DNA of 64,000 nucleotides from Candidatus Cloacimonadota bacterium (GTDB taxonomy: Bacteria; Cloacimonadota; Cloacimonadia; G963667145). Made by a program: the position numbers and the translations under genes. Below the pieces are notes generated by a model, which saw only the letters and a list, made by a program, of their open reading frames with translations, made no database searches and was not told the origin of the DNA. Shown piece after piece: positions 1 to 64,000 of the stretch. The stretch's first letter is position 1, and every line of letters starts with the position of its first letter. Location: assembly GCA_963676615.1 (NCBI GenBank), contig OY781092.1, forward strand, positions 32,586 through 96,585, written 5' to 3'.

Positions 1-1140
1 CTGCAGGTTGAGCGTTACAAAGGTATGGGCGTCGATGCGATTTACCTGCAGAACGCGCTTGATGCCAGCTATCCGTCGGGCGTCGTTAACAATTTTTATC
101 AGCTGAATTTGGCAATGGGCAGCAAAGAAGATTTTGACATTATGGTCGATGCGTTTGCGCAGCGGGAGATTGCCGTGGTTGTGCGGATGTGCGTGGACAG
201 CTCGACTCTGGAGTGCGGAATGTTCAAAGACGAGCAGCAGCGGCAGGAGTGTTATCCGATTTCCGATGTTAGGCGAAAGTGGAGCGATGCCAGCGGTGAT
301 TCTCTGTGGCATAGTTTCGGCGACGAGTTTTATCTCAGCCATCGTGAAAAGCGTTTTCCGCTACTAGATTGGCACAGTCCCGTGTTGCGCTCGAAAATTG
401 CCAAAGCAGTCCGACACTGGATGTCGCAAGGCGTCAAGGGGTTTGTCTTTGCTGGAATCGACGGCTGTATGTATGATCGGCAGGAGCAGCGCGATTTTCG
501 CCAAATGGACGAGCTGAATATGAAAGTGGTGCGATTTTTGAAAGATGTAGTGGCTGAGCGAGGCGATTGCTGCTCGCTGGGCGAGTTTGAGTTCTCTTTT
601 GAGGACGAGAAATTTTTGAAATATTCGGAAAAAGGGCTAGATTTGTTGCTGCGAGAGTTGCCCAGCGGTTTGGATTTTGAGAAGTTGGACGAGATTTTTC
701 CAAAATGGCAAGGGCGATTTTTGAGCTTTTTGCAACAAGAAGGTGCCCAGAACAAAAATTTTCGCCTGTGTAAACTCGCCGAGATTATCTTGAGCGCCGA
801 CAATTTGCTCTTGCAAGACGGCACATCGCCGCAAGATTTGCAGAGCTATCGCGACGACAACTTTTTTTCGGTTTTGCTGGGCTACAAAAAGCAGGCAGTT
901 TTGGGCGTTGAAAAAATCCTCAAAGGCGAGAGTTTGCGGAGTTTTTTGCTGAAATGCGTGGATGGAGCCTACCTCGTGGGGATAAATTTTGGCGAAAAAC
1001 AGGTGGAGTGGGACGGTGTAAATTCGGACGAAGTAGAGATTTTGCAGGCGGCAGACAAAGCGCTTTGTGGCGGCAAAAAGCAGGGGCAAACCGTTGTCCT
1101 TGAGCCGTTTAGCCTGGCGATTTGCAAGCTGCAGTGGTGA
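1..1140 (+). CDS. GH13 (alpha-amylase family)-like protein, 5' end outside window
   Basis: Frame is open from base 1 (LQVERYKG precedes listed Met). GVDAIYL, EDFDIMVDAFAQREIAVVV and GVKGFVFAGIDG resemble GH13 regions I/II. The usual His and nucleophile Asp are not obvious. Confidence 0.55.
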   Translation: MQVERYKGMGVDAIYLQNALDASYPSGVVNNFYQLNLAMGSKEDFDIMVDAFAQREIAVVVRMCVDSSTLECGMFKDEQQRQECYPISDVRRKWSDASGDSLWHSFGDEFYLSHREKRFPLLDWHSPVLRSKIAKAVRHWMSQGVKGFVFAGIDGCMYDRQEQRDFRQMDELNMKVVRFLKDVVAERGDCCSLGEFEFSFEDEKFLKYSEKGLDLLLRELPSGLDFEKLDEIFPKWQGRFLSFLQQEGAQNKNFRLCKLAEIILSADNLLLQDGTSPQDLQSYRDDNFFSVLLGYKKQAVLGVEKILKGESLRSFLLKCVDGAYLVGINFGEKQVEWDGVNSDEVEILQAADKALCGGKKQGQTVVLEPFSLAICKLQW

Positions 1141-1170
1141 TTTGGCGAGGAATTTTTATGGAGAAAACAG

Positions 1171-1890
1171 ATGATAAATAAGAGCGTGGTGACCAATTTT
1201 TTGAGCGGAAGTTTGGTGCTGATTGGCTATTTTGTGCCGTTTGGTAGCGAGAATTGGTGGTATCAGCAGATGGTTTTTAATGTAGGGCTTTTTGCGTTTT
1301 CGGGGGGCATCACCAACTGGATTGCGGTGTTTATGCTTTTCGAGAAAGTGCCGGGACTCTACGGCTCGGGCGTTATTCCGTCTCGGTTTCAGGAGTTCAA
1401 AGCGGGCATCAAAAATTTGATGATGAACCAGTTTTTTACCAAAGAGAATGTCGATAAATTTTTGGACGGCTCGAAATTGGAGCAGATAAATCTGACGCCG
1501 TTGGTGCAACAGACCGATTTTGACCCGATGTTCGAAGCTCTGGTAAAGTCGATTTTGGAGTCGTCTTTTGGCGGAATGCTCTCGATGGTTGGAGGAGCCG
1601 CAGTTTTGGAGAGCCTGCGTCAGCCAGTGGTCCAGCGGCTGAAAGAAGCCACCGTGCAGATGGTCTCAAGCGAAGATTTTCACCAAAAAGTTAGCCAAAA
1701 TTTGATTGGTAAAGACGACAAAATTTTGGAAAAAATTTCGACGATTGTGCAAAAAAGGTTGGACGAACTCACGCCAGAGTTGGTCAAAAAAATAATTCAA
1801 GATATGATAAGAAAGCACTTGGGCTGGCTGGTCGTGTGGGGCGGAGTGTTCGGCGGATTGATTGGCTTTGCCACGGTTTTCCTAAAATAA
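1171..1890 (+). CDS. DUF445-family membrane protein
   Basis: GGITNWIAVFMLFEKVPG motif plus hydrophobic N- and C-terminal helices. Confidence 0.55.
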   Translation: MINKSVVTNFLSGSLVLIGYFVPFGSENWWYQQMVFNVGLFAFSGGITNWIAVFMLFEKVPGLYGSGVIPSRFQEFKAGIKNLMMNQFFTKENVDKFLDGSKLEQINLTPLVQQTDFDPMFEALVKSILESSFGGMLSMVGGAAVLESLRQPVVQRLKEATVQMVSSEDFHQKVSQNLIGKDDKILEKISTIVQKRLDELTPELVKKIIQDMIRKHLGWLVVWGGVFGGLIGFATVFLK

Positions 1891-1905
1891 AAGGGGTAAA
1901 AAAAA

Positions 1906-2925
1906 ATGTTTGATAAGCTGTTGAGTATGTTCACCAAAAACATCGTAATCGATTTGGGCACGGCGAACACTTTGATATATGTGAAGGACGAGGGCGTGGT
2001 TTTGGACGAGCCGTCGATTGTGGCGATCTCTACCAAAGACAAAAAAAAGGTCAGTTTTGGGCGTGAAGCCAAAAAAATGCTGGGGAAAAATCCTGAGCTT
2101 ATTCAGGTGATACGGCCGCTTCAGGACGGTGTGATTGCCGACTTTGCGGTGACGGAGCTGATGCTTAAATATTTCATCAGAAAAGCGCAAGGCAAGCGGC
2201 TTTTGGTCAAGCCGAAAGTTATCGTCTGCATTCCGTCGGGGATTACCGAAGTGGAAAAAAGGGCTGTAAAAGACAGCGTGCTAAACTCTGGAGCACGAGA
2301 GGTTTACCTCATCTCCGAGCCAGTTGCGGCGGCTTTGGGAGCTGGCGTGCCGATTACCGAGCCACAAGGAAATTTGGTCATCGACATCGGCGGCGGCACG
2401 ACCGAGATTGCGGTGCTCTCGCTCTCCAACATCGTAACGCACAATTCCATCCGCATCGGTGGCGACAAGATGAACGACGCCATTGTCAACTATTTGCGTC
2501 TCAAGAAAAAAGTTTTCGTTGGATTGCTCACAGCCGAAGAGATTAAGCAAAAAGTCGGTTCCGCCCTAAAAATGGACAAGGAGCTGGAGATGGTCGTTAA
2601 GGGGCGCGATTTGGTGTCGGGCTTGCCGATTAAGTTCAAGGTCACATCAAATATGGTGCAAGAGGCGCTGGCGGACAATGTGCAAAAAATCGTTAGCGCG
2701 GTGTTGCAACTCTTCGAGATGACGCCAGCCGAGCTGACAGCCGACATCGCCGAAAACGGACTTTTCCTCACTGGAGGAGGTGCGCTGCTCAAAAATCTGG
2801 ACGCCAAACTTCGCCAAGAGACCAACTTGCCCATTCACCTCGTGCCAGAGCCGCTCACCTGCGTTGTGCGTGGCACAGGCAAAGTGATGGAGAATTTTGC
2901 CGAATACTCTTCCGTTTTGATTTAA
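1906..2925 (+). CDS. mreB: Rod shape-determining actin homologue MreB
   Basis: IDLGTANTLIYV, DIGGGTTEIAV and LTGGGALL actin-fold motifs. Lies upstream of mreC/mreD. Confidence 0.95.
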   Translation: MFDKLLSMFTKNIVIDLGTANTLIYVKDEGVVLDEPSIVAISTKDKKKVSFGREAKKMLGKNPELIQVIRPLQDGVIADFAVTELMLKYFIRKAQGKRLLVKPKVIVCIPSGITEVEKRAVKDSVLNSGAREVYLISEPVAAALGAGVPITEPQGNLVIDIGGGTTEIAVLSLSNIVTHNSIRIGGDKMNDAIVNYLRLKKKVFVGLLTAEEIKQKVGSALKMDKELEMVVKGRDLVSGLPIKFKVTSNMVQEALADNVQKIVSAVLQLFEMTPAELTADIAENGLFLTGGGALLKNLDAKLRQETNLPIHLVPEPLTCVVRGTGKVMENFAEYSSVLI

Positions 2926-2947
2926 AAATTTTGCTCTTTTTACAAAA

Positions 2948-3685
2948 ATGAAGACAAAGTATCAGCTGCTTTTGCTCGTTCTGTTCAGCTTTTTCATAAT
3001 GCTCTCCAGCCAAGTCCACAAGCAATTTGTGGCGAACCAGCTGGGCAAATATCTCTATCTGCCGTTCATTGCGCCGATAAAATATTTGAAATCTATCGAC
3101 GATTTGCGGGGCAAAAATCAGCAATTGCAACAAGAAAACCGCAGGCTTTTGCAACAAGTTTTGGCGTATGGCGACCAGAAATTGCTATTGGAAAAAGAGG
3201 ACTTGCAAAAAAAAGGGATGCAATTGGCGATTGTCGTCGGCAATCTGGGCAACTACAACCAGCGGAGCTTGCTGCTGGATGTTGGCGCAAATCAGGGCGT
3301 GCAAAAAGGCGCACCCGTGATTACCTCGCAAGGCGTTGTGGGCAAAGTGGCGAGCGTGCAGCGCAACACGGCGCAGGTTTTGCCTGTGGGGAACACAAAT
3401 TTTCGCCTGAGTGTAAAGAGTAAACGGGCGAGAGTGCAAGGAATGCTCACCACTTCGCTGGACGGCACGGTCTTTGTCGATATGATCGACTTTGGCGCAG
3501 ATGTGAAGCCCGGCGACCATTTTATCTCCTCCAATCTTTCGTCGATTTTCCCCGAAGGCATCAGCGTCGGCGTGGTGCAATACCTGCGCTCGTCGGATTA
3601 TGGCAACAGAATTCAGGCGGTTTTGCAGCCGTCGGTGAACATCGCCAATTTGGAAGCGGTTTACATTCTGGAGGCGAAAAAATGA
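2948..3685 (+). CDS. mreC: Rod shape-determining protein MreC
   Basis: N-terminal TM, coiled-coil (LRGKNQQLQQENRRLLQQ), C-terminal beta domain (VITSQGVVGKV). Position after mreB. Confidence 0.85.
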   Translation: MKTKYQLLLLVLFSFFIMLSSQVHKQFVANQLGKYLYLPFIAPIKYLKSIDDLRGKNQQLQQENRRLLQQVLAYGDQKLLLEKEDLQKKGMQLAIVVGNLGNYNQRSLLLDVGANQGVQKGAPVITSQGVVGKVASVQRNTAQVLPVGNTNFRLSVKSKRARVQGMLTTSLDGTVFVDMIDFGADVKPGDHFISSNLSSIFPEGISVGVVQYLRSSDYGNRIQAVLQPSVNIANLEAVYILEAKK

Positions 3686-4179
3686 TTTTAAAAAACGCGA
3701 AATTTTTTTGCGTCGGCGCCTTGGCGCTCTACTTTCAGCTATTTTTGGGCGACTATCTGTCCGTCAGCGGCAGCCTGGCGAACTTCTTGCTCCCGTTTGC
3801 GCTGCTCTGCTACTTGATTTGGGGAATGAGCAAAAAATCGATTTGGCTGCTCTTTTTTTTGGGAATAGGCTGCGATGTCGTCAACGCCAACCTTTTCGGT
3901 TTCACGCCGTTCGTCTTGCTCAGCGCGCTGTGGTTAGCATCCAAGCTATTTTTGGTCTTCAACGACCGAAGCATCTTCTCGTGCCTGCTGGTGCTGCTTC
4001 TGCTAACGATTTTTTATCAAGCCGTTTTTTATGCGGCAAACATTTTGCTGATTTCCCAATCGAGCGTTGGCACATTTTGGCAAACGATGTCGTATTTTGC
4101 GGGCTCGCTCTTTTCCAACGCGGCGATTTTTATCTTTCTAAGCCTTCTTTTTCATCTGAAACTGAAATTTCATGAATAA
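3682..4179 (+). CDS. mreD: Rod shape-determining protein MreD
   Basis: Polytopic 165-aa membrane protein. ATGA overlap with mreC and position between mreC and PBP2. Confidence 0.75.
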   Translation: MILKNAKFFCVGALALYFQLFLGDYLSVSGSLANFLLPFALLCYLIWGMSKKSIWLLFFLGIGCDVVNANLFGFTPFVLLSALWLASKLFLVFNDRSIFSCLLVLLLLTIFYQAVFYAANILLISQSSVGTFWQTMSYFAGSLFSNAAIFIFLSLLFHLKLKFHE

Positions 4180-5926
4180 CCTCAATAAGCTAAAAATTTT
4201 CTTCTTTTTGATAATCGTCTGCTTCTTCGTTTTGCTTGGGCGACTATTGTGGATGCAGATCGGACAAGGCGAATATTACAAAGAGATTGCCCAGAACAAT
4301 AGCTTTGTCAAAAGGAGAGTGCTGCCTGCGCGCGGCGTGATTTACGACCGCCTTTATCGTCCTCTTGCGGTCAATCGCTCGTCGATAAACCTCTATATTT
4401 TGCCAGCCGAAATCGACACCTTGCCTCGATACACAAACTTTTTGGAATCGGTATTTGATACCGACAGCAGCTTTGTTTTTCGGTTGCAACAGAAGCTCCA
4501 AAAAGGCGGCAAGGAAATTTTGCTGCACGAAGATTTGCCGTATGAGCAATTCGTCAAATTGGCGGAAGAGCAAAACAACTACCCAGCCATCAGCATCAAG
4601 AGCGAGAGTCGGCGCAAGTATAACATCAAGTCGCATTTTTTGGGATATGTCCGCAACATCGGGGCGCAGGAGTATCAGCAGCTCAAAAGCAAAGGCTACA
4701 ACCTCAACAGCTTTATTGGCAAAAGAGGCTTGGAAAAGCAGTATGAGGCGCTGTTGCGGGGCAGTCCTGGCTATCGTCTGGAGAAAAAAAACGCGCTTGG
4801 CAAAACTTTCGGCATTTTCGCAGAAGGGCTGAAAGTGCAAAACGGCAAGTCGATTGTGCTCAGCATCGATGTGGATTTGCAAGAAAAAATCGCCAAGATG
4901 TTTGAGGGCAGCGCATACAAAGGCTTTGTCGGGGTGATGAACGCCGAAACTGGCGGACTTTTGGCTTATGTGAGTTTGCCGCAATACGACAGCAACCTCC
5001 TGAATCAAAGCATCAGCCGCAATGTTTGGCAGTCGCTGCTGCTGGACACGCTCAATCCGCTTTTGGATCGTGGAATCGGCGCGGTCTATCCGCCGGGCTC
5101 GATTTTTAAGCCCGTCACGGCGTCGCTGGCGCTAGAGGAGAACATCATCGACGCGCAAACGACTCTGGCAAAATGCACAGGCAAGTTTCGCTACGGCGGC
5201 AACACCTTTCGTTGCTGGGACGCTGGCGGTCACGGCGAGCTGAATGTCGTGCAAGCGCTGCAGCACTCTTGCGATGTCTTTTTCTACGACCTGTCGCTAC
5301 GATTAAATCTGGAAAATTTCCGCCAGTTCACCAAAAAATGTGGGGTGACCGTCAAAACTGGCGTCGATTTGCCCAGTGAAGTTGAGGGATTTTTCCCATC
5401 GCGCTATTGGTATAAAAAAAAGTTCCCGTTCATCTCGTCGCAACAAGGCTTCAAGATAAATATGGCTATCGGTCAGGGCGAGCTGGAAGTCACGCCGCTG
5501 CAGATGTTGGCGTATTATGGAGCGCTTGCCAACGGCGGAGTTTGGCGACAGCCGCATTTTTTGAAAAGAGTCGAGGGCAGCAATCAGGACATCGACTTTT
5601 CGTCGTTTGAGCTGAGCATCTCCGACAGCACCCTAAAGCTCATCCAGCAGGGCTTGTATCAGGTCGTTAACGCCAAAGACGGCACGGCGCCACGGGCAAA
5701 ACTGGCAGACCCAGTGATGTATGGCAAAACAGGCACGGCGCAAAACCACATCAGCGAGCTGCCCCATGTGTGGTTTGCGGGCTATTGCAAATTCAAAAAT
5801 CCCGCTTATCCGACACTCGCCTATATCGTTTTTTTGGAAAATATTGACGGTGGCGGAGGCTCTGTGGCAGCACCAATTGCCGCCAAAATAATTCGAGATT
5901 ACGCAAAAATTTTGAAAGAGAGATAA
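4172..5926 (+). CDS. mrdA: Penicillin-binding protein 2 (elongasome transpeptidase)
   Basis: N-terminal TM, PBP dimerisation region, SxxK (GSIFKP), KTG (GKTGTA). Followed by rodA. Confidence 0.9.
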   Translation: MNNLNKLKIFFFLIIVCFFVLLGRLLWMQIGQGEYYKEIAQNNSFVKRRVLPARGVIYDRLYRPLAVNRSSINLYILPAEIDTLPRYTNFLESVFDTDSSFVFRLQQKLQKGGKEILLHEDLPYEQFVKLAEEQNNYPAISIKSESRRKYNIKSHFLGYVRNIGAQEYQQLKSKGYNLNSFIGKRGLEKQYEALLRGSPGYRLEKKNALGKTFGIFAEGLKVQNGKSIVLSIDVDLQEKIAKMFEGSAYKGFVGVMNAETGGLLAYVSLPQYDSNLLNQSISRNVWQSLLLDTLNPLLDRGIGAVYPPGSIFKPVTASLALEENIIDAQTTLAKCTGKFRYGGNTFRCWDAGGHGELNVVQALQHSCDVFFYDLSLRLNLENFRQFTKKCGVTVKTGVDLPSEVEGFFPSRYWYKKKFPFISSQQGFKINMAIGQGELEVTPLQMLAYYGALANGGVWRQPHFLKRVEGSNQDIDFSSFELSISDSTLKLIQQGLYQVVNAKDGTAPRAKLADPVMYGKTGTAQNHISELPHVWFAGYCKFKNPAYPTLAYIVFLENIDGGGGSVAAPIAAKIIRDYAKILKER

Positions 5927-7146
5927 TGAACAAAATATTAAATTTCAGGAAATTTGATCAGCCGCTTTTGGTGCTCTATCTTTTGCTGCTAGCCATCGGC
6001 TGGCTGGCTATCTACAGCGCCACCTATGGCGTGCTGACTCAGCAGCAGGAAGTTTTGGACAGATTTTACATCAAGCAAATCTATTGGATGGTGTTTTCGT
6101 GCCTTGCGGTTTTTGCGATTCTAAAAACACCGATGCACTATCTGGAGATGCTCCCCAAGACCATATTCATCTTTTCGCTGGCGATGTTGGTGCTGGTCTT
6201 TTTTTTCCCCGCAGTAAAAGGTGCGCATCGCTGGATAAAACTCCCCGGCATTCAATTTCAGCCATCCGAGCTGATGAAAATTGGCTTTGTGCTGTTTGGT
6301 AGCCAGATAATCGTCGAGGCGAAAACCAATTGGGAAATCGTCTGGAAATTCGGCGGAACTCTGCTGCTGACCACGGGACTCATCGTCGCCGAGCCAAACC
6401 TCAGCGGAACGCTCGCTTACTTCTTCATCTTTTTCGTGATGCTCTGCTTCTCCCGCATTCCATTCTACTACCTAGTCAGCGTGCTGGCGCCGATTTTCAG
6501 CGTCGTTTTCGTCACCAACTTTTGGCTCTTCCTGATTTACTTTGCGATAGTCGCCTACTACCTCGCCGTTTTTTCCGACTACTCGGTCGTCAAAAAATCT
6601 ATCTCGATACTGATGATTCTCTTCATCTATTTCAACATTCCCGTGGCGTGGAACCTGCTCAAAGATTATCAAAAAAACAGAATTTTGGTCTTCGTCGATC
6701 CGAGTCTCGACCCGCTTGGCGCAGGCTATCAGATTATCCAGTCCAAAATCGCCGTCGGCTCTGGCGAACTTTTTGGGAAAGGCTATTTGCAAGGCACGCA
6801 AAAAAATCTCAAATTCTTGCCAGAAAGCCACAACGACTTCATTTTTTCCACGATTTGCGAAGAAGTCGGATTTTTGGGAGCGTTTTTTTTGCTACTCATC
6901 TATTTTTTGTTTTTTTGGCGGATTATTTACTTGACGAGTAATCAAAAAGATAAGAATAGATTCTTGGTGAGCGTCGGTTTTTTGGCATTTTTGTTTTACC
7001 AATTTATGATAAACACGGGCATGACCCTTGGTTTGCTTCCGTCCACGGGAGTGTCGTTGCCGTTTTTGAGCTACGGCGGCTCAAACCTTGTGATAGCTTC
7101 GATGGCGGTTGCTTATTTAATGAAAAAATCTGAATATAGTAGTTGA
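5926..7146 (+). CDS. rodA: SEDS glycosyltransferase RodA
   Basis: FtsW/RodA/SpoVE family polytopic protein (PESHNDFIFS, SYGGSN). Directly follows mrdA. Confidence 0.9.
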   Translation: MNKILNFRKFDQPLLVLYLLLLAIGWLAIYSATYGVLTQQQEVLDRFYIKQIYWMVFSCLAVFAILKTPMHYLEMLPKTIFIFSLAMLVLVFFFPAVKGAHRWIKLPGIQFQPSELMKIGFVLFGSQIIVEAKTNWEIVWKFGGTLLLTTGLIVAEPNLSGTLAYFFIFFVMLCFSRIPFYYLVSVLAPIFSVVFVTNFWLFLIYFAIVAYYLAVFSDYSVVKKSISILMILFIYFNIPVAWNLLKDYQKNRILVFVDPSLDPLGAGYQIIQSKIAVGSGELFGKGYLQGTQKNLKFLPESHNDFIFSTICEEVGFLGAFFLLLIYFLFFWRIIYLTSNQKDKNRFLVSVGFLAFLFYQFMINTGMTLGLLPSTGVSLPFLSYGGSNLVIASMAVAYLMKKSEYSS

Positions 7147-7163
7147 TAAGGAGATGAAAAAAT

Positions 7164-7421
7164 ATGAGTTTTATTTATAAAAAAGAGGATTTCTGCATCC
7201 CAGTGACCAAAGCTTGCAGCAGGTCAGAAGTTGAATTTATCGTCAAAGATTTCATCGGGAAAAAGATAACTTTTTGCCTTGGCGGAGACGAAGAAGAGAC
7301 CGAGATTTGGCGTCAAGCTGGCGATCGCGATCTCGACTGCATCAAGAAAAAAGGCTCGCCAGAAAATCCAGTGGCTGTGTATGTGGAAGGTGTAAAACAA
7401 GAAGATTACACGATTGGTTAA
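7164..7421 (+). CDS. Hypothetical 85-aa protein
   Basis: ORF only, with a GGAG-like SD upstream. No recognisable motif. Confidence 0.4.
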   Translation: MSFIYKKEDFCIPVTKACSRSEVEFIVKDFIGKKITFCLGGDEEETEIWRQAGDRDLDCIKKKGSPENPVAVYVEGVKQEDYTIG

Positions 7422-7427
7422 TTTTAG

Positions 7428-7994
7428 GTGAAAAAGTTTGTTGTAAGCTTTTTTCTGTCCGCAATTTGTTTATCTCTCTGGGCTCACCCGCATATTTGGG
7501 TTGAGTCCAGTTTGGCTTTGGTTGTAAAAGAAAATTTGCAGGCAGAATTGCAAGTCGGTTGGAGTTTCGACCCAATGTTTACCAGCATTATTTGCGAAGA
7601 TTACGACCTAGACAAAAACGGCAAACTCAGCAAAAGCGAGGCGAAAAAAATCGAAAAAGAGGCGTTTAGCAATCTCAAAAATTTCGATTTTTACACCTAC
7701 ATTTTCGTCGATGGCGTGCGTCTGCCCACAAAATATCAAAACTTTTCGGTCAGGCTCTCGGAAGAAAAAGCCGTTTACTGCTTCACAGTGCCGTTCAAAC
7801 TCCCCAAATCGAAAAAATTTACGATCCAGTTTGCTTGCTACGACCCAACGATTTTCACCGACTTGCTCTTGGTGGACGACCCGCTGGTGATACTTCCTGC
7901 GGGCTACTCCTACACGATGAGTTATCTGGAGCTTCAGGTTTTGGGCGAGGTCGAATTTCCGCAAATCGTGAATCTGGAGGTGGAAAAAAAATGA
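7428..7994 (+). CDS. DUF1007-family periplasmic protein (metal-uptake partner)
   Basis: Signal peptide then the HPHIWV motif typical of DUF1007. 4-nt overlap with the downstream NicO-type transporter. Confidence 0.7.
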   Translation: MKKFVVSFFLSAICLSLWAHPHIWVESSLALVVKENLQAELQVGWSFDPMFTSIICEDYDLDKNGKLSKSEAKKIEKEAFSNLKNFDFYTYIFVDGVRLPTKYQNFSVRLSEEKAVYCFTVPFKLPKSKKFTIQFACYDPTIFTDLLLVDDPLVILPAGYSYTMSYLELQVLGEVEFPQIVNLEVEKK

Positions 7995-8842
7995 GGCGTT
8001 GGCTACTGCTATTTGCGTTGGTTTCGCTCATCGGAACAGCTTTTGCTGCAAATCCGTTTTTCACGGGCAAAAAAAATGAGTCGGCTGCCAAAGTGGAATC
8101 TTTCACCAAAAGCAAGCCGTTTTCGCTTCTTTTGCGTGTGCAGCGAGATCTGAACTCAAAAATCGTTAGCGCCAGCAAAGAGGTGCGACAAAATTGGTGG
8201 AAACTTTTTCCGCTGGTAGCGCTGGTTTTCGCCTACGGAATTTTGCACGCGCTTGGTCCAGGGCACGGCAAAGTTTTTTCGGCGCTCTACTTTATGTCCG
8301 AAAAAGTCTCGCTCTCGCGTGGAATTTTTCTCAGCCTCCTCATTGGGTTTTTGCACGGGCTGATGGGCGTGCTGCTGGTGGTGATTTTGAAATACCTTTT
8401 GCAGATTTACAGCTACCTTTTGCAACAAAATCTTGCTCAAGTCATCCAGCGAACCTCCTACTTTTTGATAAGTCTGCTGGGGCTGTATTTCGTGGGCAAA
8501 AAAATATTTGCAAAAAAAAATCGCTCGGCAGAATCTGGCAAAAAAAGCGCTATCGCCCTAGCTCTTTCGGTCTCCATCGTGCCTTGTCCAGGCGTGGTGA
8601 TGATTATGCTCTTCTGCATCTCGGCAGGAGCTTTGCCGCTGGGGCTAATCCTGAGCGCTTTTATGAGCGTCGGAATGGGCTTAACGATTGCCGTTATCGG
8701 CTTGGCGACCCTTTTCCTAAAAAATTTCTCGCTTGGTTGGATAGAAAAAAAAGCGGTTTTTCAAATTCGCTTGATAGTCGAATATTTTTTCGCTATCTTC
8801 TTGTTTTTGTATGGATTGTTGCTATTTGTTGGAACTTTTTAA
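7991..8842 (+). CDS. Nickel/cobalt transporter (NicO/RcnA-like)
   Basis: HALGPGHGK signature and polytopic membrane protein. Start chosen at ATG 7991 (MRRWLLLFAL signal-like), not the longer ORF. Confidence 0.7.
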   Translation: MRRWLLLFALVSLIGTAFAANPFFTGKKNESAAKVESFTKSKPFSLLLRVQRDLNSKIVSASKEVRQNWWKLFPLVALVFAYGILHALGPGHGKVFSALYFMSEKVSLSRGIFLSLLIGFLHGLMGVLLVVILKYLLQIYSYLLQQNLAQVIQRTSYFLISLLGLYFVGKKIFAKKNRSAESGKKSAIALALSVSIVPCPGVVMIMLFCISAGALPLGLILSAFMSVGMGLTIAVIGLATLFLKNFSLGWIEKKAVFQIRLIVEYFFAIFLFLYGLLLFVGTF

Positions 8843-8873
8843 AAGAAAAAACGATTATTAAGGAGGCTGTTTG

Positions 8874-9506
8874 ATGAGAAAAATATTGCGAGACCCAATG
8901 AGCGGATTCACGCATTTTATCGGTTTTGGACTCGCCATTTGGGCGCTGGTAATGTTGCTCCTTCGCCAAAACAACACCGCCATCAGCTACACATCTTTGT
9001 CGATATTTGGCGCGGGAATGATTCTGCTCTACCTCTTTAGCACCCTCTACCACTGGCTGCCTCTGCGCGAAAAAGGCGTGCGAATTTTCCGCAAAATCGA
9101 CCACATAATGATTTTCGTCTTCATTGCGGCAACCTACACGCCGATTTGCCTTCTGACTCTGCACGGCGCTTGGGGTTGGAGCCTGTTTGGCGTTTGTTGG
9201 GGGCTAGTAGTTGCGGGAATTTTCCTCAAAATCTTTTGGCTTGCCGCTCCCAGATGGCTCTACACTGGCATTTATCTGGCAATGGGCTGGATCGTTATCG
9301 TCGCCATCCGCCCAGTTTTGCGCAATTTGCCCTCTGGCGGCTTGTATCTGCTGGTGCTCGGCGGCTTGTTTTATTCTGTCGGAGCGGTGATTTACGCCCT
9401 CAAAAAGCCAAATTTTCGCTATCTAAGTTTTCACGATATTTGGCACATTTTTGTAATGCTCGGCAGTTTTTCGCACTTTTATATGATTTATTATTTTGTG
9501 TATTAG
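8874..9506 (+). CDS. Hemolysin III / PAQR family membrane protein
   Basis: 7-TM pattern with LYLFSTLYH, RKIDHIMIF and HDIWHIFV motifs. Confidence 0.8.
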   Translation: MRKILRDPMSGFTHFIGFGLAIWALVMLLLRQNNTAISYTSLSIFGAGMILLYLFSTLYHWLPLREKGVRIFRKIDHIMIFVFIAATYTPICLLTLHGAWGWSLFGVCWGLVVAGIFLKIFWLAAPRWLYTGIYLAMGWIVIVAIRPVLRNLPSGGLYLLVLGGLFYSVGAVIYALKKPNFRYLSFHDIWHIFVMLGSFSHFYMIYYFVY

Positions 9507-9572
9507 GCAAAAAAACCGCTGATTGTCAGCAGAGAAAAAATTTAAGGTAGGCAATACCGAAGGAAGAAAAAG

Positions 9573-10100
9573 ATGAAATACAAAGTCGTGGAGATAATCA
9601 GCAAAGAGACTTTGGCGAAAAAAGTCAGGGAGCTTGGCGAGCAAATCAGCAAAGATCACAGCGGGAAAGAGCTTGTGGTTGTTGGACTTTTGCGCGGTTC
9701 GGTGATTTTTTTGGCAGACCTCGTGCGGGAGATTTCGTTGGAATCCAAAATTGATTTTTTGGTGGTCTCCAGCTATGGAAAGCAGATGGAATCGTCGCGC
9801 GATGTGAAAATCCTCAAAGATTTGGAAGAGCAAATCGAGGGCAAAAATGTGCTGCTGGTGGAAGACATCATCGACACGGGCTATACCCTGAAAAAAATTG
9901 CCAACATTTTGAAACTCCGCAAGCCCGCTTCGCTAAAGGTCTGCACGCTTTTGGACAAGCCCGAGCGGCGCCTTGTGGATATGAGCGTCGATTATGTCGG
10001 CTTCCAAATCCCCGATGAGTTCGTCGTCGGCTACGGCATCGACTACGCCCAAAATCATCGGAATTTGCCCTATGTGGGCAAAGTGGTGATGGAGGATTGA
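9573..10100 (+). CDS. hpt: Hypoxanthine phosphoribosyltransferase
   Basis: PRPP-binding [14 protein letters not shown] and C-terminal [11 protein letters not shown]. Confidence 0.9.
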
Positions 10101-10221
10101 GTAGAAAAATTTCAGATTTTTCAAAAAAAAGAAAGCGGCAAAAAACCTCGCTGAAAAACAAAAAACCGATTAACAATTGACAGAACACCGAACTCTTTTT
10201 TTTTGAAGAAAAAGAAAAAAG

Positions 10222-11055
10222 GTGCAAAAAGTGAAGCAATTTGATGTTTTGCAAGAGGCTAGTGGGGCAAAGGCTCAAGGCAAAGAGTTCGTTTTGGCAA
10301 CGATTGTAGAGGGCGCAAGCGGCTCTCCTGGTCGTGCTGGCTTCAAGCTGATTTACTATCCAGACGGCTCAACGCTTGGCACTTTGGGTGGTGGCGGTTT
10401 GGAGTTCGACTCACTAAAAATTTGCGCAAAAACTTTGCAAACGAGGGAAAACTCTTTGGCTGAGTTTGAGCTGACCGAAGAGCAGATGAATATGGGATGC
10501 GGGGGAAAGGTGAAAGTTTTTTTCGAATATTTTCCCGCTGTGCGCACTTTTTATCTTTTTGGTTGCGGGCATTTGTGCCAATCGCTGTCTCCAGTATTGA
10601 GCACCCTCGGATTTCGACTTGTGGCAGTGGACAATCGCAGCGAATACGCGACGCAAGAGCGGTTCCCGAATGTTGACAGGGTGATTTGCCAAGATTATTT
10701 GCAATTTTTGGATAATTGGAGCGTGCAAGCGGACGACGCTGTGGCGGTGTTTACGCACGGGCATTCGTTCGATTATGAGATTTTGGCGAAAATTTATGAG
10801 CAGGGCTTTGCTGGGCGCTATTTTGGTTTGATTGGCTCGGCGCGGAAAGTTGCTGGATTTTTGCAAAAGTTGCAGATTAAAAAGGGCAATCCTTTTTTGA
10901 AAAAATTTTACAGTCCGATTGGGCTGAATGTTGCCAAGACGACGACGGCGGAGATAGCGGTGTCTATTGCTGCGGAAGTTTTGGCGGTTTATAATAAAGT
11001 AGATGCGGTGTCCTGTTCACGAGATAGGATGCACGGTTTTTTGGAAAACAAATAG
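10222..11055 (+). CDS. XdhC/CoxI-family accessory protein
   Basis: N-terminal XdhC_CoxI-like VLATIVEGASGSPGRAGFK...GTLGGGGLE and C-terminal Rossmann-like FGCGH. GTG start. Confidence 0.75.
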   Translation: MQKVKQFDVLQEASGAKAQGKEFVLATIVEGASGSPGRAGFKLIYYPDGSTLGTLGGGGLEFDSLKICAKTLQTRENSLAEFELTEEQMNMGCGGKVKVFFEYFPAVRTFYLFGCGHLCQSLSPVLSTLGFRLVAVDNRSEYATQERFPNVDRVICQDYLQFLDNWSVQADDAVAVFTHGHSFDYEILAKIYEQGFAGRYFGLIGSARKVAGFLQKLQIKKGNPFLKKFYSPIGLNVAKTTTAEIAVSIAAEVLAVYNKVDAVSCSRDRMHGFLENK

Positions 11056-11072
11056 TAAAGTAAGGAGATATC

Positions 11073-11270
11073 ATGGCTGGAGGAAGAAGCAAAGGCGCAA
11101 AGCTTGCCCACGAATCTAAGGGTTCTGGCAAAGCGATTTGTCCTGTTTGTGGCACAGAGATCAAGCAAGTGAAGATGATTAGGTCAAAAGTTTCTGCGAA
11201 AGGTGGCTGGTCGCCAAACTATTCGATAGAGTCTGTTTGCAAGTGTAACGAAAAAGATCTTTTGAAGTAG
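11073..11270 (+). CDS. Small basic protein with CPVC...CKC putative zinc ribbon
   Basis: 65-aa ORF with AAGGAG SD. Cys pairs only. Confidence 0.45.
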   Translation: MAGGRSKGAKLAHESKGSGKAICPVCGTEIKQVKMIRSKVSAKGGWSPNYSIESVCKCNEKDLLK

Positions 11271-11276
11271 GGTTTG

Positions 11277-12056
11277 ATGATAAATATTGATTGGAAAAGC
11301 AGATTTGATGAGGACATAAAGTTCTTTCTCAAAGAGAGGTTGCCGGCGCAAGACTTTGATCTAGGGGTGATTTATCGAATTTATCCAATCAGGGACAACG
11401 GAATGGTGCCGATGGAGGTGCTGGAATATATTGGTAAGCGCGTGGCGAAAGCTGGAGATTTGCTGGTTCCTGACTTTTTCGATTTCCTTTGGACGAAATT
11501 GGGTAAAGAGGGAAAGGCTGTTTTGGTGACGGTTTTTGCCGAGTTGACCAAAAAGAAAGCAGATTTTTATCAAGAGTCGGTGTTGCCGTATTTGGAAAAG
11601 GCGCGTGGCGAAGTTTTGAGTCTGATGATTAAAAAAATCGTCGCTCCGGCTTTGCGCAAAGATGTTGGCAAGGGTATAGACACGATTGTGATGCTGGCGA
11701 AAAAAGAGCAAGAAGAGATTAACAAAAGCTTGCTCAGCGTTTTGGCTAGCGGGTTCAAGAAAACCCCAGAGCTGATTGAGCCGTGTTTTTCGCAACTGGC
11801 AACTCTCATTAGCGAAGGTGGCGAGGCAAGCGATAAGCTTTTCGTCGATTTGCTGAAAAAAATTGCCAAGATTGAGCCTGAAGTTTTTACAAAAATTTTC
11901 TGCCAGTTGAGCAAAACCAAAGATGGACACACTGTCGAGGTGCTTAGTAGAGCAGTTTTTGTGAGAAACGACCAGATAAATGCAGAGGTCGATTCTTGGG
12001 GTGCTAGCGGTAATGTCAAAATCAAAAAGAGCTTCGAGAGAGCAAAGAAAAAATAA
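11277..12056 (+). CDS. Hypothetical helical-repeat protein
   Basis: About 260-aa ORF directly after the 65-aa ORF, composed like an all-alpha protein. No motif recognised. Confidence 0.5.
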   Translation: MINIDWKSRFDEDIKFFLKERLPAQDFDLGVIYRIYPIRDNGMVPMEVLEYIGKRVAKAGDLLVPDFFDFLWTKLGKEGKAVLVTVFAELTKKKADFYQESVLPYLEKARGEVLSLMIKKIVAPALRKDVGKGIDTIVMLAKKEQEEINKSLLSVLASGFKKTPELIEPCFSQLATLISEGGEASDKLFVDLLKKIAKIEPEVFTKIFCQLSKTKDGHTVEVLSRAVFVRNDQINAEVDSWGASGNVKIKKSFERAKKK

Positions 12057-12141
12057 AGAGTTACTCTTTAGTTAAGAAAAATAGAGCTTTACTTTGGTGT
12101 TTGCGCTTTTTGCAAAACAAAGTAGAGCTTTTTTTGTGTGA

Positions 12142-13212
12142 TTGAGGAAGAAAGTGCGAAGAAAAAGCAAGCAGATACGGTTGGGCGATCTTTTGATTGG
12201 CGGCGATAGCCCTGTGTCGATTCAGTCGATGTGCACGAGCGACACCAGCGATGTGAGGGCGACGGTCGCTCAGATAAAGGATTTGGAGCGAGTTGGTTGC
12301 CAGGTGGTGCGATTGGCGATTCCCGATTTTGAGGCAGGTGAAGCTTTGCAAAAAATTTTGCCCGAGGCGGAAATCCCAGTGGTGGCAGATATTCATTTCG
12401 ATTATCGGCTGGCGCTGCAGGCAATCGATGCAGGCGTGCAGGGGCTGCGGATCAATCCTGGGAATATTGGCAGCAAGCAAAAGGTGCAAGAGGTGGTTTC
12501 TGCGGCAAAAAGTTGCGGCGTCCCGATTCGCATTGGCGTTAACGCTGGCTCGCTCGACAAGAAGTGGCTGCAAAAATTTGGCGTCTCGGGCAGAGCTCTT
12601 GTCGAGAGCGCTTTGGAGCATGTGGCGATTTTGGAAAGTTGTGGGTTTGAGCAGATTAAGATTTCGGTGAAAGCCTCCAGCGTGCCTTTGATGGTGCAGA
12701 GCTATCGGGAGCTTGCCCAAAAAGTTGACTATCCGCTGCATTTGGGGGTGACCGAAGCTGGCGACGATTATGCGGGGTTGATAAAGTCCAGCATCGGAAT
12801 TGGCGCTCTGCTTTTGGATGGCATCGGAGACACAATACGCGTTTCGCTGACGGCGTCGCCTGTGCAGGAGGTGCTGGCTGCCAAAGAAATCCTCAAGGGG
12901 CTTGGGCTTCGTAAAGGTTTGCAAATTATCTCCTGCCCAACTTGCGGCAGGACAAAAATTGACCTAATCGGCTTGGCGCAAAAAGTAAAAAAAGCGCTGG
13001 AGCCTTATCAAGACAAAAATCTGAAAGTTGCGGTGATGGGCTGCGTGGTAAACGGACCGCAAGAGGCGAAAGAGGCGGATTTCGGTGTGGCTGGCGGCAG
13101 CAAAGAGGGACTGCTTTTTGCCAAGGGTAAGATAATTAAAAAAGTGCCCGAGGCGGAGCTTTTAGACGAGTTAATATCGCTGATACAGCAAAAGGAAGGA
13201 GAAATTGTTTAG
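12142..13212 (+). CDS. ispG: 4-hydroxy-3-methylbut-2-en-1-yl diphosphate synthase
   Basis: SIQSMCTSDT, ADIHFDYRLA, RINPGNIG and the C-terminal CPTCGR...MGCVVNGPQEA cluster motifs. Start may be GTG 12154. Confidence 0.92.
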   Translation: MRKKVRRKSKQIRLGDLLIGGDSPVSIQSMCTSDTSDVRATVAQIKDLERVGCQVVRLAIPDFEAGEALQKILPEAEIPVVADIHFDYRLALQAIDAGVQGLRINPGNIGSKQKVQEVVSAAKSCGVPIRIGVNAGSLDKKWLQKFGVSGRALVESALEHVAILESCGFEQIKISVKASSVPLMVQSYRELAQKVDYPLHLGVTEAGDDYAGLIKSSIGIGALLLDGIGDTIRVSLTASPVQEVLAAKEILKGLGLRKGLQIISCPTCGRTKIDLIGLAQKVKKALEPYQDKNLKVAVMGCVVNGPQEAKEADFGVAGGSKEGLLFAKGKIIKKVPEAELLDELISLIQQKEGEIV

Positions 13213-15124
13213 CAAAATTCGAGCCAAAAATGTGGCTGACAAAAGATTTATCCTTTTTGAAGGACGAAGGTATAATTTGGATTCAAATTCTGGAGCTGTT
13301 TTTTCTTTAATAAAAAGTAAAAGCAGTTTTGCGAACCGATATGCGGCGATAAGTAACTCTTTGAGCAAGAAAAGTTTATACTATCTTTTTCAGGGGGTGT
13401 ACTCTTCTGCAGAGTTGGAATTGCGTCTTAGAGAGTTGGACAATTTTTTTCTTTATATAAAGGGGATGTTGGAGACGATTGTCGATGTTGGGCACGATGC
13501 GATTATTTATTTGGAGCGTGATGACCAACAGAAATTTATGGCTTCCGTTGCTTCTATTGGCGGAAACGACAAGCAAAAAGCTTTTTTGAACTACATTCAA
13601 GGGGTCTATTTTCTTGGCAAATACTCTTTTAATTTGGCAATTCCAAAATTTTTGGAGGCGATAAAGCTTGATCCAAAAAATTTGAAATATCGAAACGAGT
13701 TGGTTTTTTCTTATATAAAATTGGGCGATTTTGAGAAAGCTCGGGAGGAAAGTGGGCGAAGTTTGCGGCAAGAGGTAAATAGCGGATCTTCTGAACTGGC
13801 AATTTGTTACGCTTATTTGATGATTATTTGCGACAAAATGGGTGAGTTTGAAAAAGCGAAAATGTGCGAAAAAAAAGCAGAAAGTTTAGGAATAAATCGA
13901 GGTCGTTTTGCTTGGGACAACTTTCGTTATGCTAAAACGGCAAAACTTTTGGGAGATGCGCTGTATTGCTGGGGTAAATATGAACAGGCGAGGAACTATT
14001 ACAGCAACGGGCTTACTTTGAATTCGAGAATGTTGAAAAACAATCGCAGTTTGCTTTTAGATCTTGATCTTTTGTGTTCGTGTTGTGACGCTTGGCTCAA
14101 GACAGGAAAAATCGGTAAAGCCGCAGAGTATGCAGAAAAAGCTCACAAATATCTTGCTTCGTGGGTAAAAGGAAAATCTTTTCGAAAAGCGTGGATTTCC
14201 AATTTGAAAGGACGCATTAAAGAGATTAGGGGTGATTTTTCTCAAGCGGCTTTTGATTATAGGGCGGCTGTAGTTGAGTTGGAGGGCAGTGCTGGAAGTT
14301 TTCACATCGTCTCTAGCGTAATTTACGCCGATTACGCTCGTTGCAATTTGAAAGGGCATTTAGAGGAGTTCGTGCACGACAATCTGGGCAAAGGAGCAAA
14401 CGCCTGCAAAAGTGGAGAGATAACCAAAGACGACGATAAATTTAACTCCATTTTTGCTTTTGCTCGAATTTCGAAAAATTTAAGGAATTATGAAACGGCG
14501 ATAAAATTTTATAAAAGAGCGATCAAAAAATATACAGTGGAGTTTGGCAAAGTTAGTTTCAAGGTTTTTACCGCTCAAAAATCTTTGGCGAAATGCTACT
14601 TTGCTTTGCAAAAAAAAGCAAAGACAAGAAAGTATATTTTAGCAGCCCTTTATACATACAGGTCTCTGGGTTTGCCAGCGTATCCAGAAGTAATGACCTT
14701 ATACATTTTGTATGGCGATTTGTATTTTTTGGACAAAAATATAGTTTCTGCAATAAAAGCTTACGAAAAAAGTTTGTTGTTTGCCACGCAAAATTTTGGA
14801 TCTGTAACCTCTTTAACCGTAGATGTTTACAGAAGATTGTGTAAAATTTATGAACATTTGGGCGTTTATGATAAAGCTATTTCTTACTTTAATAAAGTTT
14901 TGACTTACGCCAGCAAAAATTTTCGAGAAAGCGAAGAATTTCTTATTGACGATTACGAATATTTGGGCTCTTTATGGGAAAAAAGCGGCAATATGGGTAA
15001 AGCTGAACAGTATTATTTTAACGCTTATCAAAGCAGTATGCAAAACTTAGGTGTGTTTGATAAAAGGACAGTTCAAGCCAAAAAGCAGCTAGAGAGGGTC
15101 ATCGAAAAGATGGACAAAAGATAG
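13205..15124 (+). CDS. Tetratricopeptide-repeat protein
   Basis: Repeated A..Y...AL..-type 34-aa helical repeats throughout. Start uncertain (TTG 13205 or GTG 13232). Confidence 0.7.
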   Translation: MFSKIRAKNVADKRFILFEGRRYNLDSNSGAVFSLIKSKSSFANRYAAISNSLSKKSLYYLFQGVYSSAELELRLRELDNFFLYIKGMLETIVDVGHDAIIYLERDDQQKFMASVASIGGNDKQKAFLNYIQGVYFLGKYSFNLAIPKFLEAIKLDPKNLKYRNELVFSYIKLGDFEKAREESGRSLRQEVNSGSSELAICYAYLMIICDKMGEFEKAKMCEKKAESLGINRGRFAWDNFRYAKTAKLLGDALYCWGKYEQARNYYSNGLTLNSRMLKNNRSLLLDLDLLCSCCDAWLKTGKIGKAAEYAEKAHKYLASWVKGKSFRKAWISNLKGRIKEIRGDFSQAAFDYRAAVVELEGSAGSFHIVSSVIYADYARCNLKGHLEEFVHDNLGKGANACKSGEITKDDDKFNSIFAFARISKNLRNYETAIKFYKRAIKKYTVEFGKVSFKVFTAQKSLAKCYFALQKKAKTRKYILAALYTYRSLGLPAYPEVMTLYILYGDLYFLDKNIVSAIKAYEKSLLFATQNFGSVTSLTVDVYRRLCKIYEHLGVYDKAISYFNKVLTYASKNFRESEEFLIDDYEYLGSLWEKSGNMGKAEQYYFNAYQSSMQNLGVFDKRTVQAKKQLERVIEKMDKR

Positions 15125-15134
15125 CTTTGGGAGA

Positions 15135-15842
15135 ATGTTGACGATGAAAAAATTTGTGTATGGATGCTTTTGGTTGGTGCTGCTTTGCACTTCGATTTTG
15201 CCGTTTGTGCTGTTTTTTTTGCTTTTCCCGTTTCGGAAAATTCGCGATTGCGTGGCTCGCTCTTTCGCTTTTTTCTACTCTCGCTCGGCGATTTTTTTCA
15301 CGGGGAGCAAGTTTGCGGTAGTTGGCAGAGAAAATCTGCCTACTGGGAACTTTTTGGCGGTGGCAAATCATCAAAATGTTTTGGATATACCCGTGGTCAT
15401 TTGTGCGATTCCCGATAAAATCGGCTTTGTTGCCAAAAAGGAGCTGTTCAAGGTGCCGATGCTGGCGATGTGGATGCGTGTTTTGGGCTGCATTCGTCTT
15501 GATCGCCTAAACGCGCGGAAGTCGGCGTCTGCGGTGCTAAAGGGTGTGAAAAAACTTGAGCGAGGCTACAATTTGTTGGTATTTCCCGAAGGCAGCCGCA
15601 GCAAAGACGGCAAAATCAAGAAGTTCAAGCCCGGCAGCGTGAAGATGGCGATGCTTGCGGATGTGCCGATTGTGCCAATCACCTGCATCGGCACGGCGAC
15701 TCCTTTTGCACACGAAAATATCATCAAGGCGATAATTCATCCGCCGATTTCTTGTCTTGGGAAAAGCAGTAAAGAGGTCGCCAGCGTTGCTCAAAAAGCG
15801 GTCGAGAGCAAATTTTCTTTTGTCAAACAGATAGCAAAATAG
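15135..15842 (+). CDS. plsC: 1-acyl-sn-glycerol-3-phosphate acyltransferase
   Basis: NHQNVLD (HX4D) and FPEGSRS motifs, with an N-terminal TM. Confidence 0.85.
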   Translation: MLTMKKFVYGCFWLVLLCTSILPFVLFFLLFPFRKIRDCVARSFAFFYSRSAIFFTGSKFAVVGRENLPTGNFLAVANHQNVLDIPVVICAIPDKIGFVAKKELFKVPMLAMWMRVLGCIRLDRLNARKSASAVLKGVKKLERGYNLLVFPEGSRSKDGKIKKFKPGSVKMAMLADVPIVPITCIGTATPFAHENIIKAIIHPPISCLGKSSKEVASVAQKAVESKFSFVKQIAK

Positions 15843-15926
15843 GCAAAATTTGTCGATGAACAAATCTTTTTCCAAAAATGTAAAAATAGCTTGCTTTGAT
15901 GAGCTTCCACAATTTTCTGACTCTAA

Positions 15927-16328
15927 ATGGTAAAATTTCTCAAAATTAAAAAAAATAGGTGTTTTTTGCTTTGTTTAGCGGCGGCTTGCTCTTTTTTTGC
16001 GTGCCAATCTTCGTCCGCTGGAGCGCAGGCGATCGAGCTGGAGATTGTCAACGGTTGCGGGCAAGTGGATGCGGCGATTCAGTTCAAAGAGGTGGTCTCG
16101 AGCGGCAAACTTTCTGTCAAGTCGATAAAAAACGCTCCTAACTTTAACTATAACAAGACGATAATCGTCAGCAGAACCGAGAATATGGTGGATATAAATA
16201 TTGTGAAATCTTTGCTCAAGATAGACGATGTGGAGGTAATTTCCGACACAAACAGCAATGTGAAGTTCACGGTTTATCTGGGTAACGATTTCAAAAAAGT
16301 GATAAAAAGGATTAAGGATGATCGATAA
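15927..16328 (+). CDS. Lipoprotein with LytR_C-like domain
   Basis: Lipobox-like LAAACSFFAC. IELEIVNGCG...KTIIVSR resembles the LytR C-terminal domain. Confidence 0.45.
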   Translation: MVKFLKIKKNRCFLLCLAAACSFFACQSSSAGAQAIELEIVNGCGQVDAAIQFKEVVSSGKLSVKSIKNAPNFNYNKTIIVSRTENMVDINIVKSLLKIDDVEVISDTNSNVKFTVYLGNDFKKVIKRIKDDR

Positions 16329-16629
16329 GTTGGTGCAATGGCTGGACGAGATGAAAGCTCTGGATATCAAGTGCTACGATTTGCGGGGCAAAATCTCCTA
16401 TGCGGATATGGTGATTGTGTGCACGGCGAATAACGAAAAACACGCCGAATCGACCGCCAGATATTTGATGGATAAGTCCAAAGAAGCGGGAATGTCGCTG
16501 TTTGGCAAAGAGGGATTGGGGTCAAAGTGGGTCTTGCTGGACTATTCCGATGTGATTGTCCATATTTTTTTGGAAGAGACTAGAAAATATTACGACTTAG
16601 AAAATTTTTGGAGTGGCATAAATGATTAA
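16318..16629 (+). CDS. rsfS: Ribosome silencing factor RsfS
   Basis: ADMVIVCTA...H..S....L, WVLLDYSDVIVHIF and YYDLENFW motifs. Confidence 0.85.
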   Translation: MIDKLVQWLDEMKALDIKCYDLRGKISYADMVIVCTANNEKHAESTARYLMDKSKEAGMSLFGKEGLGSKWVLLDYSDVIVHIFLEETRKYYDLENFWSGIND

Positions 16630-18262
16630 AGAGATTATTGCTCAAGACTTGCATAACTGCTTGCAGGAGTTGAATATAGAGCCGAAAAAGGTGCTGGTGC
16701 TGGACGCTGATCCAAAATTTGGAGATTACAGCTCGAATGTGGCGATGGTGCACGCCAAGTCGGTGAAGATGAAAATTGACGAGCTGGCAAAAAAAATCGC
16801 CGACCATCTTTCCAAAAGTAAATATTACAAAAAAGTTGAGGTCGCCAAGGGCGGTTTCATCAACTTTGTTTTGAACGCAAATATCTATCATGACGCAATT
16901 TTGAGCGTTGAGAAAAGCAAATTTGAGGGTCTGGATTACGGCAAAGGGCAAAAAGTTTTGGTGGAGTTCGTTAGCGCAAATCCGACTGGACCGCTGAACA
17001 TCGTCAGCGCGCGTGCTGCCAGCTATGGCGACACTCTTTGCGCGGTGATGAATTTCATCGGATACAAAGCCACTCGTGAGTTTTACATCAACGACTACGG
17101 CAATCAAATCGATATTTTGGCGGAGTCTATCGAAATTCGCTATAAGGAGCTGATTAGCGGCGTCGAGCAGGAGTTCCCCGTGGAGGCGTATCACGGCGAG
17201 TATGTAAAGGAGATTGCCCAGAAAATCGTGGACATCGACGGCACGAAGTTGCTCTCTTTTTCCAACGAAGACCGCGATCGTCGCATCAAGAAGTTTGCTT
17301 TGTATGAAATGCTGAAGTCGCAAAAAAATTCGCTGGCGGCTTTTCGAGTGGAGTTCGACAATTGGGTCTCCGAAAAAGCTTTGCGGGACGACAATATGGT
17401 CGAAGAGGCGCTAAGTTACCTCTCAGAAGCGGGTTACACCTATGAAAGAGACGAGGCTGTTTGGTTCAAATCGACACTTTTTGGCGACGAAAAAGACCGC
17501 ATTTTGATGAAATCGGACGGAAACACGACCTACTTTGTGCCCGATATTGGCTATCATATCAACAAATATCAACGCGGCTACGATGTGCTAATCGATGTTT
17601 TGGGACCAGATCATCACGGCTACCTAAAGCGGATGTGGGCGGCGATAAAGGCGATTGGCTATCCCGCAGAAAAGTTGGAGTTCGTCATTTTGCAGCAGGT
17701 AAATCTCTACGACGGCGACGAGCAGGTGAAGATGAGCAAGCGCGAGGGCAAAATTGTGAAGATGGACGATTTGATAAAAGAGGTTGGCACGGATGCGGCT
17801 CGCTTTTTCTTTTTGGATCGCAAAACCACTTCGCACCTGAATTTCGATTTGGAACTTGCAAAAAAGAAGACGAGCGAAAATCCCGTTTACTATTGCCAAT
17901 ACGCTCACGCAAGAATCGCCAGCCTCATCAAAAAAGCGAAGAAAGAGAAGATTTTGCTCAAAAAATTCAAGCCTGAGCAGATGAAACTTTTGAAAGGCAA
18001 ACAAGAGATTTCGTTGATGAAAAAGATTTTGCAATTCCCAGAGACTTTGGCGCTGGTGGCTTCCAGCAGAGAGCCGAACAAGCTCACCAACTACACTTGC
18101 GATTTGGCTGGGCTCTATCACAAATATTACGGAAGCAGCAAAATGATAAATGCGGACAACCCAGAATTGACGCTGGCTCGCTTGTTTTTGTCCTCGTGTG
18201 TAAAAATGACTTTGGGAAAAGCGTTGTCTTTGATGGGCATCACCGCTCCCGAAAAAATGTAG
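16622..18262 (+). CDS. argS: Arginine--tRNA ligase
   Basis: Class I motifs SANPTGPLNIVSAR (HIGH-like) and KMSKREGK, plus the DALR-type anticodon-binding C-terminus. Confidence 0.93.
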   Translation: MIKEIIAQDLHNCLQELNIEPKKVLVLDADPKFGDYSSNVAMVHAKSVKMKIDELAKKIADHLSKSKYYKKVEVAKGGFINFVLNANIYHDAILSVEKSKFEGLDYGKGQKVLVEFVSANPTGPLNIVSARAASYGDTLCAVMNFIGYKATREFYINDYGNQIDILAESIEIRYKELISGVEQEFPVEAYHGEYVKEIAQKIVDIDGTKLLSFSNEDRDRRIKKFALYEMLKSQKNSLAAFRVEFDNWVSEKALRDDNMVEEALSYLSEAGYTYERDEAVWFKSTLFGDEKDRILMKSDGNTTYFVPDIGYHINKYQRGYDVLIDVLGPDHHGYLKRMWAAIKAIGYPAEKLEFVILQQVNLYDGDEQVKMSKREGKIVKMDDLIKEVGTDAARFFFLDRKTTSHLNFDLELAKKKTSENPVYYCQYAHARIASLIKKAKKEKILLKKFKPEQMKLLKGKQEISLMKKILQFPETLALVASSREPNKLTNYTCDLAGLYHKYYGSSKMINADNPELTLARLFLSSCVKMTLGKALSLMGITAPEKM

Positions 18263-18291
18263 TAAATTTATAGATCCTAAAAGGAGATTTT

Positions 18292-19521
18292 ATGGAAGAT
18301 AAATCTTTGATGTGGGTAGAAAATAAGCTATCCAAAACGGAATTACCGAAAAAAATGTTTCCTGTGGAAATTTCGCGTGAAGCTCGCAAGTTTCACAAGC
18401 AAATTCCAGGTTACAGCATATCGCCGCTTCGCAGTCTGGCAAATTTGGCTCAGATGTTTGGAGTCGGCGGAATTTGGGCAAAAGACGAAGCCGTTCGTCT
18501 GGAACTGAACTCGTTCAAGGTGCTAGGCGGCTCTTTCGCAATCTATCAATATGTGAAAGAAAAGCTCGGCGTCGATGCGAGCAAAATGAGCTACGACTAC
18601 CTGATTTCAGACGAGGTAAAGAAAAAGCTCGGCACGATAATTTTTGCTTCGGCAACCGACGGCAACCACGGCCGCGGAATTGCTTGGGCTGCTCAAAAAT
18701 TGGGACACAAATGTGAAATTTATGTGCACGCCGAGACCTCACAACGCCGAATTGATGCGATAAAAGGCTACGGCGCAAATGTTACCGTGATCAAAGGAAA
18801 CTACGACGACGCCGTGAAACAATGCTGGAACGACGCCGCCAAAAACGGCTGGGAAGTTATCTCGGATACCTCTTGGGACGGCTACGAGGCTGTGCCAACT
18901 TGGATTATGCAAGGCTACACCACGATGATGAGCGAAATTCAGGAGCAGTTTGCGGCACAAGGAATCATCAAGCCGACTCACATTTTTGTGCAAGCTGGAG
19001 TGGGCGCTCTCGCCTGCGCTGTGGTTGGATTTTACAACAGCCTGTTCCCAGACGATCCACCAATCAGCGTGATTGTGGAGCCAGACAACGCCGCTTGTCT
19101 ATACCATTCTGCCACTGTCGGCGACGGCAAACCTCACACCGTGGACGGCTCGCTCTCGACCATAATGGCTGGTTTGGCTTGCGGAGAGCCTAGCCCACTT
19201 GCCTGGAACCTCCTCAAAGATTGCTCCTCGGCGTTCATCTCTTGCCCAGACTATATCGCCGCCAAAGGAATGCGCATCTACGCCACACCGCTCAAAGGCG
19301 ACCCTTTTGTTGTTTCTGGCGAGTCTGGCGCAGTAACTTTGGGCGCACTTATAACCATCCTCAAAGAGAAGCATTTGGCAGATTTGAAAGAAAAAATCGG
19401 ATTGGACGAAAACTCACAAATCCTTTTGGTAAACACCGAGGGAAATACCGATCCAGTGCTGTTCCGCCAAGTCATTTGGGAGGGAGCAAACCCTGTGCCA
19501 AGCGACCATTGGACAGAATAG
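18292..19521 (+). CDS. dpaL: Diaminopropionate ammonia-lyase (PLP fold type II)
   Basis: LNSFKVLGGSFAI (PLP lysine) and ASATDGNHGRGIAWAA. Length about 409 aa. Confidence 0.8.
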   Translation: MEDKSLMWVENKLSKTELPKKMFPVEISREARKFHKQIPGYSISPLRSLANLAQMFGVGGIWAKDEAVRLELNSFKVLGGSFAIYQYVKEKLGVDASKMSYDYLISDEVKKKLGTIIFASATDGNHGRGIAWAAQKLGHKCEIYVHAETSQRRIDAIKGYGANVTVIKGNYDDAVKQCWNDAAKNGWEVISDTSWDGYEAVPTWIMQGYTTMMSEIQEQFAAQGIIKPTHIFVQAGVGALACAVVGFYNSLFPDDPPISVIVEPDNAACLYHSATVGDGKPHTVDGSLSTIMAGLACGEPSPLAWNLLKDCSSAFISCPDYIAAKGMRIYATPLKGDPFVVSGESGAVTLGALITILKEKHLADLKEKIGLDENSQILLVNTEGNTDPVLFRQVIWEGANPVPSDHWTE

Positions 19522-19541
19522 AAAAAACGCAATATAATCGA

Positions 19542-19579
19542 AAGCGAACTTGTCTCTTGTGGGCGAGTTCGCTTTTTTC
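19542..19579. terminator. Bidirectional hairpin terminator between convergent dpaL and ECF T-component gene
   Basis: AAGCGAACT ... AGTTCGCTT stem followed by a T-run, in a convergent intergenic region. Confidence 0.6.
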
Positions 19580-20178
19580 TAAAGGCGTGCTTCCAGCGAT
19601 TTGCTGAGTTTGTCCGCCGCTTCAAAGCAGATAATCAGCAGCGGGAAAAGCTTGTAGATTATTCTCTGAAAAGGATTTAGGCGAACAATCCGTGATTTTT
19701 GGGCGAGATTTAGCTGCCCCATTTTATGCGAAATGATAGGTATCAGCGAAAAAATCAGAAAGACAATCAGAAAAACTTTTTTTCGCCAACTTTTGCTAAA
19801 AAAAACAAAGCGTGAAACGCTCTGAGCGATTTGATAGGGGGTCGTGCTGAACACAAAAAAAATGTTGAGAATCAGGACTGCCGACAGGCGCAGCGTGTAA
19901 AAAAATGGCTGCCGAAGCTGACCGATTTGCAGGTTTTGGTAGTCGATGTTCAAAAGTGAGCTGAGGGCGAAAATCGAAACAAAAAAAACGGCGAGCTGTT
20001 TCCAGCCGTCGATTTTCCAAAAAATTTTGCCGAGCAATAAAATTGCGGTGAGCGCCAAGATTTTTGGCTCGTTTATGCGAAAAATAAGGTAGGAAAAAAT
20101 GGCGATAGCCAGCAATTTTAACAGTGGGGGAGCTTTGTGCAAGACCGTTTTTTTTGGGCTGTAAAAAAATATTTTCAT
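19579..20178 (-). CDS. ECF transporter T component (CbiQ/BioN-like)
   Basis: Polytopic membrane protein. ATG 20178 makes an ATGA overlap with the ATPase stop. Downstream of bioY and the ATPase. Confidence 0.65.
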   Translation of the reverse strand: MKIFFYSPKKTVLHKAPPLLKLLAIAIFSYLIFRINEPKILALTAILLLGKIFWKIDGWKQLAVFFVSIFALSSLLNIDYQNLQIGQLRQPFFYTLRLSAVLILNIFFVFSTTPYQIAQSVSRFVFFSKSWRKKVFLIVFLIFSLIPIISHKMGQLNLAQKSRIVRLNPFQRIIYKLFPLLIICFEAADKLSKSLEARL

Positions 20179-20900
20179 AGCAGCCAGCTGGCTTTTTTTG
20201 GGTCGGTTGGCTTTCGGATTCCCCAAGATTCCAGACGCTCCAAAGCGGCAAATTTGTCGCCGTCATAGACGATTTTTCCGTCGTTAACGACCAAAAGTCG
20301 AGTCGCGTGCAAAAGCACTTTTTCCAAATCGTGGGTAATTAAAACGATGGTGAAGCCTTGCCGATGCAGGTCGAGCAAACTCCGCAAAACCATTTGCACG
20401 CTTGGGTAATCCAGCCCGATGAACGGCTCGTCCAGCACCAAAATTTCGGGATTTTGCGCCAAGACGGCGGCGATAGTCACTTTTTTTAGCTGCCCGCCAG
20501 ACAGACGAAACGGCGAACAATCTTGCAGATGGGCGATTCCCATTTTCGCCAAAATTTGCTTAGCTGTCGCTACGGGATTTTTTGCTTTGCTCTGCTTTAG
20601 CCCAAAAAGCACCTCCTCCAAAACGGTCTGACAAAATATTTGCGTGTTGGCTTCCTGAAAAACCAGCCCGATTTTTTTTGGAGAGTTTTTTTGCTTTTGC
20701 AAAGACTTGCCCTTGAAAAAAATCTCGCCGCTGGTTGGTCTGACCAAACCTCCCAAATGCAGCATCGAAACGGTCTTACCCGAGCCGTTTTTCCCTGCGA
20801 AAAGCAAAAATTCGCCTTGTTCTACCGTAAAATTTAGGTCATCTAAAATCGTTTTACCGTCGATTTTTTTGCAAAGATTTTTAACTTCTAGAAGCGGCAT
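20175..20900 (-). CDS. ECF transporter ATPase (BioM/EcfA-like)
   Basis: Walker A GKNGSGKT, signature LSGGQ, Walker B ILVLDEP. Confidence 0.85.
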   Translation of the reverse strand: MPLLEVKNLCKKIDGKTILDDLNFTVEQGEFLLFAGKNGSGKTVSMLHLGGLVRPTSGEIFFKGKSLQKQKNSPKKIGLVFQEANTQIFCQTVLEEVLFGLKQSKAKNPVATAKQILAKMGIAHLQDCSPFRLSGGQLKKVTIAAVLAQNPEILVLDEPFIGLDYPSVQMVLRSLLDLHRQGFTIVLITHDLEKVLLHATRLLVVNDGKIVYDGDKFAALERLESWGIRKPTDPKKASWLL

Positions 20901-20906
20901 TTTGCC

Positions 20907-21437
20907 TCAAAGATTTTGGCGGAAATAGGGAGCGCTCATTTTGGCAAGAACCGCCGCTAGCACGGCTTTGAGCAAGTCTCCAAGCAAAAATGGATAGCAG
21001 CCGACGAGAAAAGTTTTGTGCCAGCTCCAATTTGCGCCAAGCGTGTGTTTGAGCCACAAAAGCCCGAGCGGATAGATGAATAGTCCTGCGACGACGGTGA
21101 TTATTATGTAGCCCGCAAGATTTTTTGGTAATATTTTTTTGAGCAGATTGCCGACCAAAACGCAGACGAAAAATCCGACGATGTAGCCTCCTGTTGGTCC
21201 TAAAATGACCGAAATTCCGCCTTTGCCGAGCGAAAATACAGGAAGCCCCAGCGCTCCCAAAATTATGTAAATCGCAACAGCCACAACGCTTTGCCTGCCC
21301 CTCAGGAGCAAAATGGAGAGAAAAATAAAAAGGTTGGTCAGCACAATCGGCACAGGTCCGACGGGCACGACGGTGTATGAGCCGACGACGAAAAACACCA
21401 CGAATAGCGCGGTGTAGGTGAGTTGTTTGTAGTTCAT
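20907..21437 (-). CDS. bioY: Biotin transporter S component BioY
   Basis: 176-aa 6-TM protein with GPTGGYIVGF and LGDLLK-type BioY motifs. Confidence 0.85.
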   Translation of the reverse strand: MNYKQLTYTALFVVFFVVGSYTVVPVGPVPIVLTNLFIFLSILLLRGRQSVVAVAIYIILGALGLPVFSLGKGGISVILGPTGGYIVGFFVCVLVGNLLKKILPKNLAGYIIITVVAGLFIYPLGLLWLKHTLGANWSWHKTFLVGCYPFLLGDLLKAVLAAVLAKMSAPYFRQNL

Positions 21438-21438
21438 T

Positions 21439-21975
21439 TTAGCTTTTTTCCTCCAAAAAAGTCAAGACGGTCGAGCCGCTTTTTTTGGTTTTAAAGATTG
21501 CGAAATCTTCGCTTTCTACCTTTTCTTTTGGCGAATGCTCGGCGACGATGACGCCGCTTGGTGCAAGCAAATTTTGCGCCGCAATCAAATTTAGGCAATC
21601 GTTTACTAGCCCAAAATCGTAGGGCGGATCTAGAAAAATCAGCTCAAATTTTTGCTGGCATTTTTTTAGAAAAGCGTCCGCTTTTTTTTGCGAGAGTTGA
21701 CAACGAGAGGCGATTTGCAATTTGGCGATATTTTTTTTTACGATTGATAAAGAGGCTGCCGAGGCGTCCACAAACTGGGCGAACTCTGCGCCCCTGCTGA
21801 TGGCTTCTAGCCCTAAGCCTCCGAAACCTGCGAACAAATCGAGCACTTTTTTTCCCTGGCACGAGCCGATTATTGAAAAAATCCGCTCTTTGCAGGCGTC
21901 AGCTGTGGGACGCACCTTAGAAGATTTAGCAGAAAAAAGCGGGAACCCTTTGAACTCGCCAGCAACGATTCGCAT
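21439..21975 (-). CDS. rsmD: 16S rRNA (guanine966-N2)-methyltransferase RsmD
   Basis: MRIVAGEFKG...RPT N-terminus, DLFAGFGGLGLEA SAM motif and DPPY. Confidence 0.85.
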   Translation of the reverse strand: MRIVAGEFKGFPLFSAKSSKVRPTADACKERIFSIIGSCQGKKVLDLFAGFGGLGLEAISRGAEFAQFVDASAASLSIVKKNIAKLQIASRCQLSQKKADAFLKKCQQKFELIFLDPPYDFGLVNDCLNLIAAQNLLAPSGVIVAEHSPKEKVESEDFAIFKTKKSGSTVLTFLEEKS

Positions 21976-21981
21976 TTTTTC

Positions 21982-22611
21982 CTAGAGTTTCAACAATTTC
22001 TTCAGCTGTCCGATGGTGATTTGCGTCAGCTTCGCATTTTGGTCAAAATGCTCGCCAACTTTTTCCAGAAGCTGAGCGACGCTCATTTTTTCAAAATCGG
22101 TGCTTTTTTTGGCTGTAGTCTCGTCTGGCAGAGGCGATTTTTCCTTTTGTGTAACTTCTTTTTTTTCAGCAACTTCAATCGCTTCAGACTCTTCTTCTTG
22201 TGGCACTTGCTTTTTGAAATCAGCCAAACTTATGCCCGCGTCAAGATTTAGACTAAGCTCATCGATTTTTTCGTCTTTTTCGCTTTTGGTCGTGTCCACT
22301 TTTTGCGAAGTGTCCGAATTTTCCGCCTGAGCGGGCTCTGCTATCGGCTGTTCACACTCCTCCAGCATCAACTTTTTATACTCATTGTGCGGCATAAGCT
22401 TGATTTTTTGCAACTGCTCATCGTTAAAAATAGTCAAGACCAGAGAGTCGTAGCCCAAATTTTTCCGTTCGAAAAATTTTTTGGTCAGCTCGCGCTCTTT
22501 TTTTTTCGCCAACTTGTCCGTTTTCGCCAAAAGGTGATACACCCCAAGAGCGTGCGTGAACTCGCCTTGCTTCTCGTAAAGCTTTGCCATTGTGAAAGTT
22601 GGAGTTATCAT
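21982..22611 (-). CDS. Hypothetical acidic protein
   Basis: ORF only. The N-terminus has one TPR-like helix pair and the centre is acidic and low-complexity. Confidence 0.5.
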   Translation of the reverse strand: MITPTFTMAKLYEKQGEFTHALGVYHLLAKTDKLAKKKERELTKKFFERKNLGYDSLVLTIFNDEQLQKIKLMPHNEYKKLMLEECEQPIAEPAQAENSDTSQKVDTTKSEKDEKIDELSLNLDAGISLADFKKQVPQEEESEAIEVAEKKEVTQKEKSPLPDETTAKKSTDFEKMSVAQLLEKVGEHFDQNAKLTQITIGQLKKLLKL

Positions 22612-22626
22612 CTTCGTCGCCCAAAA

Positions 22627-24701
<2,075 letters not shown>

Positions 24702-24709
<8 letters not shown>

Positions 24710-25598
24710 CCAAATCCTTTTCGATGTTAAACGCAGCAACGGCGCCGTCGGCAGCCGCGGTGATGACTTGGCGGAGCGACTTTTGGCAGATGTCGCCAGC
24801 GGCATAAATCGCAGGAACGCTGGTTTTTTGCTGCCGGTCGGTAACGATGAAGCCGCGCTCGTCCAGCTGCACCAAATTTTGCACCAAATCGGTTTGCGGT
24901 TTCGTTCCCACATAGACAAAAACTCCGTCCACGGCAACCTTTTTCGTTTCATCGCTCTTCACATTTTTCAGGTGCAAAGCGGAAACTTTTTCGCCGCCTT
25001 CGATTTCTAAAACGACACAATCCCAGACGAAATCGATTTTCTCGTTTTTGCGGGCTCGATCGGCGATAACTTTGGTGGCTCGCAGCTTGTCGCGACGGTG
25101 AACGATGTAAACTTTGCTGGCGAATTTGCTCAAAAAAAGAGCCTCTTCCACGGCAGCGTCTCCGCCTCCGATAACGGCGACGATTTTATCTTTGAAAAAA
25201 GCGCCATCGCAGGTGGCACAATAGGATACGCCCTTGCCGACGAACTTTTTTTCGCCAGGAACATCAAGGAGTGCGGGCTTTGCGCCCATTGCCAAAACGA
25301 CGCTTTTGCAGCTGTAGCTGTTTTGCGTTGTTTCGACCAAATTTTGCTCGATTTTAACCACCTCTTCGCTTTTGATTTGGCAACCAAAACTTTCTGCTTG
25401 CTTGCGAAAAATGTCGGTCAGAGCAAATCCGTCGCCCTCGAGGTAGCCGGGATAGTTCTCGATGTGAGCGGTCTGGGTTATCTGTCCGCCTACAAAAACT
25501 TTCTCCAAAATTAAAGTCTTCAGTCCGCCTCGTGCGGCGTATATGCCCGCGGCAAGACCAGCTGGGCCGCCGCCTACAACAATCAAATCATAACTCAT
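24702..25598 (-). CDS. trxB: Thioredoxin-disulfide reductase
   Basis: GGGPAG FAD motif, redox CATCDG and GGGDAAVEEA NADPH motif. Confidence 0.92.
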
Positions 25599-25878
25599 CG
25601 TCTGTCTCCTTCTGCGTGATTTTTAGGTAAATTTGCTCTGCGGGGATTGTCGCAATTTTTGCGTTTTCGTCCAACTTTTTTTCCGCAATTTTCTCGCCAT
25701 TTGTGCCGACAAACTGCAAGTTGGCATTTCCAAGAGTTTTGTTTTTTCCGACAAAAACAAGCTCGGTTGAGATTTCTTCGTTTTGTAAATCGTCTGTCCG
25801 CAAAAGAAAATCGCAGGCGGTGAAAATCGCCAAAAAAGCAAAAATCGCAGCGCAGATAATCAGTTTTTTATTTTTCAT
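25588..25878 (-). CDS. Small lipoprotein
   Basis: MKNKKLIICAAIFAFLAIFTAC lipobox. Start taken at the internal Met just after the upstream stop. Confidence 0.55.
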   Translation of the reverse strand: MKNKKLIICAAIFAFLAIFTACDFLLRTDDLQNEEISTELVFVGKNKTLGNANLQFVGTNGEKIAEKKLDENAKIATIPAEQIYLKITQKETDDEL

Positions 25879-25880
25879 CG

Positions 25881-26867
25881 TTAGTTGATGCGAAAGCGTT
25901 CGATTTTGTCGGCGGACATTTTTTTTGCCGAAGCCAAAGCAAAGTCGCTGCCGATTTTTCCCCAGCCGATTGGGTGGTTTTGACCGCTTTCGACTTTTGG
26001 ACAATATTTCAGCAAAATCGCCCCGCAAAGCTCAATAGTGGCGATGCTGACCTCTTTTTTGCTAAAAATCAGTCCCAGAGGTGAAGCTGTATTTTTGGCG
26101 ATAATGCCCAGTTTGCCCTTTCCTTCTCGTGCGAAAAAGTTGTTGTCGCCCTGATTTTTGCCCAGCACCAATTTGGTCTCTTTGTCGATGCGGAAATGCC
26201 TGCCGCGATTAAGAAAAGTGAGCGCTTCCAAATCGAGCATCTGGAAATCCAGTAGGTCTTGCAGCCTTTGGCAATAGCCTTTGGTGGTCAGCAGGCAGCC
26301 GCCACCAGAAGAAGGAATCGTGGGCAGATGGAATTTTTGTGCCAGCTCCAGCTGCGCTTTGCGGGAGCGACCAGAAATATCCAGCAAGTCGTTTTTATCG
26401 ACAAGCCCCTGGCGGATTGGCATCGTGTCTGGGAGCAGTTTTTGCGAGAGCGGGCGCACGATTAAATCTTTGATTCCGCTGATTTTATCCACCGCCGCCA
26501 GAGAGTTCTTCATCTGTGACATCGGGCGCTGAGAGACGACCTCGCCGCTGCAAATAAAAGCGGCTTTCTCTTCGAGCATAATTTTGTGAGCCTTGCTCAG
26601 CATAAGCCCGTGGCAGTCGATGCACGGGTTGAGGTTTTTTCCGTAGCCGTATTTCGGGCTTTTCAGCATCGGTAGATAATCTTCGCTAATATCCACGATT
26701 TTGAGCGGAAAGCCGTTTTCTCTGGCGATTTTGATAGCTTTGTCTGGGGGAAAAAACGGCGTCGAAAAACACACTGGCAGCACATCAAATCCGAGATTTT
26801 GCATCAGATAAACGATGAGGATGCTGTCTAGTCCTCCAGAAAAAAGGGAAATAATTTTCGTTTTCAT
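25881..26867 (-). CDS. PP-loop ATP pyrophosphatase (ThiI/MnmA-like tRNA sulfurtransferase family)
   Basis: SLFSGGLDS PP-loop and NPCIDCH cysteine motif. Confidence 0.65.
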   Translation of the reverse strand: MKTKIISLFSGGLDSILIVYLMQNLGFDVLPVCFSTPFFPPDKAIKIARENGFPLKIVDISEDYLPMLKSPKYGYGKNLNPCIDCHGLMLSKAHKIMLEEKAAFICSGEVVSQRPMSQMKNSLAAVDKISGIKDLIVRPLSQKLLPDTMPIRQGLVDKNDLLDISGRSRKAQLELAQKFHLPTIPSSGGGCLLTTKGYCQRLQDLLDFQMLDLEALTFLNRGRHFRIDKETKLVLGKNQGDNNFFAREGKGKLGIIAKNTASPLGLIFSKKEVSIATIELCGAILLKYCPKVESGQNHPIGWGKIGSDFALASAKKMSADKIERFRIN

Positions 26868-26940
26868 GTTAACTTTTTCGTGTTTTTTTAACATGAGTTT
26901 TTTTCGTGTTAACTTTTTCGCTTTTTTTTAACACAACATT
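26861..26940. repeat. 40-bp imperfect tandem duplication spanning the Fic stop and PP-loop gene start
   Basis: Unit 1 is 26861-26900 and unit 2 is 26901-26940. The cores GTTAACTTTTTCG..TTTTTTTAACA at 26868-26893 and 26908-26933 differ at 2 of 26 positions. Confidence 0.85.
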
Positions 26941-28011
26941 TCGTTTTCTGCTAAATAATTCAAAAAGTTTGGTGTTGGTAAAGTAGCTAAACTTCCCTTT
27001 TTGAACCTTTTCCATCAAGTTGTCTGGGTGCTTTGCGATTTCGTTCAGATATTTTGCGGCGGTTTGCCTTGTGACTCTCAAATCTTTTTCAACAAACGGA
27101 ATTTTTGTGTAAGGGTGCTTGAAAAGGCAATTTAGCAGGTCTTGAGAATAAAACGAAAAATTGTTGCGCAAAAAAGATTTATATTCGAGCATCAAAGTTT
27201 TTATCTCGTCGATGATTTTGATTGTGTCCAAAGAGGTTAGCCGAACTCCCTCGAGCATAAAAATTATCCAACTTTCCCAATCGTTGTTGTCGCGCACATT
27301 TTGCAAAAAGTGGTAATATTCGGCTTTATTTTGGATGATGAAGCGGCTCAAATATAGAATCGGCAGCCTCAAGAGGTCTTTTGAAATCAAGTATAAAATA
27401 TTCAAAATCCTGCCAGTTCTGCCATTGCCGTCGTAAAATGGGTGAATGGATTCGAATTGGAAATGCATAATCGCCATTTTGATGAGCGGGTCGATGTCGT
27501 GCTTGGCGTCGTCGTTAATGTAATCGACAAAATCGCCCATTAGCTCTTTAATCAGCGGCGCATTTTGCGGAGGCTCATAAATAATCTCGCTCGTGGCGTC
27601 GTTTTTTAAAGTCGTGCCGGGCAATTTTCGATATCCGGCTTTGTTTTGCTCCAAAATTTCTTGGATAGTCAAGATGCAGTCGTTGGAGATAAACCCTTTT
27701 GCCAAGACCCGTGCAAAGCCTTCTTGCAGGGCGAAATTGTAGTTTTGCACCTCTTTGGTGGCGATATTTTTTATGAAACTTTGGTCAAGTTCTGCCTTGA
27801 AAATCTCGTCGTTAGTCGTGATAATGTTTTCCACTTCGGAACTGTTTTTCGCCTCTTGCAGCCCCAAAGAGTTTATCAAAATTGCTTGATTGGGGATAGT
27901 GCCGACAAAACCTTTCAGCTCGGAAAGCGCAGCTTTTGCTTCGCCCAATTTTTTCAAGATATTTTTCGACTCAAATTCGAATTTTGGGGGTAATTTTGCA
28001 GGTCTATACAT
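26869..28011 (-). CDS. Fic family protein (putative AMPylase) with N-terminal inhibitory helix
   Basis: HPFYDGNGRTGR Fic motif, SSEVEN matching the (S/T)xxxE(G/N) auto-inhibition motif, and a C-terminal wHTH-like region. Confidence 0.9.
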   Translation of the reverse strand: MYRPAKLPPKFEFESKNILKKLGEAKAALSELKGFVGTIPNQAILINSLGLQEAKNSSEVENIITTNDEIFKAELDQSFIKNIATKEVQNYNFALQEGFARVLAKGFISNDCILTIQEILEQNKAGYRKLPGTTLKNDATSEIIYEPPQNAPLIKELMGDFVDYINDDAKHDIDPLIKMAIMHFQFESIHPFYDGNGRTGRILNILYLISKDLLRLPILYLSRFIIQNKAEYYHFLQNVRDNNDWESWIIFMLEGVRLTSLDTIKIIDEIKTLMLEYKSFLRNNFSFYSQDLLNCLFKHPYTKIPFVEKDLRVTRQTAAKYLNEIAKHPDNLMEKVQKGKFSYFTNTKLFELFSRKRNVVLKKSEKVNTKKTHVKKTRKS

Positions 28012-28048
28012 TACATTTTTTACTCAATTTTATGGCGTTTTTCAAAAT

Positions 28049-28061
28049 GAGCCAAAGATGG
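28049..28061. repeat. Prophage attachment core (left copy)
   Basis: GAGCCAAAGATGG is identical to 60053-60065, which is the 3' acceptor strand of tRNA-Thr. Confidence 0.7.
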
Positions 28062-28217
28062 TGTCGTTAGTTATATTTTGCTGTGTAAAAGTAGTTTACG
28101 GCTTTTTAATGATAACCCAAAAGTCATTCTAGAGTCAACTCTTTTTCCATTTTCATTTAATAATTTCCATACTGTTATATAATATCACTTTGTCAAGCCT
28201 AGATTTAGGAGATAAAA

Positions 28218-29039
28218 ATGGCGAAACACAAACAAATTAGTTCAGATTTCTGGGCTGATCCGTTTATTGAGGATTTAGACCCGATAGAAAAGTTGTTATA
28301 TCTCTATCTTATTACAAATGAACGAAATAATCTCATTGGTGTTTATGAAATTACTTTAAAAAGGATTGGCAACGAAACGGGCATAGATAGAGATATGGTC
28401 GCTAAAATTATAGGGAGGTTTGCCGATAAAGACAAAATTCATTACACTGATAAACATATCATTATTGTTAATTTTTGGAAATACACCTCGAAATCTCCAA
28501 CTACAATTGAGCCAAAACACAAATTACTCGAAGAGCTGCCCGAGGCAGTTAAGGAGTTCATAGTTTCCCAGAGTTCAAGAGTTTATGAAAGTGTGATGAT
28601 AGGGTATGGATACCCTATAGATACCCTATGGGTATCTTTTTATAAGAGTAAAAGTAAAAGAAAGAGTATAAATAAGAATATAAAACAAGAAAAAGAAAAT
28701 ACCAGGGGAAAAGAAGAAAAAAACGGATTGGATTTTTCAAAGTTTGGTGGTTGTAGAGATGTTTTGTTGGAGTTCTGCAATTATCGCAAAGAGATTAAAA
28801 AGCCTATTCGATCGCAGAAATCGCTAAATTTGTTGTATGAAAAATTAAAAGATTTGTCTGGGTCAAATCTGGTAATTGCCAAAAAAATTGTTTATAACAG
28901 CATCGCAAATGGCTGGCAGGGCTTATTTCCTCTGAATAAAAAGCCAATCTGTCAGCATCAATCAGCACTCAAAGACCATCTGCAGAGTTTCAGGGATTTT
29001 CCTGATTACGAAGAAAAAAAGCCAAGATGGAGCGTGTAA
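28218..29039 (+). CDS. Phage replication initiation / replisome-organiser-like protein
   Basis: N-terminal FWADPFIEDLDPIEKLLYLYLI wHTH-like region. Immediately upstream of the DnaC-like loader. Confidence 0.6.
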   Translation: MAKHKQISSDFWADPFIEDLDPIEKLLYLYLITNERNNLIGVYEITLKRIGNETGIDRDMVAKIIGRFADKDKIHYTDKHIIIVNFWKYTSKSPTTIEPKHKLLEELPEAVKEFIVSQSSRVYESVMIGYGYPIDTLWVSFYKSKSKRKSINKNIKQEKENTRGKEEKNGLDFSKFGGCRDVLLEFCNYRKEIKKPIRSQKSLNLLYEKLKDLSGSNLVIAKKIVYNSIANGWQGLFPLNKKPICQHQSALKDHLQSFRDFPDYEEKKPRWSV

Positions 29040-29040
29040 A

Positions 29041-29814
29041 ATGGTAAGCACAGATTTCAAAAAGGCAAGCGAATTTTCGCCAAAAGTCGCTGGTTTGGAT
29101 ATAAATTTTCGGACAGGAAAAACCTGCTGGAACGGTCAGAGTGTTGCTTCTACACCATCTGATTTACCGCGCAGAACCTATGCAAGTTTCAGAAAAATAA
29201 GAGTTAATAAATTTTATTTGTCAAGTGAATATCTAAAAAATTCAACTCCAGCCGTGCGTGAAATTGCTGATAATTTTGAGGATTTACTGGCTACTGAAAA
29301 GCCGATGAATTATTTCTTTTTTGGCTTTGTAGGAAGCGGTAAATCCACATTTTGCAAAGCAGTTTTGGAGGCTCTTGCTTTCAAAAGCTACTGGTTTAAT
29401 TTCCGTGAAGACAACAACGAGATGATAAATCAAGAGTTCGTTGGTAACGGCAATTTCTGCATATATCTTGAAGCCGACAACCTCTATGCAAAATATTTGG
29501 CAGGTATAAATAACTCCGATTGCCGAATTGATATAAAAAAAATCGTGAATGCTAAATGCTTAATTATTGATGATTTGCTAAGCGAAAAAAGGACAGAAGC
29601 AAGCCGTGAGTTTTTTTATAGCCTATTGAAAATGCGCCACGATGCCATCCAAAATGGCGGCTGTAAGCTGACGATTTACACATCAAACGAGAAAAAACGC
29701 GACCTTGCCCTTAGTTACGAGCCAGCGGGTATCACGATTGGCAAAGCTCGCCTTTTTGACCGACTTAAAGATTTCTATTCGGTCGAGTTCCCGAGAAAAA
29801 GTTTTAGGAGATAG
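29041..29814 (+). CDS. DnaC/IstB-like AAA+ helicase loader
   Basis: Walker A GFVGSGKST and Walker B LIIDDL. Confidence 0.75.
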   Translation: MVSTDFKKASEFSPKVAGLDINFRTGKTCWNGQSVASTPSDLPRRTYASFRKIRVNKFYLSSEYLKNSTPAVREIADNFEDLLATEKPMNYFFFGFVGSGKSTFCKAVLEALAFKSYWFNFREDNNEMINQEFVGNGNFCIYLEADNLYAKYLAGINNSDCRIDIKKIVNAKCLIIDDLLSEKRTEASREFFYSLLKMRHDAIQNGGCKLTIYTSNEKKRDLALSYEPAGITIGKARLFDRLKDFYSVEFPRKSFRR

Positions 29815-29863
29815 GAGGAAGAATGAAAATTTTAAAAATAATCAAAAAAACAGGAGAGAAGAG

Positions 29864-30310
29864 ATGAAAGTATTAAGAATGCCGAGTGTAAATAGTTTGA
29901 CAATTACTGGGCGAGTAACCGCTGACCTAGAGCCACGCTATTTGCAGTCTGGGGCTGTTGTGCTAACCATTCCGATAGCATACTCTAGCAATTACAAGGA
30001 TAAAGCGGGGCAGTGGCAGCAAGAGACCAGTTTTTTCAATGTGGTAGTTTGGGGTAAATCCGCCGAGTATTGTGTCGCCAATCTCAGCAAGGGCGATCCC
30101 GTGTTGATTGAGGGAAGCTTAAAGGCGGAGCATTACACCAGCCAAGATGGCAAAAAAACTACTGCTGTAAAAATTAGGGCTACTAGGGTTATTCCACTGG
30201 AACGGGAACGCGTTGAACAAAATGTTCAAGGGGACGATTTGCCTAATGCTGCAGAGTCGCACGACCACGCGGGCGAAGTTGGGGCAGAGCAAGAGTCCGT
30301 GCCGTTTTGA
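29864..30310 (+). CDS. ssb: Single-stranded DNA-binding protein
   Basis: OB-fold pattern (LTITGRVTADLEPRY, FFNVVVWGKSAE, GDPVLIEGSL) and an acidic tail ending PF. Internal ATG 29864 has a GGAGAG SD. Confidence 0.9.
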   Translation: MKVLRMPSVNSLTITGRVTADLEPRYLQSGAVVLTIPIAYSSNYKDKAGQWQQETSFFNVVVWGKSAEYCVANLSKGDPVLIEGSLKAEHYTSQDGKKTTAVKIRATRVIPLERERVEQNVQGDDLPNAAESHDHAGEVGAEQESVPF

Positions 30311-30329
30311 TGTTAAAGGGGGGAGAAAT

Positions 30330-30437
30330 ATGAGCAGGCGAATATCGGAATGTAATGGTTGCCCGAATGACGGCACGTGTGAATATCAAGACTTGGGCGA
30401 TTGTGAATGTTGCCACACGGCAATGTATCCACATTAA
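30330..30437 (+). CDS. Small Cys-rich protein (35 aa)
   Basis: Strong GGGGGGAG SD 6 nt upstream. 7 Cys in 35 aa. Confidence 0.35.
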   Translation: MSRRISECNGCPNDGTCEYQDLGDCECCHTAMYPH

Positions 30438-30457
30438 GTAGACAAAGAGAGGGAATT

Positions 30458-30949
30458 ATGTTAGCGATAGGAATAGATAACGGCGTAACAGGTGCGATAG
30501 CTTTTTTGCAGGGGGCAGCCGCCGAGTTGTATCCGATGTCAACCGTTCAGAGGTTGAGCTACACGAAGAAAAAACAGTATGTTAATCTTGTTGATGCCAA
30601 CAAGCTGACAGCAATTTTGGTCGAAAAAATCGCCGAAGCCCGAAAAGCAGACATCAGCCTTTTTGCCTACATTGAACGCCCGATGGTCAACCCCAAGATG
30701 TTCAGGTCGTCGCTGTCTGCGGTGATGGCGTTTTGGGATGTTGTGCGGATTTTGGGAAATTTGGGGATTGGCTACAGAGTTACGGATAGTAAGCAGTGGC
30801 AAAGACGCTATTTGCCCGCAGGTTGCAAGGGGGCAGAGCTAAAGAAGGCAAGCGCAGAACGAGAGCAAAACGACTATTATGCAACATCTCCTGAAGCAAT
30901 AAGACTTCTTTTAAAAATGGATAGGAAGAAAAGGGGGAGTGAAAAATGA
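30458..30949 (+). CDS. RuvC-like Holliday junction resolvase
   Basis: MLAIGIDNGVTGA (catalytic Asp in strand 1), FAYIERP and QW..RY patterns typical of phage RuvC-fold resolvases. Confidence 0.6.
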   Translation: MLAIGIDNGVTGAIAFLQGAAAELYPMSTVQRLSYTKKKQYVNLVDANKLTAILVEKIAEARKADISLFAYIERPMVNPKMFRSSLSAVMAFWDVVRILGNLGIGYRVTDSKQWQRRYLPAGCKGAELKKASAEREQNDYYATSPEAIRLLLKMDRKKRGSEK

Positions 30950-31197
30950 GAGATAAAGAACTTAGAGCGTGGGTTGACTGTCGAGAAAACGAGCCATATT
31001 TAAGTGATAGATTGGTTCTTGTGCATTTTGAAAATGGGAACATCGACACAGTTCATGTTGAAGATTTTTTCAGAGAAATACCTAATGGTGTTGAAAATGG
31101 TGTCCAAAAATATACAAAGTGGTTTTTGCATAGTAATCCAAAATGCACGCATTGGATGGAGTTGCCAGCACCTCCCGATGTAGAACAAGGAGCTTAA
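30946..31197 (+). CDS. Hypothetical phage protein (DUF551-like)
   Basis: ATGA-coupled ORF. The W...ENEP...VLV...HWMELPAPP pattern resembles DUF551. Confidence 0.4.
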   Translation: MRDKELRAWVDCRENEPYLSDRLVLVHFENGNIDTVHVEDFFREIPNGVENGVQKYTKWFLHSNPKCTHWMELPAPPDVEQGA

Positions 31198-31243
31198 AAA
31201 TGCGAGATATAGAATTTAGAGCAAAAGACCTCGGGGGAAAAAA

Positions 31244-32107
31244 ATGAGACACCTAGCATTATTTAACGGCATCGGTGGCTTTCAGCTCGCTGCCGATTGG
31301 TGTGGCTGGGAAAATGTAGCTCATTGCGAGATTGACGATTTTTGCAATAAGGTGGTAGCTCGTCATTTCCCACACTCAAAATGCTACAAAGATATAAAAA
31401 AATTTACTGGGAGTGAATATCGTGGAACAATTGACATTATTTCGGGAGGGTTTCCGTGCCAACCCTTTTCTGTCGCTGGGCAGCAACGAGGCACGGCAGA
31501 TGACCGCTACTTCTGGGACGAAATGTTTCGAGTTATTACAGAGGTTAGACCCAGATGGGTCGTTGCAGAAAATGTTGGCGGGTTTATTATTATCGACAAC
31601 GGGCTGGTATTCGAGCAAACGATTTTTGGCTTGGAAGGTGAGGGCTACGAGGTGCAAACATATATTATTCCAGCTTGTGCCGTCGATGCCCCGCACAGAC
31701 GAGACAGGGTTTGGATTGTTGCCTACGCCGCAGACGCAGGGATTAAAGGTTTGCAAAAATCGAAAATCGGTGCTGATGGATTTGGAGATGCTACCGACGC
31801 CGACAGCGTCGGACGGAACGGGAGGGGTGGCAAAAAATGTGCAAATTCGGAACGGCAGAGCGGTGAGAACGAACAAGAAAGGCGAGATCTGGGGCGTGAA
31901 GCTCAAAGATGTGGCAGAGAGTTTACACAATCAACCTGGGACAACTTCCCGACTCAATCCCCGATTTGTCGAGGAAATGATGGGATTTCCAGTCGGCTGG
32001 ACAGAATTAAAGCGCTAGGGAACGCAATCGTCCCACAGGTGGCATTTGAAATATTCAAGTCAATTGATAAAATAGAGAGGGGAAATGAAATGTCCCAAAT
32101 GCGGTAG
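31244..32107 (+). CDS. DNA (cytosine-5)-methyltransferase (see finding on split motifs)
   Basis: Motif I FNGIGGF, IV GFPCQPFS, VI ENVGG, VIII RRDRVWIVA, X LGNAIVPQVA. Confidence 0.8.
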   Translation: MRHLALFNGIGGFQLAADWCGWENVAHCEIDDFCNKVVARHFPHSKCYKDIKKFTGSEYRGTIDIISGGFPCQPFSVAGQQRGTADDRYFWDEMFRVITEVRPRWVVAENVGGFIIIDNGLVFEQTIFGLEGEGYEVQTYIIPACAVDAPHRRDRVWIVAYAADAGIKGLQKSKIGADGFGDATDADSVGRNGRGGKKCANSERQSGENEQERRDLGREAQRCGREFTQSTWDNFPTQSPICRGNDGISSRLDRIKALGNAIVPQVAFEIFKSIDKIERGNEMSQMR

Positions 32108-32324
32108 TCATCTGAAAAACAAACGGACTCGGCAAATTTCAAAAACATTCTGTATTGTTGAATATTATTGCTTTAAATGTGCAAAAAAATTTAAGGCTGA
32201 TTTGAATTTGAAAACGCATAGTGTGGATAAACCGATTACATTTGAAGAAGAAAAAAAATGGGAGAGACCTCAAAATAACTTTTGTGGTGGAAAGAGCCAA
32301 TCCACCACAAAGCATATTGACTAA
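32085..32324 (+). CDS. Small zinc-ribbon protein
   Basis: CPKC...CFKC pairs. Overlaps the MTase 3' end. Confidence 0.4.
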   Translation: MKCPKCGSHLKNKRTRQISKTFCIVEYYCFKCAKKFKADLNLKTHSVDKPITFEEEKKWERPQNNFCGGKSQSTTKHID

Positions 32325-32488
32325 CGAAGGCAACCTCTTTCTTTAGAGAGAAGATAAGGAATAGAGGGTGTGATGAAAATAATAAATGTTATAGGTTCTG
32401 TCAGAGGGGGCGGGGGTGTAATGGGTTTATTCTCGAGGCGCGCCCTTTTTTTTCACACTGCGTTTTTTTTTGGGCGAGGTTGCTAGGT

Positions 32489-33019
32489 ATGGAACTTGTG
32501 ACTGCCAAACAGCTAGCTGCAATTCGAGGATGCACTCCTCAAAATATCTACAAAGAAAAAGTGCCGAAAGCAAAAAAAGGTTATTACGATCTCAAAAATC
32601 CAGCGGTGCGAGAATTTCTAATCGCACCCTACAAACGAGCTTGGATAAAAGAGCAAGAATCCAAGCAGTCTCAAATGGCGGTAAATCCTGCAAATTCAGA
32701 CCTTAAAGAACAGTTGATTTTTGAAAGCAAAGAGTTTAAAAAAAACCAAAATAAAAAATTGAGGCTCGAATATTCTATAAAAAAACAAGAATTAATTCCC
32801 GCAAAATTGATGATGATTTGGGTTGGTTACTTCGCATCTGCGGTTAGCACAAATTTTTTGAATTTAGGAAGCAGGGTTGCCAGAGGTGATGTCAAATTGC
32901 GCGACAAAATAGAGGGTGAGGTAAAACTTGCAATTCGCAAAACGAAAGAGTTCGCGTTTAAGTCGCTCAAAAAAGACGGACAAAATATGATTGACGAGCT
33001 GGAAGGGTTGGATGCTTAG
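32489..33019 (+). CDS. Putative terminase small subunit (HTH)
   Basis: N-terminal HTH-like VTAKQLAAIRGCTPQNIY. Immediately upstream of and overlapping the large terminase. Confidence 0.55.
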   Translation: MELVTAKQLAAIRGCTPQNIYKEKVPKAKKGYYDLKNPAVREFLIAPYKRAWIKEQESKQSQMAVNPANSDLKEQLIFESKEFKKNQNKKLRLEYSIKKQELIPAKLMMIWVGYFASAVSTNFLNLGSRVARGDVKLRDKIEGEVKLAIRKTKEFAFKSLKKDGQNMIDELEGLDA

Positions 33020-34913
33020 ATTGTTGACCAAATCTGATCTCCACAACGCTATAAATCTAATAGGTTTGACTGCCAATCGGATAATTCCTGAGGAAATAAA
33101 CAGAACAAAAGTGTCTGTTTGGGCTCAGGAAAATAGAACACTAAAAGAGGGTCCGTTGCAAGGCGCATTTTCTTTTAGTTTTACACCATTTTTGCGAGAG
33201 ATTGCCGATCGCCTTAGTCCGTCCGACCCTTGCCGAGAGGTGGTGGTGATGAAAGGCACGCGCCTTGGGGCGACTGTGGGAGTTGGTGAGAATTGGATCG
33301 GGGCGACCATTGACGCTTTCCCTTGTGAGATGGCTTATATCACAAGCGGTGGAGATATGGCGGGGGCGCAAATGGATTTGCGAGTCGATAGCCTTATTAA
33401 CAATTCTGGCATCGCCGAAAAAATCGGTAATGTCGAAAAAAGGGAGACTCAAAAGAAAACTGGCGACCGCAATGTGCGCAAAAATTTCCCAGGTGGCTAT
33501 TTAATGGCAGGTGGTCCAAAAGCGCAATTTATCAAAAGAGCGTTCGGGTTTAAGCAATTATATATCGATGAGGTGGACGCGTTTCAAGATAACATCGATA
33601 AAGAGGGCGACCCTGTGGCGCTATATCGGCGGCGGGTGGATACATATCCCGACAGCTCCAAAATCTTGTGGACTTCGTCGCCTCTTTTCAAACACAATTC
33701 CAAAATTTATAGTCTTTATAAGGAGGGTGATCAGCGCAAGTTTTTTGTGCCCTGCAAAGATTGTGGGCATATGCAGTTTTTGCGTTGGGGCAAAAAAGAC
33801 AAGCCGGGCGGACTAAAATTTGAACACACTGAAGATGATAAGTTGGTGGAGGGTTCGGTCTATTACGAGTGCGAAGAGTGCGGCTCGGTATGGACGAACG
33901 CAGATAAAGACATTTTTTTGGCAAAAGGACAGTGGCGACCGACTGAGGACAGACCTCGCAATCCGCAAATTAAATCTTACCACCTTCCACAATTATATTC
34001 GCCGATTGGGTTTCGATCGTGGGAGAGTGGAGTTCGACAATTTTTGGAAATCAAGCACGAGGGGTTTCCAATTTTGAAATTTCAAAACTGGGTGAATACA
34101 TTTTTGGGCGAGCCGTTTGAGAATAGAACTGAACGACCGAAAATTGAGCGGCTTTTGCAACGCTCTGGCGAGTATAACAAAGGTAATCTTCCAAAAAATG
34201 CCAAACCGCTATTTTTAACAGCGTGGGCGGATGTGCAAAAAGACCGTATCGAATGTGAGATTGTGGCACACGGCAAAAATTTCGTGACTTGGAGCGTGGA
34301 TTATTTGGTTTTTTATGGAGACACAGCAGACGAGTCTTCCAGTTGCTATACCAAATTTGCGTCTGCAGTGGCAAAGAGCTGGGCGGGTCACAACATTATT
34401 TTGGCAGGTATTGACGCAGGCTATAACACCAACATCGCATCAAGTTTTTGTGATAATGTGGATTTGCCGATTTACACGACGATGGGGTTTGAGCGAATTA
34501 GCAAATTGTCGATAAAAATGGTGGCACTTCCAGATTTTGCTAAAAGTAGAATTGAGATTAACACGGCGGTTTTTAAAGAAGAAATTTATAACAATTTAGC
34601 GAAATCTAGACAAGAGGACGGCACCTACCCCCGCGGTTTTATGCACTTCCCGCAGAACTATGACCGCAAATATTACAATATGTTAACGGCTGAAGATAAA
34701 GTGCGTGAGGTCAAAAATGGTGTAGTAAAAATAAAGTGGGACGCAAAGTCACGGCGGAATGAGGCTCTGGACTGTAGAGTTGGCAATTTGGCTTTGCGTA
34801 ACGCAGTAAGAGAGCTGATTAACGACGAGCTGGTGGGGATGGGTGAAATAGAAGAAAAAGAGCGGGTGAGCTGGGACGATTTTTGGGTTGTAATGGAAAA
34901 TAGAGAGGGGTAA
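32991..34913 (+). CDS. Terminase large subunit, lambda GpA family
   Basis: WAQENRTL..GP..G.FSF.FTPFLREI.D.L and VVVMKGTRLGAT (Walker A-like) resemble GpA. About 640 aa. Start may be ATG 33012. Confidence 0.9.
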   Translation: MTSWKGWMLRLLTKSDLHNAINLIGLTANRIIPEEINRTKVSVWAQENRTLKEGPLQGAFSFSFTPFLREIADRLSPSDPCREVVVMKGTRLGATVGVGENWIGATIDAFPCEMAYITSGGDMAGAQMDLRVDSLINNSGIAEKIGNVEKRETQKKTGDRNVRKNFPGGYLMAGGPKAQFIKRAFGFKQLYIDEVDAFQDNIDKEGDPVALYRRRVDTYPDSSKILWTSSPLFKHNSKIYSLYKEGDQRKFFVPCKDCGHMQFLRWGKKDKPGGLKFEHTEDDKLVEGSVYYECEECGSVWTNADKDIFLAKGQWRPTEDRPRNPQIKSYHLPQLYSPIGFRSWESGVRQFLEIKHEGFPILKFQNWVNTFLGEPFENRTERPKIERLLQRSGEYNKGNLPKNAKPLFLTAWADVQKDRIECEIVAHGKNFVTWSVDYLVFYGDTADESSSCYTKFASAVAKSWAGHNIILAGIDAGYNTNIASSFCDNVDLPIYTTMGFERISKLSIKMVALPDFAKSRIEINTAVFKEEIYNNLAKSRQEDGTYPRGFMHFPQNYDRKYYNMLTAEDKVREVKNGVVKIKWDAKSRRNEALDCRVGNLALRNAVRELINDELVGMGEIEEKERVSWDDFWVVMENREG

Positions 34914-34914
34914 G

Positions 34915-35151
34915 ATGTTTACTGAGGCAGAGATAAGAGATAAAATTGCTAAAATTTCGGGAGCGATAGATCAAGTTTTGAGCGGCGGGAAAACCTATAT
35001 GCTGAGTGATGGGCACGGTTCGCAGACGGTAACTCGCTCTACGCTGGGCGAGCTTCAGAGAGGTTTGGAGTATTGGAAGTCTGAGTTGATTAACTTAATT
35101 GGTGCGCCTGCGCTGGTATCGACAGGAGCAAGTCGCCGTGAGTTTTTTTAG
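34915..35151 (+). CDS. Head-tail joining protein, gpW-like
   Basis: 78 aa between terminase and portal. The LSGGKTYMLSDGHGSQTVTRSTLGELQ pattern resembles gpW. Confidence 0.65.
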   Translation: MFTEAEIRDKIAKISGAIDQVLSGGKTYMLSDGHGSQTVTRSTLGELQRGLEYWKSELINLIGAPALVSTGASRREFF

Positions 35152-36637
35152 TCGTTTTAGCAAGAAAGAAAAGAGCCCGCAAGCGCTTTTGCCGCATCCA
35201 TTGCCGATAACAGTTTTTAGCTCGCAAACTACCAATCCGTTTTCGTTTGCCGATATGCCCGAACAAAATTTTGCTGCTCGGCGTCAGCAGGCACGGACAG
35301 TGATGGCAGAGTCGCTAATTGCCAAAAATATTGTGCAACGGCTGTGTGATAATGTGGTGAACGCTGGGCTAAGCTGGGAGTCAACCCCGATTTGGGATTT
35401 AATCAAAGACGCGCCAAAAAGCGAAGATGAGCGCAAAAAATTTACCCGCAAAATCGAAAACAAATGGAAATTGTATGCAAACAGCAAAGAGGCGGATTGG
35501 CGAGGTCAATTTACCCTGCAGCAGTTGCAAGTGCAGATTTTTAAAAAATTTTTGAACGAGGGTGAGTTTTTTGCTGTTATTCGTTATTTGAATAGTCACA
35601 CACGGTTATCGCCAGTGACAATCCAGATACTTAATAATGACCAAATTGTGCAGCCAACCGACTCGGCGCTGATAAATAACGCAAAGAAACGAGGCAATTC
35701 GATTGTCGAGGGCATCGAGTTTGATTCTACGGGGGCAGAGGTGGCTATTTATGTGCTGAAAAAAATGGGGGAGACCCCAGTTCGTATTTTGTTTTTTGGC
35801 GAAAAGTCAAAACGGCAATTTGTTATCCACGGCACCAATCATCAGTTCCGAGGCAAAAGTCGCCTGGCAGATATGGTTTACGAATTAGACCGCCTGTCAA
35901 AATATGACGAGGCGGAGCTAGAGGCGACTGTTACTGCGTCTAAATTTGTGGCGGCTGTTGAGTATAAGAATGAATATAAACAGATAGGAAATCGCCTGGC
36001 AGGTGGTATAAGCCTGGGGGGGGCTAGAAAAACGGCTAAATCTAAGACTCCAGAAGGATTGGAGAGGCAAGAGATTGACGGGCAGGCGCTTATTATTAAC
36101 AATTTGCCGCCTGGTGCGGAGTTTAAGGGATATCAGCCTAACCGTCCTAACGCAAACTACGAAAAATTTGTGGATAGTTTTTGCACACGCCTGGCTGGAC
36201 TCTGGGGGATGCCGCTTTCGATTTTTAAGATGCTTTTTTCTAGTTCTTATTCGGCTGGCAGAGCGGAGGTTTTGCTTTTTTGGAATTCGGTGCAAGTTTT
36301 TAGAGCTGATTTCGTGAGTGGATTTTTGAACGATTTTAAAAAAGCGGTGGTGAGTGAATGGGAGAAAAAGGGTGAGCTGAAAATGGATGGATTTGGTGTG
36401 CCCGCCGTGCGAGAGGCTTGGCTCTATGGCTCTTGGACGGGGATATCTCGACCTGTGGTTGACCCTGTGCGTGAGATAAACGCAATAAAATCTCGTATTG
36501 CCGAGGGACACACGACAAGGGAGCGAGAGTCCAAAGCGTTCAACGGTAGTGATTTCATCGAGAATATCGATCGTCTCAAAATTGAGAACGAAGAGTTGGC
36601 TAAGGCAAGAGGTAAATTAGAACAGGAGGCTAAATGA
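35138..36637 (+). CDS. Portal protein (lambda-type)
   Basis: About 500 aa, follows gpW. GTG 35138 start overlaps the gpW end. Confidence 0.85.
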   Translation: MSFFSRFSKKEKSPQALLPHPLPITVFSSQTTNPFSFADMPEQNFAARRQQARTVMAESLIAKNIVQRLCDNVVNAGLSWESTPIWDLIKDAPKSEDERKKFTRKIENKWKLYANSKEADWRGQFTLQQLQVQIFKKFLNEGEFFAVIRYLNSHTRLSPVTIQILNNDQIVQPTDSALINNAKKRGNSIVEGIEFDSTGAEVAIYVLKKMGETPVRILFFGEKSKRQFVIHGTNHQFRGKSRLADMVYELDRLSKYDEAELEATVTASKFVAAVEYKNEYKQIGNRLAGGISLGGARKTAKSKTPEGLERQEIDGQALIINNLPPGAEFKGYQPNRPNANYEKFVDSFCTRLAGLWGMPLSIFKMLFSSSYSAGRAEVLLFWNSVQVFRADFVSGFLNDFKKAVVSEWEKKGELKMDGFGVPAVREAWLYGSWTGISRPVVDPVREINAIKSRIAEGHTTRERESKAFNGSDFIENIDRLKIENEELAKARGKLEQEAK

Positions 36638-37680
36638 CAAAAATTGTGATAGAGGGGATAATCGGATGGGATGTGACGGCGGAGAGTGTTCGTCCGCTGG
36701 TGGTCGCCGCCGAAAATGAGATAGACTTGGTGGTCAATTCGCCCGGGGGGTCTGTTTACGAGGGCATCGCTATTTTTAATCTTTTGCGTGATTTTCGCCG
36801 CGGCGGTGGAGTTGTAAACGCAAAAATAAAAGGGCTGGCGGCGTCGATGGCTACTTATGTGGCGATGGCGGCAGATAGTGTGTCGGTGGAAGATAATGCC
36901 GTTTGGATGGTTCACAATCCGTGGAATATCAGCGTGGGCGATGCCAGGGAGATGCGGAAAGAGGCGGATATTTTGGATGGACTGGCTAAAATCTTGCGCA
37001 AATCTTACGAGCAAAAAACAGGCAGAGACGATGTGGCGAAGCTTATGGATGATGAGTCGTATTTTTACGGCAGTGAAATTGTGGACAGTGGTTTTGCGGA
37101 TAAATTGATAATGGCAGCTGAGGGTGCAGAGAGCAAGGAACAGTCTATGGCGCTTTGCAAAATTTCTCTGGAAAATTGCGTTTCAAGATTGCGGCAAGAG
37201 CCAGAAAAAAATCAGTTAGGTAAGGTGGCCGCTCTTTTGCCACAAGCACAAGAAAAAATCGAGCCAGAGGCTCGACCAAAACCAGCCGATAACGGCAAAA
37301 ATACAGGAGGTCAAATGACTATCGAAAAATTAAAAACAGATCATCCCGACATCTACGCTTTGGCGGTTGATGCTGGCGTGAAAAAAGAGAGAGACAGGCG
37401 CAACGCGATTGTGGACATTGGCAAAGCTGACGCCGAAAACAGCATTCTCGCCGAGGTAGTGGCACAGGCGGTGCAAGATGGAACCGCTCCTGAAAGCCCT
37501 GCCCTTGCCGCCAAAGTTGCCGCGGCTATCAGAGATGGCAAAAAAATAGATGGCGAAAATCCGCCAGCTGTGGATACTCTCCCAGATGCAGACCAGACGC
37601 CTTTGTCTAAAGCGGAGAAAGCAACTTGCCGAGCGTTGGGGATTAGCGAAAAAGCGTTTAGAGAGCAAAAGGAGGCTTGA
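36634..37680 (+). CDS. ClpP/S49-like head maturation protease fused to scaffold-like C-terminus
   Basis: NSPGGSVYEGIAIFN and GLAASMATYVAMAAD serine-protease motifs. The C-terminal half is helical and charged. Confidence 0.8.
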   Translation: MTKIVIEGIIGWDVTAESVRPLVVAAENEIDLVVNSPGGSVYEGIAIFNLLRDFRRGGGVVNAKIKGLAASMATYVAMAADSVSVEDNAVWMVHNPWNISVGDAREMRKEADILDGLAKILRKSYEQKTGRDDVAKLMDDESYFYGSEIVDSGFADKLIMAAEGAESKEQSMALCKISLENCVSRLRQEPEKNQLGKVAALLPQAQEKIEPEARPKPADNGKNTGGQMTIEKLKTDHPDIYALAVDAGVKKERDRRNAIVDIGKADAENSILAEVVAQAVQDGTAPESPALAAKVAAAIRDGKKIDGENPPAVDTLPDADQTPLSKAEKATCRALGISEKAFREQKEA

Positions 37681-37682
37681 TA

Positions 37683-38096
37683 ATGGCACTTACAGCATCA
37701 CAACAGTTAGAAATAATGGGGAAAGCAAACAGATTGCCTCAAAAATTGGCTGCCTCGGGCACTTATTACAGAGGTGGGTTGATGGTTTTTAATGCGGCAG
37801 GATTTTTGGCTGCGACAGGTGGCGGTGTGCCAGCTGGCGTGTTAACTGGATATGGGTTTGAGCCAGGCGAAGAGACGCAAATTGTGCCAGCTGGTGCAAA
37901 TCCTGTGGCAGAAATTGAGGTCGGGCTTGTTTGGGTGCCGTTTGCTGCTGCCCAATCCGATGTGGGTTCTACTTTTTACATCGCCGACGATAACACAATA
38001 ACCAAATCCGCAGGTGACAACACGCACGGCTTGATTTGCAAGGGCTACAAAGCTGGATTTGTGTTGTTAGATTTCGGCAATATTGTTGCCGTTTAA
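37683..38096 (+). CDS. Head decoration / DUF2190-like protein
   Basis: Small Gly/Ala-rich beta-type protein between protease and major capsid. AAGGAGG SD. Confidence 0.5.
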   Translation: MALTASQQLEIMGKANRLPQKLAASGTYYRGGLMVFNAAGFLAATGGGVPAGVLTGYGFEPGEETQIVPAGANPVAEIEVGLVWVPFAAAQSDVGSTFYIADDNTITKSAGDNTHGLICKGYKAGFVLLDFGNIVAV

Positions 38097-38111
38097 AAAA
38101 AAGGAGAAAAA

Positions 38112-38987
38112 ATGTTAATAAATTCTAGCACTTTGAAGCCAGGTATTGATGCAGCGTTTAGCATAGCTTATGCGGGGATGCTAACTCGGGACTACTTGAA
38201 GGCGTTCAGCACAATTTTTATGGAGGTGCCCAGCACTGGCGCTCAAAATGAGTATGCGTGGCTTGGCGATGTGCCAGGTGTGCGGGAGTGGATTGGTGAC
38301 AAATCGCTGGCAGGATTGAAAGATTACGATTATGTGATCAAAAACAAAGATTATTATTCTGGGTTTGCTATCGACCGCAACGAGCTGGAGGATGAGCAAC
38401 TTCCCGCAATATTGCCACGCGTGGCGATGCTGGGCGAAGATGTAGCCAAGTGGCCGCTGGAGCTGGCAATCAATGCGCTCAAAATGGGACAAACTGGTCT
38501 TGCTTTTGATGGTAAGCCATTTTTTAGCGATAGAGGCACAAACGACAACCTGCTATCAGGCACAGGCATCAGCGCCGCTCAAATCAAGGCTGATATTACC
38601 ACCGCCAGAACTACAATGATGAAGTTTGTGTCAGATACTGGCAAAAAACTTGGCTTGCAAATGGACACCATCGTCTGCCCACCCGAGCTGGAAGCGTTGT
38701 TTTTGGAGGCGTGCACTTCTGTAGTTGGTGAGACTGCCGCTCGACCTGCAGCAGGCTGGATTAAGAATGTGGTGGTTGCGCCAGAATTGACCGACAGCAG
38801 CGACTGGTATGGTCTTTGCACATCCAACGCTATCCGCCCAATAATCGTGCAAAAGCGTAAAGATGTTACTACAGTTTTGGATGACTCTGAGGTCAAGAAA
38901 AGTAAAAAGTTGAGCTACTCTGCGGAGATGCGAGGTAATGCTGGCTACGGATTTTACCAGATGGCAGTGAAAGTCGTGAATAGCTAG
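38112..38987 (+). CDS. Major capsid protein, Mu gpT family
   Basis: YAWLGDVPGVREWIGDK closely parallels Mu gpT YGWLGQFPKLREWIGQR. The DRNELEDE region is also collinear. Confidence 0.85.
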   Translation: MLINSSTLKPGIDAAFSIAYAGMLTRDYLKAFSTIFMEVPSTGAQNEYAWLGDVPGVREWIGDKSLAGLKDYDYVIKNKDYYSGFAIDRNELEDEQLPAILPRVAMLGEDVAKWPLELAINALKMGQTGLAFDGKPFFSDRGTNDNLLSGTGISAAQIKADITTARTTMMKFVSDTGKKLGLQMDTIVCPPELEALFLEACTSVVGETAARPAAGWIKNVVVAPELTDSSDWYGLCTSNAIRPIIVQKRKDVTTVLDDSEVKKSKKLSYSAEMRGNAGYGFYQMAVKVVNS

Positions 38988-38996
38988 GAGGCGTAA

Positions 38997-39360
<364 letters not shown>

Positions 39361-39364
<4 letters not shown>

Positions 39365-39699
39365 GCCTAAGAGAGCAAGCTCGCCAAGATTTTGCCGCTA
39401 ATCTTGTGATCGACGGGGACCAGGTCGTAATCACTTATGAGGATGCGTCCACGCAAAAAATAATGGGGAAAATAGTGAGGGTGGATAATCAGCTTGACCC
39501 AGTTGGCGTGCCGTATCGAGAGCCACGCACGATTGTGACTTGCTCGCTAAGCTCTTTGAACAAGCAAATTACAGATAACACGCAGATAGAGATTGCAGAC
39601 TCTGAGGGTAATAAATTGAAGTCTAAATGCAGCGATAGGAGCTACGATCGCACCCTAGGGTTTGTGTCGATAACAATGGAGGTGCTGGATGAGAGCTGA
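39361..39699 (+). CDS. Phage structural protein (head-tail connector region)
   Basis: Position between the head and tail modules. No motif recognised. Confidence 0.5.
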
Positions 39700-40243
39700 T
39701 TTTGATATTTTTATCGAAAAATTGAGTCACGCTCTTGTGGCATTTTCGGATGCGCAAAATCCAAAATTAAGGTTTAAGGTGCTGACAGACGATTGGCGAG
39801 CTCGACAAGGTAAGCGGGGCGTCTATGTGCATGTAAATTTTGCCAGCTTGCACGCGCAGAACGATTCTAAGGATTGTAAGCAACATCGGGCTATTGTCAA
39901 TCTGGATTGTATATCGATTGCTGCTGCTACAAATAGTAAAAACGGTTCTAAAATTACGGCGGAGCGCAATCGCTATTTGGTGCAACAGATTTGGGAGGCT
40001 ATTTTTGACCAAAACGATCCAAATTTGGGAATGCCTGTCGGGGCAATGGCGAATTTGAAAATCGACTCTGTCTCTGCTTTTCCAGATGATATGGCAATTG
40101 AGCTTGGGTTCCAAGGATTGCGTGTGGTTGTGTCGGCTGAGTTTGGGTTTAATCCAGCGGCTGCAACGGGGCATAAATTGGAAGAAATATCTGCAACAGC
40201 GCCGAATTGGGGTGCATTTTTTAATAATGAGGAGGGAAATTGA
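39689..40243 (+). CDS. Phage structural protein (tail completion/terminator region)
   Basis: Position immediately upstream of the sheath, with an overlapping stop/start. Confidence 0.5.
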   Translation: MRADFDIFIEKLSHALVAFSDAQNPKLRFKVLTDDWRARQGKRGVYVHVNFASLHAQNDSKDCKQHRAIVNLDCISIAAATNSKNGSKITAERNRYLVQQIWEAIFDQNDPNLGMPVGAMANLKIDSVSAFPDDMAIELGFQGLRVVVSAEFGFNPAAATGHKLEEISATAPNWGAFFNNEEGN

Positions 40244-41691
40244 TAAGTTTTAATAGTATTCCACAAAACGCCGCCGCTAGTGGTGTATATGTGGAGCAAG
40301 AAAATGTGAACAGAAATGCTGGTTCGCCGATTTTAACCAGACGAATTTTGGTGATTGGACAATTCAATACAGGCAAAAATCCAGCCGTAAATAAACCGCA
40401 GTTGATTATTAGTAGAAACGATGCGTGGGGGCGGTATGGCAGAGGTTCGATGCTGGCGATTATGCTGGAACACGCCCTGCAATATGGCAAAGGCTCGGAG
40501 GTTTATGCTCTGCCAATAGCAGACGGCACCGTGGCAAACACTTGGACGCTAGAGGTGGCAGGAACAGCCACCGCCGCAGGTGAGTTGGCTGTCTATGTTG
40601 AGGGCAAAAAGCTCTCTATGGCAGTGGCTAGCGCAGACACAGCCCAGAGCGTGGCGACTAGAATTGCAAACGCTTTCACGGCTGATTTGGATTTGCCAAT
40701 AACAGCGACCGCTAGCAATGGCACAGTGACGGTGACTAGCAGATGGAAAGGCGAGAGTGGTAAACAAATAGACATCTCGGCAAATTTGGGCGGAGAGTCT
40801 ATCCCCGCGGGGCTGAGCTTGTCTATTGTGGACAACGAGGATGGTGCAGGCGACCCGCCTATCGCTGCAGCTCTGGCAAATTCCAAAGAGATTTGGTTTA
40901 CTGAAATAGCAAATCCCTATAATAGTGTCGATAATATCGCGGCTATGGAGGCTCACGGTGAGGTGGTGAACGCCCCGCAAGTAATGAAGCAATTTGCGGG
41001 ATTTGTGGGTTATACAGACGCCATCACGAAATTTTTGTCGATGTTGGGCGGCAGGAACTCGCAATGGACGACCTTTGTGCCAGTGCCGGGTAGCGTGACG
41101 AGTGCTTATCGTTTGGCTGTTATGGCAGCGACGCTTTTTTCTGCTAGCAATGGAGCAGAGCCTGGGCGCCCTGTGAAAAATCTAAAATTGACTAACGCCA
41201 AAGCGGGCAATGCGGATATGAGCCAGCAAAAAGATTTGATCGTGCGCGCGGGTGGATCTTGGACGATTAACAACGGGGATGGCACGGTAACCATCGGCGA
41301 CCTCTGCACAACTCGCACCACCGACGACGCAGGAGCCGACACAGACGATTGGAGGTTTACAGATATTATCTCCAATATCCAGTTCAAAATCTACGCTCTT
41401 GGTCAAAAACTTTTGCAAGAGCCGTTTAGTCGAGGCGTGGTGTTGGCTGATGAGGCGAGAGTGGCTCCAACTTATGGCGTGCGCCCAAAAACGGTAAAGG
41501 GAATGGCGATTGGGCTTGTGGACGATTGGGTGGCTCGCGGGCTTACCACAGACAGAGATAATGTAGTGTCTGGAATTGTGGCTGAGATAGATGCCGCCAA
41601 TCCAGGGCGAATAAATTTGCAGATTCCAGATACACCCTCGGCAGGTTTGCGAGTTTTGGCGGCAAAATTGCAATGGGGTTTTTTGGTTTAA
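40240..41691 (+). CDS. Contractile tail sheath protein (Mu gpL-like)
   Basis: 483 aa. N-terminal F.SIP.N...SGVYVE...A and RILVIGQ patterns. Followed by tube and chaperone genes. TTG start with a GAGGAGGG SD. Confidence 0.85.
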   Translation: MISFNSIPQNAAASGVYVEQENVNRNAGSPILTRRILVIGQFNTGKNPAVNKPQLIISRNDAWGRYGRGSMLAIMLEHALQYGKGSEVYALPIADGTVANTWTLEVAGTATAAGELAVYVEGKKLSMAVASADTAQSVATRIANAFTADLDLPITATASNGTVTVTSRWKGESGKQIDISANLGGESIPAGLSLSIVDNEDGAGDPPIAAALANSKEIWFTEIANPYNSVDNIAAMEAHGEVVNAPQVMKQFAGFVGYTDAITKFLSMLGGRNSQWTTFVPVPGSVTSAYRLAVMAATLFSASNGAEPGRPVKNLKLTNAKAGNADMSQQKDLIVRAGGSWTINNGDGTVTIGDLCTTRTTDDAGADTDDWRFTDIISNIQFKIYALGQKLLQEPFSRGVVLADEARVAPTYGVRPKTVKGMAIGLVDDWVARGLTTDRDNVVSGIVAEIDAANPGRINLQIPDTPSAGLRVLAAKLQWGFLV

Positions 41692-41709
41692 TTTCTAGGG
41701 AGGAAAATA

Positions 41710-42090
41710 ATGAGCGTAAGAGGCGGAGATGTAGCACAAGTGATGCTGTTTGATAGAGAGTTTGACCCAGCAGAGGGTTCGGCGGTGACTTTGATTTTGT
41801 CTGGATATACTAGCGCGAGCACGCCCACAGGCAATGGCAAAGTTCATACAAAAAAAACACGGAAACTTGGTGGCTTTGATGGACTAGCGATTAGTTGCGA
41901 TATCGACAAAGGAGATTTTGAGTATTTGCAAGAAAAAAGCAGCTCGGGAGAGACGGGCAACTGTTCAATCACGCTGGTGACAGGCGACACCTATCAAGGC
42001 GATTTGGCGCTAGAGGGCGATTTGAACTATAGCACAGACTCGGGGCAGGTCGAGGTATCGGCGAGAGGGGCAAAATTTGAAAAAATTTAA
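41710..42090 (+). CDS. Tail tube protein
   Basis: 126 aa directly after the sheath. Confidence 0.6.
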   Translation: MSVRGGDVAQVMLFDREFDPAEGSAVTLILSGYTSASTPTGNGKVHTKKTRKLGGFDGLAISCDIDKGDFEYLQEKSSSGETGNCSITLVTGDTYQGDLALEGDLNYSTDSGQVEVSARGAKFEKI

Positions 42091-42105
42091 TAAAAGAGGA
42101 CAAAA

Positions 42106-42495
42106 ATGAACGAAGTAATGAGCCAAGAGGTGGCGGCAGAAGAGATAAAGTCGTGGGCTAGCGCTTTGGATGTAGATTTGGCAGGGAAAGACGATTTTTT
42201 GGAGATAGTGACAAAATCTCTGATGAGAGGTAAAATCGCTTTTAGCGAAGATGAAGAAACTTTTGACTTCACTTTGCGTAAACCTTTGCAGCTCGACAAT
42301 GGCGAGAGTTTGGCGTCTATTAAATTGCGAGAGTTGACCGCAGGACAGACGCAGTCTGCGAACAAAGCAGATAAGATTGCAACGATGTTGGCGATGATCT
42401 CGGCTATGAGTAAACAACCGCTGGGGGTAATTCGACGCATCAAACAGCGTGATATTAACACGATGGCGGCTGTTTTTGCTCTTTTTTTTTCATAG
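42106..42495 (+). CDS. Tail assembly chaperone (short form)
   Basis: Position between tube and tape measure. Ends just after a T9 slippery run. Confidence 0.7.
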   Translation: MNEVMSQEVAAEEIKSWASALDVDLAGKDDFLEIVTKSLMRGKIAFSEDEETFDFTLRKPLQLDNGESLASIKLRELTAGQTQSANKADKIATMLAMISAMSKQPLGVIRRIKQRDINTMAAVFALFFS

Positions 42496-42632
42496 CTGAT
42501 CCTTGGGCGATGATGGTCACCGTTGCCGACAGGTTCAAATGGTCTTTGGCAGAGATTAAAAAGATGAAAATTGGCGAGCTAAAAAAATGGTATGAGGCGG
42601 TGGACAAGCTGATTGAGAGCGAAAAGGGTTAG
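42106..42632 (+). CDS. Tail assembly chaperone, -1 frameshift-extended form (predicted)
   Basis: T TTT TTT heptamer at 42483-42489. The -1 frame stays open for 46 more codons (..ADPWAMMVTVADRFKWSLAEIKKM..ESEKG) to TAG 42630-42632. Confidence 0.6.
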
Positions 42633-42643
42633 CTCAAAAAAAA

Positions 42644-42676
42644 AAGGCGGTGGATTGTCTTAATCCACCGCCTTTT
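42644..42676. terminator. Strong hairpin (13-bp perfect stem) flanked by A-run and T-run
   Basis: AAGGCGGTGGATT-gtctt-AATCCACCGCCTT followed by TT. Confidence 0.7.
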
Positions 42677-42742
42677 GATTTGACCGACTCTCTTAAAAAA
42701 AATTCTATTAAGCTAGAAATAAAAAAAATAGGGAGCTAAGCG

Positions 42743-43411
42743 GTGCAAATTAGAGTAATAATGGATAATGATGCTGCAATCAAAGCGCTTGCCAATTTTG
42801 GTCTTAAAAAAGCGCCAAAAATAGTTGCTAAAACTCTCAACCAAACCGCTGAGGCTGTTACTAACCAACTACAACGCAACATCAAGCGACAATTCATTCT
42901 TCGAAGCAAATTCACGCTGAGATCTACAGTATCGCCCTGCGCTAGACCTTACAAAGCCCTAAATAAAGCCAGCGGCAGGAGTATTGCTCGGATGTTTAGC
43001 CGAGCAGGCTCTGCCTCGCCTTATCTTTGGAAGCAAGAAGATGGCGGCATTTTCGCCGCTAAAAAAGGGGGCGCATATCCTGTGGCTACCACAAAAAGTC
43101 GAGTAAGCGGGTCTCTGCGCCGCGCTGTTCGCAAAGCATATCGATTGCCTTTGCAAAGTTTAACAGATGGGGAGTATGGGGAAATAGGGGATGCTTTTAT
43201 TGGCGTGCCCAAAGGCGGTAACCGCAAGCGTGGGCTTTATAAAAGAACGAGCAAAGCTCTTATTAAATTACGCTCGCTTTCCGCAAAAAATATTCGCATC
43301 AAACCTCGTAAATTTTTCGCTCGGGCGGTGGCAAAATACGGCACACCGCAGTTTATCGATCACAAATTTTCGCAAATTTTTAATTCCGAAATGAGGCGAA
43401 AAAATGGCTAA
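42743..43411 (+). CDS. Basic phage virion protein (HK97-gp10 / morphogenesis-like, tentative)
   Basis: GTG start. Very basic 222-aa ORF that overlaps the tape-measure start. Confidence 0.45.
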   Translation: MQIRVIMDNDAAIKALANFGLKKAPKIVAKTLNQTAEAVTNQLQRNIKRQFILRSKFTLRSTVSPCARPYKALNKASGRSIARMFSRAGSASPYLWKQEDGGIFAAKKGGAYPVATTKSRVSGSLRRAVRKAYRLPLQSLTDGEYGEIGDAFIGVPKGGNRKRGLYKRTSKALIKLRSLSAKNIRIKPRKFFARAVAKYGTPQFIDHKFSQIFNSEMRRKNG

Positions 43412-45101
43412 AAATGCGACAACTTCTATAACCTTTAAGGCTGTTGATAGAGTAACCGCACCGCTTAAGCGGATGAATAGGGCTGTGGATATGTTTGCCA
43501 AAACCGCTCTTATCGGAGGTGTGGCGACCCTCGGCGCAGGGCTAGCAGTAGCCACACACGAATACATCAAGTTTGAAGACAGCATCACCGCCGCTTCGGC
43601 AAAATTCACAGAGGATTATCAAAAAGGCACAGCTGGTTTTGAGCAGCTCAAAAAATCGGCTCGGGCGATCGGGGCTGCCACGGAATATTCAGCCACAGAG
43701 GCAGCTCAAGGCTTAGATTTTATGGCAAAAGCAGGTTATGATGCTACCAAGTCGATGAAACTTTTGCCTGGTGTGGTCGATTTGGCGACAGCAGCCCAAA
43801 CAGACTTTGCCCAGGCGGCAGATATAGCTTCGGACTCTATCGGTGCGTTTGGTCTCAATAGCGATAATGCCGAAGTTTTGGGGAAGAATTTTAGTAGAGT
43901 GATGGATGTGATGGCTAAGACGACCACTACCTCTAACACAGACCTTGTCGAACTTTTTGAAACTGTAAAAAAGGGAGCGCCTAGTTTTACATCTGCCGGG
44001 CAAAGTATGGAAAGTTTTAACGCTTTAGCTGGTGTGATGGCGGGTGCGGGTGTGAAAGGGGCAGAGAGTGGAACGCAGCTGCGCAATGTTATGCTTAGCC
44101 TTGCTAAAGCGACGCCCGAGGCAGAAGAGACCCTTGCGGGGTTGGGAGTGCAAACCCAAGATGCAAATGGCAATTTTCGAGATGTTATCGATATTTTGGC
44201 AGATTTAGAAAATGGTTTGAAGGGGATGGGCTCAGCACAAAAATCGGCAGCTATTACCACAATTTTTGGCAGACGAGCACAAACGGGCGTGAATATTTTG
44301 CTAAAAGAGGGCTCCGAAAAGCTACGATCCTACCGCGCCAAGCTGGACAATTCTGCGGGAGCGTCCGCCAAAATGGCGGCAGTGATGCGAGATAGCCTGG
44401 GCAATCAGATAAAAATTATGAAGTCGGCTCTCACAGAGCTTGGGTTTAAATTTGTTGAGGCTTTTCAAAAACAAGGCAGTGGCGGATTGAAGAAATTTAC
44501 GGATGCTGTTCAGAAATACGACCCGACTCCAATCGTAAATGGGCTGACCAGCGCTCTACGATTTTTCAAAAGGATGTGGGATGGTGGCTTTATCCAAGCG
44601 CTTGTGGCAGGGATAGCTGCCTACAAAGCGAGCGCAAAAGCCCTTGCGGCGTATAAGATTGCAATGGATTTATACAAAATAAGTTTGGAAAAAACAATCA
44701 CTCTTCAAAGCATTTTTAACGCTATTAGTCCTATTGGGTGGATAACTATCGCTGTGGCTGGACTTACTCTATTCTACAACAATATAGATTGGGTTCAAAA
44801 AAAAGTAGAAGAATTAAGAGGATGGATATTAAAAGTATTTGAACCAATAAGTTGGATGTTTAGTGGCAGCCAAACCCCAGCTTTCGCAGGTGGCGGAGCG
44901 TGGGGTGATGCCAGAGGTTATAATTCTTCGAGCTCTCCTATTATTTCTGCTAACTCTGGAGTGATCCAGCGTTCTGAAAGCATAAAAACTAACCGCAGTG
45001 AGGTGGCTTTAAAATTCCAAAACGCACCTGCGGGGATGTCTTATCAGCAAACAGGCAACGCCCCAGATGTGACGATAGATACGGGCTACAGGATGCGATG
45101 A
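43404..45101 (+). CDS. Tail tape measure protein
   Basis: The core region ...AIGAATEYSATEAAQGLDFMAKAGYDATKSM..LPGVVDLATAAQTDF..AADI.SD is typical of tape-measure proteins. Hydrophobic C-terminal segment. Confidence 0.9.
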   Translation: MAKNATTSITFKAVDRVTAPLKRMNRAVDMFAKTALIGGVATLGAGLAVATHEYIKFEDSITAASAKFTEDYQKGTAGFEQLKKSARAIGAATEYSATEAAQGLDFMAKAGYDATKSMKLLPGVVDLATAAQTDFAQAADIASDSIGAFGLNSDNAEVLGKNFSRVMDVMAKTTTTSNTDLVELFETVKKGAPSFTSAGQSMESFNALAGVMAGAGVKGAESGTQLRNVMLSLAKATPEAEETLAGLGVQTQDANGNFRDVIDILADLENGLKGMGSAQKSAAITTIFGRRAQTGVNILLKEGSEKLRSYRAKLDNSAGASAKMAAVMRDSLGNQIKIMKSALTELGFKFVEAFQKQGSGGLKKFTDAVQKYDPTPIVNGLTSALRFFKRMWDGGFIQALVAGIAAYKASAKALAAYKIAMDLYKISLEKTITLQSIFNAISPIGWITIAVAGLTLFYNNIDWVQKKVEELRGWILKVFEPISWMFSGSQTPAFAGGGAWGDARGYNSSSSPIISANSGVIQRSESIKTNRSEVALKFQNAPAGMSYQQTGNAPDVTIDTGYRMR

Positions 45102-46309
45102 TGAGCTATTTAGATAGATTGCGAGATTTACGATACACTGCCCCGAGTGGTGCAGAGTTTACGGCACATTTCGTCCAGGTTAGTAGAGCTGGCGGCAAAA
45201 AAGCGCCTGTGACAGAGTTCCCAGGGCAAAACCAAGGAGCTGTGCAAGATTTGGGGGCGACTACGCCGATTTTGCCGATTAGTTGCTATATCGATGGCGA
45301 TGATTATGATATTACCGCAGATCAATTTTGGGTTGCTCTTTTTGAAAAAGGGACTGGATTTTTACATCATCCTCGCTGGGGCGACATCAGAGTTTTGCCA
45401 GTGCCCAAGTCGCAAAAAGAAAATTTTGTGGAAGGTGTGGGTCGAGCTGATTTTGAGATAGATTTTATCAAAGTAGATGATGAGATTTTTGATTATCCCG
45501 ACGCCTTACTAAACCACCAAGCGGAGGTTGGAGCAAATGTAGATGCAGCAGTGGATGTTATCGCCGAGTCTGTGCCAACAAATTTGAGCACCGCCGAAAC
45601 AGATGGGCTGAAAGGGATGGCTCAAGACACAGTGGACGCTGTGGCTGGGGCTTTTGGCGCTCTAGCAGACATAACCGCAGAGGTGCGCTCCGAGATTGAG
45701 CAAGTTATCGCAGATGTGACAAATAATATAGATACGCTCGTTGATGGTCCAGCAAATTTGATGCGTGAGATGTTGCGTTTGTATCGTTTACCTGCCAGGG
45801 TCGTAGGCAATATTCAGGCGAAAATTAGTGCTTACAAAACAATTTTTGAAAACTTGGTGGATGGATACAAACAAACTACAGCCGATTTTGGCGAGAACAT
45901 CGGTAAGATGGCGGTCGGCAGCATTTCTGGGTTGCAAATCGCCTTGGCGGAGGCTAGCCAATACGGCACTTTTGCCACCCGCAACCAAAGCGGGGAGGCT
46001 ATGGCGGAGTTGGTCGAGCTGAACGCATCTATCACGAATGGTTTGCAAGATTTGGGTGGGACAGATTACGCACTCCAAAAAGCGATTGATTTGTCCAGAG
46101 CCACGAGCCTTGCTGGACTGGTGATCGATGCTCTTAATTTGCCCGCAGAAAAAAAACACACCCTAACCGCAAATCAAACGCCGCTGCAGGTCGTTTGGGA
46201 TTTATATGGTTATGTGGAGAGGCTGGACGAGTTTATCGAGTTTAACGATTTGGCTGGTGATGAAATTTTGTGGTTGCCAGCTGGGACCAAGGTGCTATAT
46301 TATGATTAG
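45098..46309 (+). CDS. DNA circulation protein (Mu gp43-like)
   Basis: N-terminal SYLDRLRDLRYTAPSGAEF...PG.N...QDLG pattern and position after the TMP. Confidence 0.8.
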   Translation: MMSYLDRLRDLRYTAPSGAEFTAHFVQVSRAGGKKAPVTEFPGQNQGAVQDLGATTPILPISCYIDGDDYDITADQFWVALFEKGTGFLHHPRWGDIRVLPVPKSQKENFVEGVGRADFEIDFIKVDDEIFDYPDALLNHQAEVGANVDAAVDVIAESVPTNLSTAETDGLKGMAQDTVDAVAGAFGALADITAEVRSEIEQVIADVTNNIDTLVDGPANLMREMLRLYRLPARVVGNIQAKISAYKTIFENLVDGYKQTTADFGENIGKMAVGSISGLQIALAEASQYGTFATRNQSGEAMAELVELNASITNGLQDLGGTDYALQKAIDLSRATSLAGLVIDALNLPAEKKHTLTANQTPLQVVWDLYGYVERLDEFIEFNDLAGDEILWLPAGTKVLYYD

Positions 46310-47369
46310 CCCCGCCAGCATTGCCACTGCGGCAAAAATCAGCTTGCAAATCGATAACAAAGAGCTACGAGGATTTACTGGTTTGACGGTAACTAGATCG
46401 GTAAATGCTTGCGCTGATGCGTTTTCGTTTGCCCTGCCGTGGCGAGCAACCACCCAAAATTTGGGACTTTTTTGCCCTTTTAGTCTGCCAGTTGTCAAAA
46501 TTTTGGTAGAGACAGATTTAAAAAAAGAGACGCTTTTGTCGGGATATTTGGAAAAAGAGACCTTTGGGGTGGTAGCAGAGGCGAACACGCTAAACATAGA
46601 GGGACGCTCAGCTGCGGGCATATTGTTGGACATCGCCGCACAACCTTATCAGCTCGACAATTTGACATTCAACCAGATTTCTACCGCATTTTACAAATCT
46701 TTGGACCCGAGGGCTAGAGTGGGGATAGCTTACGCAGAGCCAGATACACAGACAATCTCGGAGGTGCAGGTGAATGTGGGTGACACGCAGTTCGGCGTTT
46801 TGTCCAAAATTGCCCAAGCTCTGGGGTTGTATCCGTGTCCGCAGACAAACGGCAGGTTAAAATTTCAAAAAATCGACACAAAGAAAAACTTCGCCACGCT
46901 GGAGCAAGGCAAAGGCGTTGTGCGAAGTGTGTCGGCAACCTACGACTCCACTAAGCGGTTTCAAGAGTATTTGGCAGTGGGTAATTTTGTTGGCAAACAG
47001 AGCCACGCGACGGTGCAAGACTCTCAGAATTTCGGTCTTGCCAAACGGGGCAGAAGTATCGCCGAAAACAAACAGGAAACCACCACCATAGAGGCGTCCG
47101 CAAAAAACTTGCGAGCAAATGCTTTGCGAAACTCTTTCAATGTTTCGGCAGTCGTGGATGGCTGGCACTACAAGGGCGAATTGTGGCAACCGGGGCAACT
47201 CGTCTCCCTAACCGCTCCGGGCGTTTATATCAATAGTCCTTTTCAGCTTCTAATTCAAAAAATCGACTACAAATTGGATACCAGCGGCGGGCAAACCTCC
47301 ACCCTCGAATTTGTGCATCCGTCGGTCTATGATGGCTCCGAGCCGAAGGGTATGCCGTGGGTTTCTTAA
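46302..47369 (+). CDS. Baseplate hub protein (Mu gp44/P-like)
   Basis: Position. Internal ATG 46302 overlaps the upstream stop. Confidence 0.6.
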   Translation: MISPASIATAAKISLQIDNKELRGFTGLTVTRSVNACADAFSFALPWRATTQNLGLFCPFSLPVVKILVETDLKKETLLSGYLEKETFGVVAEANTLNIEGRSAAGILLDIAAQPYQLDNLTFNQISTAFYKSLDPRARVGIAYAEPDTQTISEVQVNVGDTQFGVLSKIAQALGLYPCPQTNGRLKFQKIDTKKNFATLEQGKGVVRSVSATYDSTKRFQEYLAVGNFVGKQSHATVQDSQNFGLAKRGRSIAENKQETTTIEASAKNLRANALRNSFNVSAVVDGWHYKGELWQPGQLVSLTAPGVYINSPFQLLIQKIDYKLDTSGGQTSTLEFVHPSVYDGSEPKGMPWVS

Positions 47370-47917
47370 GTATTTGCAAAAAAATAAGCTACGCTGTGCG
47401 GGCTACCGCTCCAGGCAAGGCGACGATTTTGAGAACCTCGGCACCAGCGGGGCAAGTGCGCAGCTTGGAGATGTATCAAACGCCAGGCGTCGCCTCAGCT
47501 CCCACGGCTGACGATAGGCTGGTTGAAGCAGAAATTGGCAGTGGCAAGCGGGTGGTAATAGCCACGCACAACTACAAAGTCGAGGTTGCTGTAAAGGCAG
47601 GCGAGACTATTATCTACTCCACAGACTCGGTAGGACAGGCGATTAGCAATCAAATTAAATTGGACAATGCGGGCAATATCGCTATTGGGGAAAGCGATAA
47701 TCAAATTTTGGTGGATAGTAAGGGCAATATCGATTTGGGGGGTGATGCTCGCACTTTTGTGACTTGGACAGAGCTAAATGCCGCCTTGCAATTACTGATG
47801 ACAGCGCTTAATTCACATACGCACAAGATAAGTCCAGGGGCATCTACTTTGCAGCCAAATACTCCACTGTCTATCGACATTTCGGCAGCAAACACGGCAA
47901 CGGTGAGGACGCGGTGA
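47357..47917 (+). CDS. Baseplate spike/assembly protein V (Mu gp45-like)
   Basis: OB-like N-terminal half and C-terminal ..HTH.. tip motif. Position. Confidence 0.7.
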   Translation: MGFLSICKKISYAVRATAPGKATILRTSAPAGQVRSLEMYQTPGVASAPTADDRLVEAEIGSGKRVVIATHNYKVEVAVKAGETIIYSTDSVGQAISNQIKLDNAGNIAIGESDNQILVDSKGNIDLGGDARTFVTWTELNAALQLLMTALNSHTHKISPGASTLQPNTPLSIDISAANTATVRTR

Positions 47918-48288
47918 AAGATTTGAAACTTTTGGAGCAAGTCCCAGCAGATGTGGACATCTCCGCTGGACAACTGCGAACAAGCGGCAGCCTCTACAAC
48001 GCCGTGTTTTTGTCTCTTTTTGTGCCGTCCAGCTGGCAAAACGAGTTTTTGCGACAGAAGTTGGAGAGCAGAATCCCCGAAATGATGCAAAAAAATCTAA
48101 CAAATCAAAATCGGTTAAACATAATAGCCGAGGCAGAGCGGGTGTTGGAGTGGCTTGTGCCAGAAGTGGCGGAGAGTGTGGCGGTGACAGCTACTATTCC
48201 CGCAAGAGGCAGACTAAATCTGGAGGTAAAAACAAACCAGCCAGACAACACCCTCAACTATCAACTAAATTGGGAGAGTATGCGATGA
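47914..48288 (+). CDS. Baseplate protein GP46 family
   Basis: GQL.TSGSLYNAV.LSLF pattern typical of GP46. GTG start overlaps the upstream stop. Confidence 0.7.
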   Translation: MKDLKLLEQVPADVDISAGQLRTSGSLYNAVFLSLFVPSSWQNEFLRQKLESRIPEMMQKNLTNQNRLNIIAEAERVLEWLVPEVAESVAVTATIPARGRLNLEVKTNQPDNTLNYQLNWESMR

Positions 48289-49400
48289 TCACAATTCCTA
48301 CAATTTCCGAAATAAAAGAGCAAATTTTGGCAGACTTGGAGGCGAGCCAGACCACAACTCCGCTTGTGTTGGTGTCTGTTTTAGAGCTTTTGGCTACTGC
48401 TTATGCGGGAGTTTTATATCTGGCTTATAAATTTGGAGCGTGGTGTTATGCCCAGATTTTTACAGCTACGATGGGTAAGGAGGCTTTGAAGCTCCGTGCG
48501 CAACGGTATGGCATTAGTGTAAACTCCGCTACAGAGTGCCAGGCGTTCGCCACAGCCACAGGCACAGATGGCGTCGTGATAGCAGCTGGGAAATTGGCAG
48601 AGATAGATGGCAATGCCTATGCGGTAATGGATACGGTGGTTATCGCAGGGGAAACACAGGTTAAAATCAAATCGCTTTTGACTGGCGAAAATTATCAACT
48701 TACCGTTGGTGACGAGCTGAAATTTACCACGCCGCAAATCGGAGTTAATGACGAAATTTGCATCTCTGAGATTGTGCAAAACGCCGAGGATGAGCAAACC
48801 GTGGAGTCTCTTCGTCGCCAAGTGCAACAGCGGGAGCAAAACACGCCACAGGGTGGTGCAATCCCCGACTATATTGGCTGGGCTCTGGAGGTTAGTGGAG
48901 TCGGAGAAGCGTTTGTTTGTCGTCCCGCAGCTGGTTTTGTGAATGTTTATGTGCTCACAGATGAGACAGATCCTGCCGATAGGTTGCCAAATGCAGCTCT
49001 TCGCAGGGCTGTGGGAAATTATATAAATGAGCCTGGGCGCCTGCCTTTTGGTAACAATGTTGTCAGCCCAGAATGGGCGGAGCGGAGCTTTCAGATAGAG
49101 TTTCAAAATTTTAGCACGGGTGGAAATAGTGTGGAGGTAAAAGCTGCGATTGAACAGGCGGTAGTCGATTACATCTACGCCCGTCGCCCGCGACAATACA
49201 CTAATCATTTAATAGATCTGTCCGTAATTGCGGAGGGGCAGCTTTCAAAAATCGCTCTCGAAAATGGCGCAACAAATATCAAGCCGATTTTAAAAAATAG
49301 CGATGGCGATATAATCGCTGGCGGTAAATATCAGCTAGACAACGGAGACGATGCAGTGGAACTCGCCAAAATCTCTGTCGAGGACATCTCGTGGACATAA
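48285..49400 (+). CDS. Baseplate J-like protein (Mu gp47)
   Basis: About 370 aa with an ATGA overlap. Position and baseplate-J-like N-terminus. Confidence 0.8.
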   Translation: MITIPTISEIKEQILADLEASQTTTPLVLVSVLELLATAYAGVLYLAYKFGAWCYAQIFTATMGKEALKLRAQRYGISVNSATECQAFATATGTDGVVIAAGKLAEIDGNAYAVMDTVVIAGETQVKIKSLLTGENYQLTVGDELKFTTPQIGVNDEICISEIVQNAEDEQTVESLRRQVQQREQNTPQGGAIPDYIGWALEVSGVGEAFVCRPAAGFVNVYVLTDETDPADRLPNAALRRAVGNYINEPGRLPFGNNVVSPEWAERSFQIEFQNFSTGGNSVEVKAAIEQAVVDYIYARRPRQYTNHLIDLSVIAEGQLSKIALENGATNIKPILKNSDGDIIAGGKYQLDNGDDAVELAKISVEDISWT

Positions 49401-49993
49401 AAAAAATTCTGGTTGCCTCGTTACCGTTACATCTCGGGGTAAATTTTCGGGCGATTACCCAAAATTTGGGAAAATCGTTGGAGCGGCTAAAACTTTTTTT
49501 TGAAGGTATTATCGTGGAGGCAGACCCTGTCACTGCAACCAAGACGATAGGTTTATGGTGCGAAAATCAGGGGCTAAAATGCGATATAAACCAATCAATT
49601 TCAAAATTGCAACGAGTAGCATCGCAGGCGTTTTTTGGGCTTGGCGCACAAAATAAAACTTATTTAGAGTCGCAAATCCAAAAAGTTTTCCCCGAGATTT
49701 TTTTGAATTATTACAGCTTTGACACTGCTTTTCAGGCAGGTGCTGGGATGTGTGGGAAAATGGTGGCGAGCGATTATCCGTCGTGGGCGCCACATAATGT
49801 TACTTTTGCCAGCTGTTTTTTGGTTTCTGGAACTACAGATTTTGTTTCAGATTTGAAAGTTTTAAAGCAAATAATTGGCAAAATTTGCCCCGCTCACCTA
49901 GAACCAATTTATCAAGTTGAAATTAAGAATTTGCAGGCTACAGCTCAATCGGGGTTTGGGATGTGTGGGATTATGCTAGCAGGCAAAAGTTAA
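49391..49993 (+). CDS. Baseplate/tail protein, DUF2313 (Mu gp48/YmfQ-like)
   Basis: EADPVTATKTIGLWCENQGL matches the DUF2313 e.DP.ta..lL..WE motif. Confidence 0.7.
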   Translation: MDIKKILVASLPLHLGVNFRAITQNLGKSLERLKLFFEGIIVEADPVTATKTIGLWCENQGLKCDINQSISKLQRVASQAFFGLGAQNKTYLESQIQKVFPEIFLNYYSFDTAFQAGAGMCGKMVASDYPSWAPHNVTFASCFLVSGTTDFVSDLKVLKQIIGKICPAHLEPIYQVEIKNLQATAQSGFGMCGIMLAGKS

Positions 49994-50008
49994 AAAAAGG
50001 AGAAAAAA

Positions 50009-51253
50009 ATGAGGAATATAGCGAGCCCAGGTAGTGTCTCTGGGCGATGGGTAGATTATGACGCAGTGACCAACCCGCTTGGCACGATATTTTCGGCACA
50101 GTGGGCCAACGATGTGCAAGATGAAATTACTGGAGTTATCCTTGAGGCGCGCTTGCCGCTGGTGGCAGGGAGCAAGCATAAGATGACAGAAGCTATAAAA
50201 ATAATAGCTTCAGAAACAGTTCCAGCGGCAGAACGATGGGCGAGTGCTGCAGAAGCTCAAATGGGGTTGGTTGAAGACAAGGTTGTCTCGCCAGCAACGA
50301 TTAAGCGGGCAGTCGGCTCTTGGAATTTGAATTTCAAGAACAAAATTATCAACGGCGGGTTTGATGTGTGGCAGAGGGGTGAGAGTTGGAGTGGAACGGA
50401 TAACGGAAACTACATAACAGCAGATAGGTGGAAGTTTGAGGCTGGGTTTGCTCACGGAGGGACACTATCTTCTAGCAGAAGCAAAAATATTTTGTTGCCA
50501 AATGGAGACTATGTGAATACTCTTAATATTTCTTTGCAAAATCCTAGTTCAAGACTTTGGGTTTCAACAACTGTGGAGAATGTTTTGCAGTCTAGTGGCA
50601 AAACATACACTTTGTCTTTTTACGCAAGAGCAGACACCCCAATTGATTTAGACTACATTCTGTTATTTCAAAGATATAATATAACAGACCAGTCTATTGT
50701 TACTCCCACACAAACTGCTTCAATTACGCAGTCTTGGCAAAGGTTTAGCTTTGTTTTTAGTTTGCCCGAAATTCCAAGTGATGCAAATATTGAGGAAGAT
50801 TGTAATTATTTTGGGGTGGATATAGCAACGCAAGAGGGTAATATTGTTCCTTGGGATAATGTGCAATTTGCTCAGGTTCAGTTAGAAGAGGGCGAGATTG
50901 CTACAGAGTTTGAGAAAAGACCGTTGCAAGTCGAAGAGTTGTTATGCAAGCGGTATTATGAAGTTTTAGGCAAGACTGGTTCAATGTTTATTCCTTTTAT
51001 TGCAAATGGCAATGCTAGTTGGGCGTCTGTTCAGATGTATCCTAAGCGAACAAAAAATTATTCAGTTTCTGTGGTTAATTCTGCAGAAATTTTCTGGCTA
51101 TATGGTGCTAGTGCGGTTCAGACAAGTGTAGCCCCTTCATTACATTACTGTGGCTATAGTCATTTAGCATTATCTCACGGAGTAGAGACTGTTGCAGGGC
51201 GTGCGTCTTTAGCCGCATATTTTAACCCAATTGAAATTGATGCAGAATTGTAG
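50009..51253 (+). CDS. Tail fibre protein
   Basis: N-terminal WANDVQDEI fibre motif. C-terminal jelly-roll-like region with VQLEEGEIATEFEKRP...CKRYYE. Confidence 0.8.
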   Translation: MRNIASPGSVSGRWVDYDAVTNPLGTIFSAQWANDVQDEITGVILEARLPLVAGSKHKMTEAIKIIASETVPAAERWASAAEAQMGLVEDKVVSPATIKRAVGSWNLNFKNKIINGGFDVWQRGESWSGTDNGNYITADRWKFEAGFAHGGTLSSSRSKNILLPNGDYVNTLNISLQNPSSRLWVSTTVENVLQSSGKTYTLSFYARADTPIDLDYILLFQRYNITDQSIVTPTQTASITQSWQRFSFVFSLPEIPSDANIEEDCNYFGVDIATQEGNIVPWDNVQFAQVQLEEGEIATEFEKRPLQVEELLCKRYYEVLGKTGSMFIPFIANGNASWASVQMYPKRTKNYSVSVVNSAEIFWLYGASAVQTSVAPSLHYCGYSHLALSHGVETVAGRASLAAYFNPIEIDAEL

Positions 51254-51261
51254 GAGAGAAA

Positions 51262-51639
51262 ATGAAAATTGAAAGTGTAAAATTGCAAAATGGCGGGTAT
51301 GTTATAAATGATAACCTGTTTGTGCCTGCGGCTGAGGGAAATAGGGACTATCGAGCGGTGCAGAAATGGATTGCAGATGGTGGAAATGTTGAGCCAGAGT
51401 TTTCGGAAGAAAAAATTTTGCAGAATAAGGTAGCAAAAAAGAAAGCGGAGCGGGATGCAAAGCTCAGAGAGACGGACATTTATCTCGTCGCAGATTTCCC
51501 GATTTCGAGCGAAAAACTAGAGCAAATGAAGTCGTATCGCGAATATTTGCGGCATATCCCCGAGGATGAAAAATTCCCCGAAGTAGAGGTTTTGGGGTTT
51601 GAGGTTTGGAATAAGGAGGGCGAAAATGGCGGAGCTTGA
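51262..51639 (+). CDS. Tail fibre assembly chaperone
   Basis: R.AKLRETDIYLVADFPIS...YREYLR pattern. Follows the fibre gene. Confidence 0.65.
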   Translation: MKIESVKLQNGGYVINDNLFVPAAEGNRDYRAVQKWIADGGNVEPEFSEEKILQNKVAKKKAERDAKLRETDIYLVADFPISSEKLEQMKSYREYLRHIPEDEKFPEVEVLGFEVWNKEGENGGA

Positions 51640-51916
51640 CACGAAGTTTGAGCTGTTGATGAAAGATCTCAACACGCTTGTGGCAGACCAAAATAAGTTG
51701 CTGAAGCGCTTCGAGAAGAATGACGAAAAGACGAACAAAATTTTTACTGTGCTGTTGGGTGTAGGTGGAAAATGCGGGCTTTTGGAGGATTTGGCGACGA
51801 TGAAACGGGAGATGTCGGATGTTAAGATTTTCAAACACAAGTTGGTCGGCTATGTTGGCGGAGCGTATGCTTTACTTGGTTTGATAGCGATTTTAGCGCG
51901 TTTGGGGGTGTTGTAG
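51626..51916 (+). CDS. XhlA-like lysis-associated membrane protein
   Basis: Coiled-coil N-terminus plus a single C-terminal TM (VGGAYALLGLIAILARLGVL). Precedes the holin-like gene. Confidence 0.5.
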   Translation: MAELDTKFELLMKDLNTLVADQNKLLKRFEKNDEKTNKIFTVLLGVGGKCGLLEDLATMKREMSDVKIFKHKLVGYVGGAYALLGLIAILARLGVL

Positions 51917-52777
51917 ATGTTGGGGTTTATTGGCAAAATTTTCGGCGGCGGAACAGTTAAAAAAGGACTAGATTTGGCGGACAAAGCGTTTTACACAGAC
52001 CAAGAGAAAGCTAATATGGATTTGAAGTTGGCGCAGGCTTACGGGCAGAATAGTCCAGCTAGCTCAAAGGCGAGGCGGTTTATGATGTATCTTTTTTGTG
52101 TGCCGTTTATGCTGTGTTTTTTGACGGGGTTTGTGCATTTGCTGCTGGGTAATTCGGCGGAGATAAACAACATAATAAACTATGTAAATCTGTGGAATTT
52201 GCCTGCGCTGGTGGGAGGTATTTTGCTGTTCTATTTCGGCAGGCAGGCTATGGCAGAGGCGCAAAGCAATAAGCGGATTAAGAATTTGGCGTTGTTGAAA
52301 AAGGAAGAGGCGAAAGTTATTAAGCCCAAATATAGCAAAGAAGAACAAAAGCTGCTCAATTCTAGTTTGCCAAATATCAAACTAATAAGAACGGCTCGAC
52401 CAAGCAACGCAACACAAGGCGTGCTGGTTAAAGACGAAGAAATTTTTTGCTTAACAATGGAAAAGGCGTGGCGTGATAATAAGAGCAATGTTTCGTGCAT
52501 CCCTGCTGGGGTGTATAAGTGCGAGATGACGCCTAGTAGTATGGATAGCGACGGCGACGCTTACCAGGTGCTAGATGTGCCAAACAGAACGAGCGTGAAA
52601 ATCCACGCAGGGAATGAGCAAGGTGACAGTCAAGGATGCATCTTGCTTGGCAGTGCTACAGAACTTGGCAAGGTGGATGGCAAGGCGTTCCAATTTCAAA
52701 GCAAAAAAGCGGTGCGAGCTTTTGAAAAAGCGATGAATAAAAAGCCGTTTGTGCTGGAAATCGTGGAGGTGGTATGA
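51917..52777 (+). CDS. Holin-like 3-TM N-terminal domain fused to DUF5675-like domain
   Basis: The N-terminus resembles GTA-type 3-TM holins. The C-terminal IPAGVYKC...VKIHAGNEQGDSQGCILLG matches the DUF5675 pattern. Confidence 0.55.
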   Translation: MLGFIGKIFGGGTVKKGLDLADKAFYTDQEKANMDLKLAQAYGQNSPASSKARRFMMYLFCVPFMLCFLTGFVHLLLGNSAEINNIINYVNLWNLPALVGGILLFYFGRQAMAEAQSNKRIKNLALLKKEEAKVIKPKYSKEEQKLLNSSLPNIKLIRTARPSNATQGVLVKDEEIFCLTMEKAWRDNKSNVSCIPAGVYKCEMTPSSMDSDGDAYQVLDVPNRTSVKIHAGNEQGDSQGCILLGSATELGKVDGKAFQFQSKKAVRAFEKAMNKKPFVLEIVEVV

Positions 52778-52799
52778 TACCAGTTGATGGAGAACGAAA

Positions 52800-52874
52800 A
52801 TGAAGAGTCCGTTAGCGTATGTTGGAGGCAAGAGCAAAAAAGTTTTAGTAAAAAAAAATAAACTTTTTACTTGA
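52800..52874 (+). pseudogene. Possible 5' remnant of a Dam-type N6-adenine methyltransferase
   Basis: The 24-codon ORF MKSPLAYVGGKSKK resembles the D12-class N-terminal SPL.Y.GGK motif, then terminates. Confidence 0.35.
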
Positions 52875-52909
52875 CAGGAAGTCAGACCGTTATAGTGTAG
52901 TTGTATAAT
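52851..52909 (+). promoter_or_regulatory. Conserved cassette leader / putative promoter of hicAB-1
   Basis: AAAAAAAATAAACTTTTTACTTGACA, then TATAAT at 52904-52909. Same layout and 33-nt TTGAC-to-ATAAT spacing as at 53813-53872. Confidence 0.5.
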
Positions 52910-52930
52910 TAAAAAGCAGGGAAAAGAAAA

Positions 52931-53191
52931 ATGAAATTGAACAGCAAACAAAGAAAGACTTTAGAGGCAGTATTCGGTAAGCCTACTAAAACTAACATCA
53001 AGTGGAACGAAGTTGTAAATTTGTTAATTGCTTTGGGCGTTAAGCAAGGTCAAGGTAGCGGTTCGAGAGTATTTTTTATTTTTGGGAATGAAAAATTGGC
53101 GATGCACAAGCCACATCCTGCTAATACAATTAAAAGATATGTTGTAGAAGACATCAGAGATTTTTTAAGGAGGATAAATGTTACACTATAA
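52931..53191 (+). CDS. hicA: HicA-family toxin (copy 1)
   Basis: 86 aa. KQRKTLEAVF..P....I.W..V..L and HKPHP motifs. Overlaps the hicB start. Confidence 0.85.
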   Translation: MKLNSKQRKTLEAVFGKPTKTNIKWNEVVNLLIALGVKQGQGSGSRVFFIFGNEKLAMHKPHPANTIKRYVVEDIRDFLRRINVTL

Positions 53192-53498
53192 AGGCTATAC
53201 AGGCTCGGTTGATTATTCCGAAGAGGATAAAATTTTTTTTGGACGAGTGGCTGGGATCAGAGACATCATTTCGTATGAGGGTGAAACTTCTGCTGAATTG
53301 GAGCAAGATTTTAGAGATGGGATTGATGATTATTTGAAAAATTGTGAAATTTGTGGGCAGCAGCCAAATAAGCCTTTTGCTGACGAAATCAAAATAAAAA
53401 CTACTCCTGAATTTCACGAAAAAGTTTATTTGAAAGCTCTTAAAAACGGGAAAAGTGTTGATGATTTCGTGCAAGGAGCAATCGAAAAAGTGCTATGA
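53178..53498 (+). CDS. hicB: HicB-family antitoxin (copy 1)
   Basis: YKGYTGSVDYSEEDKIFFGRV..I.D.I.YEG.T..EL...F...IDDYL and a C-terminal RHH-like tail. Confidence 0.85.
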   Translation: MLHYKGYTGSVDYSEEDKIFFGRVAGIRDIISYEGETSAELEQDFRDGIDDYLKNCEICGQQPNKPFADEIKIKTTPEFHEKVYLKALKNGKSVDDFVQGAIEKVL

Positions 53499-53824
53499 GT
53501 TTTGATAAGGATAAATACTATCTCGGGCGGCTTTGCAAGTATGGGCATAATTTTGATAACACAGGCAAATCCCTCCGCTACAAATCGTCTAGGCAGTGCG
53601 TGGAGTGTAGCTCCAGCAAGAGCGCTTTTATACCCAAGCCAAAAAGTTTTGAGACTGATGTGAAAAATTTTCAAGTGCAGGCGAAAAAGAACAATATTGA
53701 GCTGTATGAAAATTTTAAACTAGAGGCAAAAAAAAGGGTTGGATCTGTCAAGTTGGCGGTGGTGGAGGCGATGAGAATGTGGCTAGCGGAGGAAAAAAAC
53801 GTTGTGTCTTGCAAAAAAAAATAA
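53495..53824 (+). CDS. Zinc-finger-like (C..GH...C..C) plus RHH-like protein
   Basis: ATGA coupling to hicB-1. LGRLCKYGHNFDNTGKSLRYKSSRQCVEC motif. The C-terminal LAVVEAMRMWL is RHH-like. Confidence 0.5.
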   Translation: MSFDKDKYYLGRLCKYGHNFDNTGKSLRYKSSRQCVECSSSKSAFIPKPKSFETDVKNFQVQAKKNNIELYENFKLEAKKRVGSVKLAVVEAMRMWLAEEKNVVSCKKK

Positions 53825-53872
53825 ACTTTTTGCTTGACGAAAAATCACTCTGTCACAGTATAGATACATAAT
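53813..53872 (+). promoter_or_regulatory. Conserved cassette leader / putative promoter of hicAB-2
   Basis: AAAAAAAAATAAACTTTTTGCTTGACG, then CATAAT at 53867-53872. Paralogous to 52851-52909. Confidence 0.5.
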
Positions 53873-53891
53873 TGAAACAGAGGAACAAAAG

Positions 53892-54152
53892 ATGAGCAAG
53901 AAAGACAAGACACTAAAAGCTATTTTCACAAACCCTAAAAAATCAAATATCAAATGGAGCGATTTTGTTAGCTTAGTAAAAAGTTTGGGCGGAACGGTGG
54001 AAAGTGATAACAGTGGCTCAAATCACACTTTTAGACTTGGAAAGCAAATTTTGAACCTGCACAGACCACATCCAAACAACGAAATTAAAAAATGTTACAT
54101 CAAAATAATAAGAGAGTTTTTAGAGAAAGGGAGCGAAAATGTTAAATTATAA
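53892..54152 (+). CDS. hicA: HicA-family toxin (copy 2)
   Basis: 86 aa. KTLKAIF.NP....I.W.DF..L and HRPHP. Diverged paralogue of copy 1. Confidence 0.85.
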   Translation: MSKKDKTLKAIFTNPKKSNIKWSDFVSLVKSLGGTVESDNSGSNHTFRLGKQILNLHRPHPNNEIKKCYIKIIREFLEKGSENVKL

Positions 54153-54459
54153 AGGATATTCTGCTTCGTATCAATACGAGGCAGAGGACAATCTTTTTCT
54201 TGGTCAAGTGTTGGGGATTGATCATCAGATTGTCTTTGAGGGACAGACCGAAGAGGAAGCCAAAGAAAGTTTTAGACATTCCGTAGATAATTATTTGGGC
54301 TATTGTAAAAAAAATAATATAGTGCCGCAATATCCAAAATTGGAAAAAGTATCAATCAAGTTGCCAAAATTTTGTTTTGAAAAAGCCAATCAAAAAGCCA
54401 AACAACTCGGTGAGTCGGTAGATCAATTTTTCCTTGATGCTATTCAAAAAGTTTTGTAA
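54139..54459 (+). CDS. hicB: HicB-family antitoxin (copy 2)
   Basis: 106 aa, the same length and motif layout as copy 1 (YKGYSASYQYEAEDNLFLGQV). Confidence 0.85.
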   Translation: MLNYKGYSASYQYEAEDNLFLGQVLGIDHQIVFEGQTEEEAKESFRHSVDNYLGYCKKNNIVPQYPKLEKVSIKLPKFCFEKANQKAKQLGESVDQFFLDAIQKVL

Positions 54460-54469
54460 AAACTAGCGA

Positions 54470-54496
54470 AATGGGCAGACGCTGTGTCTGCCCATT
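54470..54496. terminator. Bidirectional hairpin terminator (11-bp perfect stem)
   Basis: AATGGGCAGAC-gctgt-GTCTGCCCATT between convergent hicB-2 and the DUF2188 gene. Confidence 0.75.
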
Positions 54497-54508
54497 ATAT
54501 TTCAAATT

Positions 54509-54748
54509 TTAGCCTATGGATTTAACAGGGTCGTTACCATAGCTATTTCGGTCTCTGAATTTGCCATCTTTTCCGTGTATGAAGAGTTCAGATTTTTGAT
54601 TTATAGCAATTTTCCTACCGTAAGCAGCAGCTTCTGCTTGAGTTCTAAATACTTTTGTTGCCGTTTTATTTCCTTCGCCCACTACAGCCCAACCATCACC
54701 ATATTTCACTACATGTTGATTTTTTCCCATAATTTTAAAATTGTTCAT
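54509..54748 (-). CDS. DUF2188-family protein
   Basis: HVVKYGDGWAV..EGN..ATKVF.TQ.EA..YGR.IA...KSEL.IHGKDG.. matches the DUF2188 pattern. Confidence 0.75.
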   Translation of the reverse strand: MNNFKIMGKNQHVVKYGDGWAVVGEGNKTATKVFRTQAEAAAYGRKIAINQKSELFIHGKDGKFRDRNSYGNDPVKSIG

Positions 54749-54761
54749 TTGAAAATATCAC

Positions 54762-55739
54762 TTAGATTAAAAAAGGTGTTAGTTTATTTTCACTGGTTAT
54801 TATTATATTACAACCTTCTCTTTTTAGTTCCAAAGCTTTTTCTATCTTCCGTCCAGCAGAGGTTTGTATCCAATTTTCATTAGCGAGTGTTCCAACTACC
54901 AATATATTGGTAGATTTAGATAAGTTATTTTTAGGATTGGCACCAGCATTTTCCAAAATGTCAAAAATCTCCGACCTTTTCCCAAAGAGGAAATTGCCAG
55001 TTAAACAAATTCTTTTGTTTTTAATCGACTTAATGTCTTCCTGGAACAAAGAAGTTGCCCCACCTACAGCACAACCATCTGCTGTAAAATCGATGCCAGT
55101 AATTTTTTTTATTAGAGTGCAAAGTTCCTTTAGTTCTTTAGGTTCTACTCTGTTATCTGCTAATATGTCTTTAACTTTATTTCTGATTACACTATAGGGG
55201 AACGAGTCCGCAAGTTCTTGGCAATAACCTAAGAATTTGTGCAGTTCTTTAAATTCGTTTAAATTGATAATATTATCCGCGGCTATTCCATTTAGGAATC
55301 CAGAAAATTCATTATTTTTGTCTTCAAGAAATCTGAAATCTTCAGAGTATTCTATGCAACTTTTTAATTCCCTAAGGAGTTCATCTTTCTTCTCTTCATT
55401 TATTGCCCCAACTCTTAATATTTCATTTATAGTCTCTAATAGGTCAAAGGTATCATCAAAAGATGCCCCTTGATTTTCGAGCCAAGACTGCAAAAAGAGT
55501 ATTTCTGCATCTTCAATTTTCCCATCACAACTAATCCCTCGCAGTATGCCTGTCAAAGAGTTAGCAGCTTTGCTCCTATTTCTTTTATAGTTATAGATAT
55601 AGAGTTTCTTTTTATCAGGTTCTACAAATTTCTTGGGCTTCTTTGACTTGGGAGCGTTTGATTTTGAGGTTTTGGGTGATGCCTTAGACTTAATTTTCGT
55701 TGTGGTTTCTTTTGATTTTAAAAAACTAAATATTCCCAT
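54762..55739 (-). CDS. Lys-rich N-tail / TerB-like repeats / C-terminal BRCT-domain protein
   Basis: ICLTGNFLFGKRSEIFDILENAGA...KSTNILVVG...GRKIEKALEL aligns by eye with the LigA BRCT. GISCDGKIEDAEILFL and GIAADNIINLNEFKEL resemble TerB-type ADG.i...E motifs. Confidence 0.6.
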   Translation of the reverse strand: MGIFSFLKSKETTTKIKSKASPKTSKSNAPKSKKPKKFVEPDKKKLYIYNYKRNRSKAANSLTGILRGISCDGKIEDAEILFLQSWLENQGASFDDTFDLLETINEILRVGAINEEKKDELLRELKSCIEYSEDFRFLEDKNNEFSGFLNGIAADNIINLNEFKELHKFLGYCQELADSFPYSVIRNKVKDILADNRVEPKELKELCTLIKKITGIDFTADGCAVGGATSLFQEDIKSIKNKRICLTGNFLFGKRSEIFDILENAGANPKNNLSKSTNILVVGTLANENWIQTSAGRKIEKALELKREGCNIIITSENKLTPFLI

Positions 55740-55768
55740 TTTTATATCCTTGGTTATCTATTTTTATT

Positions 55769-56146
55769 TTACGCCTTTACCAGTTTGGAATGAACCAGTT
55801 CAAGAGCAATATTTTTAGCTTTTTCCAGCTCAGCATCAAGATTTTGGTTTTCTTTTTTTAGGTCAGTGACCTGTTTTTCCAACATTTTGATTTTTTTTAT
55901 CATTTTTTCGTCTTCCTCTGTATCCAAAAACATTGCCCCCTTGCCCAGCATTAGCCAAGTCGGGTTGACATTCAGTTTATTTATTATTTTGCTAATTAGT
56001 TCTTTTGAAGCGTCTATTTTGTAGGTGAACATTCTATTAATTAATGTTCTTGAAATCTCTATATCATTGGCAAAATCTGCCTGCTTTGTGTAGTTGTTGT
56101 GCTTGTAGATCAATTTTACTCTATCAATTAACTCTTTATTTATCAT
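55769..56146 (-). CDS. Phage CI-type repressor (HTH) with coiled-coil C-terminus
   Basis: The Phage_CI_repr-like pattern ends in NPTWLMLGKGAMF. C-terminal heptad-rich LEKQVTDLKKENQNLDAELEKAK. No S24 Ser/Lys domain. Confidence 0.8.
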   Translation of the reverse strand: MINKELIDRVKLIYKHNNYTKQADFANDIEISRTLINRMFTYKIDASKELISKIINKLNVNPTWLMLGKGAMFLDTEEDEKMIKKIKMLEKQVTDLKKENQNLDAELEKAKNIALELVHSKLVKA

Positions 56147-56192
56147 ACAAATAACCTCTATCTATTAAAAAAGTTCAAAAAAACAACTTGAC

Positions 56193-56209
56193 AGTTCAGT
56201 TATTGAACT
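56193..56209. promoter_or_regulatory. Candidate operator palindrome in repressor/early divergent region
   Basis: AGTTCA-gttat-TGAACT perfect inverted repeat. An additional AGTTCA half-site lies at 56172-56177 and a TTGACA at 56188-56193. Confidence 0.45.
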
Positions 56210-56378
56210 TACATTGACCACATAATCAACAACAAGTCGTTTTTAAGATACGGCAGGAATGCGGTCAAGATATTTTTTGGTTGTAGTTATTTTTTAAGAG
56301 ATGTATAGAAGTGTGACTATAGGTTTTGATTGACATTAAGCTCTACAAGGAGTTTTTTTATCAGAAAGGAGTGTTTAT

Positions 56379-56885
56379 ATGGATAATCAAGAGTTGGTGA
56401 CTAAAGATTTGGAAGGGGTAAAGAATGATAGGCAAAAGGCAGAGTTTATTTTCGCCAGAGGCAAAGATTTCATAGACTTTGCCAATGAGAACTGTAAGCA
56501 TATGGACAATAAAGCCTACCAACTAATTGGTGTTTTGTTCTTGATGTTGCCGATATTGGTGGCTTTTAGAGCCAAATTGTTGGAGCTTGGATGTTGCGCG
56601 TATTTTTTCGCTATTTGCTATGGGCTAGTTTTTTTGCTATTGTGTGTGATAGTTTGCCCAAGAAGTAATGCTACTTCGGGTAATCCTCCAAAAACTTATT
56701 TAAATTTAGCAGACCAAAAATACTCGGAGATGGTTGCAAGTTGTTTGTATCTCATTTATGACGCATGCAAGACAAACTTGGCAGTTGTTGAAAAAAAAGC
56801 TACCTGTCTAAAGGTAGCTTTGGGCTTGCTTTTTTTATCATTTGTTTTTCTGGGTATTGGTGTTTTTACTGTCTTCAATGTGTAA
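56379..56885 (+). CDS. Membrane protein resembling Pycsar-effector (DUF5706)/SLATT-type effectors
   Basis: About 50-aa helical N-terminus ending in MDNKAYQLIG, then 2 adjacent TM helices, a 35-aa loop and a third TM. AAGGAG SD. Confidence 0.45.
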   Translation: MDNQELVTKDLEGVKNDRQKAEFIFARGKDFIDFANENCKHMDNKAYQLIGVLFLMLPILVAFRAKLLELGCCAYFFAICYGLVFLLLCVIVCPRSNATSGNPPKTYLNLADQKYSEMVASCLYLIYDACKTNLAVVEKKATCLKVALGLLFLSFVFLGIGVFTVFNV

Positions 56886-56969
56886 TTTTTCTTTGTTAAC
56901 AGAGTTTTGCAACAATGTATTTGTTGTTTGAGGTTTCTTAGGACTTTCATCTTTGTAAATTTTCGTCAT
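56838..56969 (-). CDS. Possible 43-aa hydrophilic ORF convergent with and overlapping the membrane-protein gene
   Basis: ATG 56969 is preceded by AAGGAGAG at appropriate spacing. It overlaps the 3' 48 nt of 56379-56885. Confidence 0.25.
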   Translation of the reverse strand: MTKIYKDESPKKPQTTNTLLQNSVNKEKLHIEDSKNTNTQKNK

Positions 56970-57078
56970 TTCTGCTCTCTCCTTTTTTATGAGTTGACTA
57001 TGACATAAAAAATAAGGGGAGGGCGGGAATGTCAACCAAAATCTGGTCACATTTTAGTTAAAAAAACAGGAGGATTTT

Positions 57079-57360
57079 GTGACAAGGCAGCAACTGCGAG
57101 ACACCCAATTACAAATGCAAATATCTATCAAAGAGTTAGCGCTTGGATGCGGGGTGCACCGCGACACGATGGGCAAAGTCATAAATGGGAAATATGGAAG
57201 AGAAGATTTTGCTAAAGTCATTCTCGCTAAGGCAGAAAAGTATTTGAACAGTCGTCGCTGGAAGTGTGTAGATTGTGGATACATTTCTGACCAAAAGGGG
57301 TATTGCCCCGAATGTGATGGGCATACTTGGGTAAAATATTATGTGCAAAAAAATGATTAA
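57079..57360 (+). CDS. XRE-type HTH plus zinc-ribbon regulator (Cro/antirepressor-like position)
   Basis: ISIKELALGCGVHRDTMGKVINGK HTH. CVDCG...CPEC ribbon. GTG start with a AGGAGG SD. Confidence 0.6.
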   Translation: MTRQQLRDTQLQMQISIKELALGCGVHRDTMGKVINGKYGREDFAKVILAKAEKYLNSRRWKCVDCGYISDQKGYCPECDGHTWVKYYVQKND

Positions 57361-57631
57361 AGATGTTCCAAACGAGATTATAGGGCTTTGTAGAAAATAT
57401 TACAACGCAGGCTATCCGCTCGAATTTCTTTTGCGTGATTTCCATCCGACTTGTGGAGAAATAAATGAGCTCGACTTATATCTCTACAAAAAAGATTTGA
57501 AAACCTTGATTGAAGAAACTTGGGTGGCTGTGACAAAAGGTGAGACAACAACACTTAAACAAAGCAAAAAATTTGATAATTTTTTGGCGTGGTGGAACAA
57601 ATGCAACGCCAAGCTACAGGAGGCAATGTGA
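57341..57631 (+). CDS. Hypothetical phage early protein
   Basis: ORF overlapping its neighbours at both ends. No motif recognised. Confidence 0.45.
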   Translation: MCKKMIKDVPNEIIGLCRKYYNAGYPLEFLLRDFHPTCGEINELDLYLYKKDLKTLIEETWVAVTKGETTTLKQSKKFDNFLAWWNKCNAKLQEAM

Positions 57632-57951
57632 GCAATGTGGAACTTAACAAAGGCGACAAAATTTACCTAGCTGGTCCGATGAGCGGCAAAGAGGGACTAA
57701 ATTTTTTGGCGTTTACCCAAGCTGAACGCTATTTAGCAGAGCGCGGATATAGTGTCGCCAATCCTCACAAATTTGGAGACAAGACAAAAAGTCGTCAGTG
57801 CAATATTGCCCAAAGTCTCTTCCAAATCCAATCTTGCCAAGCGGTTTATTTCTTGCGTGGCTGGGAGCATAGCGATGGCGCAAAGTTAGAGTTTGAAGCG
57901 GCACGCAAAATGGGCAAAATCTTGATGTTTGAACATTTTTTTGATAAATAA
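57589..57951 (+). CDS. DUF4406 (nucleoside 2-deoxyribosyltransferase-like) protein
   Basis: KIYLAGPMSGKEGLNF..F..AE..L...GY.V.NP pattern and C-terminal S.GA..E...A. Start may be GTG 57628 (GTGA overlap). Confidence 0.7.
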   Translation: MVEQMQRQATGGNVSNVELNKGDKIYLAGPMSGKEGLNFLAFTQAERYLAERGYSVANPHKFGDKTKSRQCNIAQSLFQIQSCQAVYFLRGWEHSDGAKLEFEAARKMGKILMFEHFFDK

Positions 57952-57994
57952 AAAGAAAAGCAGAAAATAATAATTTTAAAAAAAGGGGATTAGC

Positions 57995-58291
57995 GTGGTA
58001 GATTTAGAGATGATGCAACAAAAAATCAACGATATTTCCGAGGTTTTGGCAAATTTGACCGTTGACGCTCCCAAAAGATTGCTGCTTCCAAAAGAGGTTG
58101 CCGAAATGCTGAACTACACAGAAAACCAAGTCAAGAAAAAAAGCAGAAATAGAGAGCTGCCAAGCTATAAATTTGGCAAAAACATCTACTTTGATCGACT
58201 GGAGTTGGAAGATATGATTTTAGCCGATAAATATAGGCGACAATCCAACCAAGAGATAGATTATCAAGTGAGTAAGGCGATGAGCAAATGA
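57995..58291 (+). CDS. xis: Excisionase-type HTH protein
   Basis: LLLPKEVAEMLNYTENQVKKKSRNRELPSYKFGKNIYFDRLELEDMI fits the MerR/AlpA-like excisionase fold. Adjacent to the integrase. Confidence 0.7.
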   Translation: MVDLEMMQQKINDISEVLANLTVDAPKRLLLPKEVAEMLNYTENQVKKKSRNRELPSYKFGKNIYFDRLELEDMILADKYRRQSNQEIDYQVSKAMSK

Positions 58292-58410
58292 GCACATCGT
58301 TTGAAGATACGAAGTTGGCGATTTTGTAATAATCGCCCATAAAATAACCTTGCCCCAAATAGGCAAAATTGGGGCAGCAATTTGATAGAAATTTATAGAT
58401 GTGGAGATTA

Positions 58411-59583
58411 TTACAGATTGAGCTTAGGTAGGGCGTCGATGGCGGCGTCCTTGACCCTATCAACAAGGTGAGCATAAATTTGTGTAGGCTTGATAGAAGA
58501 ATGCCCAAGCAGCCTAGAGACAGTGTAGATATCGACTCCCTTGCTGAGCAGGAGAGTTGCAAATGTGTGCCGAGCGCAATGAAAAGTGATGTGTTTTTTT
58601 ATTCCCGAATTGGCGACCCACAGTCGCATCACCTGGCTGATATAGTTGGAATACGGAATTTTAAAGACGAATTTACTCTTGCCTTGCAACTCTTTTTGTT
58701 CGGCAAGGACTTTGTTTGCGTCGTCGTTTAGCTTCAGACTCGCTATTTCTCCTGTTTTTTCTTGTGAAATGTTAATAAAATTAGAGTTTTGAGTGTTTGA
58801 TGAAATTTCTTGAAATTTTAAGTTTCGCAAGTCGCTAATGCGGAGCCCTGTGCAGCAGCTAAAGATAAAGGCGTTGCGGATTTGAGTAGAGCTGCAAGGA
58901 GTTAATACTAACTTTCTTAGTTCATCTTCGTTTAAAAATTCTCGTGGTTTTTGCGCTACTTTGATGGTAATGCCCGTCGCGGGAGATTTGTTGATGAGCC
59001 CATCGGCAATCGCAGAGTTGAAGCAAGTTTTTAGGACTCTAAAGTAAGTTTGCATTGTATTAGCCGCGATTGCTTTTTTAAGACCTTTGCTTGTTTTAGT
59101 TGACTCATCGCTTCCGTCTAAAGTCTTTTTGAAATCGATCAACATTTTATTTGTTACATTTTGGATAAGGCAATCTTTACCCAAAAAATCTTTGATGCGA
59201 CGATATACCACCCACCAGTTTCTGTTTTGCTCTTTTTTCTGCCCTTTTGAAATTCTTAAAGCGTCTCGGTTTGCGGCAAGCTTGGCTAAATATTCGAGAA
59301 AATAGACATCTTTTTCACTCGCTAAATCAAATGCCTTGTTTTGCAAAATTTGACTTTCATTTTTCTGCTGAATAGCAAAAACAAGTCTAAGTTTATTTTC
59401 GTTTTCAGCTTTTTGTTGCGGGTTTGACGACAAATATACATCAAGGAATTTGCGGGTCCGTTTGCCGTTTTTGTTCATTTCAAGATAAAGCGAATATCCG
59501 TTTTTTATGACATTAAAGCGAACTTTCACTTTTTTTAGGTTATTACATCCTGCTAGGATGTTTTCGAGTCTTTTTTTAGTCAT
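58411..59583 (-). CDS. int: Tyrosine site-specific integrase
   Basis: Catalytic R (TGLRISD), HCARHTFAT and LGHSSIKPTQIYAH (H-x-x-R ... H ... Y). N-terminal arm-binding and SAM-like domains. Confidence 0.92.
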   Translation of the reverse strand: MTKKRLENILAGCNNLKKVKVRFNVIKNGYSLYLEMNKNGKRTRKFLDVYLSSNPQQKAENENKLRLVFAIQQKNESQILQNKAFDLASEKDVYFLEYLAKLAANRDALRISKGQKKEQNRNWWVVYRRIKDFLGKDCLIQNVTNKMLIDFKKTLDGSDESTKTSKGLKKAIAANTMQTYFRVLKTCFNSAIADGLINKSPATGITIKVAQKPREFLNEDELRKLVLTPCSSTQIRNAFIFSCCTGLRISDLRNLKFQEISSNTQNSNFINISQEKTGEIASLKLNDDANKVLAEQKELQGKSKFVFKIPYSNYISQVMRLWVANSGIKKHITFHCARHTFATLLLSKGVDIYTVSRLLGHSSIKPTQIYAHLVDRVKDAAIDALPKLNL

Positions 59584-60050
59584 TTTTGTAACCTAGCCCC
59601 TTAGATTTGGTTTAAAAATCGGTTTGACAAATTTTGTCTTGCTGGTTTTTTATTTTTCAGCAAAAAATCAAAAGAAAGTCACTTGTCAAGAAGAAAAGGA
59701 CACAAAGAGAACTATTAAAAATGGGTTTGAAAAATTTCAATGGCAGCTTTCCGAGGTTTTGTTTGCCCTAATTACTTTATTTATATAGTTAAGTGTGGGT
59801 TCGGGAGTAGCCAAGAAAAATTGTTATTTTTGTTTTGTAACTTTTGGTATTTTGTCAAAATTTGAGGTTTAAAATAGGGAGTCTGACTTTTTTCAGTTTG
59901 AGAAAGTCGAAAAATGAAAATTGAAAGTCGCTAAAAAGACAATTTAGGGAAATTCAAGAGAAAACACAAAGAAAATAAAAAGTTGCTAACAGTTTATATC
60001 TTGTTGAAATTGCTTACTTTTAGATGTTTTTTGCTTTTTTAAAAGTAAAT

Positions 60051-60125
<75 letters not shown>

Positions 60126-60131
60126 TCTTCT

Positions 60132-60638
60132 TTAAAAATCGTAAGAAAGACTCACTGCCTGATTTTCGGGCTGAAACTCCAGACGAATCTCCCTTTTCAT
60201 AATATAATAGTTGTATAACCTAGCGTCAACAAAAGCGTCCAACATCGAAAAAAGCGTCAAGCCGATCACCCAGCCGATATAGCTTTGCCGCTTCTCGTAG
60301 TTGTGTTTATAAAGGCTCTCGTTCTTGTCCTTATCCACTTTTTGCAAATCTTTATTATACTCGTAGGCTTTTTCCAAATGATGCACAAACAGTCCAGCAA
60401 AAATAAAACCTTTTATGTAACTTTTGTTGTAAAACTGACCACCGCCGGGGATAGTCGCCGAGAGCAAAATCGCTTTGTAGGCGTTTTTTTTGTCGAAAAG
60501 ATATTTGCCCTCCACTTTGTCGGGATGCACAGATTTGCCGTCGTCGATTTTTTGCAAAGCCTGCTGGCTTTTTCCTTGCAAACCCCACAAACTGCCAAGA
60601 ACCATGAGTAGTAGCAGCGTCAAAAATCTCCTCATCAT
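60132..60638 (-). CDS. DUF5683-like membrane protein
   Basis: Signal-like N-terminus. The LSATIPGGGQFYNKSY motif resembles DUF5683. Confidence 0.55.
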   Translation of the reverse strand: MMRRFLTLLLLMVLGSLWGLQGKSQQALQKIDDGKSVHPDKVEGKYLFDKKNAYKAILLSATIPGGGQFYNKSYIKGFIFAGLFVHHLEKAYEYNKDLQKVDKDKNESLYKHNYEKRQSYIGWVIGLTLFSMLDAFVDARLYNYYIMKREIRLEFQPENQAVSLSYDF

Positions 60639-61171
60639 CCTAGATAACGCTCCTGCTCGCTATAAATGCATCCGCAATACTGCTGGCGATACATCCCCTC
60701 TTGTTTGGACATCTCAATTCCCTCTTTCCAAAAAACTCTCAAGTCTGTATCCAAAAATTTCACGCCGTATTTTTTGGCAAGATTTTTGCCGATTTCGATG
60801 ATTTGCTCAAAATTTTGGAACTTGCTGTAGAGTAAAGTTGTGCCGAAAAAATCGAAATTTCCTTTCTTTGCAATGATAGCCGTATATTGCAATCGCTGGA
60901 AATAGCAAATTTGGCAGCGGTTCTCTTCGCGAAAGCAAACATCTTGCACGAACTTTTTCACATCGTATTCGTCTTTGACGATGCTCTTTGCGTTCTGACT
61001 CGCCACAAAATTTTGCAGGCACTCAAGCCGCTTTTGATACTCTGTATAAGGGTGAATATTGTGATTGAACCAAAAAACGCTCGTGTCGAATTTTTGTGAT
61101 AGATGCCGATACGGCGCAACAAGGCAAGGCGCGCAGCACGCGTGCAAAAGGAGCTTTTTCTTAGCGGGCAT
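60635..61171 (-). CDS. queH: Epoxyqueuosine reductase QueH
   Basis: LLLHACCAPC N-terminal motif and C-terminal YRQQYCGC. Confidence 0.85.
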   Translation of the reverse strand: MPAKKKLLLHACCAPCLVAPYRHLSQKFDTSVFWFNHNIHPYTEYQKRLECLQNFVASQNAKSIVKDEYDVKKFVQDVCFREENRCQICYFQRLQYTAIIAKKGNFDFFGTTLLYSKFQNFEQIIEIGKNLAKKYGVKFLDTDLRVFWKEGIEMSKQEGMYRQQYCGCIYSEQERYLG

Positions 61172-61658
61172 TGTCTTTTTTTAGGTGAACAAAAATTTTG
61201 ATAAATTTTTCGCAAAGTCGCCAAACGCTGGTGAGCAAAAACTCTTTTTTTCGCAGAGGATCGACCAAAATCGTGCACATCCCCAGCCTGTGAGCAAAGC
61301 AAATATCGGTAATCATATTATCGCCGATAAAAAGCGTTTTTTTGGGGTCGATTTTGTAGGTGGTGAGCAGATGCACGGCTTTGCGGATGCTGGGTTTATA
61401 GCAAGCGCCAAAAGCTTTTAGTGGCAGAGCTTGGCAACTTTTTCGCACCCTTTTTTGGTTGCCGTTTGAAAAAACAAACAGCCGAAATTTTTTGTTCAGC
61501 TGCCCAATTTTGTCAGAAATTTCTGTGGGAATTTCGCCGTTCCAGCGGGTGAGCGTGTTGTCGTAGTCAAAAATCAAAGTGTCGTAATGCACAAAGCGGT
61601 CAAAATCGATTTGCGCAACAGAGCTGAAATAGTGGTCTGGTCTAAAAATTCCGAACAT
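61161..61658 (-). CDS. YqeG-family HAD-IIIA phosphatase
   Basis: LIFDYDNTL (DxDxT), VFSNGN and GDNMITDI motifs. Confidence 0.8.
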   Translation of the reverse strand: MFGIFRPDHYFSSVAQIDFDRFVHYDTLIFDYDNTLTRWNGEIPTEISDKIGQLNKKFRLFVFSNGNQKRVRKSCQALPLKAFGACYKPSIRKAVHLLTTYKIDPKKTLFIGDNMITDICFAHRLGMCTILVDPLRKKEFLLTSVWRLCEKFIKIFVHLKKDNAR

Positions 61659-61662
61659 TTTT

Positions 61663-62355
61663 TTAGTAGAGGTGGTTTAAGAAATCGTCGAAAACATTGG
61701 AGATGCCAAAGCTGATGGAGTAGGTCTGATATTTTGTGCTAAGGTTATACAAGTCAGTGATTTGCACCTCTTCGCCTGCGGAATTTTTCGTGGAAAATTC
61801 GTGTTTGAAATCGTTGTTGTCGGCTTGGTAATTTTTGATCATAAACTCGATGTGGATGTCCGAAAAAACTTTGCAGCCAAGTCCGTAGCCGAAGTAAGAG
61901 CCGTCTTCCAAATTGCCTGTGTTGTAGGGGTTGCTGCCTTTGCTGTAGGCGATGCCTTGTTGATAGATGGCGTAGAAATCGGCGTCGTTTTTGTATTCGT
62001 AGAAGTGAAAATTGGTCAGCAGGTATGCGGGGATGAAGTAGAAATCGCCGAAATCGCCGCTGGAGGTTGGCACCTGGTAGCCGACGCCAGCTCCGAGGTC
62101 GAACCGCCAGATTTTGGTGTATAGTGCGACATCCAGCGAGTAGGTGTTGACATTTTTGGTCGTCGGCGCAAAAGTCGTGTCGGTAATCGTTCCCACGGGT
62201 TTGTAGGAGATGTCCAACTTTTTGCCGATATCGAAATTGCTTTTTGCCTTAAAAGTTAGCGGAAAGCTACTGCCAAAAATCGACTCGTAGGAGTCGTTTG
62301 CGTAGAGGAAACAGCTTGAGAACAAAGCAATTAGGAGGAAACTTTTTTTTATCAT
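61663..62355 (-). CDS. Outer-membrane beta-barrel protein
   Basis: Signal peptide, alternating aromatic/Gly beta-strand pattern and a C-terminal aromatic residue. Confidence 0.6.
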   Translation of the reverse strand: MIKKSFLLIALFSSCFLYANDSYESIFGSSFPLTFKAKSNFDIGKKLDISYKPVGTITDTTFAPTTKNVNTYSLDVALYTKIWRFDLGAGVGYQVPTSSGDFGDFYFIPAYLLTNFHFYEYKNDADFYAIYQQGIAYSKGSNPYNTGNLEDGSYFGYGLGCKVFSDIHIEFMIKNYQADNNDFKHEFSTKNSAGEEVQITDLYNLSTKYQTYSISFGISNVFDDFLNHLY

Positions 62356-62379
62356 AAATTGTTTTTTTCTTTAAAAAAA

Positions 62380-62456
62380 TGGCGCCCCCGGGCCGATTCG
62401 AACAGCCGACCTTTTCCTTAGGAGGGAACCGCTCTATCCTGTTGAGCTACGGGGGC
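62380..62456 (-). tRNA. tRNA-Arg (anticodon CCT)
   Basis: Manual cloverleaf: acceptor GCCCCCG/CGGGGGC, D arm GCTC/GAGC, anticodon loop CTCCTAA, T arm GGCTG-TTCGAAT-CGGCC, encoded CCA. Confidence 0.85.
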
Positions 62457-62690
62457 ACAACCTTGAGCCGATTTTTGCAAAGCGACTATTTCTATGCTCA
62501 AAACATCGGGCAAGAGCTTATAAGGCAAGAAAATTTTATATTTTTTAGCGAAATCTAAAAAAAGTTGCTAGCCCGCTGCCCTTTAGCGCGCCGCTCAAAA
62601 AATCCTTGACAATCTGCTGGTTCGGCAAGATTAAATTTGCAACTTGAAAAGAAATTGGGTTGCTTTTTGTCACAAATTAAGGAGGCAGTT

Positions 62691-63896
62691 GTGGTTGATC
62701 TAACAAAAAAAATGTCAAGGCTGGCTAGCAGAGGCGAGCGGTCTGTTATTCGTGAAATTTTGAAATTGCTCGGCAACGGCGATATCATCTCGTTTGCTGG
62801 CGGTTTGCCTTCGCCAGAATCTTTTCCCATCGATGAAATCCGAAAAATTGCCGACAAGGTGCTGGAGCAAGAGGGCGCTTTGGCGCTGCAATACGCTTCC
62901 ACCGAAGGCGATGCGGTGCTTTGTGAGCAAATCGCCAAATACAATAATCGCAAAAATTTTGGGATAACCGCCGAGAATATTTTGCCCACAGCCTCGTCGC
63001 AACAGGCGCTGGACATCGTCGGCAGGATGCTCCTGAACAAAGGCGACAACATCATTATGGGGCTGCCCTCGTATTTGGGAGCGATTAACGCGTTCAAGGC
63101 TTATCAGCCGAATATCATTGGCGTGAAGCACGATGAGTGCGGGCTTTCGGCGCAGCTTTTGGAGGAGAAACTGGCGGAATTGCAAGCCAAGGGTGAGAGT
63201 GCAAAATTCGTCTATCTTGTCCCCGATTTTCAAAATCCTGCGGGAATAACTATGCCCCAAAAAAGGCGGCTGGAGATTTTGGCGCTCGCCAAAAAATACG
63301 ACCTTTTGATAATCGAAGACTCGCCGTATTGCGAAATCCGCTTTAGTGGCGAAGATCAGCCAACTTTTTACAGCCTAGACGATGATGGCAGAGTGATAAA
63401 TTTGGGCACTTTTTCCAAAATTTTAGCGCCAGGATTTCGACTCGGCTGGATAATCGCCAGCAAGGAACTGCTCGATTTTGCGATTGTGGTCAAACAGACG
63501 ATGGATCTTTGCACGAGCCCTTTTGTGCAGCGGATTGTGGGCAGATATATGGAGGCTGGTTTGCTCGAGCCGACGATCAAAAAAACTGTCGTTTCGTATC
63601 GCGAAAAAGCCAAAGCGATGTTGCAGGCTTTTCAGGAATTTATGCCCGAAGGGGTCTCGTGGACGACGCCAGAAGGCGGGCTGTTTCTCTTTTTGCATCT
63701 GCCAGAGCATATGGACTCGGAAAAGCTGATGGCTTCGGCGGTCAAAGATTACAAAGTGGCTTTTGTGCCGGGAGTCGTTTTTCATTGCGATGGATCGGGC
63801 AAAAATACGCTGCGGATGAACTTTTCGTATGAGTCGGCAGAAACCATCAGAGAAGGCGTGCAGCGCTTGGCAAAGGCGATTGCCGCAAATCTCTAG
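62691..63896 (+). CDS. PLP-dependent aminotransferase (class I/II, 2-aminoadipate/ARO8-like)
   Basis: FAGGLPSPESFP, YLVPDFQNPAG and LGTFSKILAPGFRLGW (PLP Lys). GTG 62691 follows a AAGGAGG SD. Confidence 0.8.
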   Translation: MVDLTKKMSRLASRGERSVIREILKLLGNGDIISFAGGLPSPESFPIDEIRKIADKVLEQEGALALQYASTEGDAVLCEQIAKYNNRKNFGITAENILPTASSQQALDIVGRMLLNKGDNIIMGLPSYLGAINAFKAYQPNIIGVKHDECGLSAQLLEEKLAELQAKGESAKFVYLVPDFQNPAGITMPQKRRLEILALAKKYDLLIIEDSPYCEIRFSGEDQPTFYSLDDDGRVINLGTFSKILAPGFRLGWIIASKELLDFAIVVKQTMDLCTSPFVQRIVGRYMEAGLLEPTIKKTVVSYREKAKAMLQAFQEFMPEGVSWTTPEGGLFLFLHLPEHMDSEKLMASAVKDYKVAFVPGVVFHCDGSGKNTLRMNFSYESAETIREGVQRLAKAIAANL

Positions 63897-63916
63897 GCGA
63901 TTTTGAGGGAAAGTTT

Positions 63917-64000
63917 ATGAAATGCGAACACTGCGGGGCGAAAATCGTCGGCGACCCAACTTTTTGCGCAGCTTGCGGCAAACCGACGGCTTTGCTTTCG
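63917..64000 (+). CDS. Zinc-ribbon domain protein, 3' end outside window
   Basis: MKCEHCGAKI...FCAACGKP double CxxC. The ORF runs off the window. Confidence 0.5.
   Translation, partial: MKCEHCGAKIVGDPTFCAACGKPTALLS

What the first reader, a model, noticed from the sequence alone, without database searches (positions are those of the whole stretch)
54509..56146. Lysogen-expressed operon: CI repressor / TerB-like+BRCT protein / DUF2188, a candidate undescribed prophage exclusion or defence module
Three co-directional minus-strand genes are separated by only 29 nt and 13 nt. The run ends at a strong bidirectional hairpin (54470-54496). The first gene is a CI-type repressor, so the two downstream genes should be transcribed in the lysogen. 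That is the slot occupied by rexAB in lambda and by many prophage superinfection-exclusion or defence genes. The 325-aa protein has an odd architecture. It starts with a Lys/Ser-rich disordered tail and two TerB-like half repeats (GISCDGKIEDAEILFL and GIAADNIINLNEFKEL). It ends in a BRCT-like domain that otherwise occurs in bacteria mainly at the C-terminus of NAD-dependent ligase, where it binds nicked or phosphorylated DNA. A TerB-domain protein is one component of the Shango defence system. I know of no described system that pairs TerB-like+BRCT with DUF2188. The region is also visibly more A/T-rich than the structural genes, as morons often are.
Basis: partly seen in the sequence, partly recalled or inferred. 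Interest (0 to 1): 0.7.

Follow-up and report, generated by a model that had tools for sequence, protein, structure and literature searches.

The report
Prophage repressor operon carrying two cargo genes
A 32-kb prophage carries a repressor-led operon with two unrelated accessory genes, a DNA-end-binding-type protein related to Orf2 of cholera phage K139 and a small DUF2188 protein; each is linked on its own to phage immunity or defence regions, but they are not a conserved pair.

Summary
Three co-directional minus-strand genes lie at the stated coordinates, with 29- and 13-nt gaps. They end at a strong hairpin, are AT-rich, and sit inside a 32-kb prophage integrated in tRNA-Thr.

The 325-aa protein is a clear homologue of Orf2 of Vibrio phage K139 (35% identity, E 2e-53; phrog_3989, E 2e-63). 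In the K139 record, cI-orf2-glo-int is annotated as the lysogenic operon. The protein has a disordered basic tail, two homologous four-helix repeats and a BRCT domain of the LigA/RFC1 type. The repeats resemble TerB only below threshold.

Relatives sit next to prophage repressors in 92 of 158 loci. Longer relatives are fused to DEDDh exonuclease or HhH domains, and some are paired with an ion channel.

The 79-aa protein is DUF2188, which is already PADLOC candidate PDC-S16. Its close homologues head CBASS operons or sit in defence islands.

The proposed pairing fails: DUF2188 occurs in none of 160 Orf2-like loci.

Best reading: the lysogeny operon carries two independent cargo genes, and a role in exclusion or defence is plausible but untested. 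It is a new member of a known but uncharacterised kind. Interest is moderate.

The parts
28049..60065 (.). Context: a prophage of about 32 kb bounded by a 13-bp direct repeat (GAGCCAAAGATGG at 28049-28061 and 60053-60065). The right copy lies inside tRNA-Thr(CGT), 60051-60125.
   Evidence: Direct repeat; tRNA; O-like and DnaC-like replication genes, terminase, portal, Mu-like capsid and tail genes, integrase.
56147..56378 (.). Divergent control region between the HTH gene and the rightward genes (orf168 ... xis). It holds a 17-bp palindrome, AGTTCAgttatTGAACT (56193-56209), inside the spacer of a sigma-70-like site (TTGACA-16-TACATT, 56188-56215, + strand). The palindrome is a candidate operator.
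   Evidence: These are consensus matches only. The total number of promoter-like sites is not above chance (7 found, 8.5 expected).
55769..56146 (-). First gene: a 125-aa HTH_3 (XRE-type) protein with a C-terminal coiled coil. It is the probable lysogeny repressor and has no S24 peptidase domain.
   Evidence: Pfam HTH_3 at 25.5 bits; PHROG transcriptional regulator and repressor families at E 3e-8 to 2e-7. Its position is divergent from an operon that ends in an excisionase-like gene next to the integrase.
54762..55739 (-). Second gene: a 325-aa protein of the K139 Orf2 family (phrog_3989). Layout: disordered Lys/Ser-rich tail (aa 1-~43, 55611-55739); repeat 1 (aa 50-133, 55341-55592); repeat 2 (aa 134-222, 55074-55340); BRCT domain (aa 240-325, 54765-55022).
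   Evidence: phrog_3989 at E 2.2e-63, full length; 35% identity to K139 Orf2, E 2e-53; AlphaFold2 models with pLDDT 85.8 and 91.0; BRCT profile against RFC1 and LigA BRCT structures at E 1e-7 to 1e-5; Foldseek BRCT hits; repeat 1 against repeat 2 at E 5.6e-26.
54509..54748 (-). Third gene: a 79-aa DUF2188 protein (PADLOC PDC-S16, phrog_3220).
   Evidence: PF09954 at E 1.6e-24; PDC-S16 at E 1.1e-32; phrog_3220 at E 1.5e-28.
54470..54496 (.). Hairpin with an 11-bp stem between the convergent 3' ends of DUF2188 and HicB2. It is a probable bidirectional terminator that closes the operon.
   Evidence: -19.1 kcal/mol, z -3.85; sequence. It was not called by the simple terminator scan.

Best explanation
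The locus is the lysogeny (immunity) operon of a tRNA-Thr-integrated prophage. A short HTH repressor gene is followed, with 29- and 13-nt gaps and one terminal hairpin, by two independent cargo genes that are probably co-transcribed with it in the lysogen.

Cargo 1 belongs to the widespread K139-Orf2 family. It has a basic disordered tail and two tandem four-helix repeats of the type (G-I-x-A-D-x5-E ... I-L-x-D-G-x5-E), which are remotely TerB-like. It ends in a BRCT domain of the LigA/RFC1 class that keeps the T-G ... R pocket residues. These residues align with those said, from my recollection, to bind a 5'-phosphate in RFC1.

The most likely mode of action is inferred, not shown. The BRCT domain would dock on phosphorylated DNA ends or nicks, for example on injected or replicating foreign phage DNA. 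The helical repeats would act as the sensor or adaptor part that blocks the DNA or recruits an effector. In relatives the effector is supplied in cis or next door: a DEDDh 3'-5' exonuclease, HhH plus a second BRCT, an ion channel, or Glo in K139. The outcome would be superinfection exclusion or defence.

Cargo 2, DUF2188, is a separate small component associated with defence islands. It was acquired independently and is not a dedicated partner of cargo 1.
For: Shown:
- Operon anatomy and hairpin.
- Prophage limits and module order.
- Homology to K139 Orf2. The K139 record annotates PL as 'transcription of lysogenic operon', marks a lysogenic transcription start site, and gives the gene order cI-orf2-glo-int, with Glo noted as 'involved in phage exclusion'.
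- Of 158 related loci, 72 have a CI-type gene (HTH_3 + Peptidase_S24) convergent immediately downstream, followed by cro-, cII- and O-like genes. Another 20 have an HTH or CI gene co-directional upstream, as in the window.
- The link survives de-replication. At 90% identity, 37 of 97 clusters have a repressor neighbour, and 29 of the 30 clusters that contain a viral contig do.
- The BRCT domain is closest to the RFC1 and LigA BRCT domains. T247, G248 and R255 are invariant or nearly so and align with the RFC1 T-G ... R.
- Of 10 longer family members scanned, 5 carry an RNase_T exonuclease, 1 carries HhH plus a second BRCT and 1 has a BRCT match in two stretches. The exonuclease is also fused in P0079 and is a separate, overlapping upstream gene in L003.
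- Six loci pair the gene with an Ion_trans channel gene. One is L082, with the order cI -> Orf2-like -> channel -> int.
- Close DUF2188 homologues (56-71% identity) are the first gene of CBASS type II operons, divergent from HTH/M78 (CapH/CapP-like) regulators. Others sit beside TIR/AbiH/SMC genes or next to an integrase and a Schlafen-domain gene.
- DUF2188 matches PADLOC PDC-S16.
Against: - No phenotype, transcript or DNA-binding data exist for this locus.
- The Orf2 family matches no PADLOC model beyond a weak BRCT-only hit (PDC-S48, E 0.004).
- No effector domain or membrane partner lies next to the gene in the window.
- In the commonest enterobacterial layout the gene is convergent with cI, so expression in the lysogen is not implied there.
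- 66 of 158 loci, mostly short one-repeat forms in other phyla, show no phage context.
- The N-terminal domain has no significant structural neighbour.
- The window BRCT score is only just above the Pfam cut-off.
- The enrichment of membrane proteins among adjacent co-directional neighbours is modest (23 of 94 against a 13% background) and the loci are not independent.
Confidence: 0.5

Rival explanations
1. The Orf2-like protein is an accessory to the lysis-lysogeny switch. It would sense DNA damage (nicks or ends) through its BRCT domain and adjust repressor function or induction, rather than exclude other phages.
For: The gene is almost always directly next to cI or an HTH repressor in phage contigs. 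In enterobacterial prophages its 3' end overlaps that of cI by 9-18 nt, and its 5' end faces the leftward early genes across an intergenic region of about 100-400 nt, so it could be under operator control. A WYL+BRCT protein, whose WYL domain type I recall as a ligand or ssDNA sensor, precedes it in 6 loci. [quoted passage not shown]
Against: The protein has no DNA-sequence-specific or protease domain. Many family members lie outside prophages. Fusions are to exonuclease and HhH domains, not to regulators. The window repressor lacks the S24 domain, so RecA-type induction logic is not evident here.
Confidence: 0.2
2. The Orf2-like protein is a DNA repair or replication accessory that serves the phage or the lysogen. 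It could be a nick- or end-binding adaptor that recruits ligase, clamp or exonuclease. It would have no role in conflict between phages.
For: The BRCT domain is of the ligase/clamp-loader type. Relatives are fused to a DnaQ-like exonuclease or to a LigA-like HhH-BRCT module. Several database records name family members 'NAD-dependent DNA ligase'. PHROG ligase families give weak hits.
Against: The gene sits in the repressor operon, not in the replication module, which lies at 28.2-31 kb. It is AT-rich like acquired cargo. There is no catalytic domain. K139 places it beside the exclusion gene glo.
Confidence: 0.13
3. One reading: the TerB-like+BRCT protein and DUF2188 form one dedicated two-component exclusion or defence system.
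For: A 13-nt gap and a shared terminator suggest co-transcription. Each family shows its own association with defence or immunity regions.
Against: DUF2188 is absent from all 160 Orf2-like loci (up to 8 kb of flank on each side where the contig allowed) by tblastn, phmmer and a 36-sequence profile on six-frame translations. No BRCT gene appears in any DUF2188 locus examined. The partners of both families vary widely.
Confidence: 0.07

Closest known systems
Orf2 of Vibrio cholerae phage K139 (Peduoviridae; cI-orf2-glo-int lysogenic operon), PHROG family phrog_3989
   Same: Homology runs over the whole conserved part (35% identity, E 2e-53), with the same architecture of two repeats plus BRCT. 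The position is the same: immediately downstream of, and co-directional with, the repressor, in an operon annotated as lysogenic.
   Different: The window protein has an extra basic disordered N-terminal tail of about 45 aa. The host appears to be a different phylum; Bacteroidota-type integrase and DUF5683 neighbours suggest this, but it is an inference. The downstream gene is DUF2188 rather than glo and int. No function for K139 Orf2 appears in the records and papers I could read; the K139 papers of Nesper 1999 and Kapfhammer 2002 were not held.
Lambda RexA/RexB (genes in the cI operon; a sensor plus a membrane channel giving abortive infection)
   Same: The slot is the same: cargo co-transcribed with the repressor. 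In six relatives the Orf2-like gene is paired with an Ion_trans channel gene. One of them (L082) has the order cI -> Orf2-like -> channel -> int.
   Different: No sequence or fold relationship to RexA was found or tested. The window has no adjacent channel gene. The only nearby membrane protein (orf168) is divergent and only weakly PycTM-like.
BRCT domains of NAD-dependent ligase LigA and of clamp-loader subunit RFC1
   Same: These are the best sequence-profile and fold matches. The T-G and R positions are conserved.
   Different: There are no ligase or AAA+ domains. The family has an insertion (consensus SSRDWxFSS) before the GRKIEKA helix. DNA binding has not been tested.
TerB domain (PF05099), including the TerB protein of the Shango defence system
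   Same: The repeats carry an A-D-x5-E / D-G-x5-E type helical motif. TerB is the most frequent sub-threshold Pfam match in homologues (11 of 38 proteins and 7 of 46 single repeats; best E 0.002). DUF533, which I recall belongs to the same Pfam clan, comes next among the non-BRCT families.
   Different: Pfam gives no TerB match at all for the window protein. No TerB structure appears among the Foldseek matches listed for the N-terminal model. The Shango partner genes (ATPase and helicase) are not neighbours.
DUF2188 / PADLOC PDC-S16, and the DUF2188 genes of operons regulated by CapH/CapP
   Same: Strong family match. The gene lies downstream of an XRE-type HTH regulator. The closest homologues are in CBASS operons and in TIR/AbiH islands. 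Lau et al. 2022 note DUF2188 in operons regulated by CapH/CapP.
   Different: Here it is the last gene of a prophage repressor operon, and no cyclase, TIR or M78 peptidase gene is nearby.

Membership tests
K139 Orf2 family / phrog_3989 | Full-length sequence homology to family members | tested here: met
   phrog_3989 at E 2.2e-63 over aa 44-323 against profile positions 3-291 of 296. K139 Orf2 at 35% identity, E 2e-53. 80 homologues found.
K139 Orf2 family / phrog_3989 | Architecture of two helical repeats plus a C-terminal BRCT domain | tested here: met
   Alignment A1; AlphaFold2 models; internal repeat at E 5.6e-26.
K139 Orf2 family / phrog_3989 | Location in or next to the prophage repressor operon | tested here: met
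   Window: downstream of the HTH gene. K139: cI-orf2. 92 of 158 related loci have a repressor neighbour.
BRCT domain (PF00533), LigA/RFC1 DNA-binding class | Pfam score above the gathering cut-off, and a BRCT fold | tested here: met
   22.0 bits against a cut-off of 21.3, which is marginal. 36 of 38 homologues match, best E 1.7e-11. Family profile against RFC1 BRCT at E 1e-7 and LigA at E 2e-6. Foldseek probability 1.0 to RFC1 BRCT.
BRCT domain (PF00533), LigA/RFC1 DNA-binding class | Conserved phosphate-pocket residues (T-G in the beta1-alpha1 loop, and Arg in alpha1) | tested here: met
   T247 and G248 are invariant and R255 is conserved in at least 90% of sequences. They align with the RFC1 T-G ... 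R. The role of these residues in RFC1 is from my own knowledge. Binding itself cannot be tested here.
TerB domain (PF05099) | Significant profile match, or a fold match to a TerB structure | tested here: inconclusive
   No TerB hit for the window protein. Sub-threshold TerB hits in 11 of 38 homologues and 7 of 46 single repeats, best E 0.002. Foldseek of the N-terminal model (pLDDT 91) against PDB and BFVD gives nothing with E below 0.1 and no TerB entry among the matches listed. The repeat profile against PDB sequences gives no TerB.
Shango defence system | A TerB protein together with an ATPase gene and a helicase gene (composition as I recall it) | tested here: not met
   No ATPase or helicase gene lies beside the operon (gene table). 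PADLOC gives no Shango match.
CI-type (lambda-like) repressor | N-terminal HTH DNA-binding domain | tested here: met
   HTH_3 at 25.5 bits; PHROG repressor and regulator families.
CI-type (lambda-like) repressor | C-terminal S24 (LexA-like) self-cleavage domain | tested here: not met
   No Peptidase_S24 match. The C-terminus is a predicted coiled coil (weak bZIP and DivIC hits). The CI proteins next to relatives do carry S24.
CI-type (lambda-like) repressor | Divergent from the early or excision operon, with operators in between; confers immunity | tested here: inconclusive
   The divergent operon orf168 ... DUF4406-xis and a 17-bp palindrome within a promoter-like site are present. Immunity cannot be tested here.
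DUF2188 (PF09954) / PADLOC PDC-S16 | Profile match over the whole domain | tested here: met
   PF09954 at E 1.6e-24 over profile positions 1-62 of 62. PDC-S16 at E 1.1e-32 over 1-72 of 75.
   0 of 160 loci by tblastn, phmmer and profile HMM. No BRCT gene in the DUF2188 loci.
RexAB-like sensor plus channel module | A membrane channel or effector gene adjacent to the sensor gene in the repressor operon | tested here: not met
   Absent in the window. Present in 6 related loci. Homology to RexA was not tested.

The most novel reading that the evidence does not exclude
The K139-Orf2 family would be a large, uncharacterised class of repressor-linked DNA-end or nick sensors that temperate phages express from their lysogeny modules to exclude or abort infection by other phages. 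Its tandem TerB-like repeat occurs in 3,370 clusters at 50% identity. The effectors would be interchangeable: an ion channel as in RexB, a DEDDh exonuclease, or Glo. The window copy would be a prophage variant, possibly from Bacteroidota, with an added basic tail.
Probability: 0.3. Interest if true: 0.75.

Novelty: new member of a known kind. Interest (0 to 1): 0.45.

Why it matters
The slot beside the prophage repressor is where rexAB, sieB and many other exclusion genes were found. This gene family fills that slot in phages of Vibrio, Enterobacterales and other bacteria, and has no assigned function. About 1.3% of complete E. coli genomes carry it (71 of 5,426). K139 lysogens of V. cholerae are also available, so the question can be tested directly in model hosts. 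If the BRCT-based DNA-end-sensing idea holds, it would add a new sensor type to phage defence and give K139 orf2 a function. For this window alone, the result is mainly a correct annotation and the removal of a supposed two-gene system.

Tried and rejected
- Nucleotide similarity of 54400-56400 to 50,697 phage records: no match.
- Foldseek of the full model against PDB: only BRCT hits. Foldseek of the N-terminal repeat model against PDB and BFVD: nothing significant, so neither a TerB fold nor any other known fold could be assigned.
- Repeat-only profile against PDB sequences: best hit YgfB/HI0817 at E 0.0024, which I did not find convincing.
- TerB by Pfam: sub-threshold only.
- Orf2-like/DUF2188 pairing: rejected.
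- orf168 as a PycTM effector: the precomputed annotation says PycTM. My direct Pfam scan found no PycTM match, and PADLOC gives only E 0.005-0.008. I treat it as a weak lead.
- Sigma-70 promoter scan: not above chance, and possibly not applicable if the host is Bacteroidota.
- Literature searches for BRCT with prophage, TerB, anti-phage or lysogen, for 'BRCT domain-containing protein' with phage, and for PDC-S16: no functional study found.
- Nesper 1999, Kapfhammer 2002 and Burroughs & Aravind 2020 are not held and could not be read.
- Contexts of the closest homologues (P0002, P0006, P0010) are uninformative: the genes lie at contig ends or beside transposase genes (DDE-type or IS110).
Full report
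**Observation.**
The three minus-strand ORFs are at the stated coordinates: 55769-56146 (125 aa), 54762-55739 (325 aa) and 54509-54748 (79 aa). Public gene calls for the same contig are identical. The gaps are 29 and 13 nt.

Downstream of the last gene lies an 11-bp G+C-rich hairpin (54470-54496). It sits between the convergent 3' ends of DUF2188 and a HicB gene. It folds at -19.1 kcal/mol with z = -3.85 against shuffles, although the simple terminator scan did not list it. The operon is 33.5% G+C, against 46.6% for the structural genes.

Pfam gives HTH_3 (25.5 bits), BRCT (22.0 bits, just above the 21.3 cut-off) and DUF2188 (86 bits).

**Setting.**
The operon lies inside a prophage of about 32 kb. 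The prophage is bounded by a 13-bp direct repeat, at 28049-28061 and 60053-60065. The right copy is in tRNA-Thr(CGT).

From left to right the prophage carries the following genes:
- O-like and DnaC-like replication genes, SSB and a methylase;
- GpA-type terminase, portal, ClpP protease and a Mu-gpT-like capsid gene;
- Mu-like tail and baseplate genes, and DUF5675;
- two HicAB pairs;
- the operon studied here;
- a divergent set of genes (orf168, two small ORFs, DUF4406, an HTH_17 excisionase-like gene);
- a tyrosine integrase.

The 232-nt divergent region holds a 17-bp palindrome (56193-56209). It lies inside the spacer of a TTGACA-16-TACATT site.

The 125-aa HTH protein is therefore well placed to be the lysogeny repressor. 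It has a coiled-coil C-terminus and no S24 peptidase domain, so 'CI-type' holds by position only.

**The 325-aa protein.**
It matches PHROG family phrog_3989 (function unknown) over its whole conserved length, at E 2.2e-63. About 80 homologues of roughly 294 aa were found, many named 'BRCT domain-containing protein' in Providencia, Citrobacter, Serratia, Plesiomonas and Shewanella.

AlphaFold2 with this alignment gives a confident model (pLDDT 85.8). Residues 1-30 are disordered, eight helices span aa 43-221, and a BRCT fold spans aa 240-325. The Lys/Ser-rich tail is absent from the homologues.

The helices form two homologous units (hhalign probability 99.7%, E 5.6e-26).

The BRCT assignment is solid at family level:
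- 36 of 38 homologues match Pfam BRCT.
- The family profile hits the RFC1 BRCT domain (E 1e-7) and LigA BRCT domains.
- Foldseek returns BRCT domains.
- T247 and G248 are invariant and R255 nearly so. They align with the RFC1 T-G ... R residues. Their role in 5'-phosphate binding is from my own knowledge.

The TerB idea is only weakly supported:
- Pfam gives no TerB match for the window protein.
- TerB is the most frequent sub-threshold family in homologues (11 of 38 proteins, 7 of 46 single repeats, best E about 0.002), and DUF533 is the next non-BRCT family.
- A separate model of the repeat domain (pLDDT 91) has no significant neighbour in PDB or BFVD.

**Closest characterised relative.**
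A tblastn search of phage records finds the gene in Vibrio phage K139 and its kin (Kappa, VPUSM 8, 919TP, VcP032). The window protein is 35% identical to K139 Orf2 (E 2e-53).

The K139 record annotates the promoter PL as 'transcription of lysogenic operon' and marks a lysogenic transcription start site. The gene order is cI - orf2 - glo - int, and Glo is noted as 'periplasmic protein; involved in phage exclusion'. I could not read the original K139 papers, and the records and papers I could read assign no function to orf2.

**Context across 160 loci.**
I fetched 80 genome loci and 80 viral-contig loci and clustered the neighbouring ORFs. Pfam was run on cluster representatives.
- In 72 of 158 loci a CI-type repressor (HTH_3 + Peptidase_S24) lies convergent immediately downstream. 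The 3' ends overlap by 9-18 nt. Cro-like (YdaS), CII (CP76) and O-like genes follow.
- In 20 loci an HTH or CI gene lies co-directional upstream, as in the window and in K139.
- After de-replication at 90% identity, 37 of 97 clusters keep a repressor neighbour, and 29 of the 30 clusters with a viral-contig member do.
- 71 of 5,426 complete E. coli genomes carry the gene, overlapping a prophage XRE repressor gene.
- The remaining loci are mostly short one-repeat forms in other phyla and have varied contexts.

**Clues to mechanism.**
The repeat-only profile finds 3,370 clusters at 50% identity. Ten longer members were scanned:
- 5 carry an RNase_T (DEDDh) exonuclease;
- 1 carries HhH plus a second BRCT domain;
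- 1 has a BRCT match in two stretches.

P0079 is another exonuclease fusion. In L003 the exonuclease is a separate, overlapping upstream gene.

Six loci from different lineages pair the gene with an Ion_trans channel gene, in either order. L082 reads cI -> Orf2-like -> channel -> int, a layout like rexAB. Six loci have a WYL+BRCT protein upstream. Membrane proteins are about twice as frequent as background among adjacent co-directional neighbours.

All of this points to a protein that acts on DNA ends or nicks and works with variable effectors. That it does so to exclude other phages is an inference from its position.

**DUF2188.**
The 79-aa protein matches PF09954, PADLOC PDC-S16 (E 1e-32) and phrog_3220. 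Close homologues (56-71% identity) fall into three contexts:
- the first gene of CBASS type II operons (SMODS, ThiF/Cap2, and JAB in one of them), divergent from HTH/Peptidase_M78 regulators;
- beside TIR/AbiH/SMC genes;
- next to an integrase gene and near a Schlafen-domain gene.

Lau et al. 2022 report DUF2188 operons under CapH/CapP control and cite Burroughs & Aravind 2020 for a predicted defence role. A 2025 preprint lists a DUF2188 protein as a putative Thoeris effector.

**The pair.**
DUF2188 was sought in all 160 Orf2-like loci by tblastn, by phmmer and by a 36-sequence profile on six-frame translations. It found nothing, while the window copy scored E 1.5e-44 as a positive control. 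No BRCT gene appears in the DUF2188 loci. The two genes are therefore independent cargo, not a system.

**Verdict.**

The locus is a new member of a known but uncharacterised kind, namely K139-type repressor-operon cargo. Interest is moderate, and it rests on the family as a candidate exclusion or defence sensor that can be tested in E. coli or V. cholerae.

Noticed in passing
window 56379-56885 (+): orf168 is the first gene divergent from the repressor gene. It is a 168-aa protein with about 3 predicted TM segments. The precomputed annotation calls it PycTM, the Pycsar membrane effector family. My Pfam scan found no PycTM match, and PADLOC gives only E 0.005-0.008. No cyclase gene is nearby.
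   Followed up: partly
window 52931-54459 (+); locus L162: Two HicA/HicB toxin-antitoxin pairs, about 42% identical to each other, flank a 109-aa ORF just upstream of the hairpin. A second 10-kb contig from the same sample shows an extra inverted copy of this block beside a truncated DUF5675 gene. This could be a structural variant or an assembly artefact.
   Followed up: partly
window 28049-28061 and 60053-60065; tRNA-Thr 60051-60125 (-): A 13-bp direct repeat (GAGCCAAAGATGG) marks the prophage ends. The prophage is integrated in the 3' part of tRNA-Thr(CGT). A Fic-domain gene (26869-28011) lies just outside the left end.
   Followed up: yes
window 57589-57951 (+): A DUF4406 gene (nucleoside 2-deoxyribosyltransferase-like; phrog_355 at E 1e-24) lies in the early operon between small regulator-like ORFs and the excisionase-like gene. 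The 93-aa ORF at 57079-57360 looks by eye like an HTH followed by a CxxC...CxxC zinc ribbon (candidate Cro-like regulator). Only a weak Pfam hit to the zinc-ribbon part supports this.
   Followed up: no
loci L007, L010, L011, L060, L067, L082: The Orf2-like gene is tightly paired (2-129 nt apart, in either order) with an Ion_trans / Ion_trans_2 potassium-channel-like gene, in distant lineages. L082 has the order cI -> Orf2-like -> channel -> integrase, which resembles lambda cI-rexA-rexB.
   Followed up: partly
loci L118, L130, L137, L148 (also L012, L026): A protein with an N-terminal WYL domain and a BRCT domain lies upstream of the Orf2-like gene. It is 392 aa in the four P2-like lysogeny operons, which read HTH - 203-aa TM protein - WYL/BRCT - Orf2-like - integrase. 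L012 and L026 have shorter forms.
   Followed up: partly
proteins P0079, P0177, P0194, P0201, P0215, P0224; locus L003 7366-8034: Several family members are fused to a DEDDh (RNase_T) 3'-5' exonuclease, at either end of the protein. In L003 the exonuclease is a separate, overlapping upstream gene. P0225 carries HhH plus a second BRCT domain.
   Followed up: partly
locus L174 (E. coli STEC799) and 72 loci of the L014-L160 set: In enterobacterial lambdoid prophages the Orf2-like gene is convergent with cI and the 3' ends overlap by 9-18 nt. Its 5' end faces the leftward early genes across about 100-400 nt. This suggests possible operator control or transcriptional interference.
   Followed up: no
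locus L001 6614-7810; locus L177 96-1301: A Schlafen AlbA_2-domain gene, a family recently reported as phage defence, lies 121 nt upstream of the closest genome homologue of the Orf2-like gene in a Bacteroidota MAG. Another lies about 2.7 kb from a DUF2188 homologue.
   Followed up: no
loci L027, L037, L038, L042, L048, L055, L057, L064, L080, L181: IS110-family transposase genes recur within one or two genes of Orf2-like genes in sponge-symbiont and other MAGs. Several close homologues sit at contig ends. Both points are consistent with carriage on mobile or repeated DNA.
   Followed up: no
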